Of a DNA stretch of 54,288 bases, positions 1 through 54,288 are shown one piece after another. The DNA is from Minisyncoccota bacterium (GTDB lineage: Bacteria > Patescibacteriota > Minisyncoccia > Phycocordibacterales > Zambryskibacteraceae). Each line of letters starts with the position of its first letter. Within the stretch, counting starts at the first letter, position 1. The notes below the pieces were generated by a model that saw nothing but the letters and a program-made list of their open reading frames with translations, did no database searches and had not been told where the DNA came from. The DNA lies in assembly GCA_025450175.1 (NCBI GenBank), contig JANWHY010000008.1, forward strand, positions 1 to 54,288, written 5' to 3'. The position numbers and the translations under genes were made by a program.

Positions 1-1935
<1,935 letters not shown>

Positions 1936-2091
1936 AAACTTAAAAACCACTTTACTTTCTACATGCTCCAACCAGTTTCTAGTTGGAGCTTACCTGTCCA
2001 TCTCCATACGCGAAAGACCCCTGTCTAATACGTATGTGATGGTATTAAGTTTTCAAAGTTCTTCACCGCCACTAGGCGGCCCTAGAAACGA

Positions 2092-2120
2092 AACCCCGTC
2101 GCCTAGAGAGCGACGGGGTT
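2092..2120 (-). terminator. Rho-independent terminator downstream of msrB
   Basis: 11-bp GC-rich stem aaccccgtcgc/gcgacggggtt with a 7-nt loop, followed on the minus strand by tcgtttct. A second hairpin (aaatgacc/ggtcattt) lies at 2129-2149. Confidence 0.6.
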
Positions 2121-2279
2121 CACCCGCAAAATGACCTTTTGGGTCATTTATATCGCTCTTTTTGCTTGAGATTACTTAACATTTCTAGGATTAGGCTATT
2201 CTATACCCCCTACCAGAGTAAGTCAAACAAGGGCCCAAATAGGATAACTCTGGGGAGAAAGTGGGGAAAAGTAAGGGTT

Positions 2280-2636
2280 TTAGCCCTTTTTTAGGTCTAG
2301 GCAGACAGAGTTTATGCAATACCTCTGGCCTGTCTCGGTGGGACCATCATTGAAGACATGCCCTAGGTGGGCCTTACAGCTTTTGCACACCACCTCTGTC
2401 CGATGCATATCGTGGGAGTCATCAGCTATAAGTTCTACATTTTCCAAATTTTCGGGTTTATCGAAGGAGGGCCAGCCGGTACCAGAGTCGAACTTAGCGC
2501 TTGAGGAAAAGAGAGTTGCGCCACAATTCTTGCACACATACAACCCCGGATCCTTAGTATCTACGTACTTGCCAGTGAAAGGTGCTTCCGTACCCTTCTT
2601 CCACATTACCTCTTTTGCTAATTCTTCTTCGTTCAT
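2280..2636 (-). CDS. msrB: Peptide-methionine (R)-S-oxide reductase MsrB
   Basis: 118 aa with SelR/MsrB hallmarks: CxxC pairs ([25 protein letters not shown]), GWPSF, and the catalytic RYCINS. Confidence 0.93.
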
Positions 2637-2644
2637 ATATATAA

Positions 2645-2652
2645 ATTATACA
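2645..2652 (-). promoter_or_regulatory. Extended -10 box TGTATAAT, 8 nt upstream of the msrB ATG
   Basis: The minus strand reads tcaTGTATAATttatatatATG. There is no purine-rich SD in the 8-nt gap. Confidence 0.4.
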
Positions 2653-2657
2653 TGATT

Positions 2658-2681
2658 AAAGGGCGCCTAACGGCGCCCTTT
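2658..2681 (-). terminator. Hairpin overlapping the stop codon of the 135-aa ORF
   Basis: Stem aaagggcgcc/ggcgcccttt with a 4-nt loop. The TAG stop (2667-2669) lies inside the stem-loop. The tail is only weakly U-rich. Confidence 0.4.
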
Positions 2682-3074
2682 CTTCGCTTTGTACTTTTCT
2701 ACTGAATCAGCATAGAAAAGCTGACGCCCTTCGACCGATTTGTACTGACGAAGTTGTTTCAATACGCCAAGCATCTGCTGATGGGAAAGCTTTAGATACT
2801 CGCGCGTAGCTTCGTGCGTAACGAGTCGCGCCTTACCTACGAGCTTCTTCCCCTCTTCCGTTTCTGGCCGGAATAGAAGCTTGTCAGGGACTCGTCTTGA
2901 GAGAAAACTCTCAGCCAACTGGTCCATCACCACCTTGGCCCCACCACGTATCCCATTGGGCCAGACAATGTGAAGCCTCCCCCGCTCCCCCATGAGTAGA
3001 ACATTGCGAACGTACGCATACCCAGCCAACTTTTGGAAATCTTCAGCTGGCATTTTTTTATAATGTGCAGACAT
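2667..3074 (-). CDS. Hypothetical protein with a possible C-terminal excisionase/MerR-like HTH
   Basis: Start chosen at the ATG (M4 of the track ORF), which has GGAGG 8 nt upstream. The C-terminal LVTHEATREYLKLSHQQMLGVLKQ..GRQLFYADSVEKY resembles the HTH_17/excisionase pattern. No other motif was recognised. Confidence 0.55.
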   Translation of the reverse strand: MSAHYKKMPAEDFQKLAGYAYVRNVLLMGERGRLHIVWPNGIRGGAKVVMDQLAESFLSRRVPDKLLFRPETEEGKKLVGKARLVTHEATREYLKLSHQQMLGVLKQLRQYKSVEGRQLFYADSVEKYKAKKGRR

Positions 3075-3095
3075 CCACCACACCTCCGCGCGATA

Positions 3096-3620
3096 CTATA
3101 TACCTTCCTCCTTGAATTTCAAAAGGTTCGCAAAATCTTTCTGCACCTTTTCTAACTTCGGATTAATAATTATTTGGCAGTATGGAGCATCTTTATGAGC
3201 TTCGTAATAATCTTTGTGATAATCCTCTGCCTCAAAAAATTCAGAGAAAGGCACTAATTCTGTCACAGCCCCATCAATCTCTTTTATAAACTTCTCGGCC
3301 TCTATCTTCTGTTCGTCTGTTGTATAAAAAATGACTGAGCGATACTGCGTACCCACGTCATTACCCTGCCTATTGAGAGTTGTTGGATCATGCGAGCCGA
3401 AGAAGACGGTAAGCAAGTCACGATATTTAATCTTCGATGGGTCGTATTCTATATAAATCACTTCGGCATGACCTGTTTGCCCTCCTGAGACTTTCTCATA
3501 AGTTGCATCTTCCTCTGTCCCACCTGAGTAACCCGGGCTTACCACTCTGACCCCCTTTAGGGACTTAAACACCGCCTCCGTACACCAGAAGCACCCACCA
3601 CCAAAAATAGCTTTTTCCAT
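3096..3620 (-). CDS. msrA: Peptide-methionine (S)-S-oxide reductase MsrA
   Basis: 174 aa with an N-terminal GGGCFWCTEAVF catalytic motif and GHAEVIYIEYDP. Its ATG shares one base with the upstream gene's TAA (TAATG). Confidence 0.93.
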   Translation of the reverse strand: MEKAIFGGGCFWCTEAVFKSLKGVRVVSPGYSGGTEEDATYEKVSGGQTGHAEVIYIEYDPSKIKYRDLLTVFFGSHDPTTLNRQGNDVGTQYRSVIFYTTDEQKIEAEKFIKEIDGAVTELVPFSEFFEAEDYHKDYYEAHKDAPYCQIIINPKLEKVQKDFANLLKFKEEGI

Positions 3621-4780
3621 TATTTCGTTCTTAAGAAAAAGATTTTAAGTTTTGTAAGCCAGTTAGATTTTGGAAGAGATTCTAGAGAGCCTACGGCACT
3701 TGCAGTCTGAGTTTCGGTGGCTTCAATAGCTTCCTTAGTTTGACTAGCTTCTATGACTTCGGTCTTAGCGACACTCGGAGTTTGTGTACTAAAGGCTGCT
3801 CTCACTTGGGCTAGAGCTAAGGCACTTTCCAGTTTTGATATTTGATCTTGAATTTTTGCAATATTCTTTTGTCTCATCTCCTCGGCCTTACTTACTACCC
3901 CATTAGATGAGTAATTAGGATTCTCCCCCACTGTCATGAGAAAAACTTGAGACAAATTGGCAGGAGTAAGTCCTGTAGTCTGGCTTAAGAAGCTGATCTT
4001 ATGTCCAGCCAAGATTATTGTATCCTCCGGGAAGGCGAAGATCTTCCCTCTCACTACAAGTGTCCGCCCATAGAGATTCACTTCGCTACTAGCATTGTTC
4101 GCCACTTCGATCCGCTCTGTAGAAGCGAAGGAGATTATAGGTTCTGCCGAGATAATCTTTACTGTTGTCCTGACCGACAGAACCTCTTCTGGCAGTTCTA
4201 CATTGAGTACCACCACATACTCTCCCGGAAAGGCGTATGAGTGAGTAATGTTTTGTCCATACTTAACAGTGCCATCGCCAAGCTTCCACTTAAAGATAGA
4301 GCTCTTGGCGAAGCCGAAGTTAGTCTCGGCCTCAAACTTAAGTGGAGTCCCTACGACACTAGCACTCGCGCTCTTTATACCTACCTCATACTCTCCTGAC
4401 TTCTTGTTAGATAGCCAGATAGCTTTTTGGTTTGATGTGTTTAGAGACGCAGGCGGAGGCGAGGCGGGAGTGGTAGATCCACCAGCTGGCGGGGCAACCG
4501 GAGGAGGAGTAACACTTCCCACCGTGATGAAATCTTTAATATTATTGAAGGTAGCTTGTCCAATACCACTTACATTCATTATCTCTTCGATAGTAGCGAA
4601 GGCGCCATTCTGGGTTCGATAGTCGATGATGGCTTGAGCCTTACTACTCCCAATCCCATTCAAAGTTTCAAGCTCAGTAAGTCCTGCAGTATTGATGTTT
4701 ACAAGCGCAGCACTCACTACTGAGACTAGTCCAAGAAAAATAAGTGAGATAAAGAAAAACCTAGAGATAGACCTTAGCAT
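3620..4780 (-). CDS. comEA: ComEA-like helix-hairpin-helix DNA-binding protein fused to a PKD-like domain and a coiled-coil tail
   Basis: An N-terminal TM is followed by tandem HhH (VNINTAGLTELETLNGIGSSKAQAIIDYR...IEEIMNVSGIGQATFNNI). A Pro-rich linker follows, then the PKD-like motif KWKLGDGTVKYGQNITHSYAFPGEYVVVLNV. The ATG at 4780 is preferred over the TTG at 4792. Confidence 0.75.
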   Translation of the reverse strand: MLRSISRFFFISLIFLGLVSVVSAALVNINTAGLTELETLNGIGSSKAQAIIDYRTQNGAFATIEEIMNVSGIGQATFNNIKDFITVGSVTPPPVAPPAGGSTTPASPPPASLNTSNQKAIWLSNKKSGEYEVGIKSASASVVGTPLKFEAETNFGFAKSSIFKWKLGDGTVKYGQNITHSYAFPGEYVVVLNVELPEEVLSVRTTVKIISAEPIISFASTERIEVANNASSEVNLYGRTLVVRGKIFAFPEDTIILAGHKISFLSQTTGLTPANLSQVFLMTVGENPNYSSNGVVSKAEEMRQKNIAKIQDQISKLESALALAQVRAAFSTQTPSVAKTEVIEASQTKEAIEATETQTASAVGSLESLPKSNWLTKLKIFFLRTK

Positions 4781-4884
4781 ATATGATCGCAATAATACTT
4801 AAAGAAATGATACATACGAATCTAAACAAGAACTTGAAGAAGGTCTTATCGAAATATCTCATACATTAATTATATAGGCATAAG

Positions 4885-4909
4885 AAAAACCCGCCAGAGG
4901 CGGGTTTTT
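4885..4909 (-). terminator. Rho-independent terminator of the large surface-protein gene
   Basis: aaaaacccgcc-agag-ggcgggttttt is a symmetric A-tract/stem/T-tract structure. A TATAAT hexamer (4869-4874, minus strand) follows 10 nt later. Confidence 0.75.
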
Positions 4910-4949
4910 CTTTCTCAGACTAGGGCTGAGACCCTAAGTAATCCAGGGA

Positions 4950-6959
4950 TTACGGGAAGGATACTTCTGCAGTTCTCCAGTCGACGTCACCAGACATGAA
5001 GTTGGTTGACTGAAGAGATGAACCTGTTGCAGTGTTTGACCAGTTGACATTGATGAGACCTACAGAGTAGAGACCTGAGGTGTGAGCAGACGAAGCGTCT
5101 GTTCTACCAGGGATCAAGAAGGTAACAGGTACGGTGATTTCCGCATTCTCAGCCAACTGACATGAATTGGTGCGGTCAGCATCGTCAACACATGTTGATG
5201 GAAGAGTGAAGGATGTGGTCGTACCGTTGGTCAAGTTCAATGAACTTGCTGAACCACTTGAGTATAGCGTGAAGCTATTTGTTCCTGTGGTCTTACCGAA
5301 TGTTGGTCCAGTAGTTGAAGCTACTTTACCAAGGACTATAGAACCACCTAGAGCCTTAATCTTGACATTGAATGTCGCAGTCAAGGTTGAGGTTGCGAAG
5401 GTCTGAGCGGCAGAACTCTGAGGTACTCCAGAAGTCGTGATCGACTTGGAGACCAAGGTGATCTCAGGACCAACCTTTCTGATTGTGAAGGTCTTACCAT
5501 CAGCAGAACCAGAAACGTTAGCACTTACATCATCACCATCAGAGTTTTCTGCAGTAACATCAGCCGCATCAGTGCTTACAACAAGAGTATCAGCTGCAGA
5601 TTGGGCATCAATGATATCCAATCTTACAGACAATGTCCTTGTAGTATCAGCTGGAACGTCCCAGTCGATATCAGTGAAGGTAGCTGTCATAACTGTAGCA
5701 CTAGTAGACACTACTGATGCTGAGCCTACGCTGTTAGAACCATCGTAGAGGTAAGCAACAGTACCAGAAGCTACGTTTCCAGCTGCTGTAGGTGTTGCGT
5801 TGTTTGTACGAACGATATCGAGTACAAAGTTAGTAACAGTTACAGTGTCATCTTCAGCCTTGAAGTCGAAGCGAGCAAGCTCGAGTCCATTACACTCATC
5901 CTCGTCAGAGCCAGAAGTACAGATGACTTGCTGGGCCTTAGGAGAATTTGAGTTTAGAGAAACTGCGAGGCTTGCACTCTCAGACAAGTCGGCCTGAGTA
6001 CTGAAGTTTCTTGCAAGAGTTCCAGATGAAGGAGCGTAAAGGTTGATACCTGCGCCGTCTACACCACGGATACCCTCGGCAGGAACGGTAAGAGTCCAAG
6101 AGTCATTGCTGAATGCTGAATCAAAGTTTCCTTGAGCATCAAGAGCAACGCTGAGAATCTTCTTAGAGTCCTTAGGAATTACGAGATTGAAGCCAGTAAC
6201 GGTTACGTAGAAGTTACCAGTGGTCTCTTCAATAACAGTACTGGAGTTTAGACTTGCAGAAGCTAGGACAGTATTGCCATCCATAATGTAGATGCGATCA
6301 GCAATATCGTCGTAGAAGTCTCTGTCAGTATTTCCGGAAGTAGCAGCATCAAGTTTCAACTTGATCCTCTCTACTCTTACATCTGAGAGCTTGGCTTCAA
6401 GTTCGACAGCAAGAACTTTCTTCATGTCGTCGCCCTCGTAAACCTTAGTTCCAGTAGCGGGAGTAGCGTAGATGCTAGCTGTAAGCGTACCTTCTACACC
6501 AGGAGTAGTAATGCCACCACCAGTAGTTGTGCCACCAGGGATAGTTGTACCACCCATGGAAGCGAACTTAGCCTGGGAGATAGGACCGAAGTAGCCTACT
6601 GCAGGAGCAACTCCGTTAGCAGCTTGCCATCTAGCAACAGCAGCCTTTGTAAGATTGCCGAAGTAACCCATTGCTACGCCAGCTGGCATAACAAGGTATC
6701 CCTTAGCAACTAGAGTTTGCTGTAAGCAGGTAACGTCGGATCCATTTGAACCAACAGTCAAACTGCGTGTGAATGCACATGCAGATACAGTGGTAGTTGT
6801 GGAAGCCCCGCCCTGAAGAGCAGAAAGCTGTGCCAAGAGCGCATTGATTTGTGCCTGAAGATCAGCAACGGTCTGCGCTCCAAGAGGAGAAGCAGCACCG
6901 ATGGCCATAGCCACACCGACCGAAACGGCAGCAAACTTTGCAATTCTTTGTTTAATCAT
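4950..6959 (-). CDS. Secreted S/T-rich surface protein with an N-terminal peptidoglycan-binding domain
   Basis: 669 aa. A signal peptide (AAVSVGVAMAIGAASPLGA) is followed by the coiled segment ADLQAQINALLAQLSALQG. A PG_binding_1-like segment follows (CLQQTLVAKGYL..GYFGNLTKAAVARWQAANGV). The rest is about 500 aa of Thr/Ser/Ala-rich beta-type sequence. Confidence 0.7.
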   Translation of the reverse strand: MIKQRIAKFAAVSVGVAMAIGAASPLGAQTVADLQAQINALLAQLSALQGGASTTTTVSACAFTRSLTVGSNGSDVTCLQQTLVAKGYLVMPAGVAMGYFGNLTKAAVARWQAANGVAPAVGYFGPISQAKFASMGGTTIPGGTTTGGGITTPGVEGTLTASIYATPATGTKVYEGDDMKKVLAVELEAKLSDVRVERIKLKLDAATSGNTDRDFYDDIADRIYIMDGNTVLASASLNSSTVIEETTGNFYVTVTGFNLVIPKDSKKILSVALDAQGNFDSAFSNDSWTLTVPAEGIRGVDGAGINLYAPSSGTLARNFSTQADLSESASLAVSLNSNSPKAQQVICTSGSDEDECNGLELARFDFKAEDDTVTVTNFVLDIVRTNNATPTAAGNVASGTVAYLYDGSNSVGSASVVSTSATVMTATFTDIDWDVPADTTRTLSVRLDIIDAQSAADTLVVSTDAADVTAENSDGDDVSANVSGSADGKTFTIRKVGPEITLVSKSITTSGVPQSSAAQTFATSTLTATFNVKIKALGGSIVLGKVASTTGPTFGKTTGTNSFTLYSSGSASSLNLTNGTTTSFTLPSTCVDDADRTNSCQLAENAEITVPVTFLIPGRTDASSAHTSGLYSVGLINVNWSNTATGSSLQSTNFMSGDVDWRTAEVSFP

Positions 6960-7090
6960 TTGTTAATTTAATTTTCTAATGCGTGAGCGCAACCCAATAA
7001 TTACTAATATTCGTTCGAGTCGCGACACGGGTACTAATTTGCCGAGAACGGATAAGCCTTCCTCGGCAAGCCAAAAATAGGCGTTTTTTA

Positions 7091-7120
7091 ATTATATCTG
7101 TATAGAGATGAAGATAGCAA
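7091..7120 (-). promoter_or_regulatory. Candidate sigma70-type promoter for the surface-protein gene
   Basis: Minus strand: TTGCTA (7120..7115), an 18-nt spacer, then TATAAT (7096..7091). This predicts a ~130-nt 5' UTR containing the hairpin ttgccgag/ctcggcaa (7039-7069). Confidence 0.45.
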
Positions 7121-7161
7121 AAAGGTTCTGGGGATAGCCGCATAATACACTTTTTGACCCC

Positions 7162-7779
7162 TTAAGCAAGACTGTACCTGCTCCAACGCTTCTCACCCAT
7201 CCGCTTCAATAACCCAAGAGTTACCATGCTCGAGAGCTCCCTCTGTACCGTTTTCTCCGAGCATCCAGAGATTAGTGGGGTTATGTCCTTTATCATTACC
7301 TCCTTTTTCCGCTTCAGAAGGTTGATAATTACGCTCTGCCTATTATTCTTCTTAACTGAAACTACGCCAAATTCCTTTAACACAGGCTTCTCCACAACTG
7401 AGTCTTTTACAAAATTGTCTTTTAGCAAATTCGATTCGACAGGTTTAACTTGTCTAGGATTCTCAGCTAGCGAGGGCATTAACAGTGGCAAAGGACTTTT
7501 AATCCCCGCCAAATCTTCAAGGCTAAGAAGTTCTTTATTTAGAATTTCATAATTAGATTCAGAGACTAGGCCATTTGTTTTTGCAACGACAAAAAGTGAA
7601 GATACTTCCTTTATTATAGAGACTTTGTCTTTAAAGCTATTAGAAATTAGGTTAATAGATAGCTCTCTTAACCTCCATTTTACTGGTTCTTCATTAGTAA
7701 AAAAGTTAGTTATAAAATATATAGCCGAAGCCAACTTTTCTGCCCTATTTATAAAATTTGTCTCATAAGCTCTGTCCAT
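7162..7779 (-). CDS. Winged-helix (DeoR/MarR-like) DNA-binding protein
   Basis: 205 aa. The C-terminal IKDITPLISGCSEKTVQRELSSMVTLGLLKRMGEKRWSRYSL matches the wHTH pattern. The N-terminal half is helical and of unknown function. A TTGACA (7826..7821), 17-nt spacer, AATAGT arrangement lies upstream. Confidence 0.6.
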   Translation of the reverse strand: MDRAYETNFINRAEKLASAIYFITNFFTNEEPVKWRLRELSINLISNSFKDKVSIIKEVSSLFVVAKTNGLVSESNYEILNKELLSLEDLAGIKSPLPLLMPSLAENPRQVKPVESNLLKDNFVKDSVVEKPVLKEFGVVSVKKNNRQSVIINLLKRKKEVMIKDITPLISGCSEKTVQRELSSMVTLGLLKRMGEKRWSRYSLA

Positions 7780-7958
7780 GTCGTTTAGATGTCTCTTACT
7801 ATTCCTTATATTGTCCTTTATGTCAAGGCAAGTCCATTATGGGTCTAAGAGACAAATTTTGCAATAGCCTCTTAAATTTCTTACTTATTTAAGATACCGA
7901 ATGGATACAGGAGGTGGACAACACTCTCGTGTTATTATTGAGGAAACATCACAAATTT

Positions 7959-10130
7959 ATGGCGCGTGGCAGGAAGAAAAAGGGGGATGATAGTAGCGAC
8001 AAGGCCTTCTCTAATGCCTTTGTTTCTCAGGGTACCTTACATACTATCGCAGGTGTAGTTTCTATAGTGACCGCCCTCTTTCTACTCCTTGCGGCCTTTG
8101 GGCTCTCAGGACAAGCAGGAAGGCTTGCCTATGGGTGGTTCTCTTACCTCTTCGGTATTGGCTATTACCTCTTACCCATAGTCTTTCTACTTCTCGCCCT
8201 CTCCTTCCTCCAAGACAAGGAGAGAAACTTCGCCCTACCCCAGCTCTTTGGGTCGCTGATCTTATTCCTCTCTGGCCTTGGCTTAGTAAACCTCATATCT
8301 CTTCGCGGAGGGATCATTGGTAATCTTATCTCTCAACCATTAGTGGCCGTTTTTGATATCTACCTAAGTGCCATAATTCTCTTGGGACTTGTTGTTATCG
8401 CCACCCTGGTGATGTTTAATGCGGCACTCAAGTTTAATATCGGAAACCTCTTTAGTCGCCTCTTCGGTAAAGGTGAGGAGGAAGAGAGTGCCACACTCCG
8501 TCCTACCGAAGATCGCGCTATCGATAAGGCTATGGAGAAAATTGAGGCAAGCGAAGCCTCGAAGAATGCCGCGCTCAAGATTAGAGAACCAGTGATGAAG
8601 AAGGTAGATGAGGATGGCTTCACTCCCCTCTTAGTAAGAAGAAGCGGTAAGCGTTGGACACCTCCTCCACTCTCACTTCTTGAGGGCGACCGTGGTAAGG
8701 CAGGGGTTGGAGATATCAAGGCTAATGCCAACCTCATCAAGAGAACTCTTCTCAACTTTGGCATCGTGGTAGAGATGGATGAGGTATCTATTGGCCCCTC
8801 CGTAACTCGCTATGCCCTGAAGCCAGCCGAAGGAGTTAAGCTATCTAAAATTCTGGGTCTCCAGAACAACCTAGAGCTTGCACTAGCCGCTCATCCAGTC
8901 CGCATAGAAGCTCCAATCCCCGGTAAATCCCTTGTAGGTATCGAGGTACCCAATACTACCAAATCTACGGTCGGTCTAGGCTCGCTCATTTCTGACGAAG
9001 AATACTCCAGAAGTGCCCTCCCCCTCTTAGTATCGCTTGGACGAGATATTGCAGGCCGCTCCCACTTCTCCAACCTCGCTCGTATGCCCCACGTGCTTAT
9101 CGCCGGTGCTACAGGCTCGGGCAAGTCGGTGACTATACATGCGGTTGTCACCTCACTTCTGTATCGCAACCCTCCCGAGAATCTCAAATTTATTATGATC
9201 GACCCCAACCGCGTCGAGCTTACTATGTATAACTCCATCCCCCACCTTCTTACCCCTGTGATCACCGATGCTAAGAAGTCGATCCTTGCTCTCAAGTGGG
9301 CTGCCAAAGAGATGGATCGTCGATACAACATCTTAGAGCAGAACAAGTCTCGCGATATTGACTCCTACCACCAAAACGTTTTGGCCAAGTCGAAAGCCGA
9401 GGACCTCGACCCTATGCCCTTCATCGTTGTAATCATCGACGAACTTGCAGACCTTATGCAGTCTTACCCTCGTGAGCTCGAGAGCGCTGTAGTGCGCTTG
9501 GCCCAAATGAGCCGCGCCGTAGGTATCCACCTCATCCTCTCCACTCAGAGACCATCGGTAAACGTCATCACCGGTCTCATCAAGGCCAATATTCCGGCAC
9601 GTATTGCACTTCAAGTCGCATCGCAAATTGACTCGCGCACTATTCTCGACGCCTCCGGTGCCGAGAAGCTCCTTGGCGCCGGCGACATGCTCTTCCTCTC
9701 TGGAGAAATGTCTAAGCCAGTGAGAATCCAATCGGCTTATATATCCGAGAAGGAGGTCAAGGCTGTGGCCAAGTACTTAGCTGACTCATATACCGATGAG
9801 CTCGAGGAGCAGATCAACTTCTCGGCCGAGACTACAGACAAGAGCATCTTCTCCGCCTCCTTCGACGAGTCTGAGGTAAGTGGCGATGACGATGAGCTCT
9901 ATGAACAGGCTCTAGAGACAGTAAGGAGCGCTGGCAAAGCCTCCACCTCCTTCCTCCAGAGGAAGCTTCGCATCGGCTACGCTCGCGCCGCCCGTCTCAT
10001 GGATATGCTTGAGGAGCGTGGTATTATTTCCCCAGGTTCTGGCGCTAAGCCTCGAGAAGTGATCGGCTCGGAGGGCACGGGTAGTGGCTTCGACGAAGAG
10101 TTTGGAGACGAAACCGAGAATCAAGTTTAA
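7959..10130 (+). CDS. ftsK: DNA translocase FtsK/SpoIIIE
   Basis: N-terminal TM helices, Walker A GATGSGKS, the IVVIIDELADLM Walker B region and a C-terminal gamma wHTH (ASTSFLQRKLRIGYARAARLMDMLEERGI). The ATG at 7959 is preferred over the GTG at 7914. Confidence 0.93.
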   Translation: MARGRKKKGDDSSDKAFSNAFVSQGTLHTIAGVVSIVTALFLLLAAFGLSGQAGRLAYGWFSYLFGIGYYLLPIVFLLLALSFLQDKERNFALPQLFGSLILFLSGLGLVNLISLRGGIIGNLISQPLVAVFDIYLSAIILLGLVVIATLVMFNAALKFNIGNLFSRLFGKGEEEESATLRPTEDRAIDKAMEKIEASEASKNAALKIREPVMKKVDEDGFTPLLVRRSGKRWTPPPLSLLEGDRGKAGVGDIKANANLIKRTLLNFGIVVEMDEVSIGPSVTRYALKPAEGVKLSKILGLQNNLELALAAHPVRIEAPIPGKSLVGIEVPNTTKSTVGLGSLISDEEYSRSALPLLVSLGRDIAGRSHFSNLARMPHVLIAGATGSGKSVTIHAVVTSLLYRNPPENLKFIMIDPNRVELTMYNSIPHLLTPVITDAKKSILALKWAAKEMDRRYNILEQNKSRDIDSYHQNVLAKSKAEDLDPMPFIVVIIDELADLMQSYPRELESAVVRLAQMSRAVGIHLILSTQRPSVNVITGLIKANIPARIALQVASQIDSRTILDASGAEKLLGAGDMLFLSGEMSKPVRIQSAYISEKEVKAVAKYLADSYTDELEEQINFSAETTDKSIFSASFDESEVSGDDDELYEQALETVRSAGKASTSFLQRKLRIGYARAARLMDMLEERGIISPGSGAKPREVIGSEGTGSGFDEEFGDETENQV

Positions 10131-10133
10131 TTA

Positions 10134-10511
10134 ATGAATCAGGTGAAAGAGATAAAATTATTAAATCCACGTTATCTCATTTTCATCGCCCTTTCTATAC
10201 TCCTTGTTTCTTATGCTATGTACCAAGCCCGCTTCATCATCCAAGGACCTCAGATTAGGATTACGAGTCACACCAACGGTCTCACCGTAGGTGGGCATCT
10301 CATAACTCTCGAAGGCCTCGCAAGAAACGTGGCCTGGCTTTCTCTCAACGATCGCCAGATCTTTACCAACGATAAGGGGGCCTGGAGCGAGAAGCTCCTG
10401 GTGTCTGAAGGAGTTAGTGTCGTGACCCTTAAGGCCACTGACCGCTTCGGCAGGAAGACCGAAGAAGAGATTGAACTTGTTTTACCAACTGAGAGATCAC
10501 AGCTTAACTAG
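10134..10511 (+). CDS. Hypothetical membrane-anchored protein (single TM plus a beta-rich ectodomain)
   Basis: 125 aa with the TM segment [17 protein letters not shown]. No catalytic motif was found. It is tightly packed between ftsK and recA. Confidence 0.55.
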
Positions 10512-10512
10512 C

Positions 10513-11511
10513 ATGCCTAAAAGTAAAAATTCTGAAAACAAAAATATTGAGTCCACTCTCGATGCTATCCGTGTGAAGTTCGGCGAAGACGCTATCATGA
10601 AGCTTGGTGACAAGCCGAGGGTGGGTGTCGATGCTATATCTACTGGATCTATTGGCCTCGATGCAGCACTGGGTGTAGGGGGTCTACCCCGAGGGAGAAT
10701 TATTGAGATCTTCGGTCCAGAGTCATCTGGCAAGACTACCCTCTCGCTCCATGTAATAGCGGAAGCCCAGAAAACAGGTGGCGTATGCGCCTTCATCGAT
10801 GCTGAACACGCTATGGATCCCGAGTATGCTAAACGCCTTGGAGTAAAGATCGACGAGCTCCTACTCTCTCAACCAGATACAGGTGAGCAAGCTCTAGAGA
10901 TTGTGGATTCGCTCGTACGCTCAGGCAAGCTTGATGTTATAGTCATCGACTCCGTAGCAGCTCTTACACCTAAGGCCGAGATTGAGTCTGATATGGAGAC
11001 CCAACATGTGGGCCGGCAAGCTCGCCTCATGTCTCAAGCTCTTCGTAAGCTCACAGCAATTGTGGCCAAGAGTAAGACCATCGTCATTTTCATCAACCAG
11101 ATTCGTATGCAGATTGGAGTAATGTTTGGTAACCCAGAAACTACTCCAGGCGGTAAGGCCTTGAAATTTTATACAAGTGTACGCCTCGACATACGCCGTA
11201 TCGCTCAGATCAAGAAGGGTGAAGAGATCATGGGTGGTCGCACGCGTGTGAAGGTGGTCAAGAACAAGGTAGCCGCACCCTTCAAGCAAACAGAGTTTGA
11301 CCTTATGTATAACGAAGGCATCTCGCGAGAGGGAGAGATGATTGCTCTAGGTGAGAAGTATGGAATGATTGTAAAATCTGGAAGCACTTATAAATATAAT
11401 GGTGAGAAGCTAGCTGTAGGTTACGATGCTACCCGCCAGTTCCTAAGAGAAAACAAAAAAGTTTCTGGAGAAATTCTCAAAGAGATTAAAACTAAATTGA
11501 AAGAAGTATAA
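10513..11511 (+). CDS. recA: Recombinase RecA
   Basis: Motifs [17 protein letters not shown] and VVIDSVAAL identify RecA. The start is placed at the ATG at 10513, directly after the upstream stop. Confidence 0.95.
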
Positions 11512-11518
11512 CACGAAA

Positions 11519-11548
11519 CCCCGTATCAGAGATAAGCTCGATACGGGG
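11519..11548. terminator. Shared hairpin between convergent recA and the 43-aa ORF
   Basis: The stem ccccgtatc/gatacgggg has a 12-nt loop. It lies 8 nt after the recA stop and 33 nt after the small ORF stop. Confidence 0.55.
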
Positions 11549-11580
11549 CGGGTTAGACTTTCTGGAGATTCCACCAGCTG

Positions 11581-11712
11581 TTACTTCAGGGTCACGTACA
11601 CGCCTGAGGCAACAGCTACTACAACCCCGACCGTTATCAGTTTCGGGTCTTGTAAATAGCACCCCATTAAGCCTATTGCGCCACCTATCACGACACATAC
11701 CAATGAGCGCAT
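11581..11712 (-). CDS. Small hydrophobic peptide of 43 aa (two predicted TM segments, Gly-zipper-like); not in the ORF track
   Basis: Hand translation gives MRSLVCVVIGGAIGLMGCYLQDPKLITVGVVVAVASGVYVTLK*. AGGAGG (11724..11719) lies 6 nt before the ATG, and a near-consensus promoter lies upstream. Confidence 0.6.
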   Translation of the reverse strand: MRSLVCVVIGGAIGLMGCYLQDPKLITVGVVVAVASGVYVTLK

Positions 11713-11730
11713 ACAAATCCTCCTATACAT

Positions 11731-11759
11731 ATTATACAGCTAAATTATATAAAAGTCAA
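11731..11759 (-). promoter_or_regulatory. Near-consensus sigma70 promoter driving the 43-aa ORF
   Basis: Minus strand: TTGACT (11759..11754), a 17-nt spacer, then TGTATAAT (11738..11731), which is an extended -10. Confidence 0.6.
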
Positions 11760-11799
11760 TGTTTATTTTACGGCCTAAATAGGCTATATTTTACAACTC

Positions 11800-12360
11800 A
11801 TGTTGAGCTACAACGAAGCCACAGTTCACAAATATATAATCTACGAGAACGAGCCTTGGGAGGTCATAGACTCTCACGTCTTCCGCAAACAACAGCGTAA
11901 GCCGGTAAATGCTACTAAGTTACGCAATCTCATTACTGGTCGAGTCACAGAGGTCTCCTTCCACGTATCCGACAAGATTGAGGAAGCAGATATAGATAAG
12001 AAGGAGGTAAAATATCTTTATACAAACAAGGGTGAGTACTGGTTCTCCGAAACTAATGATCCAAGCAACCGCTTCCAATTACCAGAAGAGATGATCGGTA
12101 GTGGAGCTAAGTTCCTCAAGCCAAACATAACTGTAGATGCCATGATCTTCAACGACAAGATTATTGGATTGAAGGTCCCTATCAAAATGGAGCTCAAAGT
12201 CGTAGAAGCTCATGAAGCCACTCGCGGCAATACTGCCCAGGGAGCTACAAAAGCTGTGAAGCTAGAGACAGGAGCAGAGATCCAAGTACCTATGTTTATA
12301 AAAGAAGGTGACGTCGTGCGTATCAATACAGAAACAGGGCTCTATACAGACCGAGTCTAA
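11800..12360 (+). CDS. efp: Elongation factor P
   Basis: 186 aa with an EF-P N-terminal KOW-like region (IIYENEPWEVIDSHVFRKQQRKP.NATKLRNLITG) and OB domains. TATATT (11785-11790) lies 9 nt before the ATG, and there is no SD. Confidence 0.9.
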   Translation: MLSYNEATVHKYIIYENEPWEVIDSHVFRKQQRKPVNATKLRNLITGRVTEVSFHVSDKIEEADIDKKEVKYLYTNKGEYWFSETNDPSNRFQLPEEMIGSGAKFLKPNITVDAMIFNDKIIGLKVPIKMELKVVEAHEATRGNTAQGATKAVKLETGAEIQVPMFIKEGDVVRINTETGLYTDRV

Positions 12361-12372
12361 GAAATAAGGTTT

Positions 12373-12567
12373 TTATCTGGACACGTAAGGAAGCAAACCC
12401 AAGAAACGGGCGCGCTTGATCGCTTGAGCCATTTGTCTCTCATGTTTGGAGGGAAGACCGGAGCGCTTGCGAGACTGTATACGAGCATGAGGAGTCATAA
12501 ACTTCTTAAGAGTTTCGACATCCTTGTAATCAATATATTGTGGGATTTCTACTTTTACTTTTTGCAT
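12373..12567 (-). CDS. rpsR: 30S ribosomal protein S18
   Basis: 64 aa with IDYKDVETLKKFMT..RIQSRKRSGL..KHERQMAQAIKRARFLGLLPY. Confidence 0.93.
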   Translation of the reverse strand: MQKVKVEIPQYIDYKDVETLKKFMTPHARIQSRKRSGLPSKHERQMAQAIKRARFLGLLPYVSR

Positions 12568-12569
12568 AA

Positions 12570-13013
12570 CTAAAATGGGATATCGTCTACATTAATATTT
12601 TCCTCTGGATAGTCAATCCCCTCGTCCGCTGGAGGCACATCTTCTTTACCCTGACTTGCTGCGGCTGGTGCGGAGCTAGCTCCATCGCGCTTAGGACCAA
12701 ACTGGATCCTATCTGCCACCACTTCGGTACGGTACCTTTTGGTACCATCCTGAGCATCCCAACTCCTAGTCTGCATCCTCCCTTCCACCAAGACGCTTGA
12801 GCCCTTGCGGAGATACTGAGCTGCAGTCTCAGCCTGACGGCCGAAGATTACTACATTGTGATAATCGGTAGTCTCTTGCTTGGCTCCGTTCTTGTCCTTC
12901 CAAACCCTATTAGTTGCAAGACCAAGATTGGCCACCTGGATACCAGAGGGAAGAGCCTTAAGCTCTGGGTCGCGAGTAAGGTTACCTATGATAATAGCTC
13001 GGTTGAAATACAT
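12570..13013 (-). CDS. ssb: Single-stranded DNA-binding protein
   Basis: OB fold (NRAIIIGNLTRDPELK...) and an acidic C-terminal tip, DDIPF. Confidence 0.93.
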   Translation of the reverse strand: MYFNRAIIIGNLTRDPELKALPSGIQVANLGLATNRVWKDKNGAKQETTDYHNVVIFGRQAETAAQYLRKGSSVLVEGRMQTRSWDAQDGTKRYRTEVVADRIQFGPKRDGASSAPAAASQGKEDVPPADEGIDYPEENINVDDIPF

Positions 13014-13017
13014 ACTT

Positions 13018-13455
13018 CTATTCTACCACCGGTTCCTCTACAACTGAGGGGGCCTCTTCTCGTACCTCAGTAGGCTCCTCGCCAGCCTCGAGACGAGCCT
13101 CGGCTTCAGCGAAGGTGAAGTGTGTCTCGCGAGGAGCCTTCACCAAGAGGAACCTTACCACCTCTGACATCTTCTCTATAGCGGTTTTGATGGCGAGTGC
13201 CTTCTCTCCATCAATCTCGAACTTAAACCATCCAAGATAGGCGTCGTTCAATACATAACGGCTGGAACCTACGACCTTAGACATTTCGTAGGCTAGAGGA
13301 ATCTTGAAAGGGGCTTCCCCATCGAGTTCTTTGCCCCCCTCCGAAGACACAACCTCTTTCATAGAGTCGACAACTTCTCCCACCTTCTCTTCCGGAATAC
13401 TAGGCAAGATTAGGTAAGAAAGTTCGTAAACTTGTGATTCGTCAGTGTTACTCAT
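13018..13455 (-). CDS. rpsF: 30S ribosomal protein S6 (with an acidic C-terminal extension)
   Basis: YELSYLILPSIPEEKV... matches the S6 N-terminus, and the gene heads the canonical S6-SSB-S18 order. Confidence 0.88.
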   Translation of the reverse strand: MSNTDESQVYELSYLILPSIPEEKVGEVVDSMKEVVSSEGGKELDGEAPFKIPLAYEMSKVVGSSRYVLNDAYLGWFKFEIDGEKALAIKTAIEKMSEVVRFLLVKAPRETHFTFAEAEARLEAGEEPTEVREEAPSVVEEPVVE

Positions 13456-13461
13456 GCCTGG

Positions 13462-14229
13462 CTAGACTAACATACGCTCGGCATTCTCGGCAAGGGCTCT
13501 ACGGATCCCTTCTTCATCCTCGCCCCGTATAGCCGCAATCCTCCTCACTACCTCTACCACGTAGCTGGGTTCACACCTCTTCCCTCTATAGGGTATGGGG
13601 GCTACATAGGGTGAGTCTGTCTCGGAGAGGATCATGTCTATAGGCGCATTCTTAATAACCTCATCATAATCGCTGGTGAAAGTGATTACTCCAGTGAAAG
13701 AAGTGGTGAATCCCATCTGCCAAAATCTCTTAGCAATTTCTAGAGAACCAGCAAAGAAGTGCACATTGCCGCGGAGCTTCTCCCCATATTCCTTCTTCAA
13801 TAGCTCAAGAATTTCTAGAATCTCTTGGTAAGCATCGCGAGCATGGATCATGAGTGGTTTACCGTGGGCCACGGCAAACTCTATCTGAGCCACAAACAAC
13901 TTCTTCTGCCTCTCATAATCCTCTTCTTTTTTGGCATGGTAGAAATCTAAGCCACACTCCCCTATGGCCACAACCTTGGGATGTTTTACCAACTCTTCGA
14001 ACTTATCTGCCTCAAAACTTTCCACCTTATCCACGGGGTGAACCCCGATACATGCATAAATTTCTGGATATTGGTCTGCCAACTCCACTGCCCTTTTGGA
14101 AGACTCGTAATCTGTCCCCACAACAATAGTATGCGTCTCACTTTCCCTCAATCTCTCGATAACTTGGTCTAGGTCTTGCTCGAAGTCCCGTGTATTAAGA
14201 TGAGAGTGTATGTCGAAGTATTTAGGCAT
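13462..14229 (-). CDS. TatD-family metal-dependent hydrolase/DNase
   Basis: FDIHSHLN, GECGLDF, MIHARDA and ETDSPY motifs. Confidence 0.88.
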   Translation of the reverse strand: MPKYFDIHSHLNTRDFEQDLDQVIERLRESETHTIVVGTDYESSKRAVELADQYPEIYACIGVHPVDKVESFEADKFEELVKHPKVVAIGECGLDFYHAKKEEDYERQKKLFVAQIEFAVAHGKPLMIHARDAYQEILEILELLKKEYGEKLRGNVHFFAGSLEIAKRFWQMGFTTSFTGVITFTSDYDEVIKNAPIDMILSETDSPYVAPIPYRGKRCEPSYVVEVVRRIAAIRGEDEEGIRRALAENAERMLV

Positions 14230-15646
14230 TGATGCGTGGGAAAAGATTTTCAGGTTTCTTTAAATCTTCTAAACTACTTTTAATGACTTCCGATGTTTTG
14301 GGCATTATGTAACGAAGTAGATGAGCAATTTCATAAAGATTAGTACACAAGTCAGCCACGATATTGACTGCAATTTCATGATTAGTTTTATATTTTTTGT
14401 ATGGCTCTTCGTCCTGAATCTTCTTATCCGTTTTTTTAATTAATTCCCAAACATGATTCATATATTTTTGAATATCGAAATCTTTAAAATAATCATAATG
14501 AATGGTATGTACTGAATCAATAGTACTAACACCATAATTATTAGCCATTGTTAAAACACGTGATACCAAATTACCCAAGCCATTTGCCAACCCTGATTCA
14601 TACCATTCATCTAGCCTCTCCCAAGTTACATCAGTATCCTCAAAAGAATTTATATGTCTAAGTAAAAGATAGCGGGTGGCATCAACCCCATATTTCTCTA
14701 CTAACTCATTTGGACTTATGACATTACCTAAGCTCTTACTCATCTTCTGCCCTCTAGAGTTAATAAAACCATTTATTATTATTTGATATGAGTTGGGAAG
14801 TCCTGCCGACATAAGCATAGCCTGCCACATTGCTGACTGTTGCCTTAGATTGTCCTTGCCAGCATATTGTGTGGGAATTCCTTCTCGCCAAAATTTTGTG
14901 AAATTATCCTCATTTTGAGGCCAATCTAGTGTCGAGATATAGCTTACAAGTGCATCAAACCATACATACATAACATGCTCAGAGTCACTTGGTACTTCCA
15001 CTCCCCAGGGCATTTTTGACTTAAGTCTAGAAATACTAAAATCCTCCAGTCCCCTCTCAACAAATGCTTTTATCTCGTTATATCTGGAGTCTGGAATAAC
15101 AAAATTAGGATTAGATTTATATAGATTTAAGAGCTTGTCTTGATAATTTGATAATTTAAAAAAATAATTTTCTTCCTCTCTCTCTTCTATCTCTAGAAGC
15201 GGATGGAGAACGCAATGACCACTTTCAAGTTCGGAATCTGTTTTTTCCAATTCGCAACCAACACAATATTTTATTTTATATAATTTCTTCTCTATATCTT
15301 TTTCACATCTTTTCCAAAACTCTTGTGCTGCTTTTATGTGCTTCTGGTCAGTAGTACGAATGAAGTGTACTTCTGGATCAATATTTAATAGTTTTATTAA
15401 ATCTCTAAATTTTTCAGAATGATCATCTACAAATTTTTGAGTTTCGATTCCTTCTTCTTGGGCTTTTTTAAAAATTTTTGATCCATGCTCATCTGTTCCG
15501 GTATTAAAGAATACTTCTTGTCCAGAAAGTTTTTTATATCGAGCTATCACATCAGCACGCACAAGCTCCATAGCAAAACCGATATGTGGTTCTGCATTAA
15601 CATAAGGCAGAGTTGTGGTTATATAGAAACTTTTTTTATGAGTCAT
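14222..15646 (-). CDS. metG: Methionyl-tRNA synthetase (core enzyme, no C-terminal tRNA-binding domain)
   Basis: LPYVNAEPHIGFA (HIGH-type) and KMSKSLGNV motifs. The start is set at MTHKKSFYITT (ATG 15646), overlapping the upstream stop by 11 nt. The gene is visibly AT-rich. Confidence 0.92.
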   Translation of the reverse strand: MTHKKSFYITTTLPYVNAEPHIGFAMELVRADVIARYKKLSGQEVFFNTGTDEHGSKIFKKAQEEGIETQKFVDDHSEKFRDLIKLLNIDPEVHFIRTTDQKHIKAAQEFWKRCEKDIEKKLYKIKYCVGCELEKTDSELESGHCVLHPLLEIEEREEENYFFKLSNYQDKLLNLYKSNPNFVIPDSRYNEIKAFVERGLEDFSISRLKSKMPWGVEVPSDSEHVMYVWFDALVSYISTLDWPQNEDNFTKFWREGIPTQYAGKDNLRQQSAMWQAMLMSAGLPNSYQIIINGFINSRGQKMSKSLGNVISPNELVEKYGVDATRYLLLRHINSFEDTDVTWERLDEWYESGLANGLGNLVSRVLTMANNYGVSTIDSVHTIHYDYFKDFDIQKYMNHVWELIKKTDKKIQDEEPYKKYKTNHEIAVNIVADLCTNLYEIAHLLRYIMPKTSEVIKSSLEDLKKPENLFPRINA

Positions 15647-16700
15647 GACTCGCGCCTTGCGCAATTTTGCGCTCTTCGAAATCTGAGATCCATTCCATAA
15701 TAGCCGCGGCAACTGGTACAGAGATTACCACTCCGAGAAAGCCCGCTAAGGTACCACCAATTACTAAGGCCAAGATCGAAACCATTGGGGGTACACCTAC
15801 TACCTTCTTGACCACCAGAGGGTAGATCACATGACCCTCTACTTGCTGAATAACGACGTAGATTGCAGCGACGATAAGCATAGCCGACATACCCCCATCG
15901 ACATATGCAATGAAGAGTGCCGGCACAGCCGCAAGTGTGGCTCCAAAGAGAGGGATGAGTTCGAAGACTCCTGCGGCAAAGGATAGGAGGAGGGCATGAG
16001 GTATGCCTACTATAAGTAGGGCAATATATACCATCATCATCACAATAGCTGAGGAGATGAGTTGTCCCTGCATCCAGAGACCAATCTTGGTCTGAGAGCG
16101 CTTCCAGAGACCGATGACATAACCTTCGTACTTAAGAGGACTGATCATCTTCAAGAACTTACTGATACCATCTTCCTGTACCACGAGGTAGAAGGAGAGA
16201 ACCAAGATCAAGAGGAAGTTGAGTACTCCACCGAAGACGGTAGAAATACTTGAGAATACTCCTTGCGATAGGAAGGTGGTTATATTATTTAGATGAGTTC
16301 TTAATCCTCTAAGGACCGTGGGAGTATCAAGGCCTCCGAATAGATTCTGATCCTTGAAGATGTCACTAAGCACCCCGCCCTGACTAGCAGAGTTCGAGTA
16401 GATAGAGAGCGTGCGGATGAAGCTCGAGATCTCCCCGATCAAAGGCAAGAGAAGGAAGTAGAAGAGGCCAGCGAGAATGAGAGCCGTCACAATGTATACG
16501 AGTAGAATAATAGGTAGCCTTGGGATGCGTTTCGACTTCGCCCAGCGCGCGGCCGGCTCTATGGCGGAGGCGATCACGACAGCTGTAATTACTACTAGAA
16601 TAAATTCTCTTACCTGGAAGATGGCATAAGATAAGGCCACTATAGCCGCCAGTCGAACCCAGCTAGCTAGTGAGATATCGAGAATTTGTCGGTTATTCAT
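15636..16700 (-). CDS. AI-2E family transporter (PerM/UPF0118-type permease)
   Basis: 354 aa and polytopic, with an AI-2E-like arrangement and a conserved C-terminal PPMVSILALVIGGTLAGFLG segment. Confidence 0.75.
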   Translation of the reverse strand: MNNRQILDISLASWVRLAAIVALSYAIFQVREFILVVITAVVIASAIEPAARWAKSKRIPRLPIILLVYIVTALILAGLFYFLLLPLIGEISSFIRTLSIYSNSASQGGVLSDIFKDQNLFGGLDTPTVLRGLRTHLNNITTFLSQGVFSSISTVFGGVLNFLLILVLSFYLVVQEDGISKFLKMISPLKYEGYVIGLWKRSQTKIGLWMQGQLISSAIVMMMVYIALLIVGIPHALLLSFAAGVFELIPLFGATLAAVPALFIAYVDGGMSAMLIVAAIYVVIQQVEGHVIYPLVVKKVVGVPPMVSILALVIGGTLAGFLGVVISVPVAAAIMEWISDFEERKIAQGASHDS

Positions 16701-16715
16701 GAGTTTATGATATCA

Positions 16716-17984
16716 CTATTTGAAGGTGAGGACTTTTTTGATCTTTGCTTGATTAGTAATATCCCCTACTATTGCAAGATTCAACTTATCGTCTCTAAAA
16801 ATCTCTTTCGCGACTTTCATTACTTCCTTAGCTGTAACCTTCCTAATCTCTTTCTCAATCTGGGTGGGATTCTTCAATCTATGTGTAAGAACTTCTTGGT
16901 CAGCATAGAACTCCGCCAGAGCATCGGCAGTCTCAAGTCCCATATAAAGAGTTCCGACTCTTTGTTCCTTAACTTTATCTAACTCCTCCTTTGAGACTAG
17001 CTCTTGTGTAAGTCTTTTACACTCCTCCACCAGCACCTTAGTAACCTCTTCGGCGCGACTAGCATTTATTCCAGTAGATATCGCGAACAAACCATGATCT
17101 GTATATACGTCATTCTCTGCACGGACATAGTAGCAAGCCCCCATTTGGTCTCGCAGTCGAGTAAAAAGGCGCGAAGACATGCCCCTACCTAGAATTCCAC
17201 CTATTACATTTAATACTGGCAATCTCTTATTGTTGGCAGCAAAGCTCCTTAGAGCCATAACCATATGAGTTTGGTCGGTCTTCTTTTTCTCTATGAGTAA
17301 CTTCGGAGAAATCTGCTTGTCTTTAGTAGGAAGTTTAGGCGACTTATTGGCCCTAGGAAGAGACGAGAAATACTTCTTAGCCTCACTTACAACATCCTTC
17401 TCACTTACATCTCCTGCCACTACAAATAAGGTTTTACCAGCAACATAATGCTTATTCCTATAATTTACAAACTCATTTCTAGTAAACTTCTTAATATTAC
17501 TTGCTGGACCAATGACGGGCCTGCCTGCCGGTATATCTCCATAGACAAGTTTATAGAGTACTTCCCAAACTTTTCTCTGTGGAAGATCTTCGTACATACT
17601 AATCTCCTGGAGAATAACTCCTCTTTCTATCTCAAGATCTTTAGCTGGAACTGTAGGGTTAAGATACAGATCAGAAATTATCTCTGTTAACTTCTTGAAG
17701 TGCTTTCTAGAAGCTTTTGCATAATAACCAGTATATTCATTGCCAGTGAAAGCATTATTAGTAGCCCCCAGAGTATCAAGTTCTTTAGAAATTATTCCTG
17801 CTGAAGGTCGCTTCTTTGTACCCTTAAAACACATATGCTCCAAGAAGTGAGAGAGGCCATTCTGCTCTTTAGTCTCATAGTTAGATCCAGTCTCCACCAT
17901 TACCAGCACCATTACGGCTGGGCTCTTGGTGGGCACAGTAATCACTCTCAAACCATTTAGAAGTGTAGTTTTCTTAAATTTCAT
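16716..17984 (-). CDS. M16-family (pitrilysin/insulinase-like) zinc peptidase
   Basis: Inverted zinc motif HFLEHMCFKGT (HxxEH) and the two-domain M16 length (422 aa). Confidence 0.88.
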   Translation of the reverse strand: MKFKKTTLLNGLRVITVPTKSPAVMVLVMVETGSNYETKEQNGLSHFLEHMCFKGTKKRPSAGIISKELDTLGATNNAFTGNEYTGYYAKASRKHFKKLTEIISDLYLNPTVPAKDLEIERGVILQEISMYEDLPQRKVWEVLYKLVYGDIPAGRPVIGPASNIKKFTRNEFVNYRNKHYVAGKTLFVVAGDVSEKDVVSEAKKYFSSLPRANKSPKLPTKDKQISPKLLIEKKKTDQTHMVMALRSFAANNKRLPVLNVIGGILGRGMSSRLFTRLRDQMGACYYVRAENDVYTDHGLFAISTGINASRAEEVTKVLVEECKRLTQELVSKEELDKVKEQRVGTLYMGLETADALAEFYADQEVLTHRLKNPTQIEKEIRKVTAKEVMKVAKEIFRDDKLNLAIVGDITNQAKIKKVLTFK

Positions 17985-17998
17985 CCACCAACAATACC

Positions 17999-19162
17999 CT
18001 AACTGATAGCTTCTTTCAAATCTGCGATTTTTACTCTTTTTTGCTCACCAGTATCACGGTCACGGAGAGTAACCGTGTCATCTTCTAATGTGTCGAAGTC
18101 TACGGTGATACAGAATGGTGTACCAATCTCATCTTGGCGGCGGTAGCGCTTACCAATGTTGCCATTGTCATCGAACTCGAGATTTGGGATGTGAGATTTA
18201 ATACTGGAGAATACTTCACGAGCCTTGGAGACTAGTTCTGGCTTGTTTTTAAGAAGTGGGAAGACAGCAGCACGAATGGGAGCTATGTTTTTAGGAAGTT
18301 TAAGATATACACGCTCCTCTCCTCCCAACTTATCTTCTGTATAAGAAGAAGTAAGAACCGCGAGAATAGTGCGATCAACTCCGAGCGATGGCTCGATTAC
18401 ATGAGGAACCATTCGCTCTTGAGCCTCTTCGTCCAAGTAATCTAGACGATGATTCTTAAGATCGAAGTCTGTCCGATATGCTAAGCCCCAAAGTTCCCCT
18501 CGACCAAATGGATAATCAAATTGAAAATCGATAGTCCTCTTTGAGTAGTGGGCTCGCTCTTCGTCGGGAACATCGAACTCGTGTGCTCGAATACCCAACT
18601 CCTCTGCGAAGCTGTTCATAATCTTCCTCCATATATCAAAATACTTTTCCCAGTCGGCCTCTTTAATAAAGTATTCTACTTCCATTTGCTCAAACTCTCT
18701 TTGCCTGAAGATAAAATCTCGAGGGGAAATCTCGTTTCTAAAAGCTTTGCCGATTTGCGCAACCCCGAATGGAAGTTTTGGATGATGAGAGTCAATAACA
18801 TTCTTAAAATCTACAAAAATTCCTTGGGCGGTCTCTGCGCGCAAGTGACTTGTTGTCGCATCCTCACCTGTACCCACTTGGGTTTTAAAAATTTCATTCC
18901 CAAAGTTTGCGACATGACCCGAAGCTTCCAAAACTTTTGGATTACTAATAATAGAGGTGTCGGTAGCAAACATATCTTCTCGGTCGAAAATAAATCTTTG
19001 CTTCCATAAATACTTTATATTTTCTTTTAAGATTACCCCGTAATGCCCATAGTTCCAGAAGCCAGCAAAGCCTCCATAAATTTCTGAATTAGGATAAACA
19101 AACCCCCGCCTCTTACAGAGAGATACGATCTTTTCCATTGAATCTAGGGTTTTGCCAGACAT
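17999..19162 (-). CDS. glyQS: Glycyl-tRNA synthetase (alpha2 type), unusually short
   Basis: The N-terminus RRGFVYPNSEIYGG..GFWNYGHYG, motif 2 FRNEISPRDFIFRQREFEQMEVEYF, motif 3 GVDR and a C-terminal anticodon-binding domain are all present. At 387 aa it lacks the usual insertion between motifs 1 and 2. Confidence 0.88.
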   Translation of the reverse strand: MSGKTLDSMEKIVSLCKRRGFVYPNSEIYGGFAGFWNYGHYGVILKENIKYLWKQRFIFDREDMFATDTSIISNPKVLEASGHVANFGNEIFKTQVGTGEDATTSHLRAETAQGIFVDFKNVIDSHHPKLPFGVAQIGKAFRNEISPRDFIFRQREFEQMEVEYFIKEADWEKYFDIWRKIMNSFAEELGIRAHEFDVPDEERAHYSKRTIDFQFDYPFGRGELWGLAYRTDFDLKNHRLDYLDEEAQERMVPHVIEPSLGVDRTILAVLTSSYTEDKLGGEERVYLKLPKNIAPIRAAVFPLLKNKPELVSKAREVFSSIKSHIPNLEFDDNGNIGKRYRRQDEIGTPFCITVDFDTLEDDTVTLRDRDTGEQKRVKIADLKEAIS

Positions 19163-21087
19163 TACTGCACCACTATATCATCCCCTTGGATAAATGCCGG
19201 ATCACCAACGAGGCGCGTGGTAACTGGAGGGTTCGTCGCAGAGACAACACTACCACTCGAAGAATCTTTGCCAGTGAGACTAATACGATCTATGAGTACC
19301 GGGGTTGTGCCCACCTGGCCAGCGGTCGGAGTAAGTTCTACCTGGAAGGCAAGCTCCTTAGCTGCCGAGGAGAAGCCTGTGCCAGAAGGGAGATTACCAA
19401 TAGCCCAGGTCAGAGTATTGCTTCCTGAATCGTATGTGATGTTCTCCCTACTTGTCGCTGGTACTCCAAGCCACTTCACATTGGGCCCTAGTCTCGCTGT
19501 AACCTTGGCATCCGCAATATCACCTTGGGTGTTGCCTATGTTGAAGACGATACTATAAGTGGTGGTCTCCTTAACTTTCGGCGGCTTGGGACCGTGGTTG
19601 GCAAATGGCCCGAGAGAGTACAAGGACTTCGAGGTGAGGTTAACTTGAGAAGAGATCTTGATCTTCCTGGTAATATGAGTGGTAACCGACTTCTCACCAC
19701 CCTGATCCACCGGCAAGCCACTAGCAGTAATATCGAGAAGGATCTCAGAGTTATTGCCCGAGAGGGCTGTGGCAGGTAGAGAGGCGAAGATGAGCGTGAC
19801 TTCTCCTGAAGCTCCAGGCACAAGCTCTGGGGCGCCAGAGATATCTCCTATGGACCAGGTTGCTTTAGAACTTGATTGGTCGTATATACCCTGATTACCC
19901 GCTCTTACCGAATTCTTATCCAAGGCACTACCAGATAGAGTGACCTCCACCTTCGGATTCAGTAATTTGTCTGGCAAGTTGTTACTGAGGTTGAAGGAGG
20001 CGCTAATCTCCCGAGCCGCAGGAGCAAGATAGGTCTCAGAATTCTCTCCATTGATACGTACAGCGAGACCTATGGCCGAACGATTGATAGCTATAGTGTT
20101 GAGGAGAGAGGCCACAGGGATCTTGAGGTTCGGCGACCCACTCCCGTCGGAGACACCCACGTAGAAGCGGAAGGTTCTCTCCTCCTCGTTTTCTCCAATG
20201 ATCCGCCCACGTATAATAATTTTCTTCTTATCCCCCGGAACAAGGTCCCCCAATGTCCATAAGTTATTCTCCGTCACTGCTCTCGGCTCTGCACCACTTA
20301 CCGTGTAACCGTATGGATACTCAGCCTTCAATACAACATTCTTCAAGACATCGGTAGCGTTCATATCGACATTCACCTCCGTCGTAAACTCTTCTCCAGA
20401 AGTAATAGTGTTGGGCGCATTGACAGAAACAGTGAGAGGTGCGCTACCTAGAGCAATTTCATAAATCTTATCTTTATAAAACTTAGCATTAGAACCCTTA
20501 ACCTTGTACTCGACCGAGAACTTGATCTCCTTGGTCTCTCCAGTAGTCCCAAGTATAACCATCCTTACATCTCTACTCGCTTCTCTCCCCGCCTTGATCA
20601 CACCCAACTCTTCTTTGCTAAATGTCAGAGCTTCGCCCGTATTGGTAGGGTTCCTCGCACCTGTGGGGTAATAGATAGAGAGATTAGCAAGCTCAAGATC
20701 AGCATTGTTGGTATTGGTGACACTTACTCCTAGGTCGAGTACCTCTCCTGCAGCAATGGTCGTGGGCCCGAGGATGCTAATATCCACATTTTTCGACGAG
20801 ATAAAGTTTGTCCCACCCATGAAGATATACCCAGCTGCTGCTATCGTCGCGACGAAGAAGATTACCGCTACGATAAAAACCTTCCTCATAAAGGGGTTGG
20901 GTGGAGATACCACCCGTTCGTGGCGGAGCATCTCGTTCAATTCCGGGCTGTGCCAACTTTCTGCCACATCCGGCGAGTCTACTGAAGAGTCGGCCCGAAC
21001 CTGAGTACGCTTATCCGTAGGATCTTCGTAGCGAGTACGCGAATTCAATTTGTCATTGAGCCTATCGATTCTATCCTCTCCTTCCAT
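19162..21087 (-). CDS. Membrane-anchored protein with repeated Ig/CARDB-like beta domains
   Basis: 641 aa. A charged cytoplasmic N-terminus is followed by one TM (VFIVAVIFFVATIAAAGYIF) and then long T/S/G/N-rich beta repeats. No enzymatic motif was found. Confidence 0.6.
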   Translation of the reverse strand: MEGEDRIDRLNDKLNSRTRYEDPTDKRTQVRADSSVDSPDVAESWHSPELNEMLRHERVVSPPNPFMRKVFIVAVIFFVATIAAAGYIFMGGTNFISSKNVDISILGPTTIAAGEVLDLGVSVTNTNNADLELANLSIYYPTGARNPTNTGEALTFSKEELGVIKAGREASRDVRMVILGTTGETKEIKFSVEYKVKGSNAKFYKDKIYEIALGSAPLTVSVNAPNTITSGEEFTTEVNVDMNATDVLKNVVLKAEYPYGYTVSGAEPRAVTENNLWTLGDLVPGDKKKIIIRGRIIGENEEERTFRFYVGVSDGSGSPNLKIPVASLLNTIAINRSAIGLAVRINGENSETYLAPAAREISASFNLSNNLPDKLLNPKVEVTLSGSALDKNSVRAGNQGIYDQSSSKATWSIGDISGAPELVPGASGEVTLIFASLPATALSGNNSEILLDITASGLPVDQGGEKSVTTHITRKIKISSQVNLTSKSLYSLGPFANHGPKPPKVKETTTYSIVFNIGNTQGDIADAKVTARLGPNVKWLGVPATSRENITYDSGSNTLTWAIGNLPSGTGFSSAAKELAFQVELTPTAGQVGTTPVLIDRISLTGKDSSSGSVVSATNPPVTTRLVGDPAFIQGDDIVVQ

Positions 21088-21108
21088 AGTTGGCTTATTA
21101 TAACACTT

Positions 21109-21606
21109 TTATAAGTGGCTAGCCTCGATCCCCTTATTTATAGCGCGAACCAATTGTTTCTTGTCTAGTTTAAGATCCTCTTCGTCTAAGTAGCCTAAGT
21201 GGAAGAGTATCTCTGCTACTAAGCGAGTCTCGAAGTCTTCACTCCCTTCTCTACCCTCTGTTAAAGAACGGCTCACAGTATCAAATAGTTCTGGATTAGC
21301 AGATTCTCCTTGCACCAATTTTTCTAGAAGTAAGAGTGGTCGAGCGGTATAAGAAGAACGTGGAATACTCTTGATAGATTCGACTGAAGTAGCTCGCCAA
21401 TACTCCTTCCCTCTTACAAGCGAGATGGAGGCAATAGATACAGGCTCGAGCGCTCCTCGGAGCTTCGACTCCTCCTTCCTCACACCTAATCCTTGAGCAC
21501 GGATAAGACCTAGGTCCCTTGTGAGTATATTGTATATCCTATCGGCCTCCCGCCATGGTCGGTAAGAGAGCACTATCCCACTTGTAGAATAAATATGGTA
21601 AGACAC
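21109..21606 (-). CDS. recO: DNA repair protein RecO (N-terminal OB domain form, short)
   Basis: GIVLSYRPWREADRIYNILTRDLGLIRAQGLGVRK matches the RecO N-terminus. At 165 aa it lacks the Cys-rich C-terminal domain. Confidence 0.75.
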   Translation of the reverse strand: MSYHIYSTSGIVLSYRPWREADRIYNILTRDLGLIRAQGLGVRKEESKLRGALEPVSIASISLVRGKEYWRATSVESIKSIPRSSYTARPLLLLEKLVQGESANPELFDTVSRSLTEGREGSEDFETRLVAEILFHLGYLDEEDLKLDKKQLVRAINKGIEASHL

Positions 21607-21607
21607 A

Positions 21608-24600
21608 CTAGATCAAAGTTATGTTTGTTGAATTCTCAATTTCTAATTTATATTTGGTGAATATTTCTTTATCTTCTTCGGGGAACTTGTAGTCCACCTT
21701 ATCTTGTGGCTTTAAGTTATTCTCTTTCCTCCATTCTTGAACCATACGGATAAGATCGCGGAGCTTACCCTCTTCCATAAGTTCGGTTGTGAGGTTTGTA
21801 TCGAGAAGTATCTCGCCATCTAACCTTCGGTCAGGTACCACCTCCTTAACATTCACCTCATCTCGAATTAGTTCTAAATATTCTTCGCCTAATTCTTGAT
21901 TCTTTATTCTTAATTCTTTTAGCGGTTGCCTTACTTTGATGTTGGCTCTCTGTCGGACTTCAAGAGCTAGGGAAACAATCTCTCTTGTGTCTTCCATATC
22001 TTTTAATAATTTTTTACTTCCTGAGTTAAAGAATGAGAAAATTGATCTTTTGGCTAGAGGCCAATCTGTTAGATGCACACTTTCTTTATCTTTATCCCCC
22101 TTAAGTCGACTATAAATATCTTCTGCTAAGAATGGCATAAAGGGAGCTATAAGTTTTGCTAACTCTATGAGAACACTACGGAGCTTGAATAGAGCCTCTG
22201 GCCTATTACGAGATCGACGCAGATACCAAGTGGAGAGATCCTCTACGAAGTCTGCAATGGGCCTCGAGGCTTTATCAAGTTCATAATTTTCTAGAGCCTT
22301 AGTTATTTCGCTCACTAGTTTAGTGAGCTTAGCATCAATCCATCTGTCGAGGGCATGAACAGGTGTGAGGTTCTTGGTGTTAGGTTCTAGATTATTTTTA
22401 TACAGTTCGTAGAAGCTCACTACGTTCTCGAGTCTATTAATAACTTTCTTCACAACCTCGTCTAGACCACTCTCTCTGAAGGCCAGGTCCTCTGCATGTA
22501 CTGCAGGAGATGAGACCAGGTAGTATCGAAGAGCATCAGCGCCGAACCTATCGAGCACCTCAGTGAGCTCAGGATAATTCTTGAGACGCTTACTCATCTT
22601 CTTCCCATCCTCAGCAAGGATGAGTCCATTCACCACCACCCGCCTGTATGGCGACTCATTGAAGAGTGCCGTACCAAGGACTAGCATGGTGTAAAACCAA
22701 CCTCGAGTTTGGTCTAACCCTTCGGCGATGAAATCTGCGGGACGGGAATCTCGAGCGGCACGTGAGGCGAAGGGCACTGAGCCTGAGTCATACCAAGTAT
22801 CGAAGACTTCGGGGATTCTCTTGTACTCTTCCCCATCTTTCTCTAACACCACTTCATCTATATAAGGACGATGGAGATCGAGCTCGTAATCTTCGTTGTG
22901 AGGTAGAGGGAGGAAGTTGAGAGATCGGAATTCTGCATTCTTCATGTCATCAAGCCGAGACCCTTCCTTCCTATCTATCATTGCGTACATCTCATCGAGA
23001 GATACGAACTTGCTTCCCGCAGTCATCACCCAGGCTGGCCCCCCGTGCGTAATGAAGAGGATCGTCTTATCTTTATACTTTTTCTCACACTCAGTTAAGA
23101 CACTCATCACCCGCATCTTGAGATCTCGGAAGGACTCATCCCCCTCTCTTTTCTTATCGTAGTACTCTTTAGTTTTGGGGAAACTCTCGTGATAATCTTT
23201 CCAAGTTTTGCCTTCAAATGAGTAGACACCGAACTCGTGGAGGGCCTCGTTTACTATTACTGCCTCATCAGGAAGTCCTAGGGCGTCCTGGACAATCTTG
23301 GCCGTCTCCCGCGTACGGACGAAAGGAGAGATGATGAGAAGATCAATACCCTTTCCTGTGAGCTCTTTGGCAGCATGGATTACCTGCTCCTTACCCTTCT
23401 CTGTTAACCCATCTGAGCCACCTGCCTTAGTGCTGATACTCCAAGTGAGATTGTGCTTAGACTCACCATGGCGCATTACCAGATACTTATTGTTAGCTTT
23501 CGAGTATTGTCTGAGTGTTTCAACAGAATCTACCAATATTTTCTTTGAGCCATCGGCACTCTCCCACACCGGCAGAGGGGTACCCCAGAAGCGAGAGCGC
23601 GATACAGCCCAGTCTCGTGCGCCCTCGAGCCACTTACCGAAGCGACCACTACGAATATCTTTAGGAACCCAACTAACCTTCTCATTGTTTCTTTCGAGCT
23701 TATCTTTGATCTCAGTCACTTTTACAAACCAGGAAGAAGCTGCGTAGTTCAAAAGTGGAGTATCACAGCGCCAACAGTGCGGATAACTGTGAGTTATCTT
23801 CTCTTTAGCAAACAAGAGATTCTTCTCTGCGAGATACTTAATGATCTTAATATCTGTAGCCTGGTGGTCATCTCTAGGCTTCACAGGCTCCCCTGCAAAC
23901 TCTCGTACCTCTAACTTGAAGCGACCATCTGTACCCACATGCTGGATAAGAGGTAACTTCTCTTTGAGAGAGAGTTGGTAGTCATCTTCTCCAAAGCCTG
24001 GTGCGATATGTACAATTCCCGTACCCTCCTCACTGGTTACGAAGTCTGCGCCGTACACTTGAGCCTCCTTGAGGTAATAATCGAAAAGAGTTTTATACTT
24101 TTTGCCCAGCAGATCCTGACCTTTGTAACTGTCTATAATCTCGTATTCCTTATCTTTAAGAGATGCGAGTCGAGATTCGGCAAGGATCAGGAATTCATCC
24201 TCTACCTTCACTTTTACATAATCCAATTCGGGATTTACAGCTATAGCCACATTTCCAGGAAGCGTCCAGGGAGTAGTAGTCCACACTAAGAAAAAGGTTC
24301 TAGGCTCATCTACCATCTCGAACCGCACGTATACAGAAATATCGGTAATATCTTTGTAGCCTTGATTTACCTCGAAGTTTGCAAGCGTCGTTTCGCAATG
24401 AGGACACAAGTGCATCGACTTGAATCCTTTATATACCAGACCCTTGTCATATAGAGTCTTGAAGGACCACCACACACTCTCGGTATAACTCGAGTCCATG
24501 GTCTTATAAGCATTATCCATATCAATAGAGCGCCCCGTGCGCGGGATGATCTCTTTCCAATCTTTCTCAAAAGTAAGGACGCTTGCCCGAGCTCGCTTAT

Positions 24601-24937
24601 TGAACTCTCCAATACCGAACTTCTCTATATCCTTCTTGGTCTCAAGGCCCAGCTCTTTCTCCACCAAGTTCTCGATAGGAAGACCGTGACAGTCCCAGCC
24701 CCATCGGCGAGGCACATGGTAGCCTCGCATAGTTTTATAGCGAGGGATGACATCTTTCACAGTGCCAGGCAGTATGTGGCCGTAGTGAGGCAGGCCAGTG
24801 GCAAAAGGCGGCCCGTCATAAAATACAAACTCCTTCCCATTCTTAGTTTGCCGAAGAGTCTTCTCAAAAATCTTATTCTCCTGCCAAAACTGGAGAATCT
24901 TCTCTTCTTTTTTAGCTCTTTCAGACTTTTCGGCCAT
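21608..24937 (-). CDS. ileS: Isoleucyl-tRNA synthetase (type 2) with an inserted histidine-phosphatase domain
   Basis: HYGH (aa 51-54), CP1 editing region, WCISR-like DWAVSRSRFWGTPLP and KMSKR (aa 780-784) identify IleRS. An insertion occupies aa ~484-680 (listed as a separate feature and finding). Confidence 0.93.
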   Translation of the reverse strand: MAEKSERAKKEEKILQFWQENKIFEKTLRQTKNGKEFVFYDGPPFATGLPHYGHILPGTVKDVIPRYKTMRGYHVPRRWGWDCHGLPIENLVEKELGLETKKDIEKFGIGEFNKRARASVLTFEKDWKEIIPRTGRSIDMDNAYKTMDSSYTESVWWSFKTLYDKGLVYKGFKSMHLCPHCETTLANFEVNQGYKDITDISVYVRFEMVDEPRTFFLVWTTTPWTLPGNVAIAVNPELDYVKVKVEDEFLILAESRLASLKDKEYEIIDSYKGQDLLGKKYKTLFDYYLKEAQVYGADFVTSEEGTGIVHIAPGFGEDDYQLSLKEKLPLIQHVGTDGRFKLEVREFAGEPVKPRDDHQATDIKIIKYLAEKNLLFAKEKITHSYPHCWRCDTPLLNYAASSWFVKVTEIKDKLERNNEKVSWVPKDIRSGRFGKWLEGARDWAVSRSRFWGTPLPVWESADGSKKILVDSVETLRQYSKANNKYLVMRHGESKHNLTWSISTKAGGSDGLTEKGKEQVIHAAKELTGKGIDLLIISPFVRTRETAKIVQDALGLPDEAVIVNEALHEFGVYSFEGKTWKDYHESFPKTKEYYDKKREGDESFRDLKMRVMSVLTECEKKYKDKTILFITHGGPAWVMTAGSKFVSLDEMYAMIDRKEGSRLDDMKNAEFRSLNFLPLPHNEDYELDLHRPYIDEVVLEKDGEEYKRIPEVFDTWYDSGSVPFASRAARDSRPADFIAEGLDQTRGWFYTMLVLGTALFNESPYRRVVVNGLILAEDGKKMSKRLKNYPELTEVLDRFGADALRYYLVSSPAVHAEDLAFRESGLDEVVKKVINRLENVVSFYELYKNNLEPNTKNLTPVHALDRWIDAKLTKLVSEITKALENYELDKASRPIADFVEDLSTWYLRRSRNRPEALFKLRSVLIELAKLIAPFMPFLAEDIYSRLKGDKDKESVHLTDWPLAKRSIFSFFNSGSKKLLKDMEDTREIVSLALEVRQRANIKVRQPLKELRIKNQELGEEYLELIRDEVNVKEVVPDRRLDGEILLDTNLTTELMEEGKLRDLIRMVQEWRKENNLKPQDKVDYKFPEEDKEIFTKYKLEIENSTNITLI
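22898..23488 (-). other. Histidine-phosphatase (PGAM/His_Phos_1-like) domain inserted within ileS
   Basis: YLVMRHGESKHN (R489, H490), LLIISPFVRTRETA (R541/R543), NEALHEFG (E564/E568) and LFITHGGP (H631). Confidence 0.75.
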
Positions 24938-24966
24938 ATTTAGTTTAATATTATCAAAAATGAGTA

Positions 24967-24994
24967 GGCCCTGCTCGCGTACGCGAGCAGGGCC
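24967..24994 (-). terminator. Rho-independent terminator after gmk
   Basis: A perfect 28-nt palindrome, ggccctgctcgcgtacgcgagcagggcc, is followed on the minus strand by tactcattttt. Confidence 0.75.
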
Positions 24995-25005
24995 ATGACC
25001 TACCT

Positions 25006-25626
25006 TTAGGCAGCTACCGCAAAGGTAGCTTGGACTCGAGCCAGGAGACTCTCATTACGATAGGAGGGAGGAGTGTTGCTTCTGCTGAGAGAGAGGAAGG
25101 CGAAGAGACCCACCAGCTTCTCCACTGTCTGATCAACACTGTCGTTGATCAACCAGCAGTCGAAGAATGAGGCTTGCCGCATTTCCTCGTGAGCGGTTAG
25201 CAGGCGCCGTCGGATTTCACCCTCATCCTTCTCCCTTCCCCGCGCACGAAGCCTTCTTTCCAGTTCTGTCGAGGAGGGCGGGAGTAGGAAGATCGTATGC
25301 ACATCTGCACAAAGCTTCTGCTTAATCTGCTTTGCACCCTGAAAATCGATCTCTAGGAGGACATCCTCCTTTTTAACGAGCTCCTCAGTGGGCGTACCGT
25401 AGTAATTGCCATGAACCTCGGCCCACTCCGCGAAGCCGCCCAGAGTACACTTTTCTCGAAACTCGGCCGCCGTGCGGAAGTAGTAGTCTACCCCATCGAC
25501 TTCCCCCTCATTTGGAGAACGGGTTGTCCATGAGATGGCGAGGTGTAGCGGGGTATTGCGCCGCAACACCTTCTTGATTACTGTGCCCTTGCCTGCTCCA
25601 GCTGGACCGGAGATTACAAAAACCAT
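25006..25626 (-). CDS. gmk: Guanylate kinase (with a ~30-aa C-terminal extension)
   Basis: P-loop VISGPAGAGKGT, TTRSPNEGEVDGVDYYF and EIDFQGA motifs. The start is at MVFVISG (ATG 25626). The gene is GC-rich relative to its neighbours. Confidence 0.9.
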   Translation of the reverse strand: MVFVISGPAGAGKGTVIKKVLRRNTPLHLAISWTTRSPNEGEVDGVDYYFRTAAEFREKCTLGGFAEWAEVHGNYYGTPTEELVKKEDVLLEIDFQGAKQIKQKLCADVHTIFLLPPSSTELERRLRARGREKDEGEIRRRLLTAHEEMRQASFFDCWLINDSVDQTVEKLVGLFAFLSLSRSNTPPSYRNESLLARVQATFAVAA

Positions 25627-25666
25627 ACCGACCCCCTCTCTTGTTCGAACGTCTCTTACCAACTTA

Positions 25667-27232
25667 TCACATCTTTTCAAGTGCAGGAATACCAAGAATA
25701 TCTAAACCATTTTGCATCACAATGTTAAAAGCTTGTACTATTGCGAGGCGGTAGGGAGACTCCTTATCGTCAGAAATTATTTGTTCGTGTGCATAGAAGT
25801 TATTGAAGCTTGCCGCAAGCTCCGTGAGATAAGTAGCGATGTAGTGAGGGGCATACTCCTTCCCCGCCCTCTCTACCACCTCTGGGAACCTGTACAAGAG
25901 TCTTTCAATCTCATGTGTGTTTTCTCGAGGAGCACTGGAGTCTGCCTCCTTATCTGCCTTTTCTAAAATAGAGTTCGATCGTGCGTAAGCATATTGGAGA
26001 TACACTCCTGAGTCCCCTTCAGTAGAAACAGACTTTTCTATATCGAAGACAATGTCATTACCTATGGCTTGTCTAAGGATCATATACTTGATGGCTCCTA
26101 TGGCTACTTGCTCATCGCCCTTTACATTCTCCTTAACATCTTCTATAAGCTCTTCTGCCGTAATCACATCTCCAGTCCTCGAACTCATCTTACCGGTGGG
26201 GAGTCGCAACATTCCATGTGGAAGATGTTTTGTAAGCTTCGCAAGATCTGGCAATACCTTACCCATAGCTTCTAAGACCACTTTGAAATATTCTCTGATC
26301 TCATTCCCAGTAACTATCACTGACAAATCGTATGGATAATATTCATATTTAATTTTGGCATTACCCAGATCCTTCGCTTCATAAGTAGGTAGCCCTAGCG
26401 AGTTGATAAAAACTCGTGTATGACTTCCTTTAAACACAATTGCACCCTCAGATTTCTCAAAGACTTCTCCAATATTATCTTCCACAATTTTTTTACCCAA
26501 CTCTCCTGTCTCTGATTCGAAGAAGTAATTATCAAATTTAGTACCAAGTTTCTTATAAATTTCTTCGAAAGATTCTAGGCTTGTCTTCCTACCCTCTTGG
26601 TAAATTTTGTTAATTTCTTGATCAGACTTGTCGTATATTTTCTTATTTATTTCTTCAATCTCTTTCTTTGCTTCTGGATTTTCTTCATAAGATTTGTTGC
26701 CAGCCACGTACGGATGTTCTTTAATACCTTGTTTTATAGCCCAGACTGCCTTAGCCACATGCAAACCCACATCACCCTGATAGTTTACTTGCTTTACTTC
26801 AGCCCCATTCCACTCGAATACTCGGGACAAAGTGCTACCAATTACATTGGGCATCAAGTGACCAATATGAAATTCTTTGAAAGGATTCGGGTCTGTGTGT
26901 TCGACCATCACCTTAAAGCCTTTGGCATGTGTGCTCTTACCAAACTCCTGAGCTTGCTCAGTAATTAACTCTAGAGATCTTTTGAAGAAATCTTTTGACA
27001 GATAGAGGTTGATAAACCCAGGCCCCGCTAGCTCTACCTTCTCAATTTCTTCTGGCAAATTTACTTCGATATATCGAAGTATTTCCTCCTTCTTATCCTT
27101 ATACTTTATGCCTACGTTTGTAGAATAGTCTCCCATCTTTAGATCAGTTGGATGCTCCACGACAAAGTCGCCCGGCTCCACCCCAACCGACTTCAGGGCT
27201 TCTTGTATTAAATTTTTTATTTTCTCTTGCAT
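25667..27232 (-). CDS. argS: Arginyl-tRNA synthetase
   Basis: 521 aa with EHTDPNPFKEFHIGHLMPNVIG (HIGH) and a DALR-type anticodon-binding C-terminus (YLQYAYARSNSIL). Confidence 0.92.
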   Translation of the reverse strand: MQEKIKNLIQEALKSVGVEPGDFVVEHPTDLKMGDYSTNVGIKYKDKKEEILRYIEVNLPEEIEKVELAGPGFINLYLSKDFFKRSLELITEQAQEFGKSTHAKGFKVMVEHTDPNPFKEFHIGHLMPNVIGSTLSRVFEWNGAEVKQVNYQGDVGLHVAKAVWAIKQGIKEHPYVAGNKSYEENPEAKKEIEEINKKIYDKSDQEINKIYQEGRKTSLESFEEIYKKLGTKFDNYFFESETGELGKKIVEDNIGEVFEKSEGAIVFKGSHTRVFINSLGLPTYEAKDLGNAKIKYEYYPYDLSVIVTGNEIREYFKVVLEAMGKVLPDLAKLTKHLPHGMLRLPTGKMSSRTGDVITAEELIEDVKENVKGDEQVAIGAIKYMILRQAIGNDIVFDIEKSVSTEGDSGVYLQYAYARSNSILEKADKEADSSAPRENTHEIERLLYRFPEVVERAGKEYAPHYIATYLTELAASFNNFYAHEQIISDDKESPYRLAIVQAFNIVMQNGLDILGIPALEKM

Positions 27233-27235
27233 AAA

Positions 27236-27829
27236 TTATCTAGCTCCCTTCTTACCTTTGACCCATTTAGCAGTTAGAGATCGGTGCCAGGCGTTTGAAT
27301 CTGCCTTTTGGATTTCATCCCACATTTTCTTAGCTGATTTAGTGTAAAGCTTCTTAGCTCTCACGGTAGGCCTATGATCCTTTTGCATACTAATAGCAGA
27401 GGAATCTCCAATTCTCGCTAGTTCTTTTAACTCGATATCTACATCAAGATTGTCTGCATCTTTAACAATCTTAGCTTCTAGAGACTCTCTTTTCTCATAT
27501 TCTTCCAAAACTTTTAGAGCCTCATTCCTAAGAGAGGTTTCTTCAAACATATGCTCCACTGCCAACTCTTCGTTTCGAGTCACATAATCTCGGTGCATGA
27601 AAGCAATATCTCCTGCTCTAGATTCTCCTAGATCATGGAGGAGGCACATTTTTAACACCTTATTTACATCCGCTTTTTCTTGTACGGCAATAGTCCATGC
27701 AATCATAGTCATGCGGAATATGTGCTCAGCAATATTCTGCACCCTACCTGTCAAAATCTGCTGCCATGCCCTTGGCACATTACGCAAAGACCCCATCTCA
27801 AACAGAAAGTCTATATCTCTTTTGGCCAT
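27236..27829 (-). CDS. HD-domain phosphohydrolase (YfbR-like 5'-deoxynucleotidase family)
   Basis: NIAEHIFRM...LLHDLGESRAGDI provides the H..HD..D metal ligands. The protein is 197 aa. Confidence 0.8.
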   Translation of the reverse strand: MAKRDIDFLFEMGSLRNVPRAWQQILTGRVQNIAEHIFRMTMIAWTIAVQEKADVNKVLKMCLLHDLGESRAGDIAFMHRDYVTRNEELAVEHMFEETSLRNEALKVLEEYEKRESLEAKIVKDADNLDVDIELKELARIGDSSAISMQKDHRPTVRAKKLYTKSAKKMWDEIQKADSNAWHRSLTAKWVKGKKGAR

Positions 27830-27923
27830 ATTTAGGCAAATATTATCATACTTATTAAGCCTAGTTTTATGCCTATTATGTGCTAGTATCCCCCCAGACG
27901 TAAGATCTTCATAAGAGGTAAAT

Positions 27924-28859
27924 ATGCATCCGAGATATCGTCCTTACAACGAGCGCTTCCGAGACTACCAGTATCGTGAGGCTCTGATAGGCGCTCTCCC
28001 ACCACAAGAATGGCCAAAGGGAGAAGGTGAATTTTTCAAGAACCAGTTCCAGGACTCAGGCCGCTACATGAATTTGGCGATGGCGCCTCTGGACTTCTTC
28101 TTCGAAAACGGCTTCCCCCTCATTACTGAACGGAAAATCGGTTTCTGGCGCAAGTTCATTAACGAGATGTTTGCGTTCATCAACGGCGCACGCACACTCG
28201 ACGAACTTCGTCAGTACGGGAATGAGAAGACTTGGCCTAACTTCTGGGAACATTGGGTCTACCCAGAGAAGTGCGCGAAGTTTGGCCTCGAGCCCGGAGA
28301 CTTGGGCGATGGCTCCTATTCAGTGTTTGGCAAGTATCCAAGCCCAGATGGCACGAGCTTCAACCAGTTTCTCGCTATGATAGACCAGATCAGAGACCAT
28401 CCAAATGTTACTACTCACATGGTGACAAGTTGGATGCCAGTCTATGCGCTCGGGTCTGAGAAGAAGCAACGCAAGGTAGTCGTGGCTCCTTGCCACGGTA
28501 CAGCCGTGCGAGTGATCATCAACGAAGGCAAGCTGACATTACAGCATGTACAGCGATCTGCCGACCTCCCTGTCGGAGCACTCGGCAATATCGTTGGCTA
28601 TGCTTCGGTAGCACTCGCTCTAGCCCGCCTTCTTGAAGTTGAGCCTCATAGATATATCCACTTCTTTATGGATGCACATATCTATGAGATTCAGATCCCA
28701 TCAGTTCGAGAACTTCTTAGGCGTGATCCTCGACCATTCCCAACCCTCCGTGTCTGTGACACGGCGCCGATGGATTTCTTGGCTCTTCGAGGTGAGCACT
28801 TCGAGCTCACAGACTACAATCCTCATCCCGCAATGGATGACATTCCTGTTACGGAGTAG
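27924..28859 (+). CDS. thyA: Thymidylate synthase ThyA-family enzyme (divergent)
   Basis: VVAPCH (catalytic Cys), QRSADLPVGALGNIVGY, MDAHIY, GFPLITERK and FWEHW motifs, followed by folA. The SD is AAGAGG. Confidence 0.8.
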   Translation: MHPRYRPYNERFRDYQYREALIGALPPQEWPKGEGEFFKNQFQDSGRYMNLAMAPLDFFFENGFPLITERKIGFWRKFINEMFAFINGARTLDELRQYGNEKTWPNFWEHWVYPEKCAKFGLEPGDLGDGSYSVFGKYPSPDGTSFNQFLAMIDQIRDHPNVTTHMVTSWMPVYALGSEKKQRKVVVAPCHGTAVRVIINEGKLTLQHVQRSADLPVGALGNIVGYASVALALARLLEVEPHRYIHFFMDAHIYEIQIPSVRELLRRDPRPFPTLRVCDTAPMDFLALRGEHFELTDYNPHPAMDDIPVTE

Positions 28860-28862
28860 CAC

Positions 28863-29378
28863 ATGGCACTCAAGATCATTGCCGCCGTTGCAGAAAATGG
28901 CGTGATCGGGAAAGACGGGAGTCTCCCCTGGAGACTCCCGGAAGATCTGACTCGATTCAGAGAGCTTACAGAGGGCAATATAGTCCTCATGGGAAGAAAG
29001 ACCTATTGGTCTCTGCCCGTGCTATCTCGCCCTCTCCCAAATCGAGAAAACATCGTTCTTACCCACTCTCCACATCATGTGGTGGGAATGAGTGGAGCTA
29101 CTGTGATCGATAACTTCGAGCAAGTGCTCGATCGATCGAGAATACAAAACATCTTCGTGATTGGAGGGGGTGAGATTTACAGCCTGGCCCTTCCCTACGT
29201 GGATGAAATGTTCATCACACGGGTACATGTATACCTACCCGGAAACGTTTTCTTCCCTGAGTTTCGTGAGGGATACTGGAATCTTACCTTCTCTGAAAGA
29301 CGAGCAGAAGGCAATGGAAACCAGTACAACTTCACCTGGCAAGTGTGGAAACGTGCCTCAGAGCCGGCGTCCCGATGA
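28863..29378 (+). CDS. folA: Dihydrofolate reductase
   Basis: IIAAVAENGVIGKDGSLPWRLPEDLTRFRELT..VLMGRKTY and VIGGGEIY motifs. Confidence 0.92.
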   Translation: MALKIIAAVAENGVIGKDGSLPWRLPEDLTRFRELTEGNIVLMGRKTYWSLPVLSRPLPNRENIVLTHSPHHVVGMSGATVIDNFEQVLDRSRIQNIFVIGGGEIYSLALPYVDEMFITRVHVYLPGNVFFPEFREGYWNLTFSERRAEGNGNQYNFTWQVWKRASEPASR

Positions 29379-29394
29379 CGCCGGCTTGTTTTTT
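29362..29394 (+). terminator. Rho-independent terminator of thyA-folA
   Basis: The 10-bp stem agccggcgtc/gacgccggct has a 5-nt loop and is followed by tgtttttt. The folA TGA lies inside the stem. Confidence 0.85.
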
Positions 29395-29426
29395 ACCTAG
29401 AAATACGCAAGAATTACCCATCAAGT

Positions 29427-29903
29427 ATGGCGAAATCTCATGTAAAACATGATAATGCTCGTTATAAGAAGCAAGTTGAGCGAATGCAACTTCTAGAGAA
29501 AAAGGTTGGCTGCTTTTTTTGCAAAAAAAATTACTTAAAAGTTGGGGCCTCAGAACTAATATATGAAAATAAAGATTGGTATATTAAGAAAAATGACTTC
29601 CCATACCAAGGCACCGTTTACCACTATCTTATTGCTCCCAAGAAACATATTACCCAAGCTATAGAAATATCTAATTCTGCATGGATTAATTTTTCAAAAA
29701 GTATTGCTTGGCTAGATCGTCAACTTAAAGTGTCGGGATATTCTCTTTTAGTGAGGAGTGGAGACATGAGATACACAGGGGCCACACTAGATCATTTGCA
29801 TTTCCATGTCGTTTCAGGTGGACCCAAAAAAAGGGGTGGGAAACTAAAAGATAATGTGCGATTTACCCTTGCACACAAATCAACTCAACGCCCGCGTTCT
29901 TGA
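29427..29903 (+). CDS. HIT-family (histidine triad) nucleotide hydrolase/transferase
   Basis: CFFCKK near the N-terminus and the triad LDHLHFHVVSG. The 3' end overlaps the convergent deaminase gene by 41 nt. Confidence 0.8.
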   Translation: MAKSHVKHDNARYKKQVERMQLLEKKVGCFFCKKNYLKVGASELIYENKDWYIKKNDFPYQGTVYHYLIAPKKHITQAIEISNSAWINFSKSIAWLDRQLKVSGYSLLVRSGDMRYTGATLDHLHFHVVSGGPKKRGGKLKDNVRFTLAHKSTQRPRS

Positions 29904-30696
29904 GAATTCTTTCAGCATCAAGCAAAGAGTAGCCTTCTCTGTAATAGACTTTACTTATTCCGGCATTAGCTATTAACATCGCACAAGATGGACAAGGAAA
30001 AACATTTACATAAAGTTCGGCCCCCTTTATAGAAACACCGTCGCGAGCGGCATTAGCAATTATGGTAGCTTCTCCGTGAGAAAAAATTACAAGGTCTGCA
30101 ATATCTTTCCCAGCGCGAAAGTTTGATCTGGGCTCACCTTCTATATAATGGGTATTTTCTGTGATGCCGTGTGAATTATATGCTGTTGATATAATTTCTC
30201 CATCTTTAACTAATACGGAACCTACATGCCTCCACCAATCAGAACTTTTATCAGCTTCCTTTTGAGCCAGATTTATCATTTTTTTATCAAATTCTTTCGT
30301 AGAAATAGACCCATCATTGTGTACCGGCATTTGAGTAACGGAATTCATACTATGCCAACGCAAGAAAGCTGTATCTTTAGTAACATTTTGACTAGTAAGA
30401 TATTCTTCTATAAGCATATTTCCCACATCATCAGCAGCAACCACAATCTTATCCTCATTCGAAATCACTTTTGATATATCAGATTCTTCTAATATGGAAA
30501 TTTCTGTAGCTAGAGATAAGGCCCTGGCTTCTTTAATCACTAATTCTGGATCAAGACGTCTAGTGTCTCTCTCTAAAGAAGGCAATTTTTTAATAAGACT
30601 ATTCCCTAATATATAGAGCTTATTTGGCTTTTGCCTTTGGCAAAACTCTATGTGGCCTTGATGTATTACCGGTAGATACAGAATGGCTACTTTCAT
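29863..30696 (-). CDS. dCMP/cytidine deaminase domain protein with an extra N-terminal HxGH-containing domain
   Basis: The C-terminal half carries HGEATIIANAARDG and the zinc site VFPCPSCAMLIANAGI. The N-terminal ~130 aa carries LYLPVIHQGHIEF. The start is M5 of the track ORF. Confidence 0.8.
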   Translation of the reverse strand: MKVAILYLPVIHQGHIEFCQRQKPNKLYILGNSLIKKLPSLERDTRRLDPELVIKEARALSLATEISILEESDISKVISNEDKIVVAADDVGNMLIEEYLTSQNVTKDTAFLRWHSMNSVTQMPVHNDGSISTKEFDKKMINLAQKEADKSSDWWRHVGSVLVKDGEIISTAYNSHGITENTHYIEGEPRSNFRAGKDIADLVIFSHGEATIIANAARDGVSIKGAELYVNVFPCPSCAMLIANAGISKVYYREGYSLLDAERILKNAGVELICVQG

Positions 30697-31294
30697 TATT
30701 TTTCCCATTTAAGAAACTACTAATAAGATCAGTTATTTTGACAGCAAGTTGCTCTGCCCCATCAGCCATCATTCGTCGCAACTTGGCGCTAGTACTGGTA
30801 GATGCTTGCGCGGGAAGAACTTTTATCTCCTTACAATACAACAGAATATTTCTTTTATCTTTTGGCGTAAAATCTTCGGTCGTGTCTGACATAATAAGGA
30901 CATCGGGTTTGAGATCTTTAACAAAATCTTTAATATCTTCCCCAACCTCTCGTAACATAACAATATCAACCGCTCTAAGAGCTGTAAGAATTTCGAGTCT
31001 ATCTGCTAACTTATCGAAGGGTCGATTAGGCCCTTTCCTTTCACGTGCTCGCTCATCAGTGTCTACAGCAACAATTAAGATATCCCCCTGCTTCTTTGCT
31101 TCTTCTAGATACCTCTTATGTCCTACATGGAAAAGATCGTACACTCCCATAGAAAAAACAACCTTGTACCCAGAATCCTTCAGAGTTTTAACTACCGATG
31201 AAATAGTCTTGCGATTAGGTATGTAGCGATCCTCAAACCGCAAACTACCGTTCAAGATGTTCTTGACCAGCTGTGAGTTTCCTCCGGATTTCAT
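30620..31294 (-). CDS. Cytidylyltransferase-fold nucleotidyltransferase (TagD/RfaE domain II-like)
   Basis: VVFSMGVYDLFHVGHKRYLEEAKKQGDILIVAVDTDE contains the HxGH motif. The 3' tail overlaps the next gene by ~77 nt. Confidence 0.75.
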   Translation of the reverse strand: MKSGGNSQLVKNILNGSLRFEDRYIPNRKTISSVVKTLKDSGYKVVFSMGVYDLFHVGHKRYLEEAKKQGDILIVAVDTDERARERKGPNRPFDKLADRLEILTALRAVDIVMLREVGEDIKDFVKDLKPDVLIMSDTTEDFTPKDKRNILLYCKEIKVLPAQASTSTSAKLRRMMADGAEQLAVKITDLISSFLNGKNNESSHSVSTGNTSRPHRVLPKAKAK

Positions 31295-31299
31295 AGCCC

Positions 31300-31725
31300 T
31301 TATTTTACCTCAACTCCCATCGAACGCGCAGTACCGGCGATGATCTTCGAGGCGGCGTCTACGTCGTTGGCATTGAGGTCAGACATCTTCTTCTCGGCGA
31401 TTTCCTTGAGTTTAGCCTGAGTAAGGGTGCCAATTTTAGAAGTATTAGGAGTCCCCGAACCCTTCTCCTTACCGAGCGCTTTCAGTATGAGAGCGGAGGC
31501 AGGCTCAGTCTTATAGGTAAGTCTGTACGTGCGATCATCGAAAATCTCTACCACAGTAGGGACAGTCTCTCCAATACGCCCCTTAGTCTCGTCATTAAAA
31601 CGCTTCACAAACTCACCAATAGGAATACCTGCTGAACCAAGTACAGGCCCGAGCTGTTGCCCCGGCACCGCTTGCCCACCTGGGATCTGGAGTTTGAGTA
31701 TTTTAGTTACTTTTTTTGCTGCCAT
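31300..31725 (-). CDS. rplK: 50S ribosomal protein L11
   Basis: KLQIPGGQAVPGQQLGPVLGSAGIPIGEFVKRFND. Confidence 0.95.
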   Translation of the reverse strand: MAAKKVTKILKLQIPGGQAVPGQQLGPVLGSAGIPIGEFVKRFNDETKGRIGETVPTVVEIFDDRTYRLTYKTEPASALILKALGKEKGSGTPNTSKIGTLTQAKLKEIAEKKMSDLNANDVDAASKIIAGTARSMGVEVK

Positions 31726-31745
31726 TTTGGTTCGTATAAACTACC

Positions 31746-32291
31746 TTAAATCTTCTTTAACTGCAAAGGATCTAGCTCGACAGGAGTCTCACGGCCGAAC
31801 ATATTGACCAAGACCTTGACCTTCCCTCTTTCCTCATCAATATTTGAGACCTTGCCCTCTAAGTCCTTGAAGGGCCCATCTACAATAAGCACCGCATCAT
31901 TCTCTTGGAGGTTGATAGCGTGAGTGACCTTATCACCTTGCATCCGCGCAAAGAGATTCTCCACCTCTTTAGGATCAATAGGTACCGGATAGACTCCAGA
32001 GCCCACAAAGCCGGTTACTCTTGGGGTATTCCTTACCACATACCAGGAGTCGTCGGTCACGATCATATCTACCATAATGTAGCCAGGGTAAATCTTCTCC
32101 TCCTCTTCCACGCGCTTGCCAGCTTTAATCTTGATCTTCTTCTCTGTAGGCACGATGACGTTGAAGATCTTATCTTCCATTCCCAGAGACTCGATACGCT
32201 GTTTCAAGTTCCTCATCACCGCATTCTCATAGCCAGCGTAGGTGTGAACCACGTACCAATTCCGACCCTCACTAATTTTCTGTTTTGTCAT
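31746..32291 (-). CDS. nusG: Transcription termination/antitermination factor NusG
   Basis: WYVVHTYAGYENAV (NGN domain) and a C-terminal KOW domain (DGPFKDLEGKVSNID). Confidence 0.95.
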   Translation of the reverse strand: MTKQKISEGRNWYVVHTYAGYENAVMRNLKQRIESLGMEDKIFNVIVPTEKKIKIKAGKRVEEEEKIYPGYIMVDMIVTDDSWYVVRNTPRVTGFVGSGVYPVPIDPKEVENLFARMQGDKVTHAINLQENDAVLIVDGPFKDLEGKVSNIDEERGKVKVLVNMFGRETPVELDPLQLKKI

Positions 32292-32294
32292 AGG

Positions 32295-32498
32295 TTATAG
32301 AATAATTTTCTGGAGAACGAGAGAGAAGAGGTAGTCGAAGAAACCAAGGAAAATAGCCGAGGCAATAGAAATAGCGATAACCACCGCGGTAAAGACCGCC
32401 GCCTGGCGCCTACTTGGCCAAGAGACGTGTTGCATCTCTGCTCTTGTATCCTTGAGATAAGTTATGAATCTACCCATTTTTTCTTTATCAAAAAACAC
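32295..32498 (-). CDS. secE: Preprotein translocase subunit SecE
   Basis: 67 aa with the EMQHVSWPSRRQ motif followed by a single TM, upstream of nusG as in the canonical operon. Confidence 0.9.
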   Translation of the reverse strand: MFFDKEKMGRFITYLKDTRAEMQHVSWPSRRQAAVFTAVVIAISIASAIFLGFFDYLFSLVLQKIIL

Positions 32499-32547
32499 CC
32501 CGGGGGTGCTCTTTGATACTACTACACTTCACTGATTCTGGCAATAT

Positions 32548-33330
32548 TTAGCGGATTTCGTAGATAATTGTCACATTGGCTGTGTACTTGTTCTCACCTG
32601 CAGGAAGAGTAGGTGCCACAGCACTCATAGTCTTGACCATATCTCCACCCATCCCTTCAGCATAGTAAGGCATAGGGCCGCCATTGTTATCGTAGTAGCT
32701 TACTATCCGCACCAGACGAACCCCAAGTTCTTTGGCCAAGGTCTTAGCTTTACTCTTAGCATCTTCGATAGCCAGAGTTCGAGCTTCTTCAAATAGCTTA
32801 TCTGGATCATCTACTGCAAAGGAAATACTCGAGATATTAGTAGCACCACTCTCTCCGACTAGAGACAAGGCCTTGCCTGCATCTTCAGCCTTTCTTACCT
32901 TGACCGTCACGTCGTGAGATACCGTGTAGCCATCTTGCACCTGCCTGCCAGATGATGGGCAGTAGGTAGACATACAGACAATCTCTGGATAACTGTACTT
33001 GGGATATACAGAGTAGTTGGTAGTCTTGATATCCTTCTCTTCAATACCCATACCCTTGAGACCGGCAAGAATCTTATCCATCTTATCTGTGACGCTAGAC
33101 TGTGCCGTGCTTACTACTTTGCTATCAGCTGAAACAGAGAAGGAGAAGGTCGCAACATCTGGAACTGCCGTCATATCCGCTTCTCCTGTGACAGAAATAG
33201 AGTTGTAGGGAGCGTCAATATTTTTCAAACTCTTGAGTGCACCTATGGTCTCGACAGCAAGGAAGATGGCCAACACTATGAGTACAATCTTAGCCCATTT
33301 AAAAACATTTTTATTTTCTTCTGTATTCAT
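32548..33330 (-). CDS. SIMPL/DUF541-family secreted protein
   Basis: An N-terminal TM/signal is followed by SISVTGEADMTAVPDVATFSFSV and a C-terminal GENKYTANVTIIYEI, typical of SIMPL proteins. Confidence 0.75.
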   Translation of the reverse strand: MNTEENKNVFKWAKIVLIVLAIFLAVETIGALKSLKNIDAPYNSISVTGEADMTAVPDVATFSFSVSADSKVVSTAQSSVTDKMDKILAGLKGMGIEEKDIKTTNYSVYPKYSYPEIVCMSTYCPSSGRQVQDGYTVSHDVTVKVRKAEDAGKALSLVGESGATNISSISFAVDDPDKLFEEARTLAIEDAKSKAKTLAKELGVRLVRIVSYYDNNGGPMPYYAEGMGGDMVKTMSAVAPTLPAGENKYTANVTIIYEIR

Positions 33331-33331
33331 T

Positions 33332-33994
33332 TTATGAATTAATTCTTTCTATTAATGATCGCCTCCTCTCAACAAAGATATTGAATATGAGAATGGTGAA
33401 GCTTACAGCCAAGAGTCCAAGAGCCACTCCCGCTAGGACATCGAGTGTCCAGTGGGCCCCGAGATAGAGCCGGGAGAAACACACGAGGATTGTGGCTCCG
33501 ATTGAAGCTAGGACTAAGCCAATCTTTCTCGCGAGAGTCCTCATTTTAGCAAAAAAAGTGTAAGACAGCATAAAGAAGAAAGCGGTAGCGATAGTGGTAT
33601 GTCCCGAGGGGAAGCTCCAGCCACTGGCCGTATAAATATCAGAAATTGGCCGAGTAATCTGAAAAGTGTTTTTAAAGACTACGAGTGAGGTGGTGGCCAC
33701 CATCATCGCCACCACAAAGAGTATAGCCTCGTACGCTCTACGCTTGACGAGGAGGATAGTCGCAGCAAAGAGGGTCGCTGAAGAGAGAACAAAGGGATTC
33801 CCAAGTTGAGTCACCTTCACCAAGAGAGTGGTGAGTATGGGTGTACGCATACCTACGATCACCTTCTCTACAGCAGTATTGAGAGGGATGAGATCAGTGC
33901 CACTGACCAGTCCTTCGATAATCACCACCAAGACCAATCCAGAGATCATGTAAACGAGGAGGAAAAGAATATTTTTTGCCCAGAGCGGTAACAT
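33332..33994 (-). CDS. PAP2-family membrane phosphatase
   Basis: Acid-phosphatase motifs SFPSGHT and SRLYLGAHWTLDV in a polytopic membrane protein. Confidence 0.85.
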   Translation of the reverse strand: MLPLWAKNILFLLVYMISGLVLVVIIEGLVSGTDLIPLNTAVEKVIVGMRTPILTTLLVKVTQLGNPFVLSSATLFAATILLVKRRAYEAILFVVAMMVATTSLVVFKNTFQITRPISDIYTASGWSFPSGHTTIATAFFFMLSYTFFAKMRTLARKIGLVLASIGATILVCFSRLYLGAHWTLDVLAGVALGLLAVSFTILIFNIFVERRRSLIERINS

Positions 33995-34023
33995 ATAGCA
34001 ATAAGCCTACCACAAAAAGTTTT

Positions 34024-35955
34024 CTAGTGGTTGAGCTCTTTCAACAGAGCATCTTCTATAATCTTTTGCTCCATAGTGGCTACTCCCACCACCTTGTCTG
34101 CTCCACCATAATAGATATAGATAAGCCCATCGCGGAGCACCATCCCACATGGGAAGACCACATTGTTTACAATCCCCTCTCGTTCCCAGACTTCTTCGGG
34201 ACTAAAGATTGGATCAGCAGAGCGCGAGAGGACAATAGTGGGATCGTTCTTATCTAGAAGTACTGCTCCAATCCGGTAAGTGTGATGCCGCTCCGAGACA
34301 GCATGGTATAGAAGGAGCCAGCCGTGCTTGGTCTTCACAGGTGGAGCAGTGATACCCACCTTAGCACTGTCCCACATGCCAGAGCGCGGACCGAAGATCT
34401 TGATACACTTGTTCACCGCCTCCTTCTTGAAGTCGAGAGTCTTCACATAATCGGCACAAATGTCAGTACCAATCCTGTGAAGAATCATGTATTTGCCATC
34501 CACCTTCTCGGAGAGAATACACGTGTCCTTGTCGTCAACGCCGGGAGGAGTGATGAGTACAGGCTTACTCCACTTCCAACGCCTGACTAAGAAGTCTTTC
34601 TCCGCGATAGATGTAGCAGCCACTCGTGGCGGACCAATCCCATCGAAAGCGGTGTAACACATGTATAAGTGTGTACCGATTTTCGTAATACGAGGGTCTT
34701 CGCAACCAGAATTGCCATTCTCAATCTTCTTCGTCTCGAAGTCTTCACGAGGAGTGTAGATGGGCTCGGGCAGGCGTTCGGCAATAGTCACACCATCACG
34801 ACTCGTCGCATAACCAATAGTAGAAGTATTATCCTCAGAAAGAGCTCGATACAAGATGTGGATCGTGCCATCAAGCTCAAGCGAAGCAGGGTTGAAGACG
34901 GCCTTAGACTCCCAGGCATGCAGAGGGAGAGGTAGGAGTACCGGATTATGCTCCACTCTCTTGAAGTGCCATCGACTACTTGTGTCTGGATGGATAGTTG
35001 AGATGAGATCACTTAGGCTCACATGCGCAAGGCAAGTAGTGGTATCGGCCGCTCCATAATAAATATTCAAAATATCGTCTTTTAGAATAGCCCCCGATGG
35101 GAAGACGATGTGGGAGACAAACCCTGATACCTCATAAGGCTCCTCTGGCACCATCATAGGACCAGTGGTGCGACCAATAATCTTCTTGGGGTCCTCGAGA
35201 TCAAGAATCAAGGCTTCTATACCAAACTTCGGCGACTCGCCATCTGGTGCCGGAAAAAACTTTTCTATATGAGAGTAGATGAGGAGCCAGCCGTGCTTGG
35301 TCTTCACAGGCGTGGCACCAATCTCAACATGGTCGAAGTCGTTACGACGCAGTTGTATGACGTGATCATCTATGTGCTCGTGCCACTTCTCCCAAAATTT
35401 AGGCGACCAGAGATCCGAGACCTCATCTACTTGCACGATACAAGTCTTAGCTGGGGAACCATCGGTATGTGCACTGAAGAGCGCAGTCACCTTGCCCCCA
35501 ATACGCTCGGGGAAGAGCGTCATGGCCTTGGCATTGAAGGGTGTGACCAAGTGCCTCTCGGAGACAGTCTCGAGATCGTCACTGACTGCCACTGCTACTC
35601 TGATCCCCTCTGCGCGGAATGGGAAATACTGGAGCGCCGTGTAGAAAATATAATACTTACCTTCGAAGAAAGTTATGCGAGGATCCTCACAACCATACTC
35701 CTCCCAATCTGCTTCCGGGACTATGAACTGTCTACGGTTCTCGAAGTGTGCCCCATCACTACTCTTAGCAATACTTATAGTAGAGACTCTATCGGGGGTG
35801 CGGAGTTTATCTGGAGAAGAGATCGCGCGGTAGACTCCATAGATATAACGCCCGCGCTTGACCGGAGAGAGGTTGAAGGTGGCCGAAGCCTCCCAGTGGT
35901 GATCTCGGAGAGGTGCGAGGATCGGATTATCTTGTGAGCGCTTGACGACAAACAT
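34024..35955 (-). CDS. Tandem double GH130-like (DUF377, beta-mannoside phosphorylase family) protein
   Basis: Two ~310-aa modules each contain GCEDPRIT, PVKTKHGWLL(I/L)Y and YYG(A/G)AD. Confidence 0.82.
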   Translation of the reverse strand: MFVVKRSQDNPILAPLRDHHWEASATFNLSPVKRGRYIYGVYRAISSPDKLRTPDRVSTISIAKSSDGAHFENRRQFIVPEADWEEYGCEDPRITFFEGKYYIFYTALQYFPFRAEGIRVAVAVSDDLETVSERHLVTPFNAKAMTLFPERIGGKVTALFSAHTDGSPAKTCIVQVDEVSDLWSPKFWEKWHEHIDDHVIQLRRNDFDHVEIGATPVKTKHGWLLIYSHIEKFFPAPDGESPKFGIEALILDLEDPKKIIGRTTGPMMVPEEPYEVSGFVSHIVFPSGAILKDDILNIYYGAADTTTCLAHVSLSDLISTIHPDTSSRWHFKRVEHNPVLLPLPLHAWESKAVFNPASLELDGTIHILYRALSEDNTSTIGYATSRDGVTIAERLPEPIYTPREDFETKKIENGNSGCEDPRITKIGTHLYMCYTAFDGIGPPRVAATSIAEKDFLVRRWKWSKPVLITPPGVDDKDTCILSEKVDGKYMILHRIGTDICADYVKTLDFKKEAVNKCIKIFGPRSGMWDSAKVGITAPPVKTKHGWLLLYHAVSERHHTYRIGAVLLDKNDPTIVLSRSADPIFSPEEVWEREGIVNNVVFPCGMVLRDGLIYIYYGGADKVVGVATMEQKIIEDALLKELNH

Positions 35956-35957
35956 AA

Positions 35958-37232
35958 TTATCCGACTTTAAAAACTTTTTTAGAGAAGGTTGTGTGCTCG
36001 CTCTTCCTCAACTCCTCAACAAACTTAGCGAGAGAAGTGTAGGCCACTCCTACGTACTTATCTCCCCCACCATAGTAAATGAAGAGTGTGTCTCCCTTCA
36101 CTACAGCACCGGAGGCATAGATGATGCCAGGCTTCCAGTCATTCTCGTACCACTCATCTGGTTCGAGTATTGGATAACGCGAACGGTAGAGGATCTTGGT
36201 CGGGTCTTTGGAGTCGAGGAGTAGCACGCCGAGCTTATAGCGGTTGGGATCCTCAGGATCCATAGCGTGGTAGAAGAGGAGCCAGCCATACTTTGTCTTA
36301 ACAGGCGGAGGGCCAACACTACGGGTCCTATGGTGCCAAGCCATATGGCGGTCAGGAAGATAGTGTGGATCCGGACTCTCAAACGGTTCTGGCGTCTCCT
36401 CAAGGTTATCTAGATATTGGATGCGCACACGCTTAGCATCTGAGTGGTGGAGGTTGTGGAAGAGGGCATACTTACCCCCAACCTTGCCTGGGAAGAGGAC
36501 CCAGTTCTTGTGGCGCTGGTTCTCTGGTGAGAGGAAGACGAGTCGGCGCCAATTCCAATTCTCTCTATCAAGATCTTCTTCGCTTATAGATGTTACGCCC
36601 ACACGGATGGAGTGCCAACCGTTAAAGATATTAATAGTCATGTATATGCGGTCATCAATCTTGACCACGCGCGGATCCTCCGATCCTCCCCATCCCCCAC
36701 CGGATTGATAGAGTACTCTGTCATAAGAAAGTCGCGCGGGGGAGGTATGCAAATGATGTTTGGCTTGTTTGGCAAGAGCCGCCATCTCGGGAACAAAGAC
36801 TGGATGTGGAGCGCGATGGTCGAAGTGGACTCCATCAGAGCTCTTGGCATAACCAATGCGCGAGACACCGTCAGGACCGAGCGCGCGATAGAAGAGATGG
36901 ACCTTGTCGCCGTGAACGACTGCTCCAGGATTAAACACTGCCTCCGACTCCCAATAAGAATTGGGGGTGGGCCCGATAATAGGATTCTTCATCGCGCGGC
37001 GGAGATCTAGAGGTCGCGACTTCTTGATACGAGACTTAATCCTACTTCTAACTACTTTTCTTTTTGAAGTCTTACGTACTTTTCGAACTACCTTTTTCTT
37101 CTTAACAACTTTCCTTTTAACTAGACGTTTTTTGACCGGAGCTTTTTTAGCTTTTCTCTTCACTCTTTTTGCCTTCACGCGAGTTCGCGACTTTTGTACT
37201 TTTCTTTTTTTATTTTTCTTAGACGCGACCAT
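35958..37232 (-). CDS. GH130-like protein with a 70-aa polybasic N-terminal tail
   Basis: The core carries SEDPRVVKI, PPVKTKYGWLLFYHA and IYYGGGDKYVGVA. In aa 5-73, 41 of 69 residues are K/R and none are D/E. Confidence 0.82.
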   Translation of the reverse strand: MVASKKNKKRKVQKSRTRVKAKRVKRKAKKAPVKKRLVKRKVVKKKKVVRKVRKTSKRKVVRSRIKSRIKKSRPLDLRRAMKNPIIGPTPNSYWESEAVFNPGAVVHGDKVHLFYRALGPDGVSRIGYAKSSDGVHFDHRAPHPVFVPEMAALAKQAKHHLHTSPARLSYDRVLYQSGGGWGGSEDPRVVKIDDRIYMTINIFNGWHSIRVGVTSISEEDLDRENWNWRRLVFLSPENQRHKNWVLFPGKVGGKYALFHNLHHSDAKRVRIQYLDNLEETPEPFESPDPHYLPDRHMAWHHRTRSVGPPPVKTKYGWLLFYHAMDPEDPNRYKLGVLLLDSKDPTKILYRSRYPILEPDEWYENDWKPGIIYASGAVVKGDTLFIYYGGGDKYVGVAYTSLAKFVEELRKSEHTTFSKKVFKVG

Positions 37233-37566
37233 ATTTATCTTCTATTCTTACGATATCTTGTTCATCAAATTCTCCCAAAGAAATTTCTAAAACCTCCGTG
37301 TCTCCATTCGTAGCAGTAATACGATGATTTGTTTCTAGAGGAATATGAAACTCATCACCAGGTTTGGCATTAATAATTTTATCACCAATTGTAATTTCTG
37401 GATTCCCCAACAATACTCGCCAGAACTCGGTTCTGTGATTATGTTTCTGGAGGCTGAAAGCTTCTCCATGCTTAACAAAAAGGGTTTTAACGGTGCTCGG
37501 CAAGTTTTTAGTAAACGTGCGGAAGCTTCCCCAAGGACGTTCTTCTGAAAACGGCTCTATACTCAT
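37219..37566 (-). CDS. Cupin-type mannose-6-phosphate isomerase (type II PMI / ManC C-terminal domain-like)
   Basis: EERPWGSFRTF..VKTLFVKHGEAFSLQKHNHRTEFWRVLLG...HRITA..LEISLGEFDEQDIVRIEDKYGR. The start is the ATG at 37566 (M42 of the track ORF). Confidence 0.85.
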   Translation of the reverse strand: MSIEPFSEERPWGSFRTFTKNLPSTVKTLFVKHGEAFSLQKHNHRTEFWRVLLGNPEITIGDKIINAKPGDEFHIPLETNHRITATNGDTEVLEISLGEFDEQDIVRIEDKYGRV

Positions 37567-37573
37567 GCATAAA

Positions 37574-38338
37574 TTATACCAGCAATCCTTGAATAATCTT
37601 CTTCGTTTCTTCCGGATTCTTAACAGCGATACACTTTCCCGCCACTCTAAGTGCTGGCGAGTCGTTCCCCCCGGGCTGGAGCTCATCACCGACGAAGAGG
37701 AGGTGTGTACTTTCTGTGCCTAAGTACTTCAGGAGCTTCTCAAGGCCGTAGGCCTTATCTATCCACTTGCGTGTGACATCTATAGAGGTGGCTCCCCCAA
37801 TGTGAGAGGCAAAGTCTGGCAGATACTTAGCTAAGACTGTGATCATCTCCTCACGCTTCTTGTGGTCCTTGTCCCAAGCCTCTTTGACCTCGAGAGGTGC
37901 ACTCTGGCCGAAGGCCGAGAAGGTAATCTGCGAACCTCGATCTTCTATCACTTCGCCATAGACATGTTGAGGTATGACAAACCCCACTTCGGCGAACATC
38001 TTGTCGAAGGCTTCATAAATTTTCTTCTTCTCATCTTCCGAGAGTTGGTCTGAGGGAGGGCACTGCCAATCTTCCTCACCATAGGTACACAAGGTAGAGC
38101 CGTTAGTTGGAAGGAGATATAAATTCTTGAGAAGATCCGCATCTTTGGTCAGGTGGGTAAGGATCTGATTCTTAAACTGACTGAAGGAGGCCCCGGAGAT
38201 AATAGCTACCTTATAGCGAGCCAGGAGTTTATTTAAAAGATCGGACATGTCGGTATCGACATTGGGATTGTCTTCTATAGGAGACTTGGAGCGAGTCAAA
38301 GTGCCATCTATATCGAAGGCAATAATTTCTGGAGTCAT
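37574..38338 (-). CDS. HAD-IIB hydrolase, eukaryote-type phosphomannomutase-like
   Basis: FDIDGTLT nucleophile motif, VAIISGASF, GGATSIDVT..IDKAYGL and FVGDELQPGGNDSPA. The start is the ATG at 38338. Confidence 0.78.
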   Translation of the reverse strand: MTPEIIAFDIDGTLTRSKSPIEDNPNVDTDMSDLLNKLLARYKVAIISGASFSQFKNQILTHLTKDADLLKNLYLLPTNGSTLCTYGEEDWQCPPSDQLSEDEKKKIYEAFDKMFAEVGFVIPQHVYGEVIEDRGSQITFSAFGQSAPLEVKEAWDKDHKKREEMITVLAKYLPDFASHIGGATSIDVTRKWIDKAYGLEKLLKYLGTESTHLLFVGDELQPGGNDSPALRVAGKCIAVKNPEETKKIIQGLLV

Positions 38339-38368
38339 GGGAGAATTATAACAAAGAAATAACACCCA

Positions 38369-38587
38369 CTAATTATTTATGGCCTTATTCCAGTTGTGCT
38401 CTAGTAGCTCTTTAGCATGGTTAGCCTGATTGATAACTTCGAACTGTCCGGATTCGGTCCTTTGTATAGGAGAGGTGCGAGAGGAGATGCTGAACTTTGG
38501 CATTATCTTCAAAGCCAAGTAAGCCATTATAAATGTGGCGATCAAGAGAGCGAGTAATCCAATAAAACCTTTTTGAGTATTTTGCAT
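38369..38587 (-). CDS. Small membrane protein with a pilin-like N-terminus
   Basis: 72 aa. MQNTQKGFIGLLALLIATFIMAYLAL resembles a class III (prepilin) signal but lacks Glu+5. Its ATG is 1 nt downstream of the tRNA-His 3' end. Confidence 0.5.
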   Translation of the reverse strand: MQNTQKGFIGLLALLIATFIMAYLALKIMPKFSISSRTSPIQRTESGQFEVINQANHAKELLEHNWNKAINN

Positions 38588-38588
38588 G

Positions 38589-38660
38589 GGTGCCTACCCG
38601 GTGCTGCCCCGGGACTTAGAGATCCACAATCTCTTGTGCTGCTGCTACACCATAGGCACC
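38589..38660 (-). tRNA. tRNA-His (GUG) with non-canonical D and T loops
   Basis: Minus strand: g-gtgccta-tg-gtgt-agcagca-gcac-a-agaga-ttGTGga-tctct-aagt-cccgg-ggcagca-ccggg-taggcac-c. All four stems pair, with one G.U. A G-1:C73 pair is present and no CCA is encoded. Confidence 0.7.
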
Positions 38661-38694
38661 ATCAACCGAACATTTATATCATATACTATGCGGG

Positions 38695-39222
38695 ATGGGA
38701 AAAACTTTAAAACCAGAATTTTTTGAGAGGAAGACATTGGTAGTAGCTAGGGGTCTCTTGGGGAAGGTCTTAGTGCGGAAAAATGGGAAGAAAATTATTC
38801 GCCAAGTTATTACCGAGACCGAGGCTTATGTTGGCCCGCACGATCTAGCTTGCCACTCATCGCGCGGGAGGACAGCTCGATGCGAGCCAATGTTCGACGA
38901 AGCTGGCACCATTTACGTCTACTTCACCTATGGCATGCACTGGATGCTCAATATCGTGACAGAGGAGAAAGACTTCCCCGCGGCAGTCCTTATACGAGGA
39001 ACAGATCAAGTTTCTGGCCCCGCTCGTCTAACGAAAGCTCTCAATATTGATAAGAAGTTAAATGGTCAGAAACTTGGTAAAAAGTCTGGCCTCTGGATCG
39101 AGCAAGCTAGTGAAGCTATTGAAGCTAGGAAGCTACGTATCATCCGTACTCCCCGTATTGGCGTCGCCTACGCCAAAGAGGGTTGGGCCAACAAACCTTA
39201 CCGATTTATATTAAAGCCCTAA
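38695..39222 (+). CDS. mpg: DNA-3-methyladenine glycosylase (Mpg/AAG family)
   Basis: VARGLLGKVL, ITETEAYVGPHDLACHS, GTIYVYFTYGMHWMLNIV and AVLIRG motifs. Confidence 0.9.
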   Translation: MGKTLKPEFFERKTLVVARGLLGKVLVRKNGKKIIRQVITETEAYVGPHDLACHSSRGRTARCEPMFDEAGTIYVYFTYGMHWMLNIVTEEKDFPAAVLIRGTDQVSGPARLTKALNIDKKLNGQKLGKKSGLWIEQASEAIEARKLRIIRTPRIGVAYAKEGWANKPYRFILKP

Positions 39223-39226
39223 TATT

Positions 39227-40318
39227 TTATAGAAGCTCTTCTTTGGTCTCAGGCGTAGCTGAAGATTCTTCTATACGAAATTTTACTCTGCCAATCACCT
39301 GCCCTCGCTCGGTCTCTACATTGACTCTCCAAAGGCCAGGCGCCAAACTCTCCTTCTTAGAGAACCCTCGGTAACCTGCATCTCGCCCCCCGCGGATTGG
39401 GAAAGCGATCTTGGTAGTAGTGACCCACCTACTTTTACTCGAGTCGAAGTGCTGCCAATTATGTACTACCTCTACATTGAGATCAGTGGGGGCAAAGACA
39501 GAGCTAAAGGCGTATAGAGATTGGCCCGGCGCTATTAAGATCTTCGGTGGTAGAAGGAAGCTGAGACGGTCATACCAGTGTGACACTCTACCGGTAGCCA
39601 GATAGTCATCGCCTATCCGTTGGACTGAGTAATAAATGCCCGCGTCTTTAAGAGCAAGAGGTATAGGCGGGATGAGGTTCGTGAAGTAGAGGATGTTGAT
39701 GACGACAAAGATCGAGAGGACAGAGCGAGAGAGATTCTTCTTATTGACATCGAAGTGTAAGGGGGTAAATCTTTTTAGAATCTTCGAGAAGAGGATGATG
39801 AAGACGAGACTCACCAGGCCACTCAGAAGAAATATGATAGAGCCCATCCTACTGATCATCACCGGGACGAAGAAGATGAAGAAGGAGAAGATCGCGATGA
39901 AATAGATTGAGGTTTGGAAGACGATCCTCTCATAATAATTCTTGAAGAACTCATTCCCCACCAAGAGGAAGAGTAGGATAAAGACAAATGACCAACTGGA
40001 GCCAAGCGTCGCGCTCCGAGTATAGAAGATAAAGAAAGCTGAGAAGAGACCACCGAATGCAAACTGGATGAAGAAGGGTAAGAAGCTTCGCACCTTAACG
40101 AGCCAGGTCCTCTCTGTAGGATATTCGCGGAAGTAGTTGAAGAGCACGATGCTTATGCCCGATAAGACCAGATAGAAGATGATGGTCAGGTTCTCAAATA
40201 AGAAATCGATTCTCCTTATAGTGAAGCTATCGAAGATGAAGCCGCCCACAAGCGAGAGCGAAGAAATATGTCTCTCGTACTTTTCAAAAAATGCTTCTAG
40301 CTTAGAAAAGAGGGTCAT
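39227..40318 (-). CDS. Polytopic membrane protein with a C-terminal beta-rich domain (DUF2914-like)
   Basis: 363 aa with about 7 TM segments, followed by a ~110-aa soluble C-terminus (GLWRVNVETERGQVIGRVKFRIE). The family name is from memory and is tentative. Confidence 0.55.
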   Translation of the reverse strand: MTLFSKLEAFFEKYERHISSLSLVGGFIFDSFTIRRIDFLFENLTIIFYLVLSGISIVLFNYFREYPTERTWLVKVRSFLPFFIQFAFGGLFSAFFIFYTRSATLGSSWSFVFILLFLLVGNEFFKNYYERIVFQTSIYFIAIFSFFIFFVPVMISRMGSIIFLLSGLVSLVFIILFSKILKRFTPLHFDVNKKNLSRSVLSIFVVINILYFTNLIPPIPLALKDAGIYYSVQRIGDDYLATGRVSHWYDRLSFLLPPKILIAPGQSLYAFSSVFAPTDLNVEVVHNWQHFDSSKSRWVTTTKIAFPIRGGRDAGYRGFSKKESLAPGLWRVNVETERGQVIGRVKFRIEESSATPETKEELL

Positions 40319-40326
40319 TTAAATAC

Positions 40327-40412
40327 TGGTGCGCGGGAGAGGACTTGAACCTCCACGCCCTAAGGGCACTACCACCTCAAGGTAGCTTGTCTACCAATTT
40401 CAACACCCGCGC
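40327..40412 (-). tRNA. tRNA-Leu (GAG), CCA encoded
   Basis: gcgcggg...gctacc-ttGAGgt-ggtag with a long variable arm and the T arm ggagg-ttcaagt-cctct, ending in acca. Confidence 0.92.
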
Positions 40413-40433
40413 TTAGGATTACAATAACAATTA

Positions 40434-40538
40434 GCCGAAGTAAAGTAAATTTCGTGACTCTCGCAGTGCGACGGCGCGAGAGAGCGAAATTCTTAACAAA
40501 GAATTATCGCGAGTCTAAGAAATTTACTTTACTTCGGC
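40434..40538 (-). repeat. 20-bp perfect inverted repeat forming a ~105-nt hairpin between rplS and tRNA-Leu
   Basis: gccgaagtaaagtaaatttc (40434-40453) is the exact reverse complement of 40519-40538. The right arm comprises the last 4 rplS codons, TAA and 5 further nt. Confidence 0.85.
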
Positions 40539-40937
40539 CTCAACTTCGACAGGAGCCTCTTCTGTATCCTTGGCGAGACGGATATTCCTCATCTGGCGAC
40601 TAATCTCTTTGGCTGCCTTCTCGCGGATGTGATAAAGCTTGGCGCGACGAACCTTAGAGCGCTTGAGGATTTCTATTTTATCTATAACTGGAGAGTAGAG
40701 GGGAAAGATCTTCTCAACGCCCACACCCGAGGCTACGCGGCGGACGGTAAAGGTCGCCCCTGACTCAGACCCATGCTTACGAGCAAGTACCAAACCCTCG
40801 AAGGCCTGGAGGCGGGTCTTACCCTTCTCTTGGATCTTCTGCCAGACACGCACAGTATCACCAGCTCGGAGATCGAGCTTCTTGCGAGCTTCTATATCGA
40901 CTGGACTAATGATTTTCCCCGCCATATAAGTGAGCAT
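40524..40937 (-). CDS. rplS: 50S ribosomal protein L19
   Basis: GDTVRVWQKIQEKGKTRLQAFEGLVLARKHG..ATFTVRR...GVEKIFPLYSP.IDKIEI. Confidence 0.95.
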   Translation of the reverse strand: MLTYMAGKIISPVDIEARKKLDLRAGDTVRVWQKIQEKGKTRLQAFEGLVLARKHGSESGATFTVRRVASGVGVEKIFPLYSPVIDKIEILKRSKVRRAKLYHIREKAAKEISRQMRNIRLAKDTEEAPVEVEAEVK

Positions 40938-40951
40938 TAATCTAACACAGA

Positions 40952-41695
40952 TTAAGCTATTGAGTCTAGGGCTGTTTGAAAATCTATTGGATACGGAGCC
41001 TCTATGGCGACTGTTTCCTTTTGTAGATTTTTGAAAGTGATACTCCGAGCATGTAGTGCTAAGCGCTCGAAGCCAAGGATGGTTTGTCTATGTGGAGCAT
41101 AAAGCCTGTCACATACGACAGGATGACCGATAGCCTTGAAATGCACCCGTAGCTGATGCGTCCTTCCGGTCTTCGGCCGCGCTTCTATGAAAGTGGCTTT
41201 CTCATCACCCGTCCGCTTGAGCACCTTGTACTCTGTAAGAGCCTCTCGCACTTGCCCTCTCACATCACCTTCTGCTGACCACTTGCGGAAGTTGCCAATC
41301 TTCCTCCCAATTTTAAAATCGATTACCCCACTATCATTCTCTACTTCGCCATATACAAAGGCGTGATAGATCTTCTCCATCTCTCTCTTTTGAAACTGAC
41401 TCTTGAGATGCGCATGCCCCTCAGCAGTCTTCGTAAGGAGAAGCACCCCAGATGTCTCACGATCTATGCGATGCACAACCCCCGGCCTCTCTATAAAAGC
41501 ATCTGGCATCCCACTCCTACCCTCAAGCTTAAGGGGCTCGCCCACATCTTTAGACTCTGGATATTTACCTATGAACCACTCAGAAACACTTGGCTCTACT
41601 GTCCTACCATCGGAATGCACCACCAATCCTGCCGGCTTGTTGATAGCTACGATATCAACATCTTCGTAAAGAATAAATTCTCTTAGATCGATCAC
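40952..41695 (-). CDS. RluA-family pseudouridine synthase
   Basis: VVHRIDRETSGVLLL (catalytic Asp) and TGRTHQLRVH motifs. The protein is 247 aa and has no S4 domain. Confidence 0.88.
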   Translation of the reverse strand: MIDLREFILYEDVDIVAINKPAGLVVHSDGRTVEPSVSEWFIGKYPESKDVGEPLKLEGRSGMPDAFIERPGVVHRIDRETSGVLLLTKTAEGHAHLKSQFQKREMEKIYHAFVYGEVENDSGVIDFKIGRKIGNFRKWSAEGDVRGQVREALTEYKVLKRTGDEKATFIEARPKTGRTHQLRVHFKAIGHPVVCDRLYAPHRQTILGFERLALHARSITFKNLQKETVAIEAPYPIDFQTALDSIA

Positions 41696-41699
41696 AGTG

Positions 41700-41772
41700 T
41701 GCGGGATGGAGGGCTCGAACCCCCGACATCGTCAGTGTAAATGACGCGCTCTACCAACTGAGCTAATCCCGC
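41700..41772 (-). tRNA. tRNA-Val (UAC)
   Basis: gcgggat-ta-gctc-agttggtag-agc..cgtca-ttTACac-tgacg..ggggg-ttcgagc-cctcc-atcccgc-a. No CCA is encoded. Confidence 0.92.
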
Positions 41773-41812
41773 AATGGCATGATGGTATCATATGTTGTAT
41801 TCTTTTTGCACT

Positions 41813-41895
41813 GAGCACGTGGCGGAATGGCAGACGCGCTGGATTCAGGTTCCAGTGGGAGCAATCCCGTGGAGGTTCAACTCCTCTCGTGCTCA
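41813..41895 (+). tRNA. tRNA-Leu (CAG)
   Basis: gagcacg...ctgga-ttCAGgt-tccag with a long variable arm, ggagg-ttcaact-cctct and cgtgctc-a. Confidence 0.92.
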
Positions 41896-42630
41896 CAACT
41901 GCCCGAAGTCGAGTGGGTATATAGATCCCGAAGAACGCACGCTAGCGAGTCGCAAAACTGTTTCGACAAACTCATTTACTGCCTCCTTGTCATTGATGGG
42001 GTATTGGATTATGGATTGATCTCTAGTCTCTTGCCACTCTACCTCTGTTAAATCAGGAGGTCTTAATACCGGTCCGGGAGCAATAGAGTTTATAAAAATG
42101 CCGCGCGCCCCAAGTTCTGGTGCGAGAGCTCGAGTAAGAGATGCCACTGCCCCCTTGGTTACTACATATGGAGCGTAGCCAGGATAAACTCTACCAATGG
42201 CAGTACGATCGGAGATAGTAACAATATGAGAACCAGCAGGCATTAAGTCCAAACTTGCCTGAATAGGCCAGAAGGTACCCTTGGCGTGGACCGCGAAGTT
42301 CGCCTCCCAATCTTTTTCCGTAATATCTTCAAGTTTCACTGGCTTAAAGATGGATGCAAGCAAGACGAGGAGGTCGAGTTTACCAAACTTCTCTCTAATC
42401 TTCTTTACAGCTTCCATCACACTTTCTTTATTAGTTACATCAGCCTGTAAGGTGAGGACCTCTATCCCATAAGGTCGCACTTTCTCTACTATCTCTAGAG
42501 CCTCTTCTTGTGAGGACTTGTAACTTATTACAAGCTTAGCTCCTCTCTCTGCTAGAGCCACAGCAATAGCCTGGCCAATGCGCTTGCCTCCCGTAATCCA
42601 CGCTGTTTTATTTTTCAAAGGGGAATTCAT
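41893..42630 (-). CDS. Short-chain dehydrogenase/reductase (SDR) family oxidoreductase
   Basis: The TGGKRIGQAIA cofactor motif and the YVVTKGAV (YxxxK) catalytic motif. The protein is 245 aa. Confidence 0.85.
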   Translation of the reverse strand: MNSPLKNKTAWITGGKRIGQAIAVALAERGAKLVISYKSSQEEALEIVEKVRPYGIEVLTLQADVTNKESVMEAVKKIREKFGKLDLLVLLASIFKPVKLEDITEKDWEANFAVHAKGTFWPIQASLDLMPAGSHIVTISDRTAIGRVYPGYAPYVVTKGAVASLTRALAPELGARGIFINSIAPGPVLRPPDLTEVEWQETRDQSIIQYPINDKEAVNEFVETVLRLASVRSSGSIYPLDFGQL

Positions 42631-42664
42631 AAACGAATTTTAATATGCTAGCATACCTTCAACT

Positions 42665-42736
42665 GCTCCCGTAGCTCAATGGATAGAGTAGGTCTCTTCT
42701 AAGGACTTGATGTAGGTTCGATTCCTACCGGGAGCA
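42665..42736 (+). tRNA. tRNA-Arg (UCU)
   Basis: gctcccg-ta-gctc-aatggata-gagt-a-ggtct-ctTCTaa-ggact-tgat-gtagg-ttcgatt-cctac-cgggagc-a. Confidence 0.9.
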
Positions 42737-42742
42737 CAGCAA

Positions 42743-43063
42743 TTAGATGGATGGATCTGAAGAAGTGATACCTCCCTTCTTTATCCTATCGAACTCTATG
42801 GCCTTACCTTCGTAATACTCCACCGTCTCTTCTAACTTCTTGATATCAAAAGTTTTTACTTGGTTGTCCGTATCTTCTTTAGTTACGAAAATTTCTCTCC
42901 GGTCGATGCCGACAAACATATATGCCGCAAAAACGATCACCACGAGAGAGAGTGTGACGCCGGAGAGGAAGATGATCATCCAATCCGTCTCAGCACTTGT
43001 GTCGTATCCTGAATGGAAGTTCAGTTTGAAGTTGAGATTAAACTTTTTTGGAGTGTCGGCCAT
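42743..43063 (-). CDS. Hypothetical single-TM protein, last gene of the pilMNO operon
   Basis: 106 aa with the TM segment WMIIFLSGVTLSLVVIVFAAYMFVG. It starts 2 nt after the PilO-like stop. Confidence 0.5.
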   Translation of the reverse strand: MADTPKKFNLNFKLNFHSGYDTSAETDWMIIFLSGVTLSLVVIVFAAYMFVGIDRREIFVTKEDTDNQVKTFDIKKLEETVEYYEGKAIEFDRIKKGGITSSDPSI

Positions 43064-43064
43064 G

Positions 43065-43580
43065 TTAGTCGAATGAGTGTACTAATACTACTATGCGCGA
43101 CTGCCACCCCTTCTCCTCAGCCTTAGAAAGATTGATACTCTCCACCATCACCCTCGTAGGCAAGCTCTCAATAGCCGCAAGATAGGAGAAGTTCCCTTGC
43201 CACGATCCACTTGTATCTATCGCAATCTTAAATGTCGGAGGTTCGGGAGAGTCCTTAACTTCTACTCTATCTACGGAGACAATCTTGACCTCAAGCCCAA
43301 GCTCTTTCCCCACTCCCTCAATACTCTCGATGAAGGAGACGAGCTTAGCACTCGAGAGAGTCAGGCTGTCGAATGTTCTAAGAGATTGTCCTGCTTCAGC
43401 TTGGACCGTCTGGATAAATTGCGTAAGCACATCTACTTCGGCCAAGTGCTCGGCTTCGTGCAAGAGTTCTGAGGCTTGGTTGTTCTTGGTCTTAATCTGC
43501 CAGAGACCAAAGCCCAGTATCCCCATAAGGATAAGGGTGACGAATGCCATCAATATGAGAGAAAATTTTGTATTAGTCAT
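43065..43580 (-). CDS. pilO: PilO-like type IV pilus assembly protein
   Basis: 171 aa with an N-terminal TM, a coiled segment and a C-terminal beta domain. It has a 4-nt ATGA overlap with the PilN-like gene. The assignment rests on architecture and operon position. Confidence 0.5.
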   Translation of the reverse strand: MTNTKFSLILMAFVTLILMGILGFGLWQIKTKNNQASELLHEAEHLAEVDVLTQFIQTVQAEAGQSLRTFDSLTLSSAKLVSFIESIEGVGKELGLEVKIVSVDRVEVKDSPEPPTFKIAIDTSGSWQGNFSYLAAIESLPTRVMVESINLSKAEEKGWQSRIVVLVHSFD

Positions 43581-44146
43581 CGTGGCGTTGTAGTAGTCGC
43601 CTCTTTGAAGCGAGCAAGATCTGGCGTTAGCTCCATTTGGAAGTTGATATCCTCATCTTCGGCCAAGTTGGAGAAGGGCAACACCACCCCGGTGAAGTAG
43701 CCTGTCGCTCCCACCTTGTCGCGGAAGGCGATAAGAGTCTTACGATCTTTAGCTATACCACCGGCGATGACCTTGATCTTCTCCTTATCCTTGAGCCAAG
43801 TTAGGCTCTCTATAGTAATACCCTCGACTCTCTCCTTAATAACCTTATCTATCACAAGGGAGGGCTTGTCCTTGTCGAGTATGGGCGAGAGTACTCGTAA
43901 CTTCTTATTAATAGTATTGAGCCAAGCTTCTGGGTCACTAGACCTGTTGGGACGCACCTCGGAGAGACTCTCGACCCGGCCCTTAGCCTCATCGAGGCGC
44001 ACATTCGACATCATATAAGAAGGGAGGAGTCCGATAATCCCAATGAGAAGGACTAGACTTAGAGTCATAAGAATCATGATAAGTCGGCGGCGAGAGTACT
44101 CGCCTTCTACCTTGACTCGCTCTTCGTCTGTTAGAAGTTTAAACAT
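43577..44146 (-). CDS. pilN: PilN-like type IV pilus assembly protein
   Basis: A charged N-terminus (EERVKVEGEYSRRR) is followed by a TM and a periplasmic domain. The ATG at 44146 overlaps the pilM stop by 8 nt. Confidence 0.55.
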   Translation of the reverse strand: MFKLLTDEERVKVEGEYSRRRLIMILMTLSLVLLIGIIGLLPSYMMSNVRLDEAKGRVESLSEVRPNRSSDPEAWLNTINKKLRVLSPILDKDKPSLVIDKVIKERVEGITIESLTWLKDKEKIKVIAGGIAKDRKTLIAFRDKVGATGYFTGVVLPFSNLAEDEDINFQMELTPDLARFKEATTTTPR

Positions 44147-45110
44147 GTTTAGTCTTGCGCCCGGAGAGAGCTGAGCCAATAGCGGCGGCGTAGTCGAGAG
44201 ACTCATCTCTAATCTCTGGTGAGAGATTCACTTTAGAAGAAGCAGATAGATTGACCCAGGCATCAGCTCGCTCATAACTCAGTTTGTAATCTCCGAAGCT
44301 CGCTACGAAGTCGTTATCGACTCTCTTCCCACACAAAAAAGCTTTCTCAATCTTGTGAGGAGTGTCTAGAGAGGAGTGGCGTGCTTCCCAAAAGGTGAGG
44401 ACCTTCCTCATCTCTGCCCCCACATCGCTTGTAAGAGCAACCGTGGTACTAAACTGCACTGCCCCATTCTCTACAATGTAGAAACCAGTTTTGTATTGGT
44501 AGAAATTGATAAGAAGATAAGGAGTCTTGTCTCCCCGCTGAATAACCGCGCGAGCTATAGCTTGAGACTCTACGTCGAAGGAGACTGGGGTAATCCCTGC
44601 GCGCTCGAAGAGGTCTATGTAAGTACTCACAATATCTTTAGACAAGACAGAGACGGCCACCTTGAATTTGTCTGGCTGCTTATCTACTACTGTGAAGTCG
44701 AAGACCGAGTCTAGAAGAGACACCGGGGCATTCTCCTCGACGATGAAGGCCACTGCATCTCTCATCGACTCCTTAGGTACACGGTCGATGGTGGCGGTAA
44801 AAACATAAGACCTTTCGTCTGGGAGGGTGGCGCGGGTGTAGCGGATATGATGGTGCGACTTAATCTCCTTCAATATAGAGATGATCTCCTCACCTCGAGT
44901 GACAAGTCCGCCAGTGACAGCACCTTTAGGATTCATACTCTGACTTGAGTGGACGAGCCGGAAGCCATCACCAAGCACTTCTCTCTTCAACTCCACAAAC
45001 TTAGTATCGTAGTCGGTAATAGACACGCCCGAGGTGGAGAGCATTAGAAACTCTGGCGCAGGGAAAAGATTGAGGAAGGCTCGTTGCTTTACCTTAAGAG
45101 TGCTACTCAT
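44139..45110 (-). CDS. pilM: PilM-like actin-fold type IV pilus assembly protein
   Basis: 323 aa. The gene order (pilM-pilN-pilO) and the two-lobed ASKHA-like pattern fit PilM (GVSITDYDTKFVEL..., ITPVSFDVESQAIARAV, LDYAAAIGSAL). Confidence 0.6.
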   Translation of the reverse strand: MSSTLKVKQRAFLNLFPAPEFLMLSTSGVSITDYDTKFVELKREVLGDGFRLVHSSQSMNPKGAVTGGLVTRGEEIISILKEIKSHHHIRYTRATLPDERSYVFTATIDRVPKESMRDAVAFIVEENAPVSLLDSVFDFTVVDKQPDKFKVAVSVLSKDIVSTYIDLFERAGITPVSFDVESQAIARAVIQRGDKTPYLLINFYQYKTGFYIVENGAVQFSTTVALTSDVGAEMRKVLTFWEARHSSLDTPHKIEKAFLCGKRVDNDFVASFGDYKLSYERADAWVNLSASSKVNLSPEIRDESLDYAAAIGSALSGRKTKHV

Positions 45111-45495
45111 CCCTCTTATTATACATCGTGTCTATAAAACTTTTAAGAATTAGAGCCGCCGCAGAGGCATCGGTCATCTCTGTATTGCCTTGCAACTGCC
45201 TAGCTTCACGCGTTGTCAAAACTTCTGGATGTAAGAGAGTGTCGACGCCACGCTCTTCCAAACTCTTTTTAAACTCTTCGATTTTGACTTGAATAGGATT
45301 GGGTTTGCCTCTTAGGTTGTTGGACTCCCCTATAACCACTTGCTCTATATTATTGTCATCTTTGAAGGCAACCACCTTATCGACAAGCTTACCGTCGTTG
45401 TCTAACACCATACGAGGCAGAGCGAAGCGGCCGCTCTCATCTGTAGAGGCAATGCCGACTCTCTTGGAGCCATAATCTATAGCCATAATTCTCAT
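45103..45495 (-). CDS. ruvX: Holliday junction resolvase-like nuclease RuvX/YqgF
   Basis: IMAIDYGSKRVGIASTDE...P and a C-terminal TDASAAALILKSF. Confidence 0.88.
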   Translation of the reverse strand: MRIMAIDYGSKRVGIASTDESGRFALPRMVLDNDGKLVDKVVAFKDDNNIEQVVIGESNNLRGKPNPIQVKIEEFKKSLEERGVDTLLHPEVLTTREARQLQGNTEMTDASAAALILKSFIDTMYNKRDE

Positions 45496-45520
45496 ATATC
45501 AATTATAGTATAATTGATAT

Positions 45521-45769
45521 ATGACTCTCATGACTAAGGAATTTATAAACTATCTTCCCAATGTATTGGTGCACCCTCTTGTTATTGCAGTAGTACTCGT
45601 TTGGTCTCTTATCTGGAAAGGCTTAGGTCTATGGAAGGCCGCGGGTCTGAGACAGAAGTACTGGTTCCTCGCGATCCTCATCGTCAACAGCTTCGGTATT
45701 CTCGAGATCGTCTACCTCCTCACCGTTGCACCGAAGTATAAGGTTGAAGTCGTCGAGAAAAGTGAGTAG
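45521..45769 (+). CDS. Small two-TM membrane protein
   Basis: 82 aa with LVIAVVLVWSLIWKGLGLWKAA..KYWFLAILIVNSFGILEIVYLL. Confidence 0.55.
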   Translation: MTLMTKEFINYLPNVLVHPLVIAVVLVWSLIWKGLGLWKAAGLRQKYWFLAILIVNSFGILEIVYLLTVAPKYKVEVVEKSE

Positions 45770-45779
45770 AGTAGGCGTT

Positions 45780-45864
45780 GGAGGAGTCGCATAGTGGTTT
45801 AGTGCACCGGTCTTGAAAACCGGAGTCCTGCAAGGGACCGTGAGTTCGAATCTCACCTCCTCCG
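45780..45864 (+). tRNA. tRNA-Ser (UGA)
   Basis: ggaggag...ccggt-ctTGAaa-accgg with a long variable arm, gtgag-ttcgaat-ctcac and ctcctcc-g. Confidence 0.92.
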
Positions 45865-45877
45865 CAAATATAATAAA

Positions 45878-46204
45878 ATGATAAATATCGAAGATTTCGT
45901 AAGGGTTGAGATAAAGATTGGCAAGATTATCTCTGCTGAGAAGGTCGAGGGCTCAGAGAAGCTCCTCAAACTCTCTGTAGATTTCGCCGAAGCATCCCCT
46001 CGGCAAGTTATATCTGGGATTGCGAAGTCTTATCCAGAACCAGAAGTTCTTGTAGGAAGAAGTGCTTCTTTCGTAACAAACCTTGAACCACGGAAGATCA
46101 TGGATCTAGAGAGTCAAGCTATGATCATGGCCGCAGACAATGATGGAATGCCCGTTATCCTCACACCAGAGAAAGAGGTGTCACCAGGAAGTTCGGTAAA
46201 GTAG
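45878..46204 (+). CDS. Stand-alone tRNA-binding domain protein (Trbp111/CsaA/EMAP-like OB fold)
   Basis: FVRVEIKIGKIISAEKVEGSEKLLKLSVDF......VISGIAKSY.PE.LVGRSASFVTNLEPRKIM. The protein is 108 aa. Confidence 0.82.
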   Translation: MINIEDFVRVEIKIGKIISAEKVEGSEKLLKLSVDFAEASPRQVISGIAKSYPEPEVLVGRSASFVTNLEPRKIMDLESQAMIMAADNDGMPVILTPEKEVSPGSSVK

Positions 46205-46217
46205 TATAATTTTGTTA

Positions 46218-46685
46218 ATGCCAAAACCTTTTAGAATTGAGTGGGATGCTCATGAGTATGAGCATAAGCAGAGGAACAGAGATTGGTTCTGGGCTGTGGG
46301 TATCATGTCTGTAGCTCTCGCGGTAGTGGCTATCATCTTCGGCAATATTATATTGGCGCTCCTAATACTCGTAGGAGCCTTCTCCCTCTCCCTCTTCATT
46401 AATAGACCTCCAGAACATGTACACGTAGTAGTAGATGAGAGAGGAGTCACTCGTGGCAAAACTCATTACCCCTATGAGACTCTAAAATATTTCTGGATCG
46501 ATCACCTACACTCTCATCCTAAGATCATTCTTCGCTCTAAGAAAATGTTTATGCCTCTAATAGTGATCCCCCTTGATGTAGAAGCTAATCTTGATGTTAT
46601 TCATACAGCTCTAAGCGGAGTCTTGGAAGAAGAGTTCCACTCCTTACCTTTCGTAGAAAAAATCCTCGAGTATCTAGGGTTCTAA
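46218..46685 (+). CDS. Hypothetical two-TM membrane protein with a soluble C-terminal domain
   Basis: 155 aa counting from the ATG at 46218, with WFWAVGIMSVALAVVAIIFGNIILALLILVGAFSLSLF. No known motif was found. Confidence 0.55.
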   Translation: MPKPFRIEWDAHEYEHKQRNRDWFWAVGIMSVALAVVAIIFGNIILALLILVGAFSLSLFINRPPEHVHVVVDERGVTRGKTHYPYETLKYFWIDHLHSHPKIILRSKKMFMPLIVIPLDVEANLDVIHTALSGVLEEEFHSLPFVEKILEYLGF

Positions 46686-46687
46686 AG

Positions 46688-46759
46688 TGCTCCCAGTAGG
46701 AATCGAACCTACATTTTAACTTCCGCAAAGTTATGTCCTATCCATTGAACGATGGGAGC
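46688..46759 (-). tRNA. tRNA-Arg (GCG)
   Basis: gctccca-tc-gttc-aatggata-ggac-a-taact-ttGCGga-agtta-aaat-gtagg-ttcgatt-cctac-tgggagc-a. The architecture is the same as tRNA-Arg(UCU) at 42665. Confidence 0.85.
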
Positions 46760-46774
46760 AGAAACAAATACAGC

Positions 46775-47035
46775 TTAAGCCTTTTTAATTAATTTAGAAA
46801 GACGAGACTTGCGGCGGCTAGCTGTATTCTTCTTAATAGTTTTCTCCTTTACGGCCTTGTCGAGAGCCTTCTGGACAGCGCGTATAAGAGTCTCAGCTTC
46901 CTTGGCCTTACCTTCGGCAGCAAGCTTCTTGAAAGATTTTATGTTTTTAGAAATATTGTCCTTGCGTCGCAAGTTGAATGTGCGCCTTCGGAGAGAGGCG
47001 CGATGAGCCTTTTTTGCATTCTGTGTAATTGCCAT
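46775..47035 (-). CDS. rpsT: 30S ribosomal protein S20
   Basis: An 86-aa basic helical protein: NAKKAHRASLRRRTFNLRRKD... Confidence 0.9.
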   Translation of the reverse strand: MAITQNAKKAHRASLRRRTFNLRRKDNISKNIKSFKKLAAEGKAKEAETLIRAVQKALDKAVKEKTIKKNTASRRKSRLSKLIKKA

Positions 47036-47061
47036 GGGAGAGATGCTACACTAATGACACC

Positions 47062-47649
47062 ATGATTTCAAGCCTTTCGGGAACGGTGAGACAGAAGGAT
47101 TTGAACACTCTAGTCGTAGACGTCGGGGGTGTCGGTTATAAGGTCCTGGTCTCTACCGATACCGCTCTCGAGGCTACTCCAAGCTCCCCTATCTTCCTCT
47201 GGACTCATATGGTCGTGAGAGAGAACGCGATAGAGCTCTTCGGCTTCCTCGACCGAGAGTCACTTGAGACCTTCGAGCTCCTCATCACTATCTCTGGTAT
47301 TGGCCCGCGTACTGCCTTGAATATTTTGAACGTGGCCTCTACTGCAATGCTGCGCCAAGCTGTAGCGAGCGAAGACACAAGCTACCTCACTCGAGTCTCC
47401 GGCATTGGCAAGAAGAATGCCGAGAAGATCGTGCTCGAACTCAAAGATAAGTTGAAGGGAGCGAAGGGAGATATATCTCTAAGCTCTGCCCATGCCAAGG
47501 CCGAAGGCGATGCCCTCGAGGCCCTAGTATCTCTCGGCTACAGCGAGCGCGATGCCCGCGACGCCCTTAAAAAAGTTCCCAAGGATGTTGTCAGCGCCTC
47601 CGAACGTGTGAAGGCGGCTCTGAAGCTTCTATCTACTAGTAGAGATTAG
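47062..47649 (+). CDS. ruvA: Holliday junction DNA helicase subunit RuvA
   Basis: MISSLSGTV..LVVDVGGVGYKVLVS, HhH motifs (ISGIGPRTALNIL, VSGIGKKNAEKIVLELK) and a C-terminal domain III. Confidence 0.92.
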   Translation: MISSLSGTVRQKDLNTLVVDVGGVGYKVLVSTDTALEATPSSPIFLWTHMVVRENAIELFGFLDRESLETFELLITISGIGPRTALNILNVASTAMLRQAVASEDTSYLTRVSGIGKKNAEKIVLELKDKLKGAKGDISLSSAHAKAEGDALEALVSLGYSERDARDALKKVPKDVVSASERVKAALKLLSTSRD

Positions 47650-48275
47650 TACAACAATTTACTTTTATAAATTCTTCTTCCAGCAAGAGCCAGAATTTTA
47701 TCTTTTCCTAATAATCCGTACGCGATTGCCCTGTGATTTCCATCATCTATATCATATTTACACTTGCTATATAGTTTCTTCTCAGAAGATTTAATAAGTT
47801 TATGATGCCGAATAACCCCATCTTCCATAACAACAATCGGGATATGCTTAGTAATTAATTCTGCGTATTTCATCATCTCTTCTATGTACAAAATTCTGCT
47901 TGTTTTGAGTGTTAATTTATTTTTGTCTTCAAGATAAGGTTTTATAAATGTAACTGTATCCAAAACACATCCCGTAGTAGCTTCTATAGGTAAACCTCCC
48001 ATCTTAGGCCACACTCCACAATCCTTTAGTTCAACTTCTTTCAACTCCCAACTCGAATTAAAATAGTTGTCATATCTTGGATGCCAGTTATCTAGATGGT
48101 ATCTCAATAATTTTTCTTTTGAAATTTTATTCGCTTTGGTTACAACCTTTTTAATTTCAGTTTCAATATTAATACTCCTATCTTTTTCCACCGCCTTAAA
48201 TACATCCCCCAATAATTCATTACCTATATAAAACGCTCGTATCGCATCCAGCGCAGTGACCTTTTTATTTTCCAT
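47646..48275 (-). CDS. Hypothetical protein with a C-terminal ParB/Srx-like (DGNHR) domain
   Basis: PIVVMEDG...YDIDDGNHRAIAYGLLGKDKILA matches the ParB-like nuclease domain pattern. The gene is very AT-rich. The ATG at 48275 is preferred over the TTG at 48290. Its stop overlaps the ruvA stop (TTAG). Confidence 0.6.
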   Translation of the reverse strand: MENKKVTALDAIRAFYIGNELLGDVFKAVEKDRSINIETEIKKVVTKANKISKEKLLRYHLDNWHPRYDNYFNSSWELKEVELKDCGVWPKMGGLPIEATTGCVLDTVTFIKPYLEDKNKLTLKTSRILYIEEMMKYAELITKHIPIVVMEDGVIRHHKLIKSSEKKLYSKCKYDIDDGNHRAIAYGLLGKDKILALAGRRIYKSKLLY

Positions 48276-48281
48276 ACCTAA

Positions 48282-48289
48282 ATTATACA
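48282..48289 (-). promoter_or_regulatory. Extended -10 box TGTATAAT, 6 nt upstream of the ATG
   Basis: The minus strand reads ...cttTGTATAATttaggtATG, directly after the 48292-48319 hairpin. Confidence 0.4.
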
Positions 48290-48291
48290 AG

Positions 48292-48319
48292 AAAGGTGCG
48301 CCACATGTGGCGCACCTTT
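48292..48319 (-). terminator. Palindromic hairpin terminator
   Basis: aaaggtgcgccacatgtggcgcaccttt is a perfect 28-nt palindrome between two same-strand genes. Confidence 0.65.
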
Positions 48320-48330
48320 AAAAGAGTTCC

Positions 48331-48768
48331 TTAAGGCACGAGGTAGGCAATCCCTCGGTCATTCGGCATCTGAATTATGGAACCCATAAGACTGAAGCCA
48401 GCAAGCTTCTTCCCACCACCATCTCGACAAAGACCTAGAACCCAAGGTCTATTGTCATAGAGAATGACAGGAGCATGCCTGACGAGAAGAATAGTGACGT
48501 CGTGTTTGGCCATAAGCTCGTCAGTAACACACTCTCGCAGAAGAGCACCAAACTCGATAGGCGGATACGGAAGCCCAGTGTTGAAATCTTCTTTTCCGAT
48601 CATCACAGAGTCGTATCGAACGCCCGTGGTTGCTCGAAAGTCCTCACTAAGTAAAATCTTTCGCGCATGTGTTCCAACCGTAAAGCCCTTTACCTCAAGA
48701 CTTTGGATGAAGGCCTTTCCACTTCGCTCGTCCGAAATTACTGCAGGGAGAGTCACTCTCATACACAC
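48331..48768 (-). CDS. Hypothetical protein, no recognisable motif
   Basis: A 145-aa ORF with normal composition, flanked by a terminator and a divergent intergenic region. No homology was recognised by eye. Confidence 0.5.
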   Translation of the reverse strand: MCMRVTLPAVISDERSGKAFIQSLEVKGFTVGTHARKILLSEDFRATTGVRYDSVMIGKEDFNTGLPYPPIEFGALLRECVTDELMAKHDVTILLVRHAPVILYDNRPWVLGLCRDGGGKKLAGFSLMGSIIQMPNDRGIAYLVP

Positions 48769-48844
48769 CTCTATTTTTTATTATATCACATTTAATATAA
48801 ATAATCAATAGATTGAAATCACTCATGAATGCTACGCTTTTTCT

Positions 48845-49747
48845 ATGCCTGAACTGCCGGAGGTAGAAAATCTTAGACTTGGTCTTGAGAGGAATATTGT
48901 AGGACAGAAAGTACTGCGGGTAGAAGTGCGCAAACCTAAACTTGTTTCTGGTAAGGGCAATGTCCGCACAGCTTCGAATAAGAAGGCTCGTGAGTTTGAA
49001 GAGGGTCTCAAGAATGAGCACATTTGGGCAGTAGAGCGTAGAGCCAAGAACCTTATCTTCCGATTCGTAAGCGGCAAGGTAATGCTAGTCCACCTCAAGA
49101 TGTCCGGCCAGTTCGTATATCAAGCTAAAGATAGAAAGGGGGAGAAGATTATTGGTGGCCATCCAATCGAGATTTCAGAAAGTGTATTGCCCAACAAACA
49201 TACTCATATCATTTTCGATCTTGAGAAGGGTACTCTCTACTACAACGACACTCGCATGTTCGGCTATCTCCTCTACTACCCTACCGTAGAGATGTTCGAG
49301 AAAGCTAACCACTTCGAACTTTATGGTCTTGAGCCATTCGATCCCCAATTTACTTTGAAGTATCTCTTAGAATCTCTCAAGAATAAGAAGAGTAAGATCA
49401 AGGCAGTGCTTATGAACCAAGAGATCGTCGTGGGTCTCGGTAATATTTATGCAGACGAAAGCCTTTTTGAAGCAAGGATTAGACCTATGCGCCCCGCCCT
49501 ATCTCTCGGACCTACTGAGGTCGAGAACTTATATAAAGCAATTTTGCGGATCATGAAAAGGGCGGTAAAGGTAGGTGGTTCTTCAGTAGCCACATACCGA
49601 TTACTCGACGAAACCCGCGGCAACTATGCTCGAGAACATAAAGTATATGGTAAAGAGGACCAACCTTGCCCCAATTGTGGTAAACCTCTGGTTAAAACCA
49701 TCATACAAAGTCGCACCACCATCTTCTGCCCTAATTGTCAGAAATAA
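48845..49747 (+). CDS. mutM: Formamidopyrimidine-DNA glycosylase (Fpg/MutM)
   Basis: An N-terminal MPELPEVE, an H2TH region and a C-terminal zinc finger, CPNCGKPL...IFCPNCQ. Confidence 0.93.
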   Translation: MPELPEVENLRLGLERNIVGQKVLRVEVRKPKLVSGKGNVRTASNKKAREFEEGLKNEHIWAVERRAKNLIFRFVSGKVMLVHLKMSGQFVYQAKDRKGEKIIGGHPIEISESVLPNKHTHIIFDLEKGTLYYNDTRMFGYLLYYPTVEMFEKANHFELYGLEPFDPQFTLKYLLESLKNKKSKIKAVLMNQEIVVGLGNIYADESLFEARIRPMRPALSLGPTEVENLYKAILRIMKRAVKVGGSSVATYRLLDETRGNYAREHKVYGKEDQPCPNCGKPLVKTIIQSRTTIFCPNCQK

Positions 49748-49752
49748 ATATT

Positions 49753-50235
49753 ATGAAAGATCGAACCTCAGTACTAATCTTAGAAAATCTACGGAGTGTA
49801 GAGAACACTGCGTCTATCTTTCGCACAGCAGATGGCTTCGGAGTTTCGAAGATTTACCTTATAGGCACTACTCCTGCCCCACTCGATCGCTTCGGTCGAG
49901 AGAGGAAGGATTTCGCCAAAGTTTCTTTAGGGGCAGAGAAAACTGTTCCATGGCAATATGAAAAAAATATTTTGCCCGTCATTACCGAACTTAAAGATCA
50001 GGGATTCCAAGTTATCTCACTCGAGCAAGACCCTCGCGCGCAAAGATTAAAAGAATTTAAGCCTCAAGATAAGCTTGCTCTTATCGTTGGCAGTGAGACA
50101 GAGGGAGTATCTAAAGAAGCTCTTGAAGCTAGCGAAGTTATAGTAGAGATCCCAATGGAAGGCATGAAGGAGTCCCTCAATGTCTCGGTCGCCGCAGGCG
50201 TAGCGATGTATATGCTAATATATAAAAATGCTTAA
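49753..50235 (+). CDS. SpoU/TrmH-family RNA 2'-O-methyltransferase
   Basis: ENLRSVENTASIFRTADGFG, LIVGSETEGVS and IPMEGMKESLNVSVAAGVAMY motifs. The ATG at 49753 is preferred over the TTG at 49735. Confidence 0.85.
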   Translation: MKDRTSVLILENLRSVENTASIFRTADGFGVSKIYLIGTTPAPLDRFGRERKDFAKVSLGAEKTVPWQYEKNILPVITELKDQGFQVISLEQDPRAQRLKEFKPQDKLALIVGSETEGVSKEALEASEVIVEIPMEGMKESLNVSVAAGVAMYMLIYKNA

Positions 50236-50632
50236 CCCCTTCCCAGAACTCTTAGCCCTCTCACTTCTCGGCCCCTTCCTCTTGCGAGTGGTCTTGGGTC
50301 TCATCTTCATCGACCTTGGTTTCTTGAAGCTCCGAGGTGAGAAAGAGCGCTGGATGAGCTTGTTTGAGACTCTTGGTCTACGCCCGACCACCCTCTTCGT
50401 ACCTATATATGCAATTCTCGAAATTGCCGGTGGAATCCTCTTGATTATCGGCCTTTGGACTCAGATAGCTTCACTCGCCTTTGCTATCTTTACCGGCATT
50501 GAGCTCGCTGTAGAATGGCGCGACCGCGCACTACTCAAACGCGACCTTGTCTTCTACCTTCTTATACTTGTGATATCTGTTTCTCTACTACTTACTGGCG
50601 CCGGCGCCTACGCAATAGACATCCCACTCTAA
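50228..50632 (+). CDS. DoxX-family membrane protein
   Basis: 134 aa with 4 TM segments and LLRVVLGLIFIDLGFLKL... Confidence 0.7.
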   Translation: MLNPFPELLALSLLGPFLLRVVLGLIFIDLGFLKLRGEKERWMSLFETLGLRPTTLFVPIYAILEIAGGILLIIGLWTQIASLAFAIFTGIELAVEWRDRALLKRDLVFYLLILVISVSLLLTGAGAYAIDIPL

Positions 50633-50653
50633 GAATTGTAATCTTTTAGAATT

Positions 50654-50726
50654 CCCCTCATAGCTCAGCCGGTAGAGCAGCTCCCTTTTAAGGAGAAGGT
50701 CCCAGGTTCGATTCCTGGTGGGGGGA
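50654..50726 (+). tRNA. tRNA-Lys (UUU)
   Basis: cccctca-ta-gctc-agccggta-gagc-a-gctcc-ctTTTaa-ggaga-aggtc-ccagg-ttcgatt-cctgg-tgggggg-a. The acceptor stem begins with a C1:G72 pair. Confidence 0.88.
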
Positions 50727-51176
50727 CTAGAGTTTTAAAAGAATTTTTTCGATCAGCGTCTCTATTTCTCCCTTACCTTGGCGGGCCAATAGATAACCTT
50801 CGACCAATTGTTGCGAAAGGTCTTCTAACTCCTCAAGTTTAAAATTTTTCAGATAACCTTTTGCCTTATTATAAGGAAAGGGCTTCATATCGGTCTCCCC
50901 GACACTCTTCGTTTTAGCTGCTAAGAGTAGAGACTTCACCTGCCAGACAAGCTTAAAGAATATTTCGTCCGCTACAAGCCCAGCCGCAAGCGCTTCTTGG
51001 TATATGATCCAAGCTCGCTTCTTATCTCGCGCGCCTAAGGCATCGGTAAGAGCGAAGATGTTGAACTCTCGACCCTTCTTGTCGAAGAGAGGTTTCTCTT
51101 CCTCATCTTCTTCGGCGAGAAGATCAATATCCACTACCTGCCCAAACAAATCTTTGTGGTAAAACTCTTCTGTCAT
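50727..51176 (-). CDS. holA: DNA polymerase III delta subunit-like protein (C-terminal domain only)
   Basis: FALTDALGARDKKRAWIIYQEAL..GLVADEIFFKLVWQVKSLLL matches HolA domain III. It is 149 aa from the ATG at 51176, which forms an ATGA overlap with the polA stop. Confidence 0.5.
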   Translation of the reverse strand: MTEEFYHKDLFGQVVDIDLLAEEDEEEKPLFDKKGREFNIFALTDALGARDKKRAWIIYQEALAAGLVADEIFFKLVWQVKSLLLAAKTKSVGETDMKPFPYNKAKGYLKNFKLEELEDLSQQLVEGYLLARQGKGEIETLIEKILLKL

Positions 51177-53587
51177 ATTCTTCTCATCTCTCCCCAATTC
51201 TCACCAACTTCTGCTTGAGCAATAATAGGCACCCCACGAGTTTTGTCTTCTGGATATACACTCCCCATTATCTTTTTAAATTCTTTGGCAAGCTTTAGTA
51301 CTAGAGCATCTTCTACCTCATACACCAACTCATCGTGCACCTGGAGGATGAGACGCGCCTTTTCAGATATCTTCTCGCTCTTTATATACTCATCAATCTT
51401 TTTCATAGCAATCTTTATGAGGTCAGCTTGAGTACCTTGCATAGGCGCATTGATAGCCATCCTCTCTGCTTGGGCACGAACATATGGTAGCGGAGAGTTG
51501 AAGCCAGCGAAGTAGCGGCGACGACCAAACACAGTCTCGGTATAACCTTTTTTCTCTGCATCCTTTTTTACCTCTTCGAGATACTTCGCAAGTCCGGTAA
51601 AGGTTTCGAAATATTGGTTATAGAACTCTTGTGCCTCTTTCCTATCTACACCAAGATTTGCCTTGAGTGCATTCACCCCCATACCGTAGAGGATACCGAA
51701 GTTGATGGTCTTGGCCTTGATGCGCATACCCTTATCTACCTCTTTCTCCCCGACCTTAAACACGCGCATCGCCACTCCAGAGTGGACATCCTCCCCATTT
51801 TTAAATATTTCAATCAATTTTTTATCACCCGAGAGTATCGCGGCGATACGTAACTCGATCTGGGAGTAGTCGAGGGCGAGAAGTTTAAAACCTTTTTCTG
51901 GTACAAAGGCGTGGCGTATGGCGCGTCCAAGTGGAGTCTTGTTGGGAATGTTTTGGAGATTGGGATTGTTCGAGGCCATACGACCAGTGGCCGCTCCGGT
52001 GAGGATGAAGGTGGAGTGCAAGCGGGAGTGCTTATCGAGCAGAGGCGGGATCGCATCTATATAAGTAGAGAGGAGCTTAGAGAGTTCGCGATACTCCAAG
52101 ACAGAACCGATGATAGGGTGCTTATCGCGAAGCTTCTCGAGCTCCGACTCCTTGGTCGAGAGAGCTCCAGTGGGAGTCTTCTTCTGGTTCTTACCTGCAA
52201 GACCGAGCTTACTAAAAAGTATTTCTGACAAAACTTTTGGAGAATTTATATTAAATTCTTCTCCCGCCTCCTTCCAGATCTTCTTCTCCAAGCTCGCGAG
52301 CTCCTTGTGATACTCCTTACCTAGGGCCTCCAGGTTCTTCTTATCGATCTTGACCCCGCGCTCATTCATCACCTCGACTATAGGCAGAGCTGGTTTCTCG
52401 ATATCTTCAAAAACTTTCCTCACTTTGCGCTTATCAAGCTCTTTCTCCAAGACCTTGCGTGCCTCATCTGGCGTCTTCGTCTTAGTAAAGCGAAGAACAT
52501 CTTCGAGTGTAGGGTTAGTCTTATTGGAATCCACCACCCAGAGCATTAACCCAAGCTCCTTCTCTTCCGGAGAAGAAGTCTCTTTTTTTGCGGCGAAAGT
52601 GGGCACAATTCCGTCCGGCGTCGGAGCCCGGCCAGGCCGGGTAAAGACGGCGGAATTCGTCCCACTTGAGCCGCTATCGCCCAAAAGCTTCCTCACTCGA
52701 TCCCCCATCGTCCTAAACTCAAGCTCTTCGAAGAGGTTAAGCAACTTTTCTATATCAATATTTTCTCGCCAACTTTCTGGTAAGGAGAAGTTGATAGGAG
52801 CATCGACGCGAATTGTAGCTAGAGTTTTCGAGAAGAGTGCCTCCTCCTCATTCTCTTTCAATATCTCTATCATACGATCAGAGATTCCCACCGACTTAAG
52901 CTTCTCGGGATTCTTCTTCAATACTTTATAAATTTCTTCTATAGTGCCGAACTCTTGAACAAGGGTAGTAGCTGTCTTCTCCCCAATACCTTTTACTCCG
53001 GCAATGTTGTCTGAAGGGTCACCACGAAGACCTTTGTAATCGATAAGGACTTTCGGCGCGAAGCCGTATCGCTCTAAAACTTTTTTCTCATCATAAGTAA
53101 CAGTGTCGGTGAGACCCTTGCGCAAAGTGTAGACTTGCACCAACTTACCATCGACAAGCTGCAGAGTATCCATATCGCCGGAAGCAATAATAATTTCTAA
53201 CTTAGAGCTTTTAGCCTCTTCTACAATAGTGCCGATAACATCGTCAGCCTCGAAGCCCGGGCAGGAATATATTGGAATACCAAAAGCTCGGATCACATCC
53301 TTGGCTCGCTCGAGTTGCGTAACAAGAGCATCCTCGGTCTTTACTCTCGTCGCTTTGTAAGTTTCGGCTGCTTCGTGACGAAAAGTAGGCCCAGGTAGAT
53401 CGATAGCGGCAACAATGTAATCTGGTTTAAGATCGTTAATGAGTTTTATGAGCATTGCTGAGAGACCGTAGAGAGCACCAGTCGGCTCGCCTTGGGCTGT
53501 CGCAAATTCTGGCAGAGCATGATACGCACGATGGATGATAGCGTGAGAATCAAGAAGAACTAATTTTTTAACTTCTTTACTTTTCAT
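51173..53587 (-). CDS. polA: DNA polymerase I
   Basis: A 5'-3' exonuclease N-terminus (LLDSHAIIHRAYHAL, GDPSDNIAGVKGIGEKTA) and family A polymerase motifs (DYSQIELR, RIKAKTINFGILYGM, LQVHDELV). The start is the ATG at 53587. Confidence 0.93.
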   Translation of the reverse strand: MKSKEVKKLVLLDSHAIIHRAYHALPEFATAQGEPTGALYGLSAMLIKLINDLKPDYIVAAIDLPGPTFRHEAAETYKATRVKTEDALVTQLERAKDVIRAFGIPIYSCPGFEADDVIGTIVEEAKSSKLEIIIASGDMDTLQLVDGKLVQVYTLRKGLTDTVTYDEKKVLERYGFAPKVLIDYKGLRGDPSDNIAGVKGIGEKTATTLVQEFGTIEEIYKVLKKNPEKLKSVGISDRMIEILKENEEEALFSKTLATIRVDAPINFSLPESWRENIDIEKLLNLFEELEFRTMGDRVRKLLGDSGSSGTNSAVFTRPGRAPTPDGIVPTFAAKKETSSPEEKELGLMLWVVDSNKTNPTLEDVLRFTKTKTPDEARKVLEKELDKRKVRKVFEDIEKPALPIVEVMNERGVKIDKKNLEALGKEYHKELASLEKKIWKEAGEEFNINSPKVLSEILFSKLGLAGKNQKKTPTGALSTKESELEKLRDKHPIIGSVLEYRELSKLLSTYIDAIPPLLDKHSRLHSTFILTGAATGRMASNNPNLQNIPNKTPLGRAIRHAFVPEKGFKLLALDYSQIELRIAAILSGDKKLIEIFKNGEDVHSGVAMRVFKVGEKEVDKGMRIKAKTINFGILYGMGVNALKANLGVDRKEAQEFYNQYFETFTGLAKYLEEVKKDAEKKGYTETVFGRRRYFAGFNSPLPYVRAQAERMAINAPMQGTQADLIKIAMKKIDEYIKSEKISEKARLILQVHDELVYEVEDALVLKLAKEFKKIMGSVYPEDKTRGVPIIAQAEVGENWGEMRRI

Positions 53588-53906
53588 GTTTGAATTGGAT
53601 CGTCTTTGCATCTTCTGGTATTAAATTGGGAACTCTCTCAGGCCACTCGATGAGTATGATGTTGTCCGGATTCTCCACAATCTCCTCCCAGCCAAGATTC
53701 AAGAGCTCTTCTTCTTTTTCTAGCCGATAAGCATCAATGTGAATGAGTTTCTTAAAGCCGCGCCAATCTACTGGATAGATTTTCATTATTACAAAAGTGG
53801 GACTAATCATATTCTCTACAACCCCCATCACTTTGCCAAAATTTTGGGCAAAAGTGGTCTTACCGGAGCCTAATTCCCCTTGGAGAGCGATAACGGTGGC
53901 TTTCAT
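53577..53906 (-). CDS. tsaE: tRNA t6A37 biosynthesis ATPase TsaE (YjeE)
   Basis: LQGELGSGKTTF, SPTF and HIDAYRL motifs. The protein is 109 aa. Confidence 0.85.
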   Translation of the reverse strand: MKATVIALQGELGSGKTTFAQNFGKVMGVVENMISPTFVIMKIYPVDWRGFKKLIHIDAYRLEKEEELLNLGWEEIVENPDNIILIEWPERVPNLIPEDAKTIQFKHEK

Positions 53907-53935
53907 GTCGGCATTTTAACATTTTGGCATTAAGA

Positions 53936-53961
53936 AAGGGCGGGTCTTCGGACCCGCCCTT
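53936..53961 (-). terminator. Rho-independent terminator after the partial right-edge ORF
   Basis: aagggcgggtc-ttcg-gacccgccctt, followed on the minus strand by tcttaat. Confidence 0.7.
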
Positions 53962-53972
53962 TGGCTAACGTA

Positions 53973-54288
53973 TTAACGAACCTGGCTGGGGCATCGCACC
54001 CCTTGAGGTGAATCGAGTCGGTCAATCTGGATGGTTCCAGCCTCCCTAGTCCCGTTGTAAGTATCCACCCACTCTCTCACTTCTCGAGAGCCGACAAACA
54101 CTTGGCCGTCGACATCCGCAAAGGCCTTGATGAGAGCGTAGACCTCACGCGAAGAGCCACTAAAGGCGCGCGACTCAAGAGGGAGAGAGGCGAACCTGCC
54201 ATATGCAAGGTTCCCCACCATCCGACCATAGGCATTCCAGATCTCGAGCCTCGGGGCACAGTTATTCTGAAAACCTTTGACCACTCCG
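53973..54288 (-). CDS. Hypothetical protein, C-terminal part (5' end outside the window)
   Basis: The reading frame stays open to the window edge. The sequence is GC-rich, no motif was recognised, and a terminator follows. Confidence 0.4.
   Translation of the reverse strand, partial: GVVKGFQNNCAPRLEIWNAYGRMVGNLAYGRFASLPLESRAFSGSSREVYALIKAFADVDGQVFVGSREVREWVDTYNGTREAGTIQIDRLDSPQGVRCPSQVR

Follow-up and report, generated by a model that had tools for sequence, protein, structure and literature searches.

A histidine-phosphatase domain nested within the type 2 isoleucyl-tRNA synthetase of a Minisyncoccota bacterium

Few enzymes are as conserved or as thoroughly studied as the aminoacyl-tRNA synthetases (aaRS), and the catalytic additions found in them so far are editing or transfer modules. 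What, then, is a histidine phosphatase doing inside an isoleucyl-tRNA synthetase (IleRS)? The question arises from a stretch of 54,288 nucleotides of DNA from a Minisyncoccota bacterium (GCA_025450175.1, JANWHY010000008.1:1-54288; hereafter the window), in which a preliminary description had placed such a domain at 22898-23488, within ileS, as a combination not known to have been described. These positions encode residues 484-680 of a 1109-aa open reading frame on the minus strand, and the insertion is real. The full-text literature yielded no description of a histidine phosphatase inside IleRS or another aaRS, Patescibacteria included, and we know of no phosphomonoesterase among the domains that aaRS have accreted. 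Two candidate precedents fell away: SbzA (SB-203208 paper), considered as a GNAT-fused IleRS, is IleRS-like with no fused GNAT, and PMC6429109 proved irrelevant. In the databases, the automated JGI name of one relative reads 'isoleucyl-tRNA synthetase/phosphohistidine phosphatase SixA/...GNAT', and NCBIfam holds a model called 'ileS_w_GNAT'.

The host is a housekeeping type 2 IleRS of a Paceibacteria-type bacterium. The whole protein scores 876 bits against TIGR00392 (ileS; NCBIfam cutoff 621), and the solved structures closest to it are eukaryotic and type 2 IleRS (E 1e-215 to 1e-198), whereas the type 1 enzymes of S. aureus and P. megaterium reach only ~1e-98. The AF2 model of the full-length protein (pLDDT 89.8, pTM 0.83) has P. 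megaterium IleRS2 (8c8v) as its top structural match. The CP1 editing-domain motifs WTTTPWTLPGN and GTGIVHIAPGFGEDDY are both kept, and GTGIVH, likewise a CP1 motif, is present alongside WTTTPWT. HYGH, CP1 and KMSKR, from which the preliminary description had taken the host to look functional, are all there, and with Anticodon_1 and DUF5915 (Table 1) they make the type 2 IleRS complete. It shares domain order, HIGH and KMSKS motifs, CP1 and C-terminal domain with the solved type 2 enzymes (8C8V; yeast/Candida cytosolic 8WND and 6LDK; target-normalised TM 0.78), but CP3, which in such enzymes runs unsplit for ~60-70 residues, is here split by a 201-residue enzyme. The host site already bears a name, the CP3 subdomain. 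Assignment to the acquired mupirocin-resistance enzymes MupA and MupB was rejected, the scores against these NCBIfam exception models being 730 and 707 bits for a cutoff of 1900.

Table 1. Features of the window ileS and of the domain inserted in it (coordinates in the window)
Feature	Residues	Coordinates	Strand	Evidence or remark
ileS, type 2 isoleucyl-tRNA synthetase	1109 aa	21608..24937 (incl. stop codon)	-	ORF
HYGH (class I HIGH motif)	51-54	24776..24787	-	H51 and G53 invariant in alignment A1
CP2-CP3 linker ARDWAVSRSRFWG	440-452	23582..23620	-	Counterpart of the yeast IleRS CP2-CP3 linker, 453-ARDWNVSRNRYWG-465 (PMC7955072)
Inserted module, within CP3 subdomain (site A)	482-682 (201 residues)	22892..23494	-	Alignment with insert-free orthologues
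Pfam His_Phos_1 (PF00300)	486-648	22994..23482	-	E 1.4e-27, 97.1 bits, cutoff 21.7
R489-H490-G491, nucleophile motif	489-491	23465..23473	-	114-115/115 homologues; aligns with PhoE RHG
N496, phosphate-pocket Asn	496	23450..23452	-	111/115 homologues; 264/276 copies
R541, second phosphate-binding Arg (SPFVRTRETA segment)	541	23315..23317	-	115/115 homologues
E568, general acid/base	568	23234..23236	-	113/115 homologues
R609, conserved Arg	609	23111..23113	-	115/115 homologues
H631, second catalytic His (FITHGG segment)	631	23045..23047	-	115/115 homologues; 276/276 copies
Exit linker FLPLPHNE	675-682	22892..22915	-	Conserved; absent from insert-free orthologues
LDLHRPYID, native CP3 sequence restarts	686-694	22856..22882	-	Alignments
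KMSKR (class I KMSKS motif)	780-784	22586..22600	-	K780 and K783 invariant
Site B loop, start of anticodon-binding domain	850-861	22355..22390	-	Empty in window IleRS; pLDDT ~55
Anticodon-binding domain (Pfam Anticodon_1)	864-1007	21917..22348	-	E 7e-28
C-terminal domain DUF5915, typical of type 2 IleRS	1011-1104	21626..21907	-	Pfam E 1.3e-10

The inserted module consists of a histidine-phosphatase domain and short conserved linkers. When aligned with human cytosolic IleRS, query residues 481 and 687 correspond to residues 494 and 498, and with P. megaterium IleRS2 residues 478 and 680 correspond to 477 and 480, so that ~200 residues (the preliminary description had estimated about 190) stand where the canonical loop has ~3. 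The distance between the starts of DWAVSR and LHRPYID is 245 residues in the window IleRS as against 46 in an insert-free orthologue, P0035. The segment is absent from the insert-free orthologues and from every solved IleRS structure. The domain call holds: Pfam sets the His_Phos_1 match between the two halves of tRNA-synt_1, and the excised insert alone gives E 4.5e-29. Modelled by itself, the insert folds as an autonomous domain (AF2, pLDDT 92.9, pTM 0.91) with the PGAM-type alpha/beta fold of PhoE (1h2e; Foldseek E 1.7e-12, TM 0.69-0.70); in the full-length AF2 model confidence is lower at residues 650-669. Its score lies above the PF00300 cutoff and its RHG, second Arg, Glu and second His align to PhoE, as in branch 1 of the family. 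The insert, ~200 residues mounted on very short conserved linkers, is an autonomously folding branch-1 histidine phosphatase of PhoE/PspA/CobC-like type.

The catalytic residues proposed earlier held up in part: R489, H490, R541, E568 and H631 are conserved (R489 and H490 in all 115 homologues, G491 in 114), whereas E564 and R543 are not, position 543 being K or R among homologues. Two residues beyond those named earlier, N496 and R609, belong to the conserved set, and the exit linker is kept as well (F675 in 106, P679 in 111, H680 and N681 each in 105 of the 115). Judged by these alignments, strong purifying selection acts on the catalytic residues, and the insert is apparently an active, catalytically complete phosphatase. 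PhoE (YhfR), PspA and CobC-type phosphatases (1H2E/1EBB, 4IJ5, 6E4B) share its fold (TM 0.69-0.77), its size, its helical cap and all four aligned catalytic elements; they stand alone, whereas the insert is nested in an aaRS, and stand-alone relatives are basic (pI ~9) whereas the embedded domains are mildly acidic (median pI ~6.0). Membership of the SixA, dPGM, CobC or PspA subfamilies was rejected, the whole protein falling below every NCBIfam equivalog cutoff (CobC 68.6 against 162.9, dPGM_arch 61.7 against 225, PspA 44.9 against 350, SixA 28.6 against 74.5) and the excised insert below that of each named His_Phos subfamily model.

Is the insertion an accident of one assembly or of one genome? 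The same architecture occurs in 115 of the best 120 database clusters and in at least 51 named Paceibacteria-type species genomes, a survey that the preliminary description had proposed. The reading frame is unbroken through the insert, whose codon-usage distance from the rest of the gene is 0.487 (control windows 0.494 +/- 0.059) and whose evolutionary rate is 2.2 times that of the backbone. Within the insert-bearing clade, syntenic orthologues without the insert branch off at about three points, a pattern indicating clean secondary loss. Given the matching codon usage, the species genomes and the nested insert-free orthologues, the domain is neither an artefact nor recent, in line with the earlier view that no recent mobile insertion is involved; by its distribution among sequenced relatives the insertion is ancient, ancestral to a large clade and vertically inherited. 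Misassembly was rejected because independent assemblies, in those clusters and species genomes, share the architecture, an intein or excised mobile element because Pfam finds no Hint or intein domain and codon usage is host-like, and recent horizontal insertion because the insert's codon usage is the same as that of the rest of the gene. A pseudo-enzyme was rejected because 273 of 276 copies of the domain are catalytically intact, with the full R-H-R-E/D-H set over deep divergence. A word-indexed search with the insert alone as query returned stand-alone phosphatases only (30-38% identity), the embedded relatives escaping it because the insert is too divergent for shared 5-mers; its top match, P0121, turned out to be no stand-alone gene but a fragment of a frameshifted IleRS. 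We regard the anatomy and the evolutionary history of the insert, as described here, as very nearly certain.

The window protein exemplifies a larger pattern that extends to four sites, to several copies per protein and to further enzyme domains beside the phosphatase. Among Gracilibacteria-type relatives the phosphatase domain is found in four different IleRS loops (A, A', C and B), with up to four copies per protein; in this assignment by motif landmarks 15 Gracilibacteria-type proteins were left unclassified and a few mislabelled, the key cases being rechecked by pairwise alignment. Sites A, A' and C surround the KMSKS loop in the catalytic half of IleRS, and all four sites flank KMSKS within ~130 backbone residues. 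In relatives, site B is filled by a second phosphatase or a kinase; in P0266, P0250, P0207 and P0298 the inserted segments lie after P0035 residues 648-658. An old phosphatase lineage is particular to each site: copies within one protein are mutually only 29-36% identical, identity is 37-45% within a site against 29-33% between sites, and the nearest copy in another protein occupies the same site in 187 of 199 cases. The neighbour-joining tree of the domains is star-like, compatible with independent capture or with ancient intragenic duplication. Eleven Gracilibacteria-type relatives are without the phosphatase domain.

P-loop kinase, GNAT, serine-hydrolase or HAD-phosphatase domains frequently accompany the phosphatase in relatives. 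A kinase is present in only 5 of ~116 Gracilibacteria-type clusters; P0351, P0366 and P0372 combine one with a His_Phos domain, and P0350 has two tandem HAD_2 phosphatases, and no His_Phos, in the loop region that takes the insert in the window IleRS. The kinase inserts of these three proteins find their best match in Pnkp1 of an RNA-repair complex (4xrp, profile E 3.8e-5); they also match L-seryl-tRNA(Sec) kinase (PSTK; E 4e-10), at 39.6 bits far below the cutoff of 290, and weakly match adenylate-kinase-like proteins (4cvn, E 7.4e-5). The GNAT domain gives generic matches only, and GNAT-bearing IleRS relatives often have the phosphatase as well. Among the 150 closest cluster representatives, drawn from a search biased toward IleRS-insert relatives, IleRS account for 109, and neither any other aaRS nor any other large protein occurs.

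Known accretive additions to aaRS include the leucine-specific domain of LeuRS, INS/YbaK of ProRS, the eukaryotic WHEP, GST and EMAPII domains, and LysX (LysRS-MprF). The window IleRS shares their principle, modules gained in surface loops or termini and in some cases serving beyond aminoacylation, but the known catalytic additions work on aminoacyl-tRNA, whereas the insert is assigned no such substrate. An extra enzyme domain on IleRS is already curated as NCBIfam NF040702 ('isoleucine--tRNA ligase, N-acetyltransferase domain-containing'), from which the window protein differs in having no GNAT (346 bits, cutoff 1999). The pairing of kinase and phosphatase in P0351, P0366 and P0372 is also that of T4 polynucleotide kinase-phosphatase, Pnkp1 and PFK-2/FBPase-2, and FBPase-2, a His_Phos domain fused to a P-loop kinase, appears among the insert's matches; unlike these bifunctional enzymes, the window protein lacks a kinase; the resemblances are weak, and the relatives' domains lie inside a synthetase. 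With no kinase domain found by Pfam, the window IleRS is probably not an RNA end-healer of the polynucleotide kinase-phosphatase type.

What does the embedded phosphatase act on? The reading we prefer, at a probability of about 40%, is that the insert would be a phosphomonoesterase of small-molecule type for which IleRS is the carrier, loosely coupled to aminoacylation. By family knowledge the chemistry would be a ping-pong hydrolysis of phosphomonoesters, in which His490 would attack a phosphate gripped by R489, R541, N496 and H631, E568 would protonate the leaving group, and phospho-His490 would then be hydrolysed by water, freeing the phosphate. The likely substrate would be a small phosphorylated metabolite or nucleotide. 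IleRS, constitutively expressed, would be linked to the phosphatase through co-expression or co-localisation, independent of precise geometry, and the activity would be an accessory one that some lineages have given up. Patescibacteria may have a habit of loading phosphatases, kinases, GNATs and hydrolases onto a few permissive IleRS loops.

The insert's nearest relatives in sequence and structure (PhoE, PspA, GpgP, CobC, a riboflavin-pathway phosphatase, TIGAR and FBPase-2) are all capped small-molecule phosphatases of ~200 aa, with none of the SixA, Sts or PGAM5 protein phosphatases among them, which favours the small-molecule type. HAD_2 members are likewise capped, with small-molecule substrates, and HAD_2 in place of His_Phos in P0350 points the same way, as does the acidity of the embedded domains; the companion domains of the relatives belong to ordinary metabolite-modifying enzyme classes. 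Four different loops, each with its own old lineage, argue for loose coupling, and as many as four divergent yet intact copies in one protein suggest several specificities and not one geometrically fixed reaction. That the domain is dispensable follows from the insert-free orthologues in about three places and from the eleven Gracilibacteria-type relatives. Against a small-molecule substrate, AMP is the sole obvious small phosphomonoester of IleRS chemistry and its hydrolysis is wasteful, and the relatives' kinases are closest to kinases of RNA and aminoacyl-tRNA (Pnkp1, PSTK). Against loose carriage, the IleRS-specific association, biased as the search is, predicts a shared pathway by the Rosetta-stone principle, and the short conserved linkers together with the confident model (pTM 0.83) suggest a fixed orientation. 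Gene neighbourhoods of a stand-alone Patescibacteria homologue, of insert-free orthologues and of multi-domain relatives gave no functional partner.

Foremost among the alternatives, though unlikely, is the healing of tRNA(Ile) ends: the phosphatase would clear 3'-P, 2'-P, cyclic P or pyrophosphate, lesions left by nucleases or toxins, from the CCA end, IleRS would give specificity for tRNA(Ile), and the tRNA would be rechargeable afterwards; in kinase-bearing relatives kinase and phosphatase would act like polynucleotide kinase-phosphatase. Catalytic domains fused to aaRS mostly act on tRNA or aminoacyl-tRNA (CP1, YbaK/INS, LysX), and tRNase toxins specific to tRNA(Ile) exist. The association with IleRS, as far as the biased search tells, is specific, but in the full-text literature no precedent was found for an RNA-end activity in the histidine-phosphatase fold, the nearest structural relatives are all small-molecule enzymes, and the domain is acidic. 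Sites A, A' and C are near the KMSKS loop in the catalytic half, yet mounting at four places, of which one lies in the anticodon-binding domain, speaks against a fixed reach to A76. The matches of the kinase inserts to Pnkp1 and PSTK would fit end-healing, although they lie far below family cutoffs, and a kinase is rare among the Gracilibacteria-type clusters and missing from the window protein. The phosphatase of T4 Pnkp is of HAD type, which the HAD in P0350 recalls, but the latter is a capped HAD_2 and not PNK3P. At one locus, L059, a PemK/MazF endoribonuclease gene lies directly upstream of IleRS with a CCA-adding enzyme nearby, whereas RtcB, Rnl and Hen1 genes are absent from the neighbourhoods of insert-free orthologues and multi-domain relatives.

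A related proposal, which we consider rather unlikely, is that of an 'armoured' IleRS whose phosphatases would act in cis on bound tRNA(Ile) or Ile-tRNA(Ile), healing or unblocking 3' ends, with the PNK/PSTK-like kinases, GNATs and hydrolases of the relatives cooperating against damage by nucleases and toxins of hosts or competitors. If true, this would make IleRS the first aaRS that mends the tRNA it charges, and its insert the first member of the histidine-phosphatase fold to work as an RNA-end phosphatase.

Self-defence of the synthetase is improbable. Here the insert and its companions would inactivate a phosphorylated or adenylate-mimicking IleRS inhibitor, or undo an inhibitory phosphorylation of IleRS, for example by reversing the action of a HipA-like kinase on the KMSKS serine. 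HipA and HipT do phosphorylate aaRS within the KMSKS motif, which all four sites flank at no more than ~130 backbone residues, but the structural neighbours of the insert are metabolite phosphatases and not protein phosphatases. The companions fall into the classic antibiotic-modifying classes (acetyltransferase, phosphotransferase, serine hydrolase), and the GNATs MccE and RimL detoxify aminoacyl-adenylate mimics; the GNAT matches here, however, are generic, we know of no phosphorylated natural IleRS inhibitor, and histidine phosphatases require a terminal phosphomonoester, so that cleavage of adenylate-type diesters or phosphoramidates is unlikely. Dispensability would suit a conflict-driven accessory role, yet the insert matched none of the PADLOC defence models.

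Clearance of products is more doubtful still: by hydrolysing AMP or pyrophosphate from the synthetic site the phosphatase would pull aminoacylation forward, and adenylate-kinase-like inserts in relatives would have the same effect by turning AMP into ADP. AMP is the only phosphomonoester of the IleRS reaction, enzymes of the PhoE and CobC types take nucleotide-like substrates, the sites surround the KMSKS loop, the gate of nucleotide release, and the kinase inserts do weakly resemble the adenylate-kinase-like 4cvn. However, degrading AMP to adenosine is expensive for a cell that scavenges nucleotides, the fold does not typically act as a pyrophosphatase, and insert-free orthologues do without the phosphatase; nor does clearance explain why IleRS alone among aaRS should need it, or account for the GNAT and serine-hydrolase companions. 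A non-catalytic structural or regulatory insert (pseudo-enzyme or ligand sensor) or an artefact (misassembly or intein-like element) is hardly credible, for although the insert can be lost with the gene left intact and model confidence dips at residues 650-669, the nearly universal catalytic set, the continuous frame, the host-like codon usage, the recurrence across clusters and species genomes and the lack of a Hint or intein domain all speak against it.

The system lends itself to experiment, as the protein is expressible, the natural insert-free orthologues mark out a clean deletion, and His-to-Ala mutants would part the two activities. Hundreds of uncultured lineages have a fully conserved phosphatase active site within a synthetase that is essential, and the pattern points to an unstudied translation-linked activity, or at least to an unusual deployment of accessory enzymes in very small genomes. 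Should tRNA prove to be the substrate, the enzyme would represent tRNA quality control or anti-toxin defence of a new kind; should the substrate be a metabolite, bacterial IleRS would be a scaffold for domain accretion, in parallel to the synthetases of eukaryotes.

The protein that carries the histidine-phosphatase insert is a type 2 IleRS, encoded by a continuous reading frame. Pfam resolves it into tRNA-synt_1 (two halves), His_Phos_1, Anticodon_1 and DUF5915, NCBIfam assigns it to ileS (876 bits, cutoff 621), and among solved structures it is closest to eukaryotic and type 2 IleRS (E 1e-215 to 1e-198), with type 1 enzymes at about 1e-98. The next-best NCBIfam matches, the MupA and MupB type 2 models, fall well under their cutoffs, and membership in either was rejected. 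The host synthetase is intact: HYGH (51-54), KMSKR (780-784) and the CP1 editing motifs are all in place, and the AF2 model of the whole protein (pLDDT 89.8, 92-97 in the insert; pTM 0.83) superposes on type 2 IleRS structures. ileS belongs to a conserved housekeeping block with four aminoacyl-tRNA synthetase genes (13462-27829: ArgRS, Gmk, IleRS, RecO_N, a DUF11 protein, a class II synthetase, M16 peptidase, AI-2E transporter, MetRS and TatD), syntenic with insert-free relatives at loci L053 and L054. The RecO homologue of this block is 165 aa long and has the N-terminal domain only, and the DUF11/CLIPPER surface protein has 641 aa. The guanylate kinase reading frame, as listed (25006-25695, minus strand), opens at a TTG overlapping the end of argS by 29 nt; since its Pfam match starts only from residue 26, the true start is probably an internal Met before the P-loop (MVFVISGPAGAGKG).

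The preliminary description placed a phosphatase at 22898-23488, residues 484-680 of the IleRS, and a His_Phos_1 match there bears this out (PF00300, residues 486-648, E 1.4e-27, 97 bits against a 21.7-bit cutoff); the excised segment alone matches the same Pfam family at E 4.5e-29. Alignments with solved structures break exactly at the insert, residue 481 pairing with human 494 and 687 with human 498, and in the Priestia megaterium IleRS2 alignment residues 478 and 680 pair with 477 and 480, so that about 200 residues stand in place of a loop of about three. Yeast CP3 comprises residues 459-526, downstream of the CP2-3 linker ARDWNVSRNRYWG (PMC7955072), and its boundaries in C. albicans are similar (PMC7191050). 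Given that the equivalent of this linker occupies residues 440-452 of the window's IleRS, the insert splits CP3 between the first helix (VETLRQYSK) and LDLHRPYID. Cysteines in a CxxC...CxxC arrangement flank the insert in about half of the insert-bearing homologues (alignment positions 460, 463 and 700), a pattern resembling the zinc knuckle of the zinc-binding T. thermophilus CP3. In the window's protein these positions are S460, G463 and K700 (residues 458-461 and 700-701; 23555-23566 and 22835-22840), and the metal site is therefore probably lost.

The insert is a branch-1 histidine phosphatase. Among solved sequences it is nearest to PhoE/YhfR (E 1.8e-9), the PspA phosphoserine phosphatase and FBPase-2, with all catalytic positions aligned. 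A MAFFT alignment of 115 insert-bearing homologues shows R489, H490, G491, N496, T512, G515, S537, R541, E568, R609 and H631 to be invariant or nearly so; among the catalytic residues proposed earlier R489, H490, R541, E568 and H631 thus stand, whereas R543 and E564 are not conserved. Modelled alone, the segment folds with confidence (pLDDT 92.9, pTM 0.91), as expected of an autonomous domain, and the structural neighbours of the model are only small-molecule phosphatases of about 200 aa (PhoE, PspA, GpgP, Rv3214, CobC, a riboflavin-pathway phosphatase and TIGAR). Sequence and model together describe an intact, autonomous PhoE-like domain with predicted catalytic activity. Membership in the CobC, dPGM, PspA and SixA subfamilies was also tried and rejected, the insert reaching none of their NCBIfam cutoffs. 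The cap (about 23126-23212, residues 576-604) is the least conserved part of the domain; it is shortened in about 17% of family members (insert lengths 141-168 aa), which are without most of it, and this should open the active site.

The insert is neither an artefact nor recent. Its GC content is inside the range of the ileS gene itself, and its codon-usage distance to the rest of the gene (0.487) matches that of same-size control windows (0.494 +/- 0.059), in agreement with the earlier argument against a recent mobile element. PF00300 is present in 115 of the 120 best database clusters, named ones coming from Patescibacteria, Parcubacteria, Zambryski-, Nomura- and Pacebacteria, and the insert occupies the same site in 51 GTDB species-representative genomes. 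The window holds no other His_Phos gene. Five close relatives are insert-free (894-919 aa), with backbone identities to the query of 71-74% that overlap those of insert-bearing ones. Two insert-free relatives share gene order with the window and are hence positional orthologues, and there is no stand-alone His_Phos within 10 kb of either gene. In a backbone neighbour-joining tree the insert-free relatives are nested at about three places within the insert-bearing clade, indicating that the insert is ancestral, was cleanly lost several times and is dispensable. Its rate of evolution is 2.2 times that of the backbone (median identities of 38% and 62%), and its distances keep step with backbone distances (r = 0.57), which fits vertical co-inheritance. 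Two side observations concern database entries. P0121, a 214-aa "stand-alone" histidine phosphatase on a 1.6-kb JGI contig (L056), is a frameshifted IleRS fragment, with tRNA-synt_1 and Anticodon_1 pieces downstream and the APLPH exit linker at its end, so that similar relatives on short contigs merit caution. In one MAG there are two incomplete ileS genes with the insert (contigs JBBABV010000006 and JBBABV010000017), which share only 71% identity across a 400-residue overlap and represent either a pair of paralogues or two organisms in one bin.

Searched exhaustively with phmmer against 1.84 billion cluster representatives, the insert gives 510 matches at E <= 1e-10. IleRS proteins account for 109 of the best 150; the other entries are either short fragments of IleRS or proteins of about 195 aa that stand alone, and there is no other aminoacyl-tRNA synthetase or large architecture. 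Some IleRS proteins contain two to four His_Phos domains, and a search with one such two-domain protein (P0250) reveals a second large family, in Gracilibacteria, Peregrinibacteria and Peribacteria. Four insertion points, A, A', C and B, emerge from motif landmarks and from pairwise alignment to an insert-free orthologue (P0035). By landmarks, with A and A' pooled as CP3 region, the clusters of the second family divide into 38 with B only, 39 with the CP3 region, 5 with C only, 8 with combinations up to A+C+B and 11 with none; the finer classification assigns its classified CP3 copies to A (18) and A' (17). R-H-R-E/D-H is kept by 273 of 276 full-length copies. Copies sharing one protein are only 29-36% identical, for 187 of 199 copies the nearest one from another protein occupies the same site, and identity is 37-45% within sites against 29-33% between them. 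Each site therefore has its own old lineage, arising either by separate captures or by ancient intragenic duplications. Four His_Phos domains stand in tandem in P0150, a protein of 1161 aa that a contig end has probably truncated: three are complete with an intact catalytic set, and the fourth is cut by the protein end. The array starts at tRNA-synt_1 profile position 198, ahead of site A (about 270), and could mark a fifth insertion point or else reflect an oddity of assembly.

Positions of the window's ileS, of the insertion sites, and of domains and genes in relatives
Feature	Position	Strand	Description
ileS ORF, window	21608-24937	minus	1109 aa
Site A			CP3, upstream of DLHRP; the window's own site
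Site A'			distal CP3 hairpin, downstream of DLHKHKID
Site C			between DxWFESGSMP and PADFIAEGLDQTRGWF
Site B	window residues 850-861		loop after first helix of anticodon-binding domain; pLDDT ~55
P0351	566-731; 784-889		His_Phos; P-loop kinase
P0366	294-399; 773-951; 1188-1320		DUF559; His_Phos; AAA_33/Zeta-like kinase
P0372	346-470; 734-899; 1025-1106; 1258-1358		Y1_Tnp; His_Phos; GNAT; kinase
P0340	562-734; 872-1017		serine hydrolase; His_Phos
P0302	572-675; 848-1004		DUF559; His_Phos
P0350	site C		two tandem HAD_2 phosphatases, no His_Phos
L059, PemK/MazF gene	7536-7928
L059, CCA-adding enzyme gene	4417-5775

IleRS of Gracilibacteria, Peregrinibacteria and Peribacteria (P0290-P0374) are mosaic proteins reaching about 1860 aa, with one to three His_Phos domains and further domains added in frame, located by Pfam mapping: GNAT, P-loop kinase (AAA_33/AAA_18/Zeta-like), serine hydrolase, DUF559 endonuclease-like, IS200-type Y1_Tnp and, once, tandem HAD_2. 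As a profile, the kinase inserts are closest to Pnkp1 of an RNA-repair complex (E 3.8e-5), then to an adenylate-kinase-like protein, and one kinase insert matches L-seryl-tRNA(Sec) kinase (E 4e-10, 39.6 bits against a cutoff of 290); all these matches are leads, not family assignments. The GNAT domain gives generic matches only. Neighbourhoods of the multi-domain genes are ordinary chromosomal regions. At L059, the locus of the HAD-bearing P0350, the gene immediately upstream of ileS encodes a PemK/MazF endoribonuclease, and a CCA-adding enzyme gene (PolyA_pol and HD domain) lies about 2 kb further upstream; this is a single anecdote.

What might such a domain do on a synthetase? By family knowledge, catalysis would proceed via phospho-His490; R489, R541, N496 and H631 would bind the phosphate, E568 being the putative general acid. 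We tentatively favour, at a probability of about 0.4, a small-molecule-type phosphatase riding on IleRS in loose coupling. The nature of all structural relatives, the capped HAD_2 substitute in P0350 and the acidic charge of the embedded domains point to a small-molecule substrate; the mounting point that is not conserved and the divergent multiple copies suggest that coupling is loose, and the repeated loss also speaks for this reading. Healing of tRNA(Ile) ends by the embedded phosphatase would agree with an association specific to IleRS, with short, conserved linkers in a confident whole model and with PNK/PSTK-like kinases in relatives; we found no precedent in the literature for a histidine-phosphatase fold acting on RNA ends, and rank this role as the main rival, less likely than the first. 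Defence, against an inhibitor or against phosphorylation of IleRS, seems improbable, and product clearance has slighter prospects still. That the domain is non-catalytic or an artefact is scarcely credible.

Both parts belong to known families, type 2 IleRS and branch-1 histidine phosphatases. Some relatives are already labelled by automated annotation, and NCBIfam includes one model for IleRS with a GNAT domain; in the full-text literature we found no paper describing an IleRS with a nested phosphatase. The window's copy is one of hundreds, and the combination, which is readily testable, would surprise a synthetase specialist.

Follow-up and report, generated by a model that had tools for sequence, protein, structure and literature searches.

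A tRNA-His of much of the Paceibacterota with A18 and G55 in place of G18 and Psi55 at the elbow

Introduction

It is commonly taught that every cytoplasmic tRNA has G18, T54 and Psi55. [quoted passage not shown] A further contact, between 16 and 59, is known as C16:C59 in the tRNA-Sec of E. coli and as U16:U59 in eukaryotic tRNA-Sec (PMC7609411). T-loops are also found outside tRNA, in J11/12-J12/11 of RNase P, in the L1 stalk of 23S and at the apex of T-box Stem I, where they are conserved in the forms UG..A and AG..A; an outside base, inserted between nucleotides 4 and 5, stabilises these five-nucleotide T-loops (Lehmann et al., 2013, PMC3664808). Reviews of the tRNA elbow, of T-loop modifications and of non-canonical tRNAs treat G18, T54 and U55/Psi55 as universal, and a G at position 55 goes unmentioned in them (PMC4810234, PMC7609411, PMC7912444).

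Here, a tRNA-His gene is described that lies in a stretch of DNA of 54,288 nt, the whole of which is referred to as the window. The host is presumably an ultra-small, groundwater-type bacterium of the CPR/Paceibacterota, and the closest homologues of the neighbouring genes were named Parcubacteria and Zambryskibacteria. This tRNA-His combines an ordinary role with an undescribed elbow design, which is fixed in the tRNA-His of much of the Paceibacterota. In the full-text literature, for which the coverage is incomplete, no description of an A18-G55 tRNA elbow was found, either in CPR bacteria or in general.

The tRNA-His gene and its detection

The tRNA-His(GUG) gene occupies 38589-38660 on the minus strand, 72 nt that run from G-1 at 38660 to the discriminator C73 at 38589, as delimited by the sequence, the Rfam match and the cloverleaf parse. 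On this strand the letters are G-1, GTGCCTA, TG, GTGT-AGCAGCA-GCAC, A and AGAGA-TTGTGGA-TCTCT in the 5' part, followed by AAGT, CCCGG-GGCAGCA-CCGGG, TAGGCAC and C73 in the 3' part. The 8-bp acceptor stem has its 5' strand (G-1 and G1-A7) at 38653-38660 on the minus strand, paired with 38589-38596, where the sequence, the parse and the relatives place the 3' strand (U66-C72) together with C73. The D arm (38636-38650, minus strand) consists of the stem GUGU/GCAC and the loop AGCAGCA (38640-38646), which has 7 nt and, instead of the doublet, one G only at the place of G19; alignment with the AGCGGTA of canonical sisters puts A18 at 38643 and G19 at 38642. The anticodon arm (38618-38634, minus strand) reads AGAGA / UUGUGGA / UCUCU, with the anticodon GUG at 38625-38627, and the 4-nt variable region AAGU follows at 38614-38617 on the same strand. 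Finally, the T arm (38597-38613, minus strand) has the stem CCCGG/CCGGG and the T loop GGCAGCA (38602-38608), numbered G54 G55 C56 A57 G58 C59 A60, so that G55 is position 38607. According to our own cloverleaf scanners, all 22 of the 22 stem pairs are standard, including U13.G22. From the canonical elbow signature, G18 G19 with T54 Psi55 C56...A58, only G19, C56 and A57 are retained. The original prediction had named the cloverleaf, the G-1:C73 pair, the GUG anticodon and the loops AGCAGCA and GGCAGCA, and had called the elbow loops non-canonical; the letters and the parse bear out each of these points.

Scored with Rfam RF00005 in a local region of 500 nt, the gene reaches 42.4 bits (gathering score 29, E = 1e-7) in a full-length match over positions 1-71, which, together with the set read by HisRS (G-1:C73 and GUG), supports the tRNA-His identity that had been proposed. 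The remaining tRNAs of the window score 53-68 bits with RF00005, and the single-sequence fold of tRNA-His is stabler than that of shuffled sequences (z = -2.6). When RF00005 is run on the whole window, tRNA-His is dropped at the speed-filter stage in the gathering and E-value modes alike, and ARAGORN makes no call of it with default or -ps80 settings; own cloverleaf scanners were therefore written. In this genome, Infernal scans with filters report too few tRNAs. The tRNA-Leu(gag) at 40327-40412, a genuine tRNA, is also dropped by the whole-window Rfam search in both modes.

Decayed stems, loss of identity elements and truncation, by which a pseudogene would be recognised, are absent from the window tRNA-His, which is predicted to be aminoacylated and used in translation. 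Within the window, ARAGORN and our own scanner found no second tRNA-His, and hisS is absent, the class II synthetase candidate at 17999-19162 being GlyRS. Around the gene, neither promoters nor terminators scored above chance on the minus strand. Public runs contain the conserved tRNA but not the locus itself, and no copy derived from RNA turned up in three metatranscriptome runs and one run of unknown type.

The gene does not encode CCA; C73 is followed by a C and then by the ATG of the next ORF (38369-38587, minus strand), which encodes 72 aa with a hydrophobic N-terminus (QKGFIGLLALLIA) and has no Pfam match. The junction ..CACC C ATG is seen at 38585-38589 of the window and also at L001:12776-12780, a related locus where the ORF encodes a DM13-domain protein, and a leaderless mRNA might result here when the 3' end of the tRNA is processed. 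Such an arrangement, with the ATG one base past C73 in front of two unrelated ORFs, is what would be expected if the element were a tRNA-shaped processing signal instead of a decoder, from which RNase P and 3' processing release the leaderless mRNA of the next ORF. However, most relatives have no ORF start there, and the full HisRS identity set is conserved along with the anticodon loop, both needless for a pure signal. This explanation is considered extremely improbable, and the roles of signal and decoder are in any case not mutually exclusive.

Conservation in relatives

A first set of loci was collected by way of the gene next door, which encodes a methylpurine-DNA glycosylase (38695-39222), and its homologues. 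In L001, where the glycosylase has 80% protein identity, the T loop GGCAGCA is identical to that of the window, the D loop is AGCAGTA, the anticodon stem is fully compensated and a C5 to U change retains a G.U pair. L032, a Zambryskibacteria genome, has both window loops exactly, and a near-identical gene with 2 differences and other flanks is present in a further public run. The anticodon stems of the window, L001 and L032 differ by compensation, being AGAGA/TCTCT, ACAGC/GCTGT and AGAGC/GCTCT, respectively. Sequencing error, which the original prediction had raised for the two loops, is ruled out, since both (AGCAGYA and GGCAGCA) occur in the independent assemblies L001 and L032, and the further public run likewise shows the loops to be genuine. 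In L003 and L007, canonical tRNA-His genes stand in the same neighbourhood, e.g., AGCGGTA with TTCAACT, so that the window loops are the derived state; AGCGGTA takes the D-loop place in the canonical sisters L003, L070, L077, L081 and others. The derived changes in the window would accordingly be read as G18 to A in the D loop and as U54 to G, U55 to G, A58 to G and U60 to A in the T loop.

A wider species scan, with one genome per species, demanded the D stem of the lineage and the His anticodon loop together with a T loop without T at 54 and 55. It returned 54 stretches, 46 of them complete tRNA-His with an NGC... T loop. The 46 species-representative genomes with the odd allele are CPR-labelled in 44 cases and Verrucomicrobia-labelled in 2, and the hosts comprise Nomura-, Taylor-, Zambryski-, Kaiser- and Campbellbacteria, other Paceibacterota/Patescibacteria bins and the two Verrucomicrobia-labelled bins. 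As both collection scans, this one and that of metagenomes described below, demanded the lineage D stem, the spread among tRNA-His is underestimated.

The window, the 46 genomes and metagenome contigs were combined in an alignment (A1) of 44 distinct G55-C56 tRNA-His, in which 99.3% of 968 pair cells are standard. Changes on both sides are seen in 16 of the 22 pairs, with double changes among relatives at all five pairs of the anticodon stem, and 0 of 500 shuffles match any of the five measures used; in slid registers the paired share falls to 34-43%. G-1:C73 is present in 43 of 44 sequences, and the UUGUGGA anticodon loop in 44 of 44, a loop that both scan patterns demanded. The cloverleaf is thus under purifying selection, and its retention with compensatory changes argues that the locus is neither an error nor a relic.

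The genomic position points in the same direction. The odd gene adjoins tRNA-Leu(gag) in L032, L030, L049 and L120, a canonical gene stands at the same place in L003, and rplS adjoins the tRNA-Leu(gag)/tRNA-His pair in L032 and L003; in the window, tRNA-His lies 1.7 kb from tRNA-Leu(gag). The odd allele occupies the ancestral tRNA-His slot, and intact odd and canonical tRNA-His genes occur together in none of the 8-20 kb loci, which speaks for a replacement of the resident gene and against the gain of an extra copy. The window gene is most likely the only tRNA-His of its genome. The alternative, a spare or decaying copy that persists as a relic or accessory gene beside a canonical tRNA-His elsewhere, draws on the observation that an HNH cassette, discussed below, turns over tRNA-His in this group and leaves dead 5' halves behind. 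These genuine dead stubs, however, are truncated exactly after the anticodon loop, whereas the window gene keeps its stem pairs and identity elements, shares its allele with other species in which compensatory changes have accumulated, and sits in the ancestral slot with no second copy at hand, in the window or in the 8-20 kb loci. A relic is therefore very unlikely.

The oddity had been predicted to be limited to tRNA-His, and this limit holds in the window and in neighbouring Paceibacterota loci. The D loop contains GG and the T loop TTCRA in all seven remaining tRNAs of the window (Leu x2, Val, Arg x2, Ser and Lys), and TTC loops are carried by the other class I tRNAs that were parsed from the window and from Paceibacterota loci (Val 13, Arg-UCU 9 and Arg-GCG 3, among others). 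The sole exception is L040, a Verrucomicrobia-labelled contig with several odd-elbow tRNAs. On this contig, which has a Brevifollis label, L040:4818-7941 contains at least 5 tRNA-like genes whose T loops are of the NGC type and whose D loops have no GG; their anticodons are GGC, GAA, UCC and CAU, plus a GUG tRNA without G-1:C73, and the cluster looks like a tRNA array of odd-elbow tRNAs. Another array, of at least 10 tRNAs, is located at L184:995-3052 on a 132-kb IMG/VR viral contig. Its GUG tRNA has the D loop ATCAGCTA, the T loop GGCAGCA and C-1/A73, and so is without the bacterial HisRS identity pair. A phage origin of the allele of the present lineage was considered and rejected, its 5' half having 0 matches in IMG/VR.

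Coupled exchange at positions 18 and 55

In A1, G19, G55, C56 and G53-C61 are invariant, A18 is found in 43 of 44 sequences and position 57 is a purine in 44 of 44; positions 14 and 21 are A in every row and were fixed by the metagenome pattern only. The majority class (A54/U58) combines the T loop AGCRUAA with the D loop AAUAGNA in 30 distinct sequences. The G54/G58 class, to which the window belongs, has GGCAG(C/A/G)N with A(G/A)(C/U)AGYA in 10 sequences, and a single sequence represents a CGCGAUA class. In the 3 sequences of the UGCAAAU class, with the D loop AA(U/C)AGCA, U54 and A58 are canonical, and 18 and 55 alone are altered.

A metagenome sample that is unbiased for positions 18 and 55, as only the D stem, the anticodon loop, A14 and A21 were demanded, gave 98 distinct tRNA-His among the 120 matches listed. 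Among these, G18/U55 occurs in 86, A18/G55 in 8, A18/U55 in 1 and C18/U55 in 1, and G18/G55 in 0 (Fisher p = 3e-10 for the coupling, ignoring shared ancestry). The changes G18 to A and U55 to G are strictly coupled. The sole A18/U55 among the matches listed, at L089:1599-1671, has the D loop AATAGCCA and the T loop TTCGAAT; such a gene might be a transitional form, a chimera of halves or the product of misassembly. A near-isogenic pair is formed by L071 (AATGGTA, TTCAAAT) and L091/L177 (AATAGCA or AACAGCA, TGCAAAT), which share an unusual T stem and a clade support of 98%, and whose T loops differ by U55 to G alone.

A tRNA tree was built from the 58 alignment columns that remain when the loops are left out. 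It requires 12 changes of the odd or canonical label, at least 6 of which well-supported branches make unavoidable. Short and weak though this tree is, it suggests that a single origin of the swap is unlikely; the swap looks to have arisen repeatedly or to have moved between lineages.

Two further kinds of tRNA-His were encountered. In L064, L117, L123, L127, L143, L153 and L156, U54 is lost and G18 G19 U55 are retained, the T loops being ATCGATA, ATCGTAC, ATCGTTT, GTCGAAT and GTCGGAA, which represents a second and independent kind of departure from T-Psi-C. L069, L079, L084, L095, L096, L125, L136, L141, L163 and L176 are of the alphaproteobacterial type, without G-1 and with A73 (U-1 GCCUGGG ... 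A73 CCA), and have canonical elbows.

Swapped contact or loop-loop helix

The conservation of A18, G19, G55, C56 and R57, together with the strict coupling of 18 and 55, argues for a normal interdigitated elbow in which the 18-55 contact has been swapped. The locus is thus probably a working tRNA-His that keeps the L-shape and G19-C56 and has exchanged the interior contacts of the elbow. All features that are read from outside are retained, namely G-1:C73 and GUG for HisRS, the anticodon loop, the lengths of the stems, G53-C61, and the outer face of G19-C56 with a purine at 57, and the acceptor and T stems would stack over 13 bp with G-1:C73 counted. In the interior, A18-G55 would stand in place of G18-Psi55 and G54 with G58 in place of the U54-A58 reverse-Hoogsteen pair, geometries that are proposed from the sequence alone, and C16 would face C59 or pair with G58. 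The T loop should still adopt the T-loop motif, with A18 intercalating at the usual place of G18 and the L-shape maintained. For m5U54 and Psi55, and likewise for m1A58, the tRNA has no residue to be modified.

The loop variants of the family can be set beside the T-loops known outside tRNA, in which an outside base intercalates. On the sequence side, G55 is invariant, A18 is nearly so, and the two are strictly coupled. The UGCAA and AGCA(U)A loops fit the forms known outside tRNA, and GGCAG would need a G-G closing pair. Position 16 varies in step with the T loop. It forms a standard pair with 59 in 37 of the 44 sequences of A1, a pairing that is seen in 29 of 30 members of the A54/U58 class and in 5 of 10 members of the G54/G58 class.

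The original prediction had offered another architecture, a helix between the GCAGC of the D loop and the GCAGC of the T loop, which the relatives do not support as a conserved arrangement. Over the five proposed pairs in the 44 sequences, 46.8% of cells are paired as against 46.2% in shuffles, and the alignment, the check on covariation between the loops, gave no excess covariation. Among the single pairs, 15-59 is standard in 5 of 44, 16-58 in 12 of 44 and 18-57 in 0 of 44, and the 19-56 pair of the proposed helix is the ordinary invariant G-C. The 20-55 pair is C-G or U.G in 42 of 44, but the pyrimidine at 20 is ancestral and unaltered in the canonical sisters, so that this pairing is uninformative.

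A narrower form of the idea applies to the GGCAGCA subclass only, where an antiparallel mini-helix between G15-C20 of the D loop and G55-C59 of the T loop, made of C16-G58, A.A, G19-C56 and C20-G55 with or without G15-C59, would replace the interdigitated elbow. Within the G54/G58 class, positions 16 and 58 make a C-G or U.G combination in every one of the 10 sequences, and so do 20 and 55. Moreover, GGCAGCA with a ..CAGC.. D loop is met again in unrelated settings, in a tRNA-Gly of the L040 array and in the tRNA-His of L054, both from Verrucomicrobia-labelled contigs, and in the His-like tRNA of the L184 phage array. The combination has thus come up more than once and is not an accident of one lineage. 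Against such a helix stand the family-wide pairing at the level of shuffles, with 15-59 seldom formed, and the A54/U58 class, in which 16-58 is pairable in 0 of 30 sequences and yet the same core of A18, G19, G55 and C56 is found. A Y20-G55 pair gives no reason for the strict change of G18 to A, those G54/G58 sequences that have U16 also have A59 (3 of 3), which fits 16-59 equally well, and a continuous helix clashes with the intercalated stack of the elbow (PMC4810234). Even for the subclass, the mini-helix is judged to be quite unlikely, and the same holds for a single additional C16-G58 pair in the elbow of this subclass. An extension of the T stem by G55-C59, with a CAG triloop, was also rejected, as position 59 varies (C, A, G, U) and G55 is fixed.

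An HNH cassette at tRNA-His genes

In five loci, a 5' half of tRNA-His ends exactly after the anticodon loop TTGTGGA and is followed by an ORF of 160-183 aa for a zinc-finger HNH endonuclease, often as a tandem duplicate (L031:22-676, L068:1597-2246, L075:1199-1818, L087:365-960 and L169:3019-4190). In the four loci where the contig extends far enough, an intact tRNA-His with another D arm comes next. The junction of the cassette is often palindromic with the anticodon loop (TTGTGGA-N6-7-TCCACAA), and the ORF has a weak match to Pfam HNH_3 (E = 0.0024) with a plain HH...N...H motif. L031 had been a candidate for an odd gene beside a canonical one and was rejected, since it consists of a dead 5' half, an HNH gene and an intact canonical gene.

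Of 48 odd genes, 10 have an HNH gene immediately upstream, as have 6 of 85 canonical ones (p = 0.026, ignoring kinship). As four of the latter six entered the sample by way of their stubs, the true contrast is probably larger. This association, together with the repeated label changes on the tRNA tree, raises the question of whether tRNA-His genes are the homing site of the cassette and the odd elbow is a cleavage-resistant or cassette-carried tRNA-His allele that has spread horizontally; at the molecular level, U55 to G would compensate for a G18 to A change that was selected at the DNA level, and the changes at 54 and 58 would have come later. It would also account for tRNA-His alone being affected. 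However, the window has neither an HNH gene, by tblastn with five HNH proteins, nor a stub pattern, so that its tRNA-His carries neither of the marks of a cassette-borne gene, the upstream HNH gene and the 5'-half stub, and most odd alleles, the large Nomurabacteria-type clade included, have no adjoining HNH gene. The destroyed stub of L169 has an A18 D loop, which indicates that A18 is not protective against every variant, and the stubs all end after position 38, which places the insertion site in the anticodon arm and not in the elbow loops. The horizontal, cassette-driven spread is thus rather unlikely, and an immunity of odd alleles to the HNH cassette is putative and similarly doubtful. 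If it were true, a selfish DNA element would have driven the swap of a "universal" tertiary contact in an essential tRNA, and the patchy distribution of odd alleles would be accounted for. The HNH link provides a testable hypothesis for why the swap affects tRNA-His, of all tRNAs.

Implications

An elongator tRNA with an odd elbow, which dozens of bacterial species have fixed and which is probably essential, represents a natural double-mutant cycle. It suggests that the elbow features which are truly required are G19-C56, R57 and G53-C61, and that the remaining ones are exchangeable. Odd-elbow tRNA-His is predicted to be independent of TruB and TrmA, and its design may aid that of orthogonal or modification-free tRNAs. 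As ARAGORN and filtered Infernal miss the window subtype, CPR genomes may be wrongly called tRNA-His-less.

Comparison with known systems

In comparison with canonical bacterial tRNA-His (RF00005; E. coli hisR type), the window tRNA-His has the same cloverleaf, the same 8-bp acceptor stem with G-1:C73, the UUGUGGA anticodon loop and the 4-nt variable region, as well as G53-C61, G19-C56 and a purine at 57. The differences are concentrated in the loops, with A18 for G18, G54 G55 for T54 Psi55 and G58 for A58; the D loop of the window gene has 7 nt, and m5U54, Psi55 and m1A58 are impossible. The T-loops outside tRNA share with the window a G at the second position, but they serve as docking platforms in large RNAs and not as the T loop of a tRNA, and a G..G closing pair, as in the GGCAG of the window, is absent from the conserved forms named for them (PMC3664808). 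In the eukaryotic initiator tRNA, A54-A58 is likewise a purine-purine combination in place of U54-A58 in a cytoplasmic tRNA that keeps its elbow; G18, G19 and U55 are kept there, however, and it is an initiator, not a bacterial elongator (PMC7912444).

[quoted passage not shown] Finally, the alphaproteobacterial tRNA-His without G-1 is another lineage-specific break with a "universal" feature (Wang et al., 2007, cited in PMC5370408). The identity element (G-1/C73) is changed there and the elbow is canonical; in the window tRNA-His the situation is the reverse.
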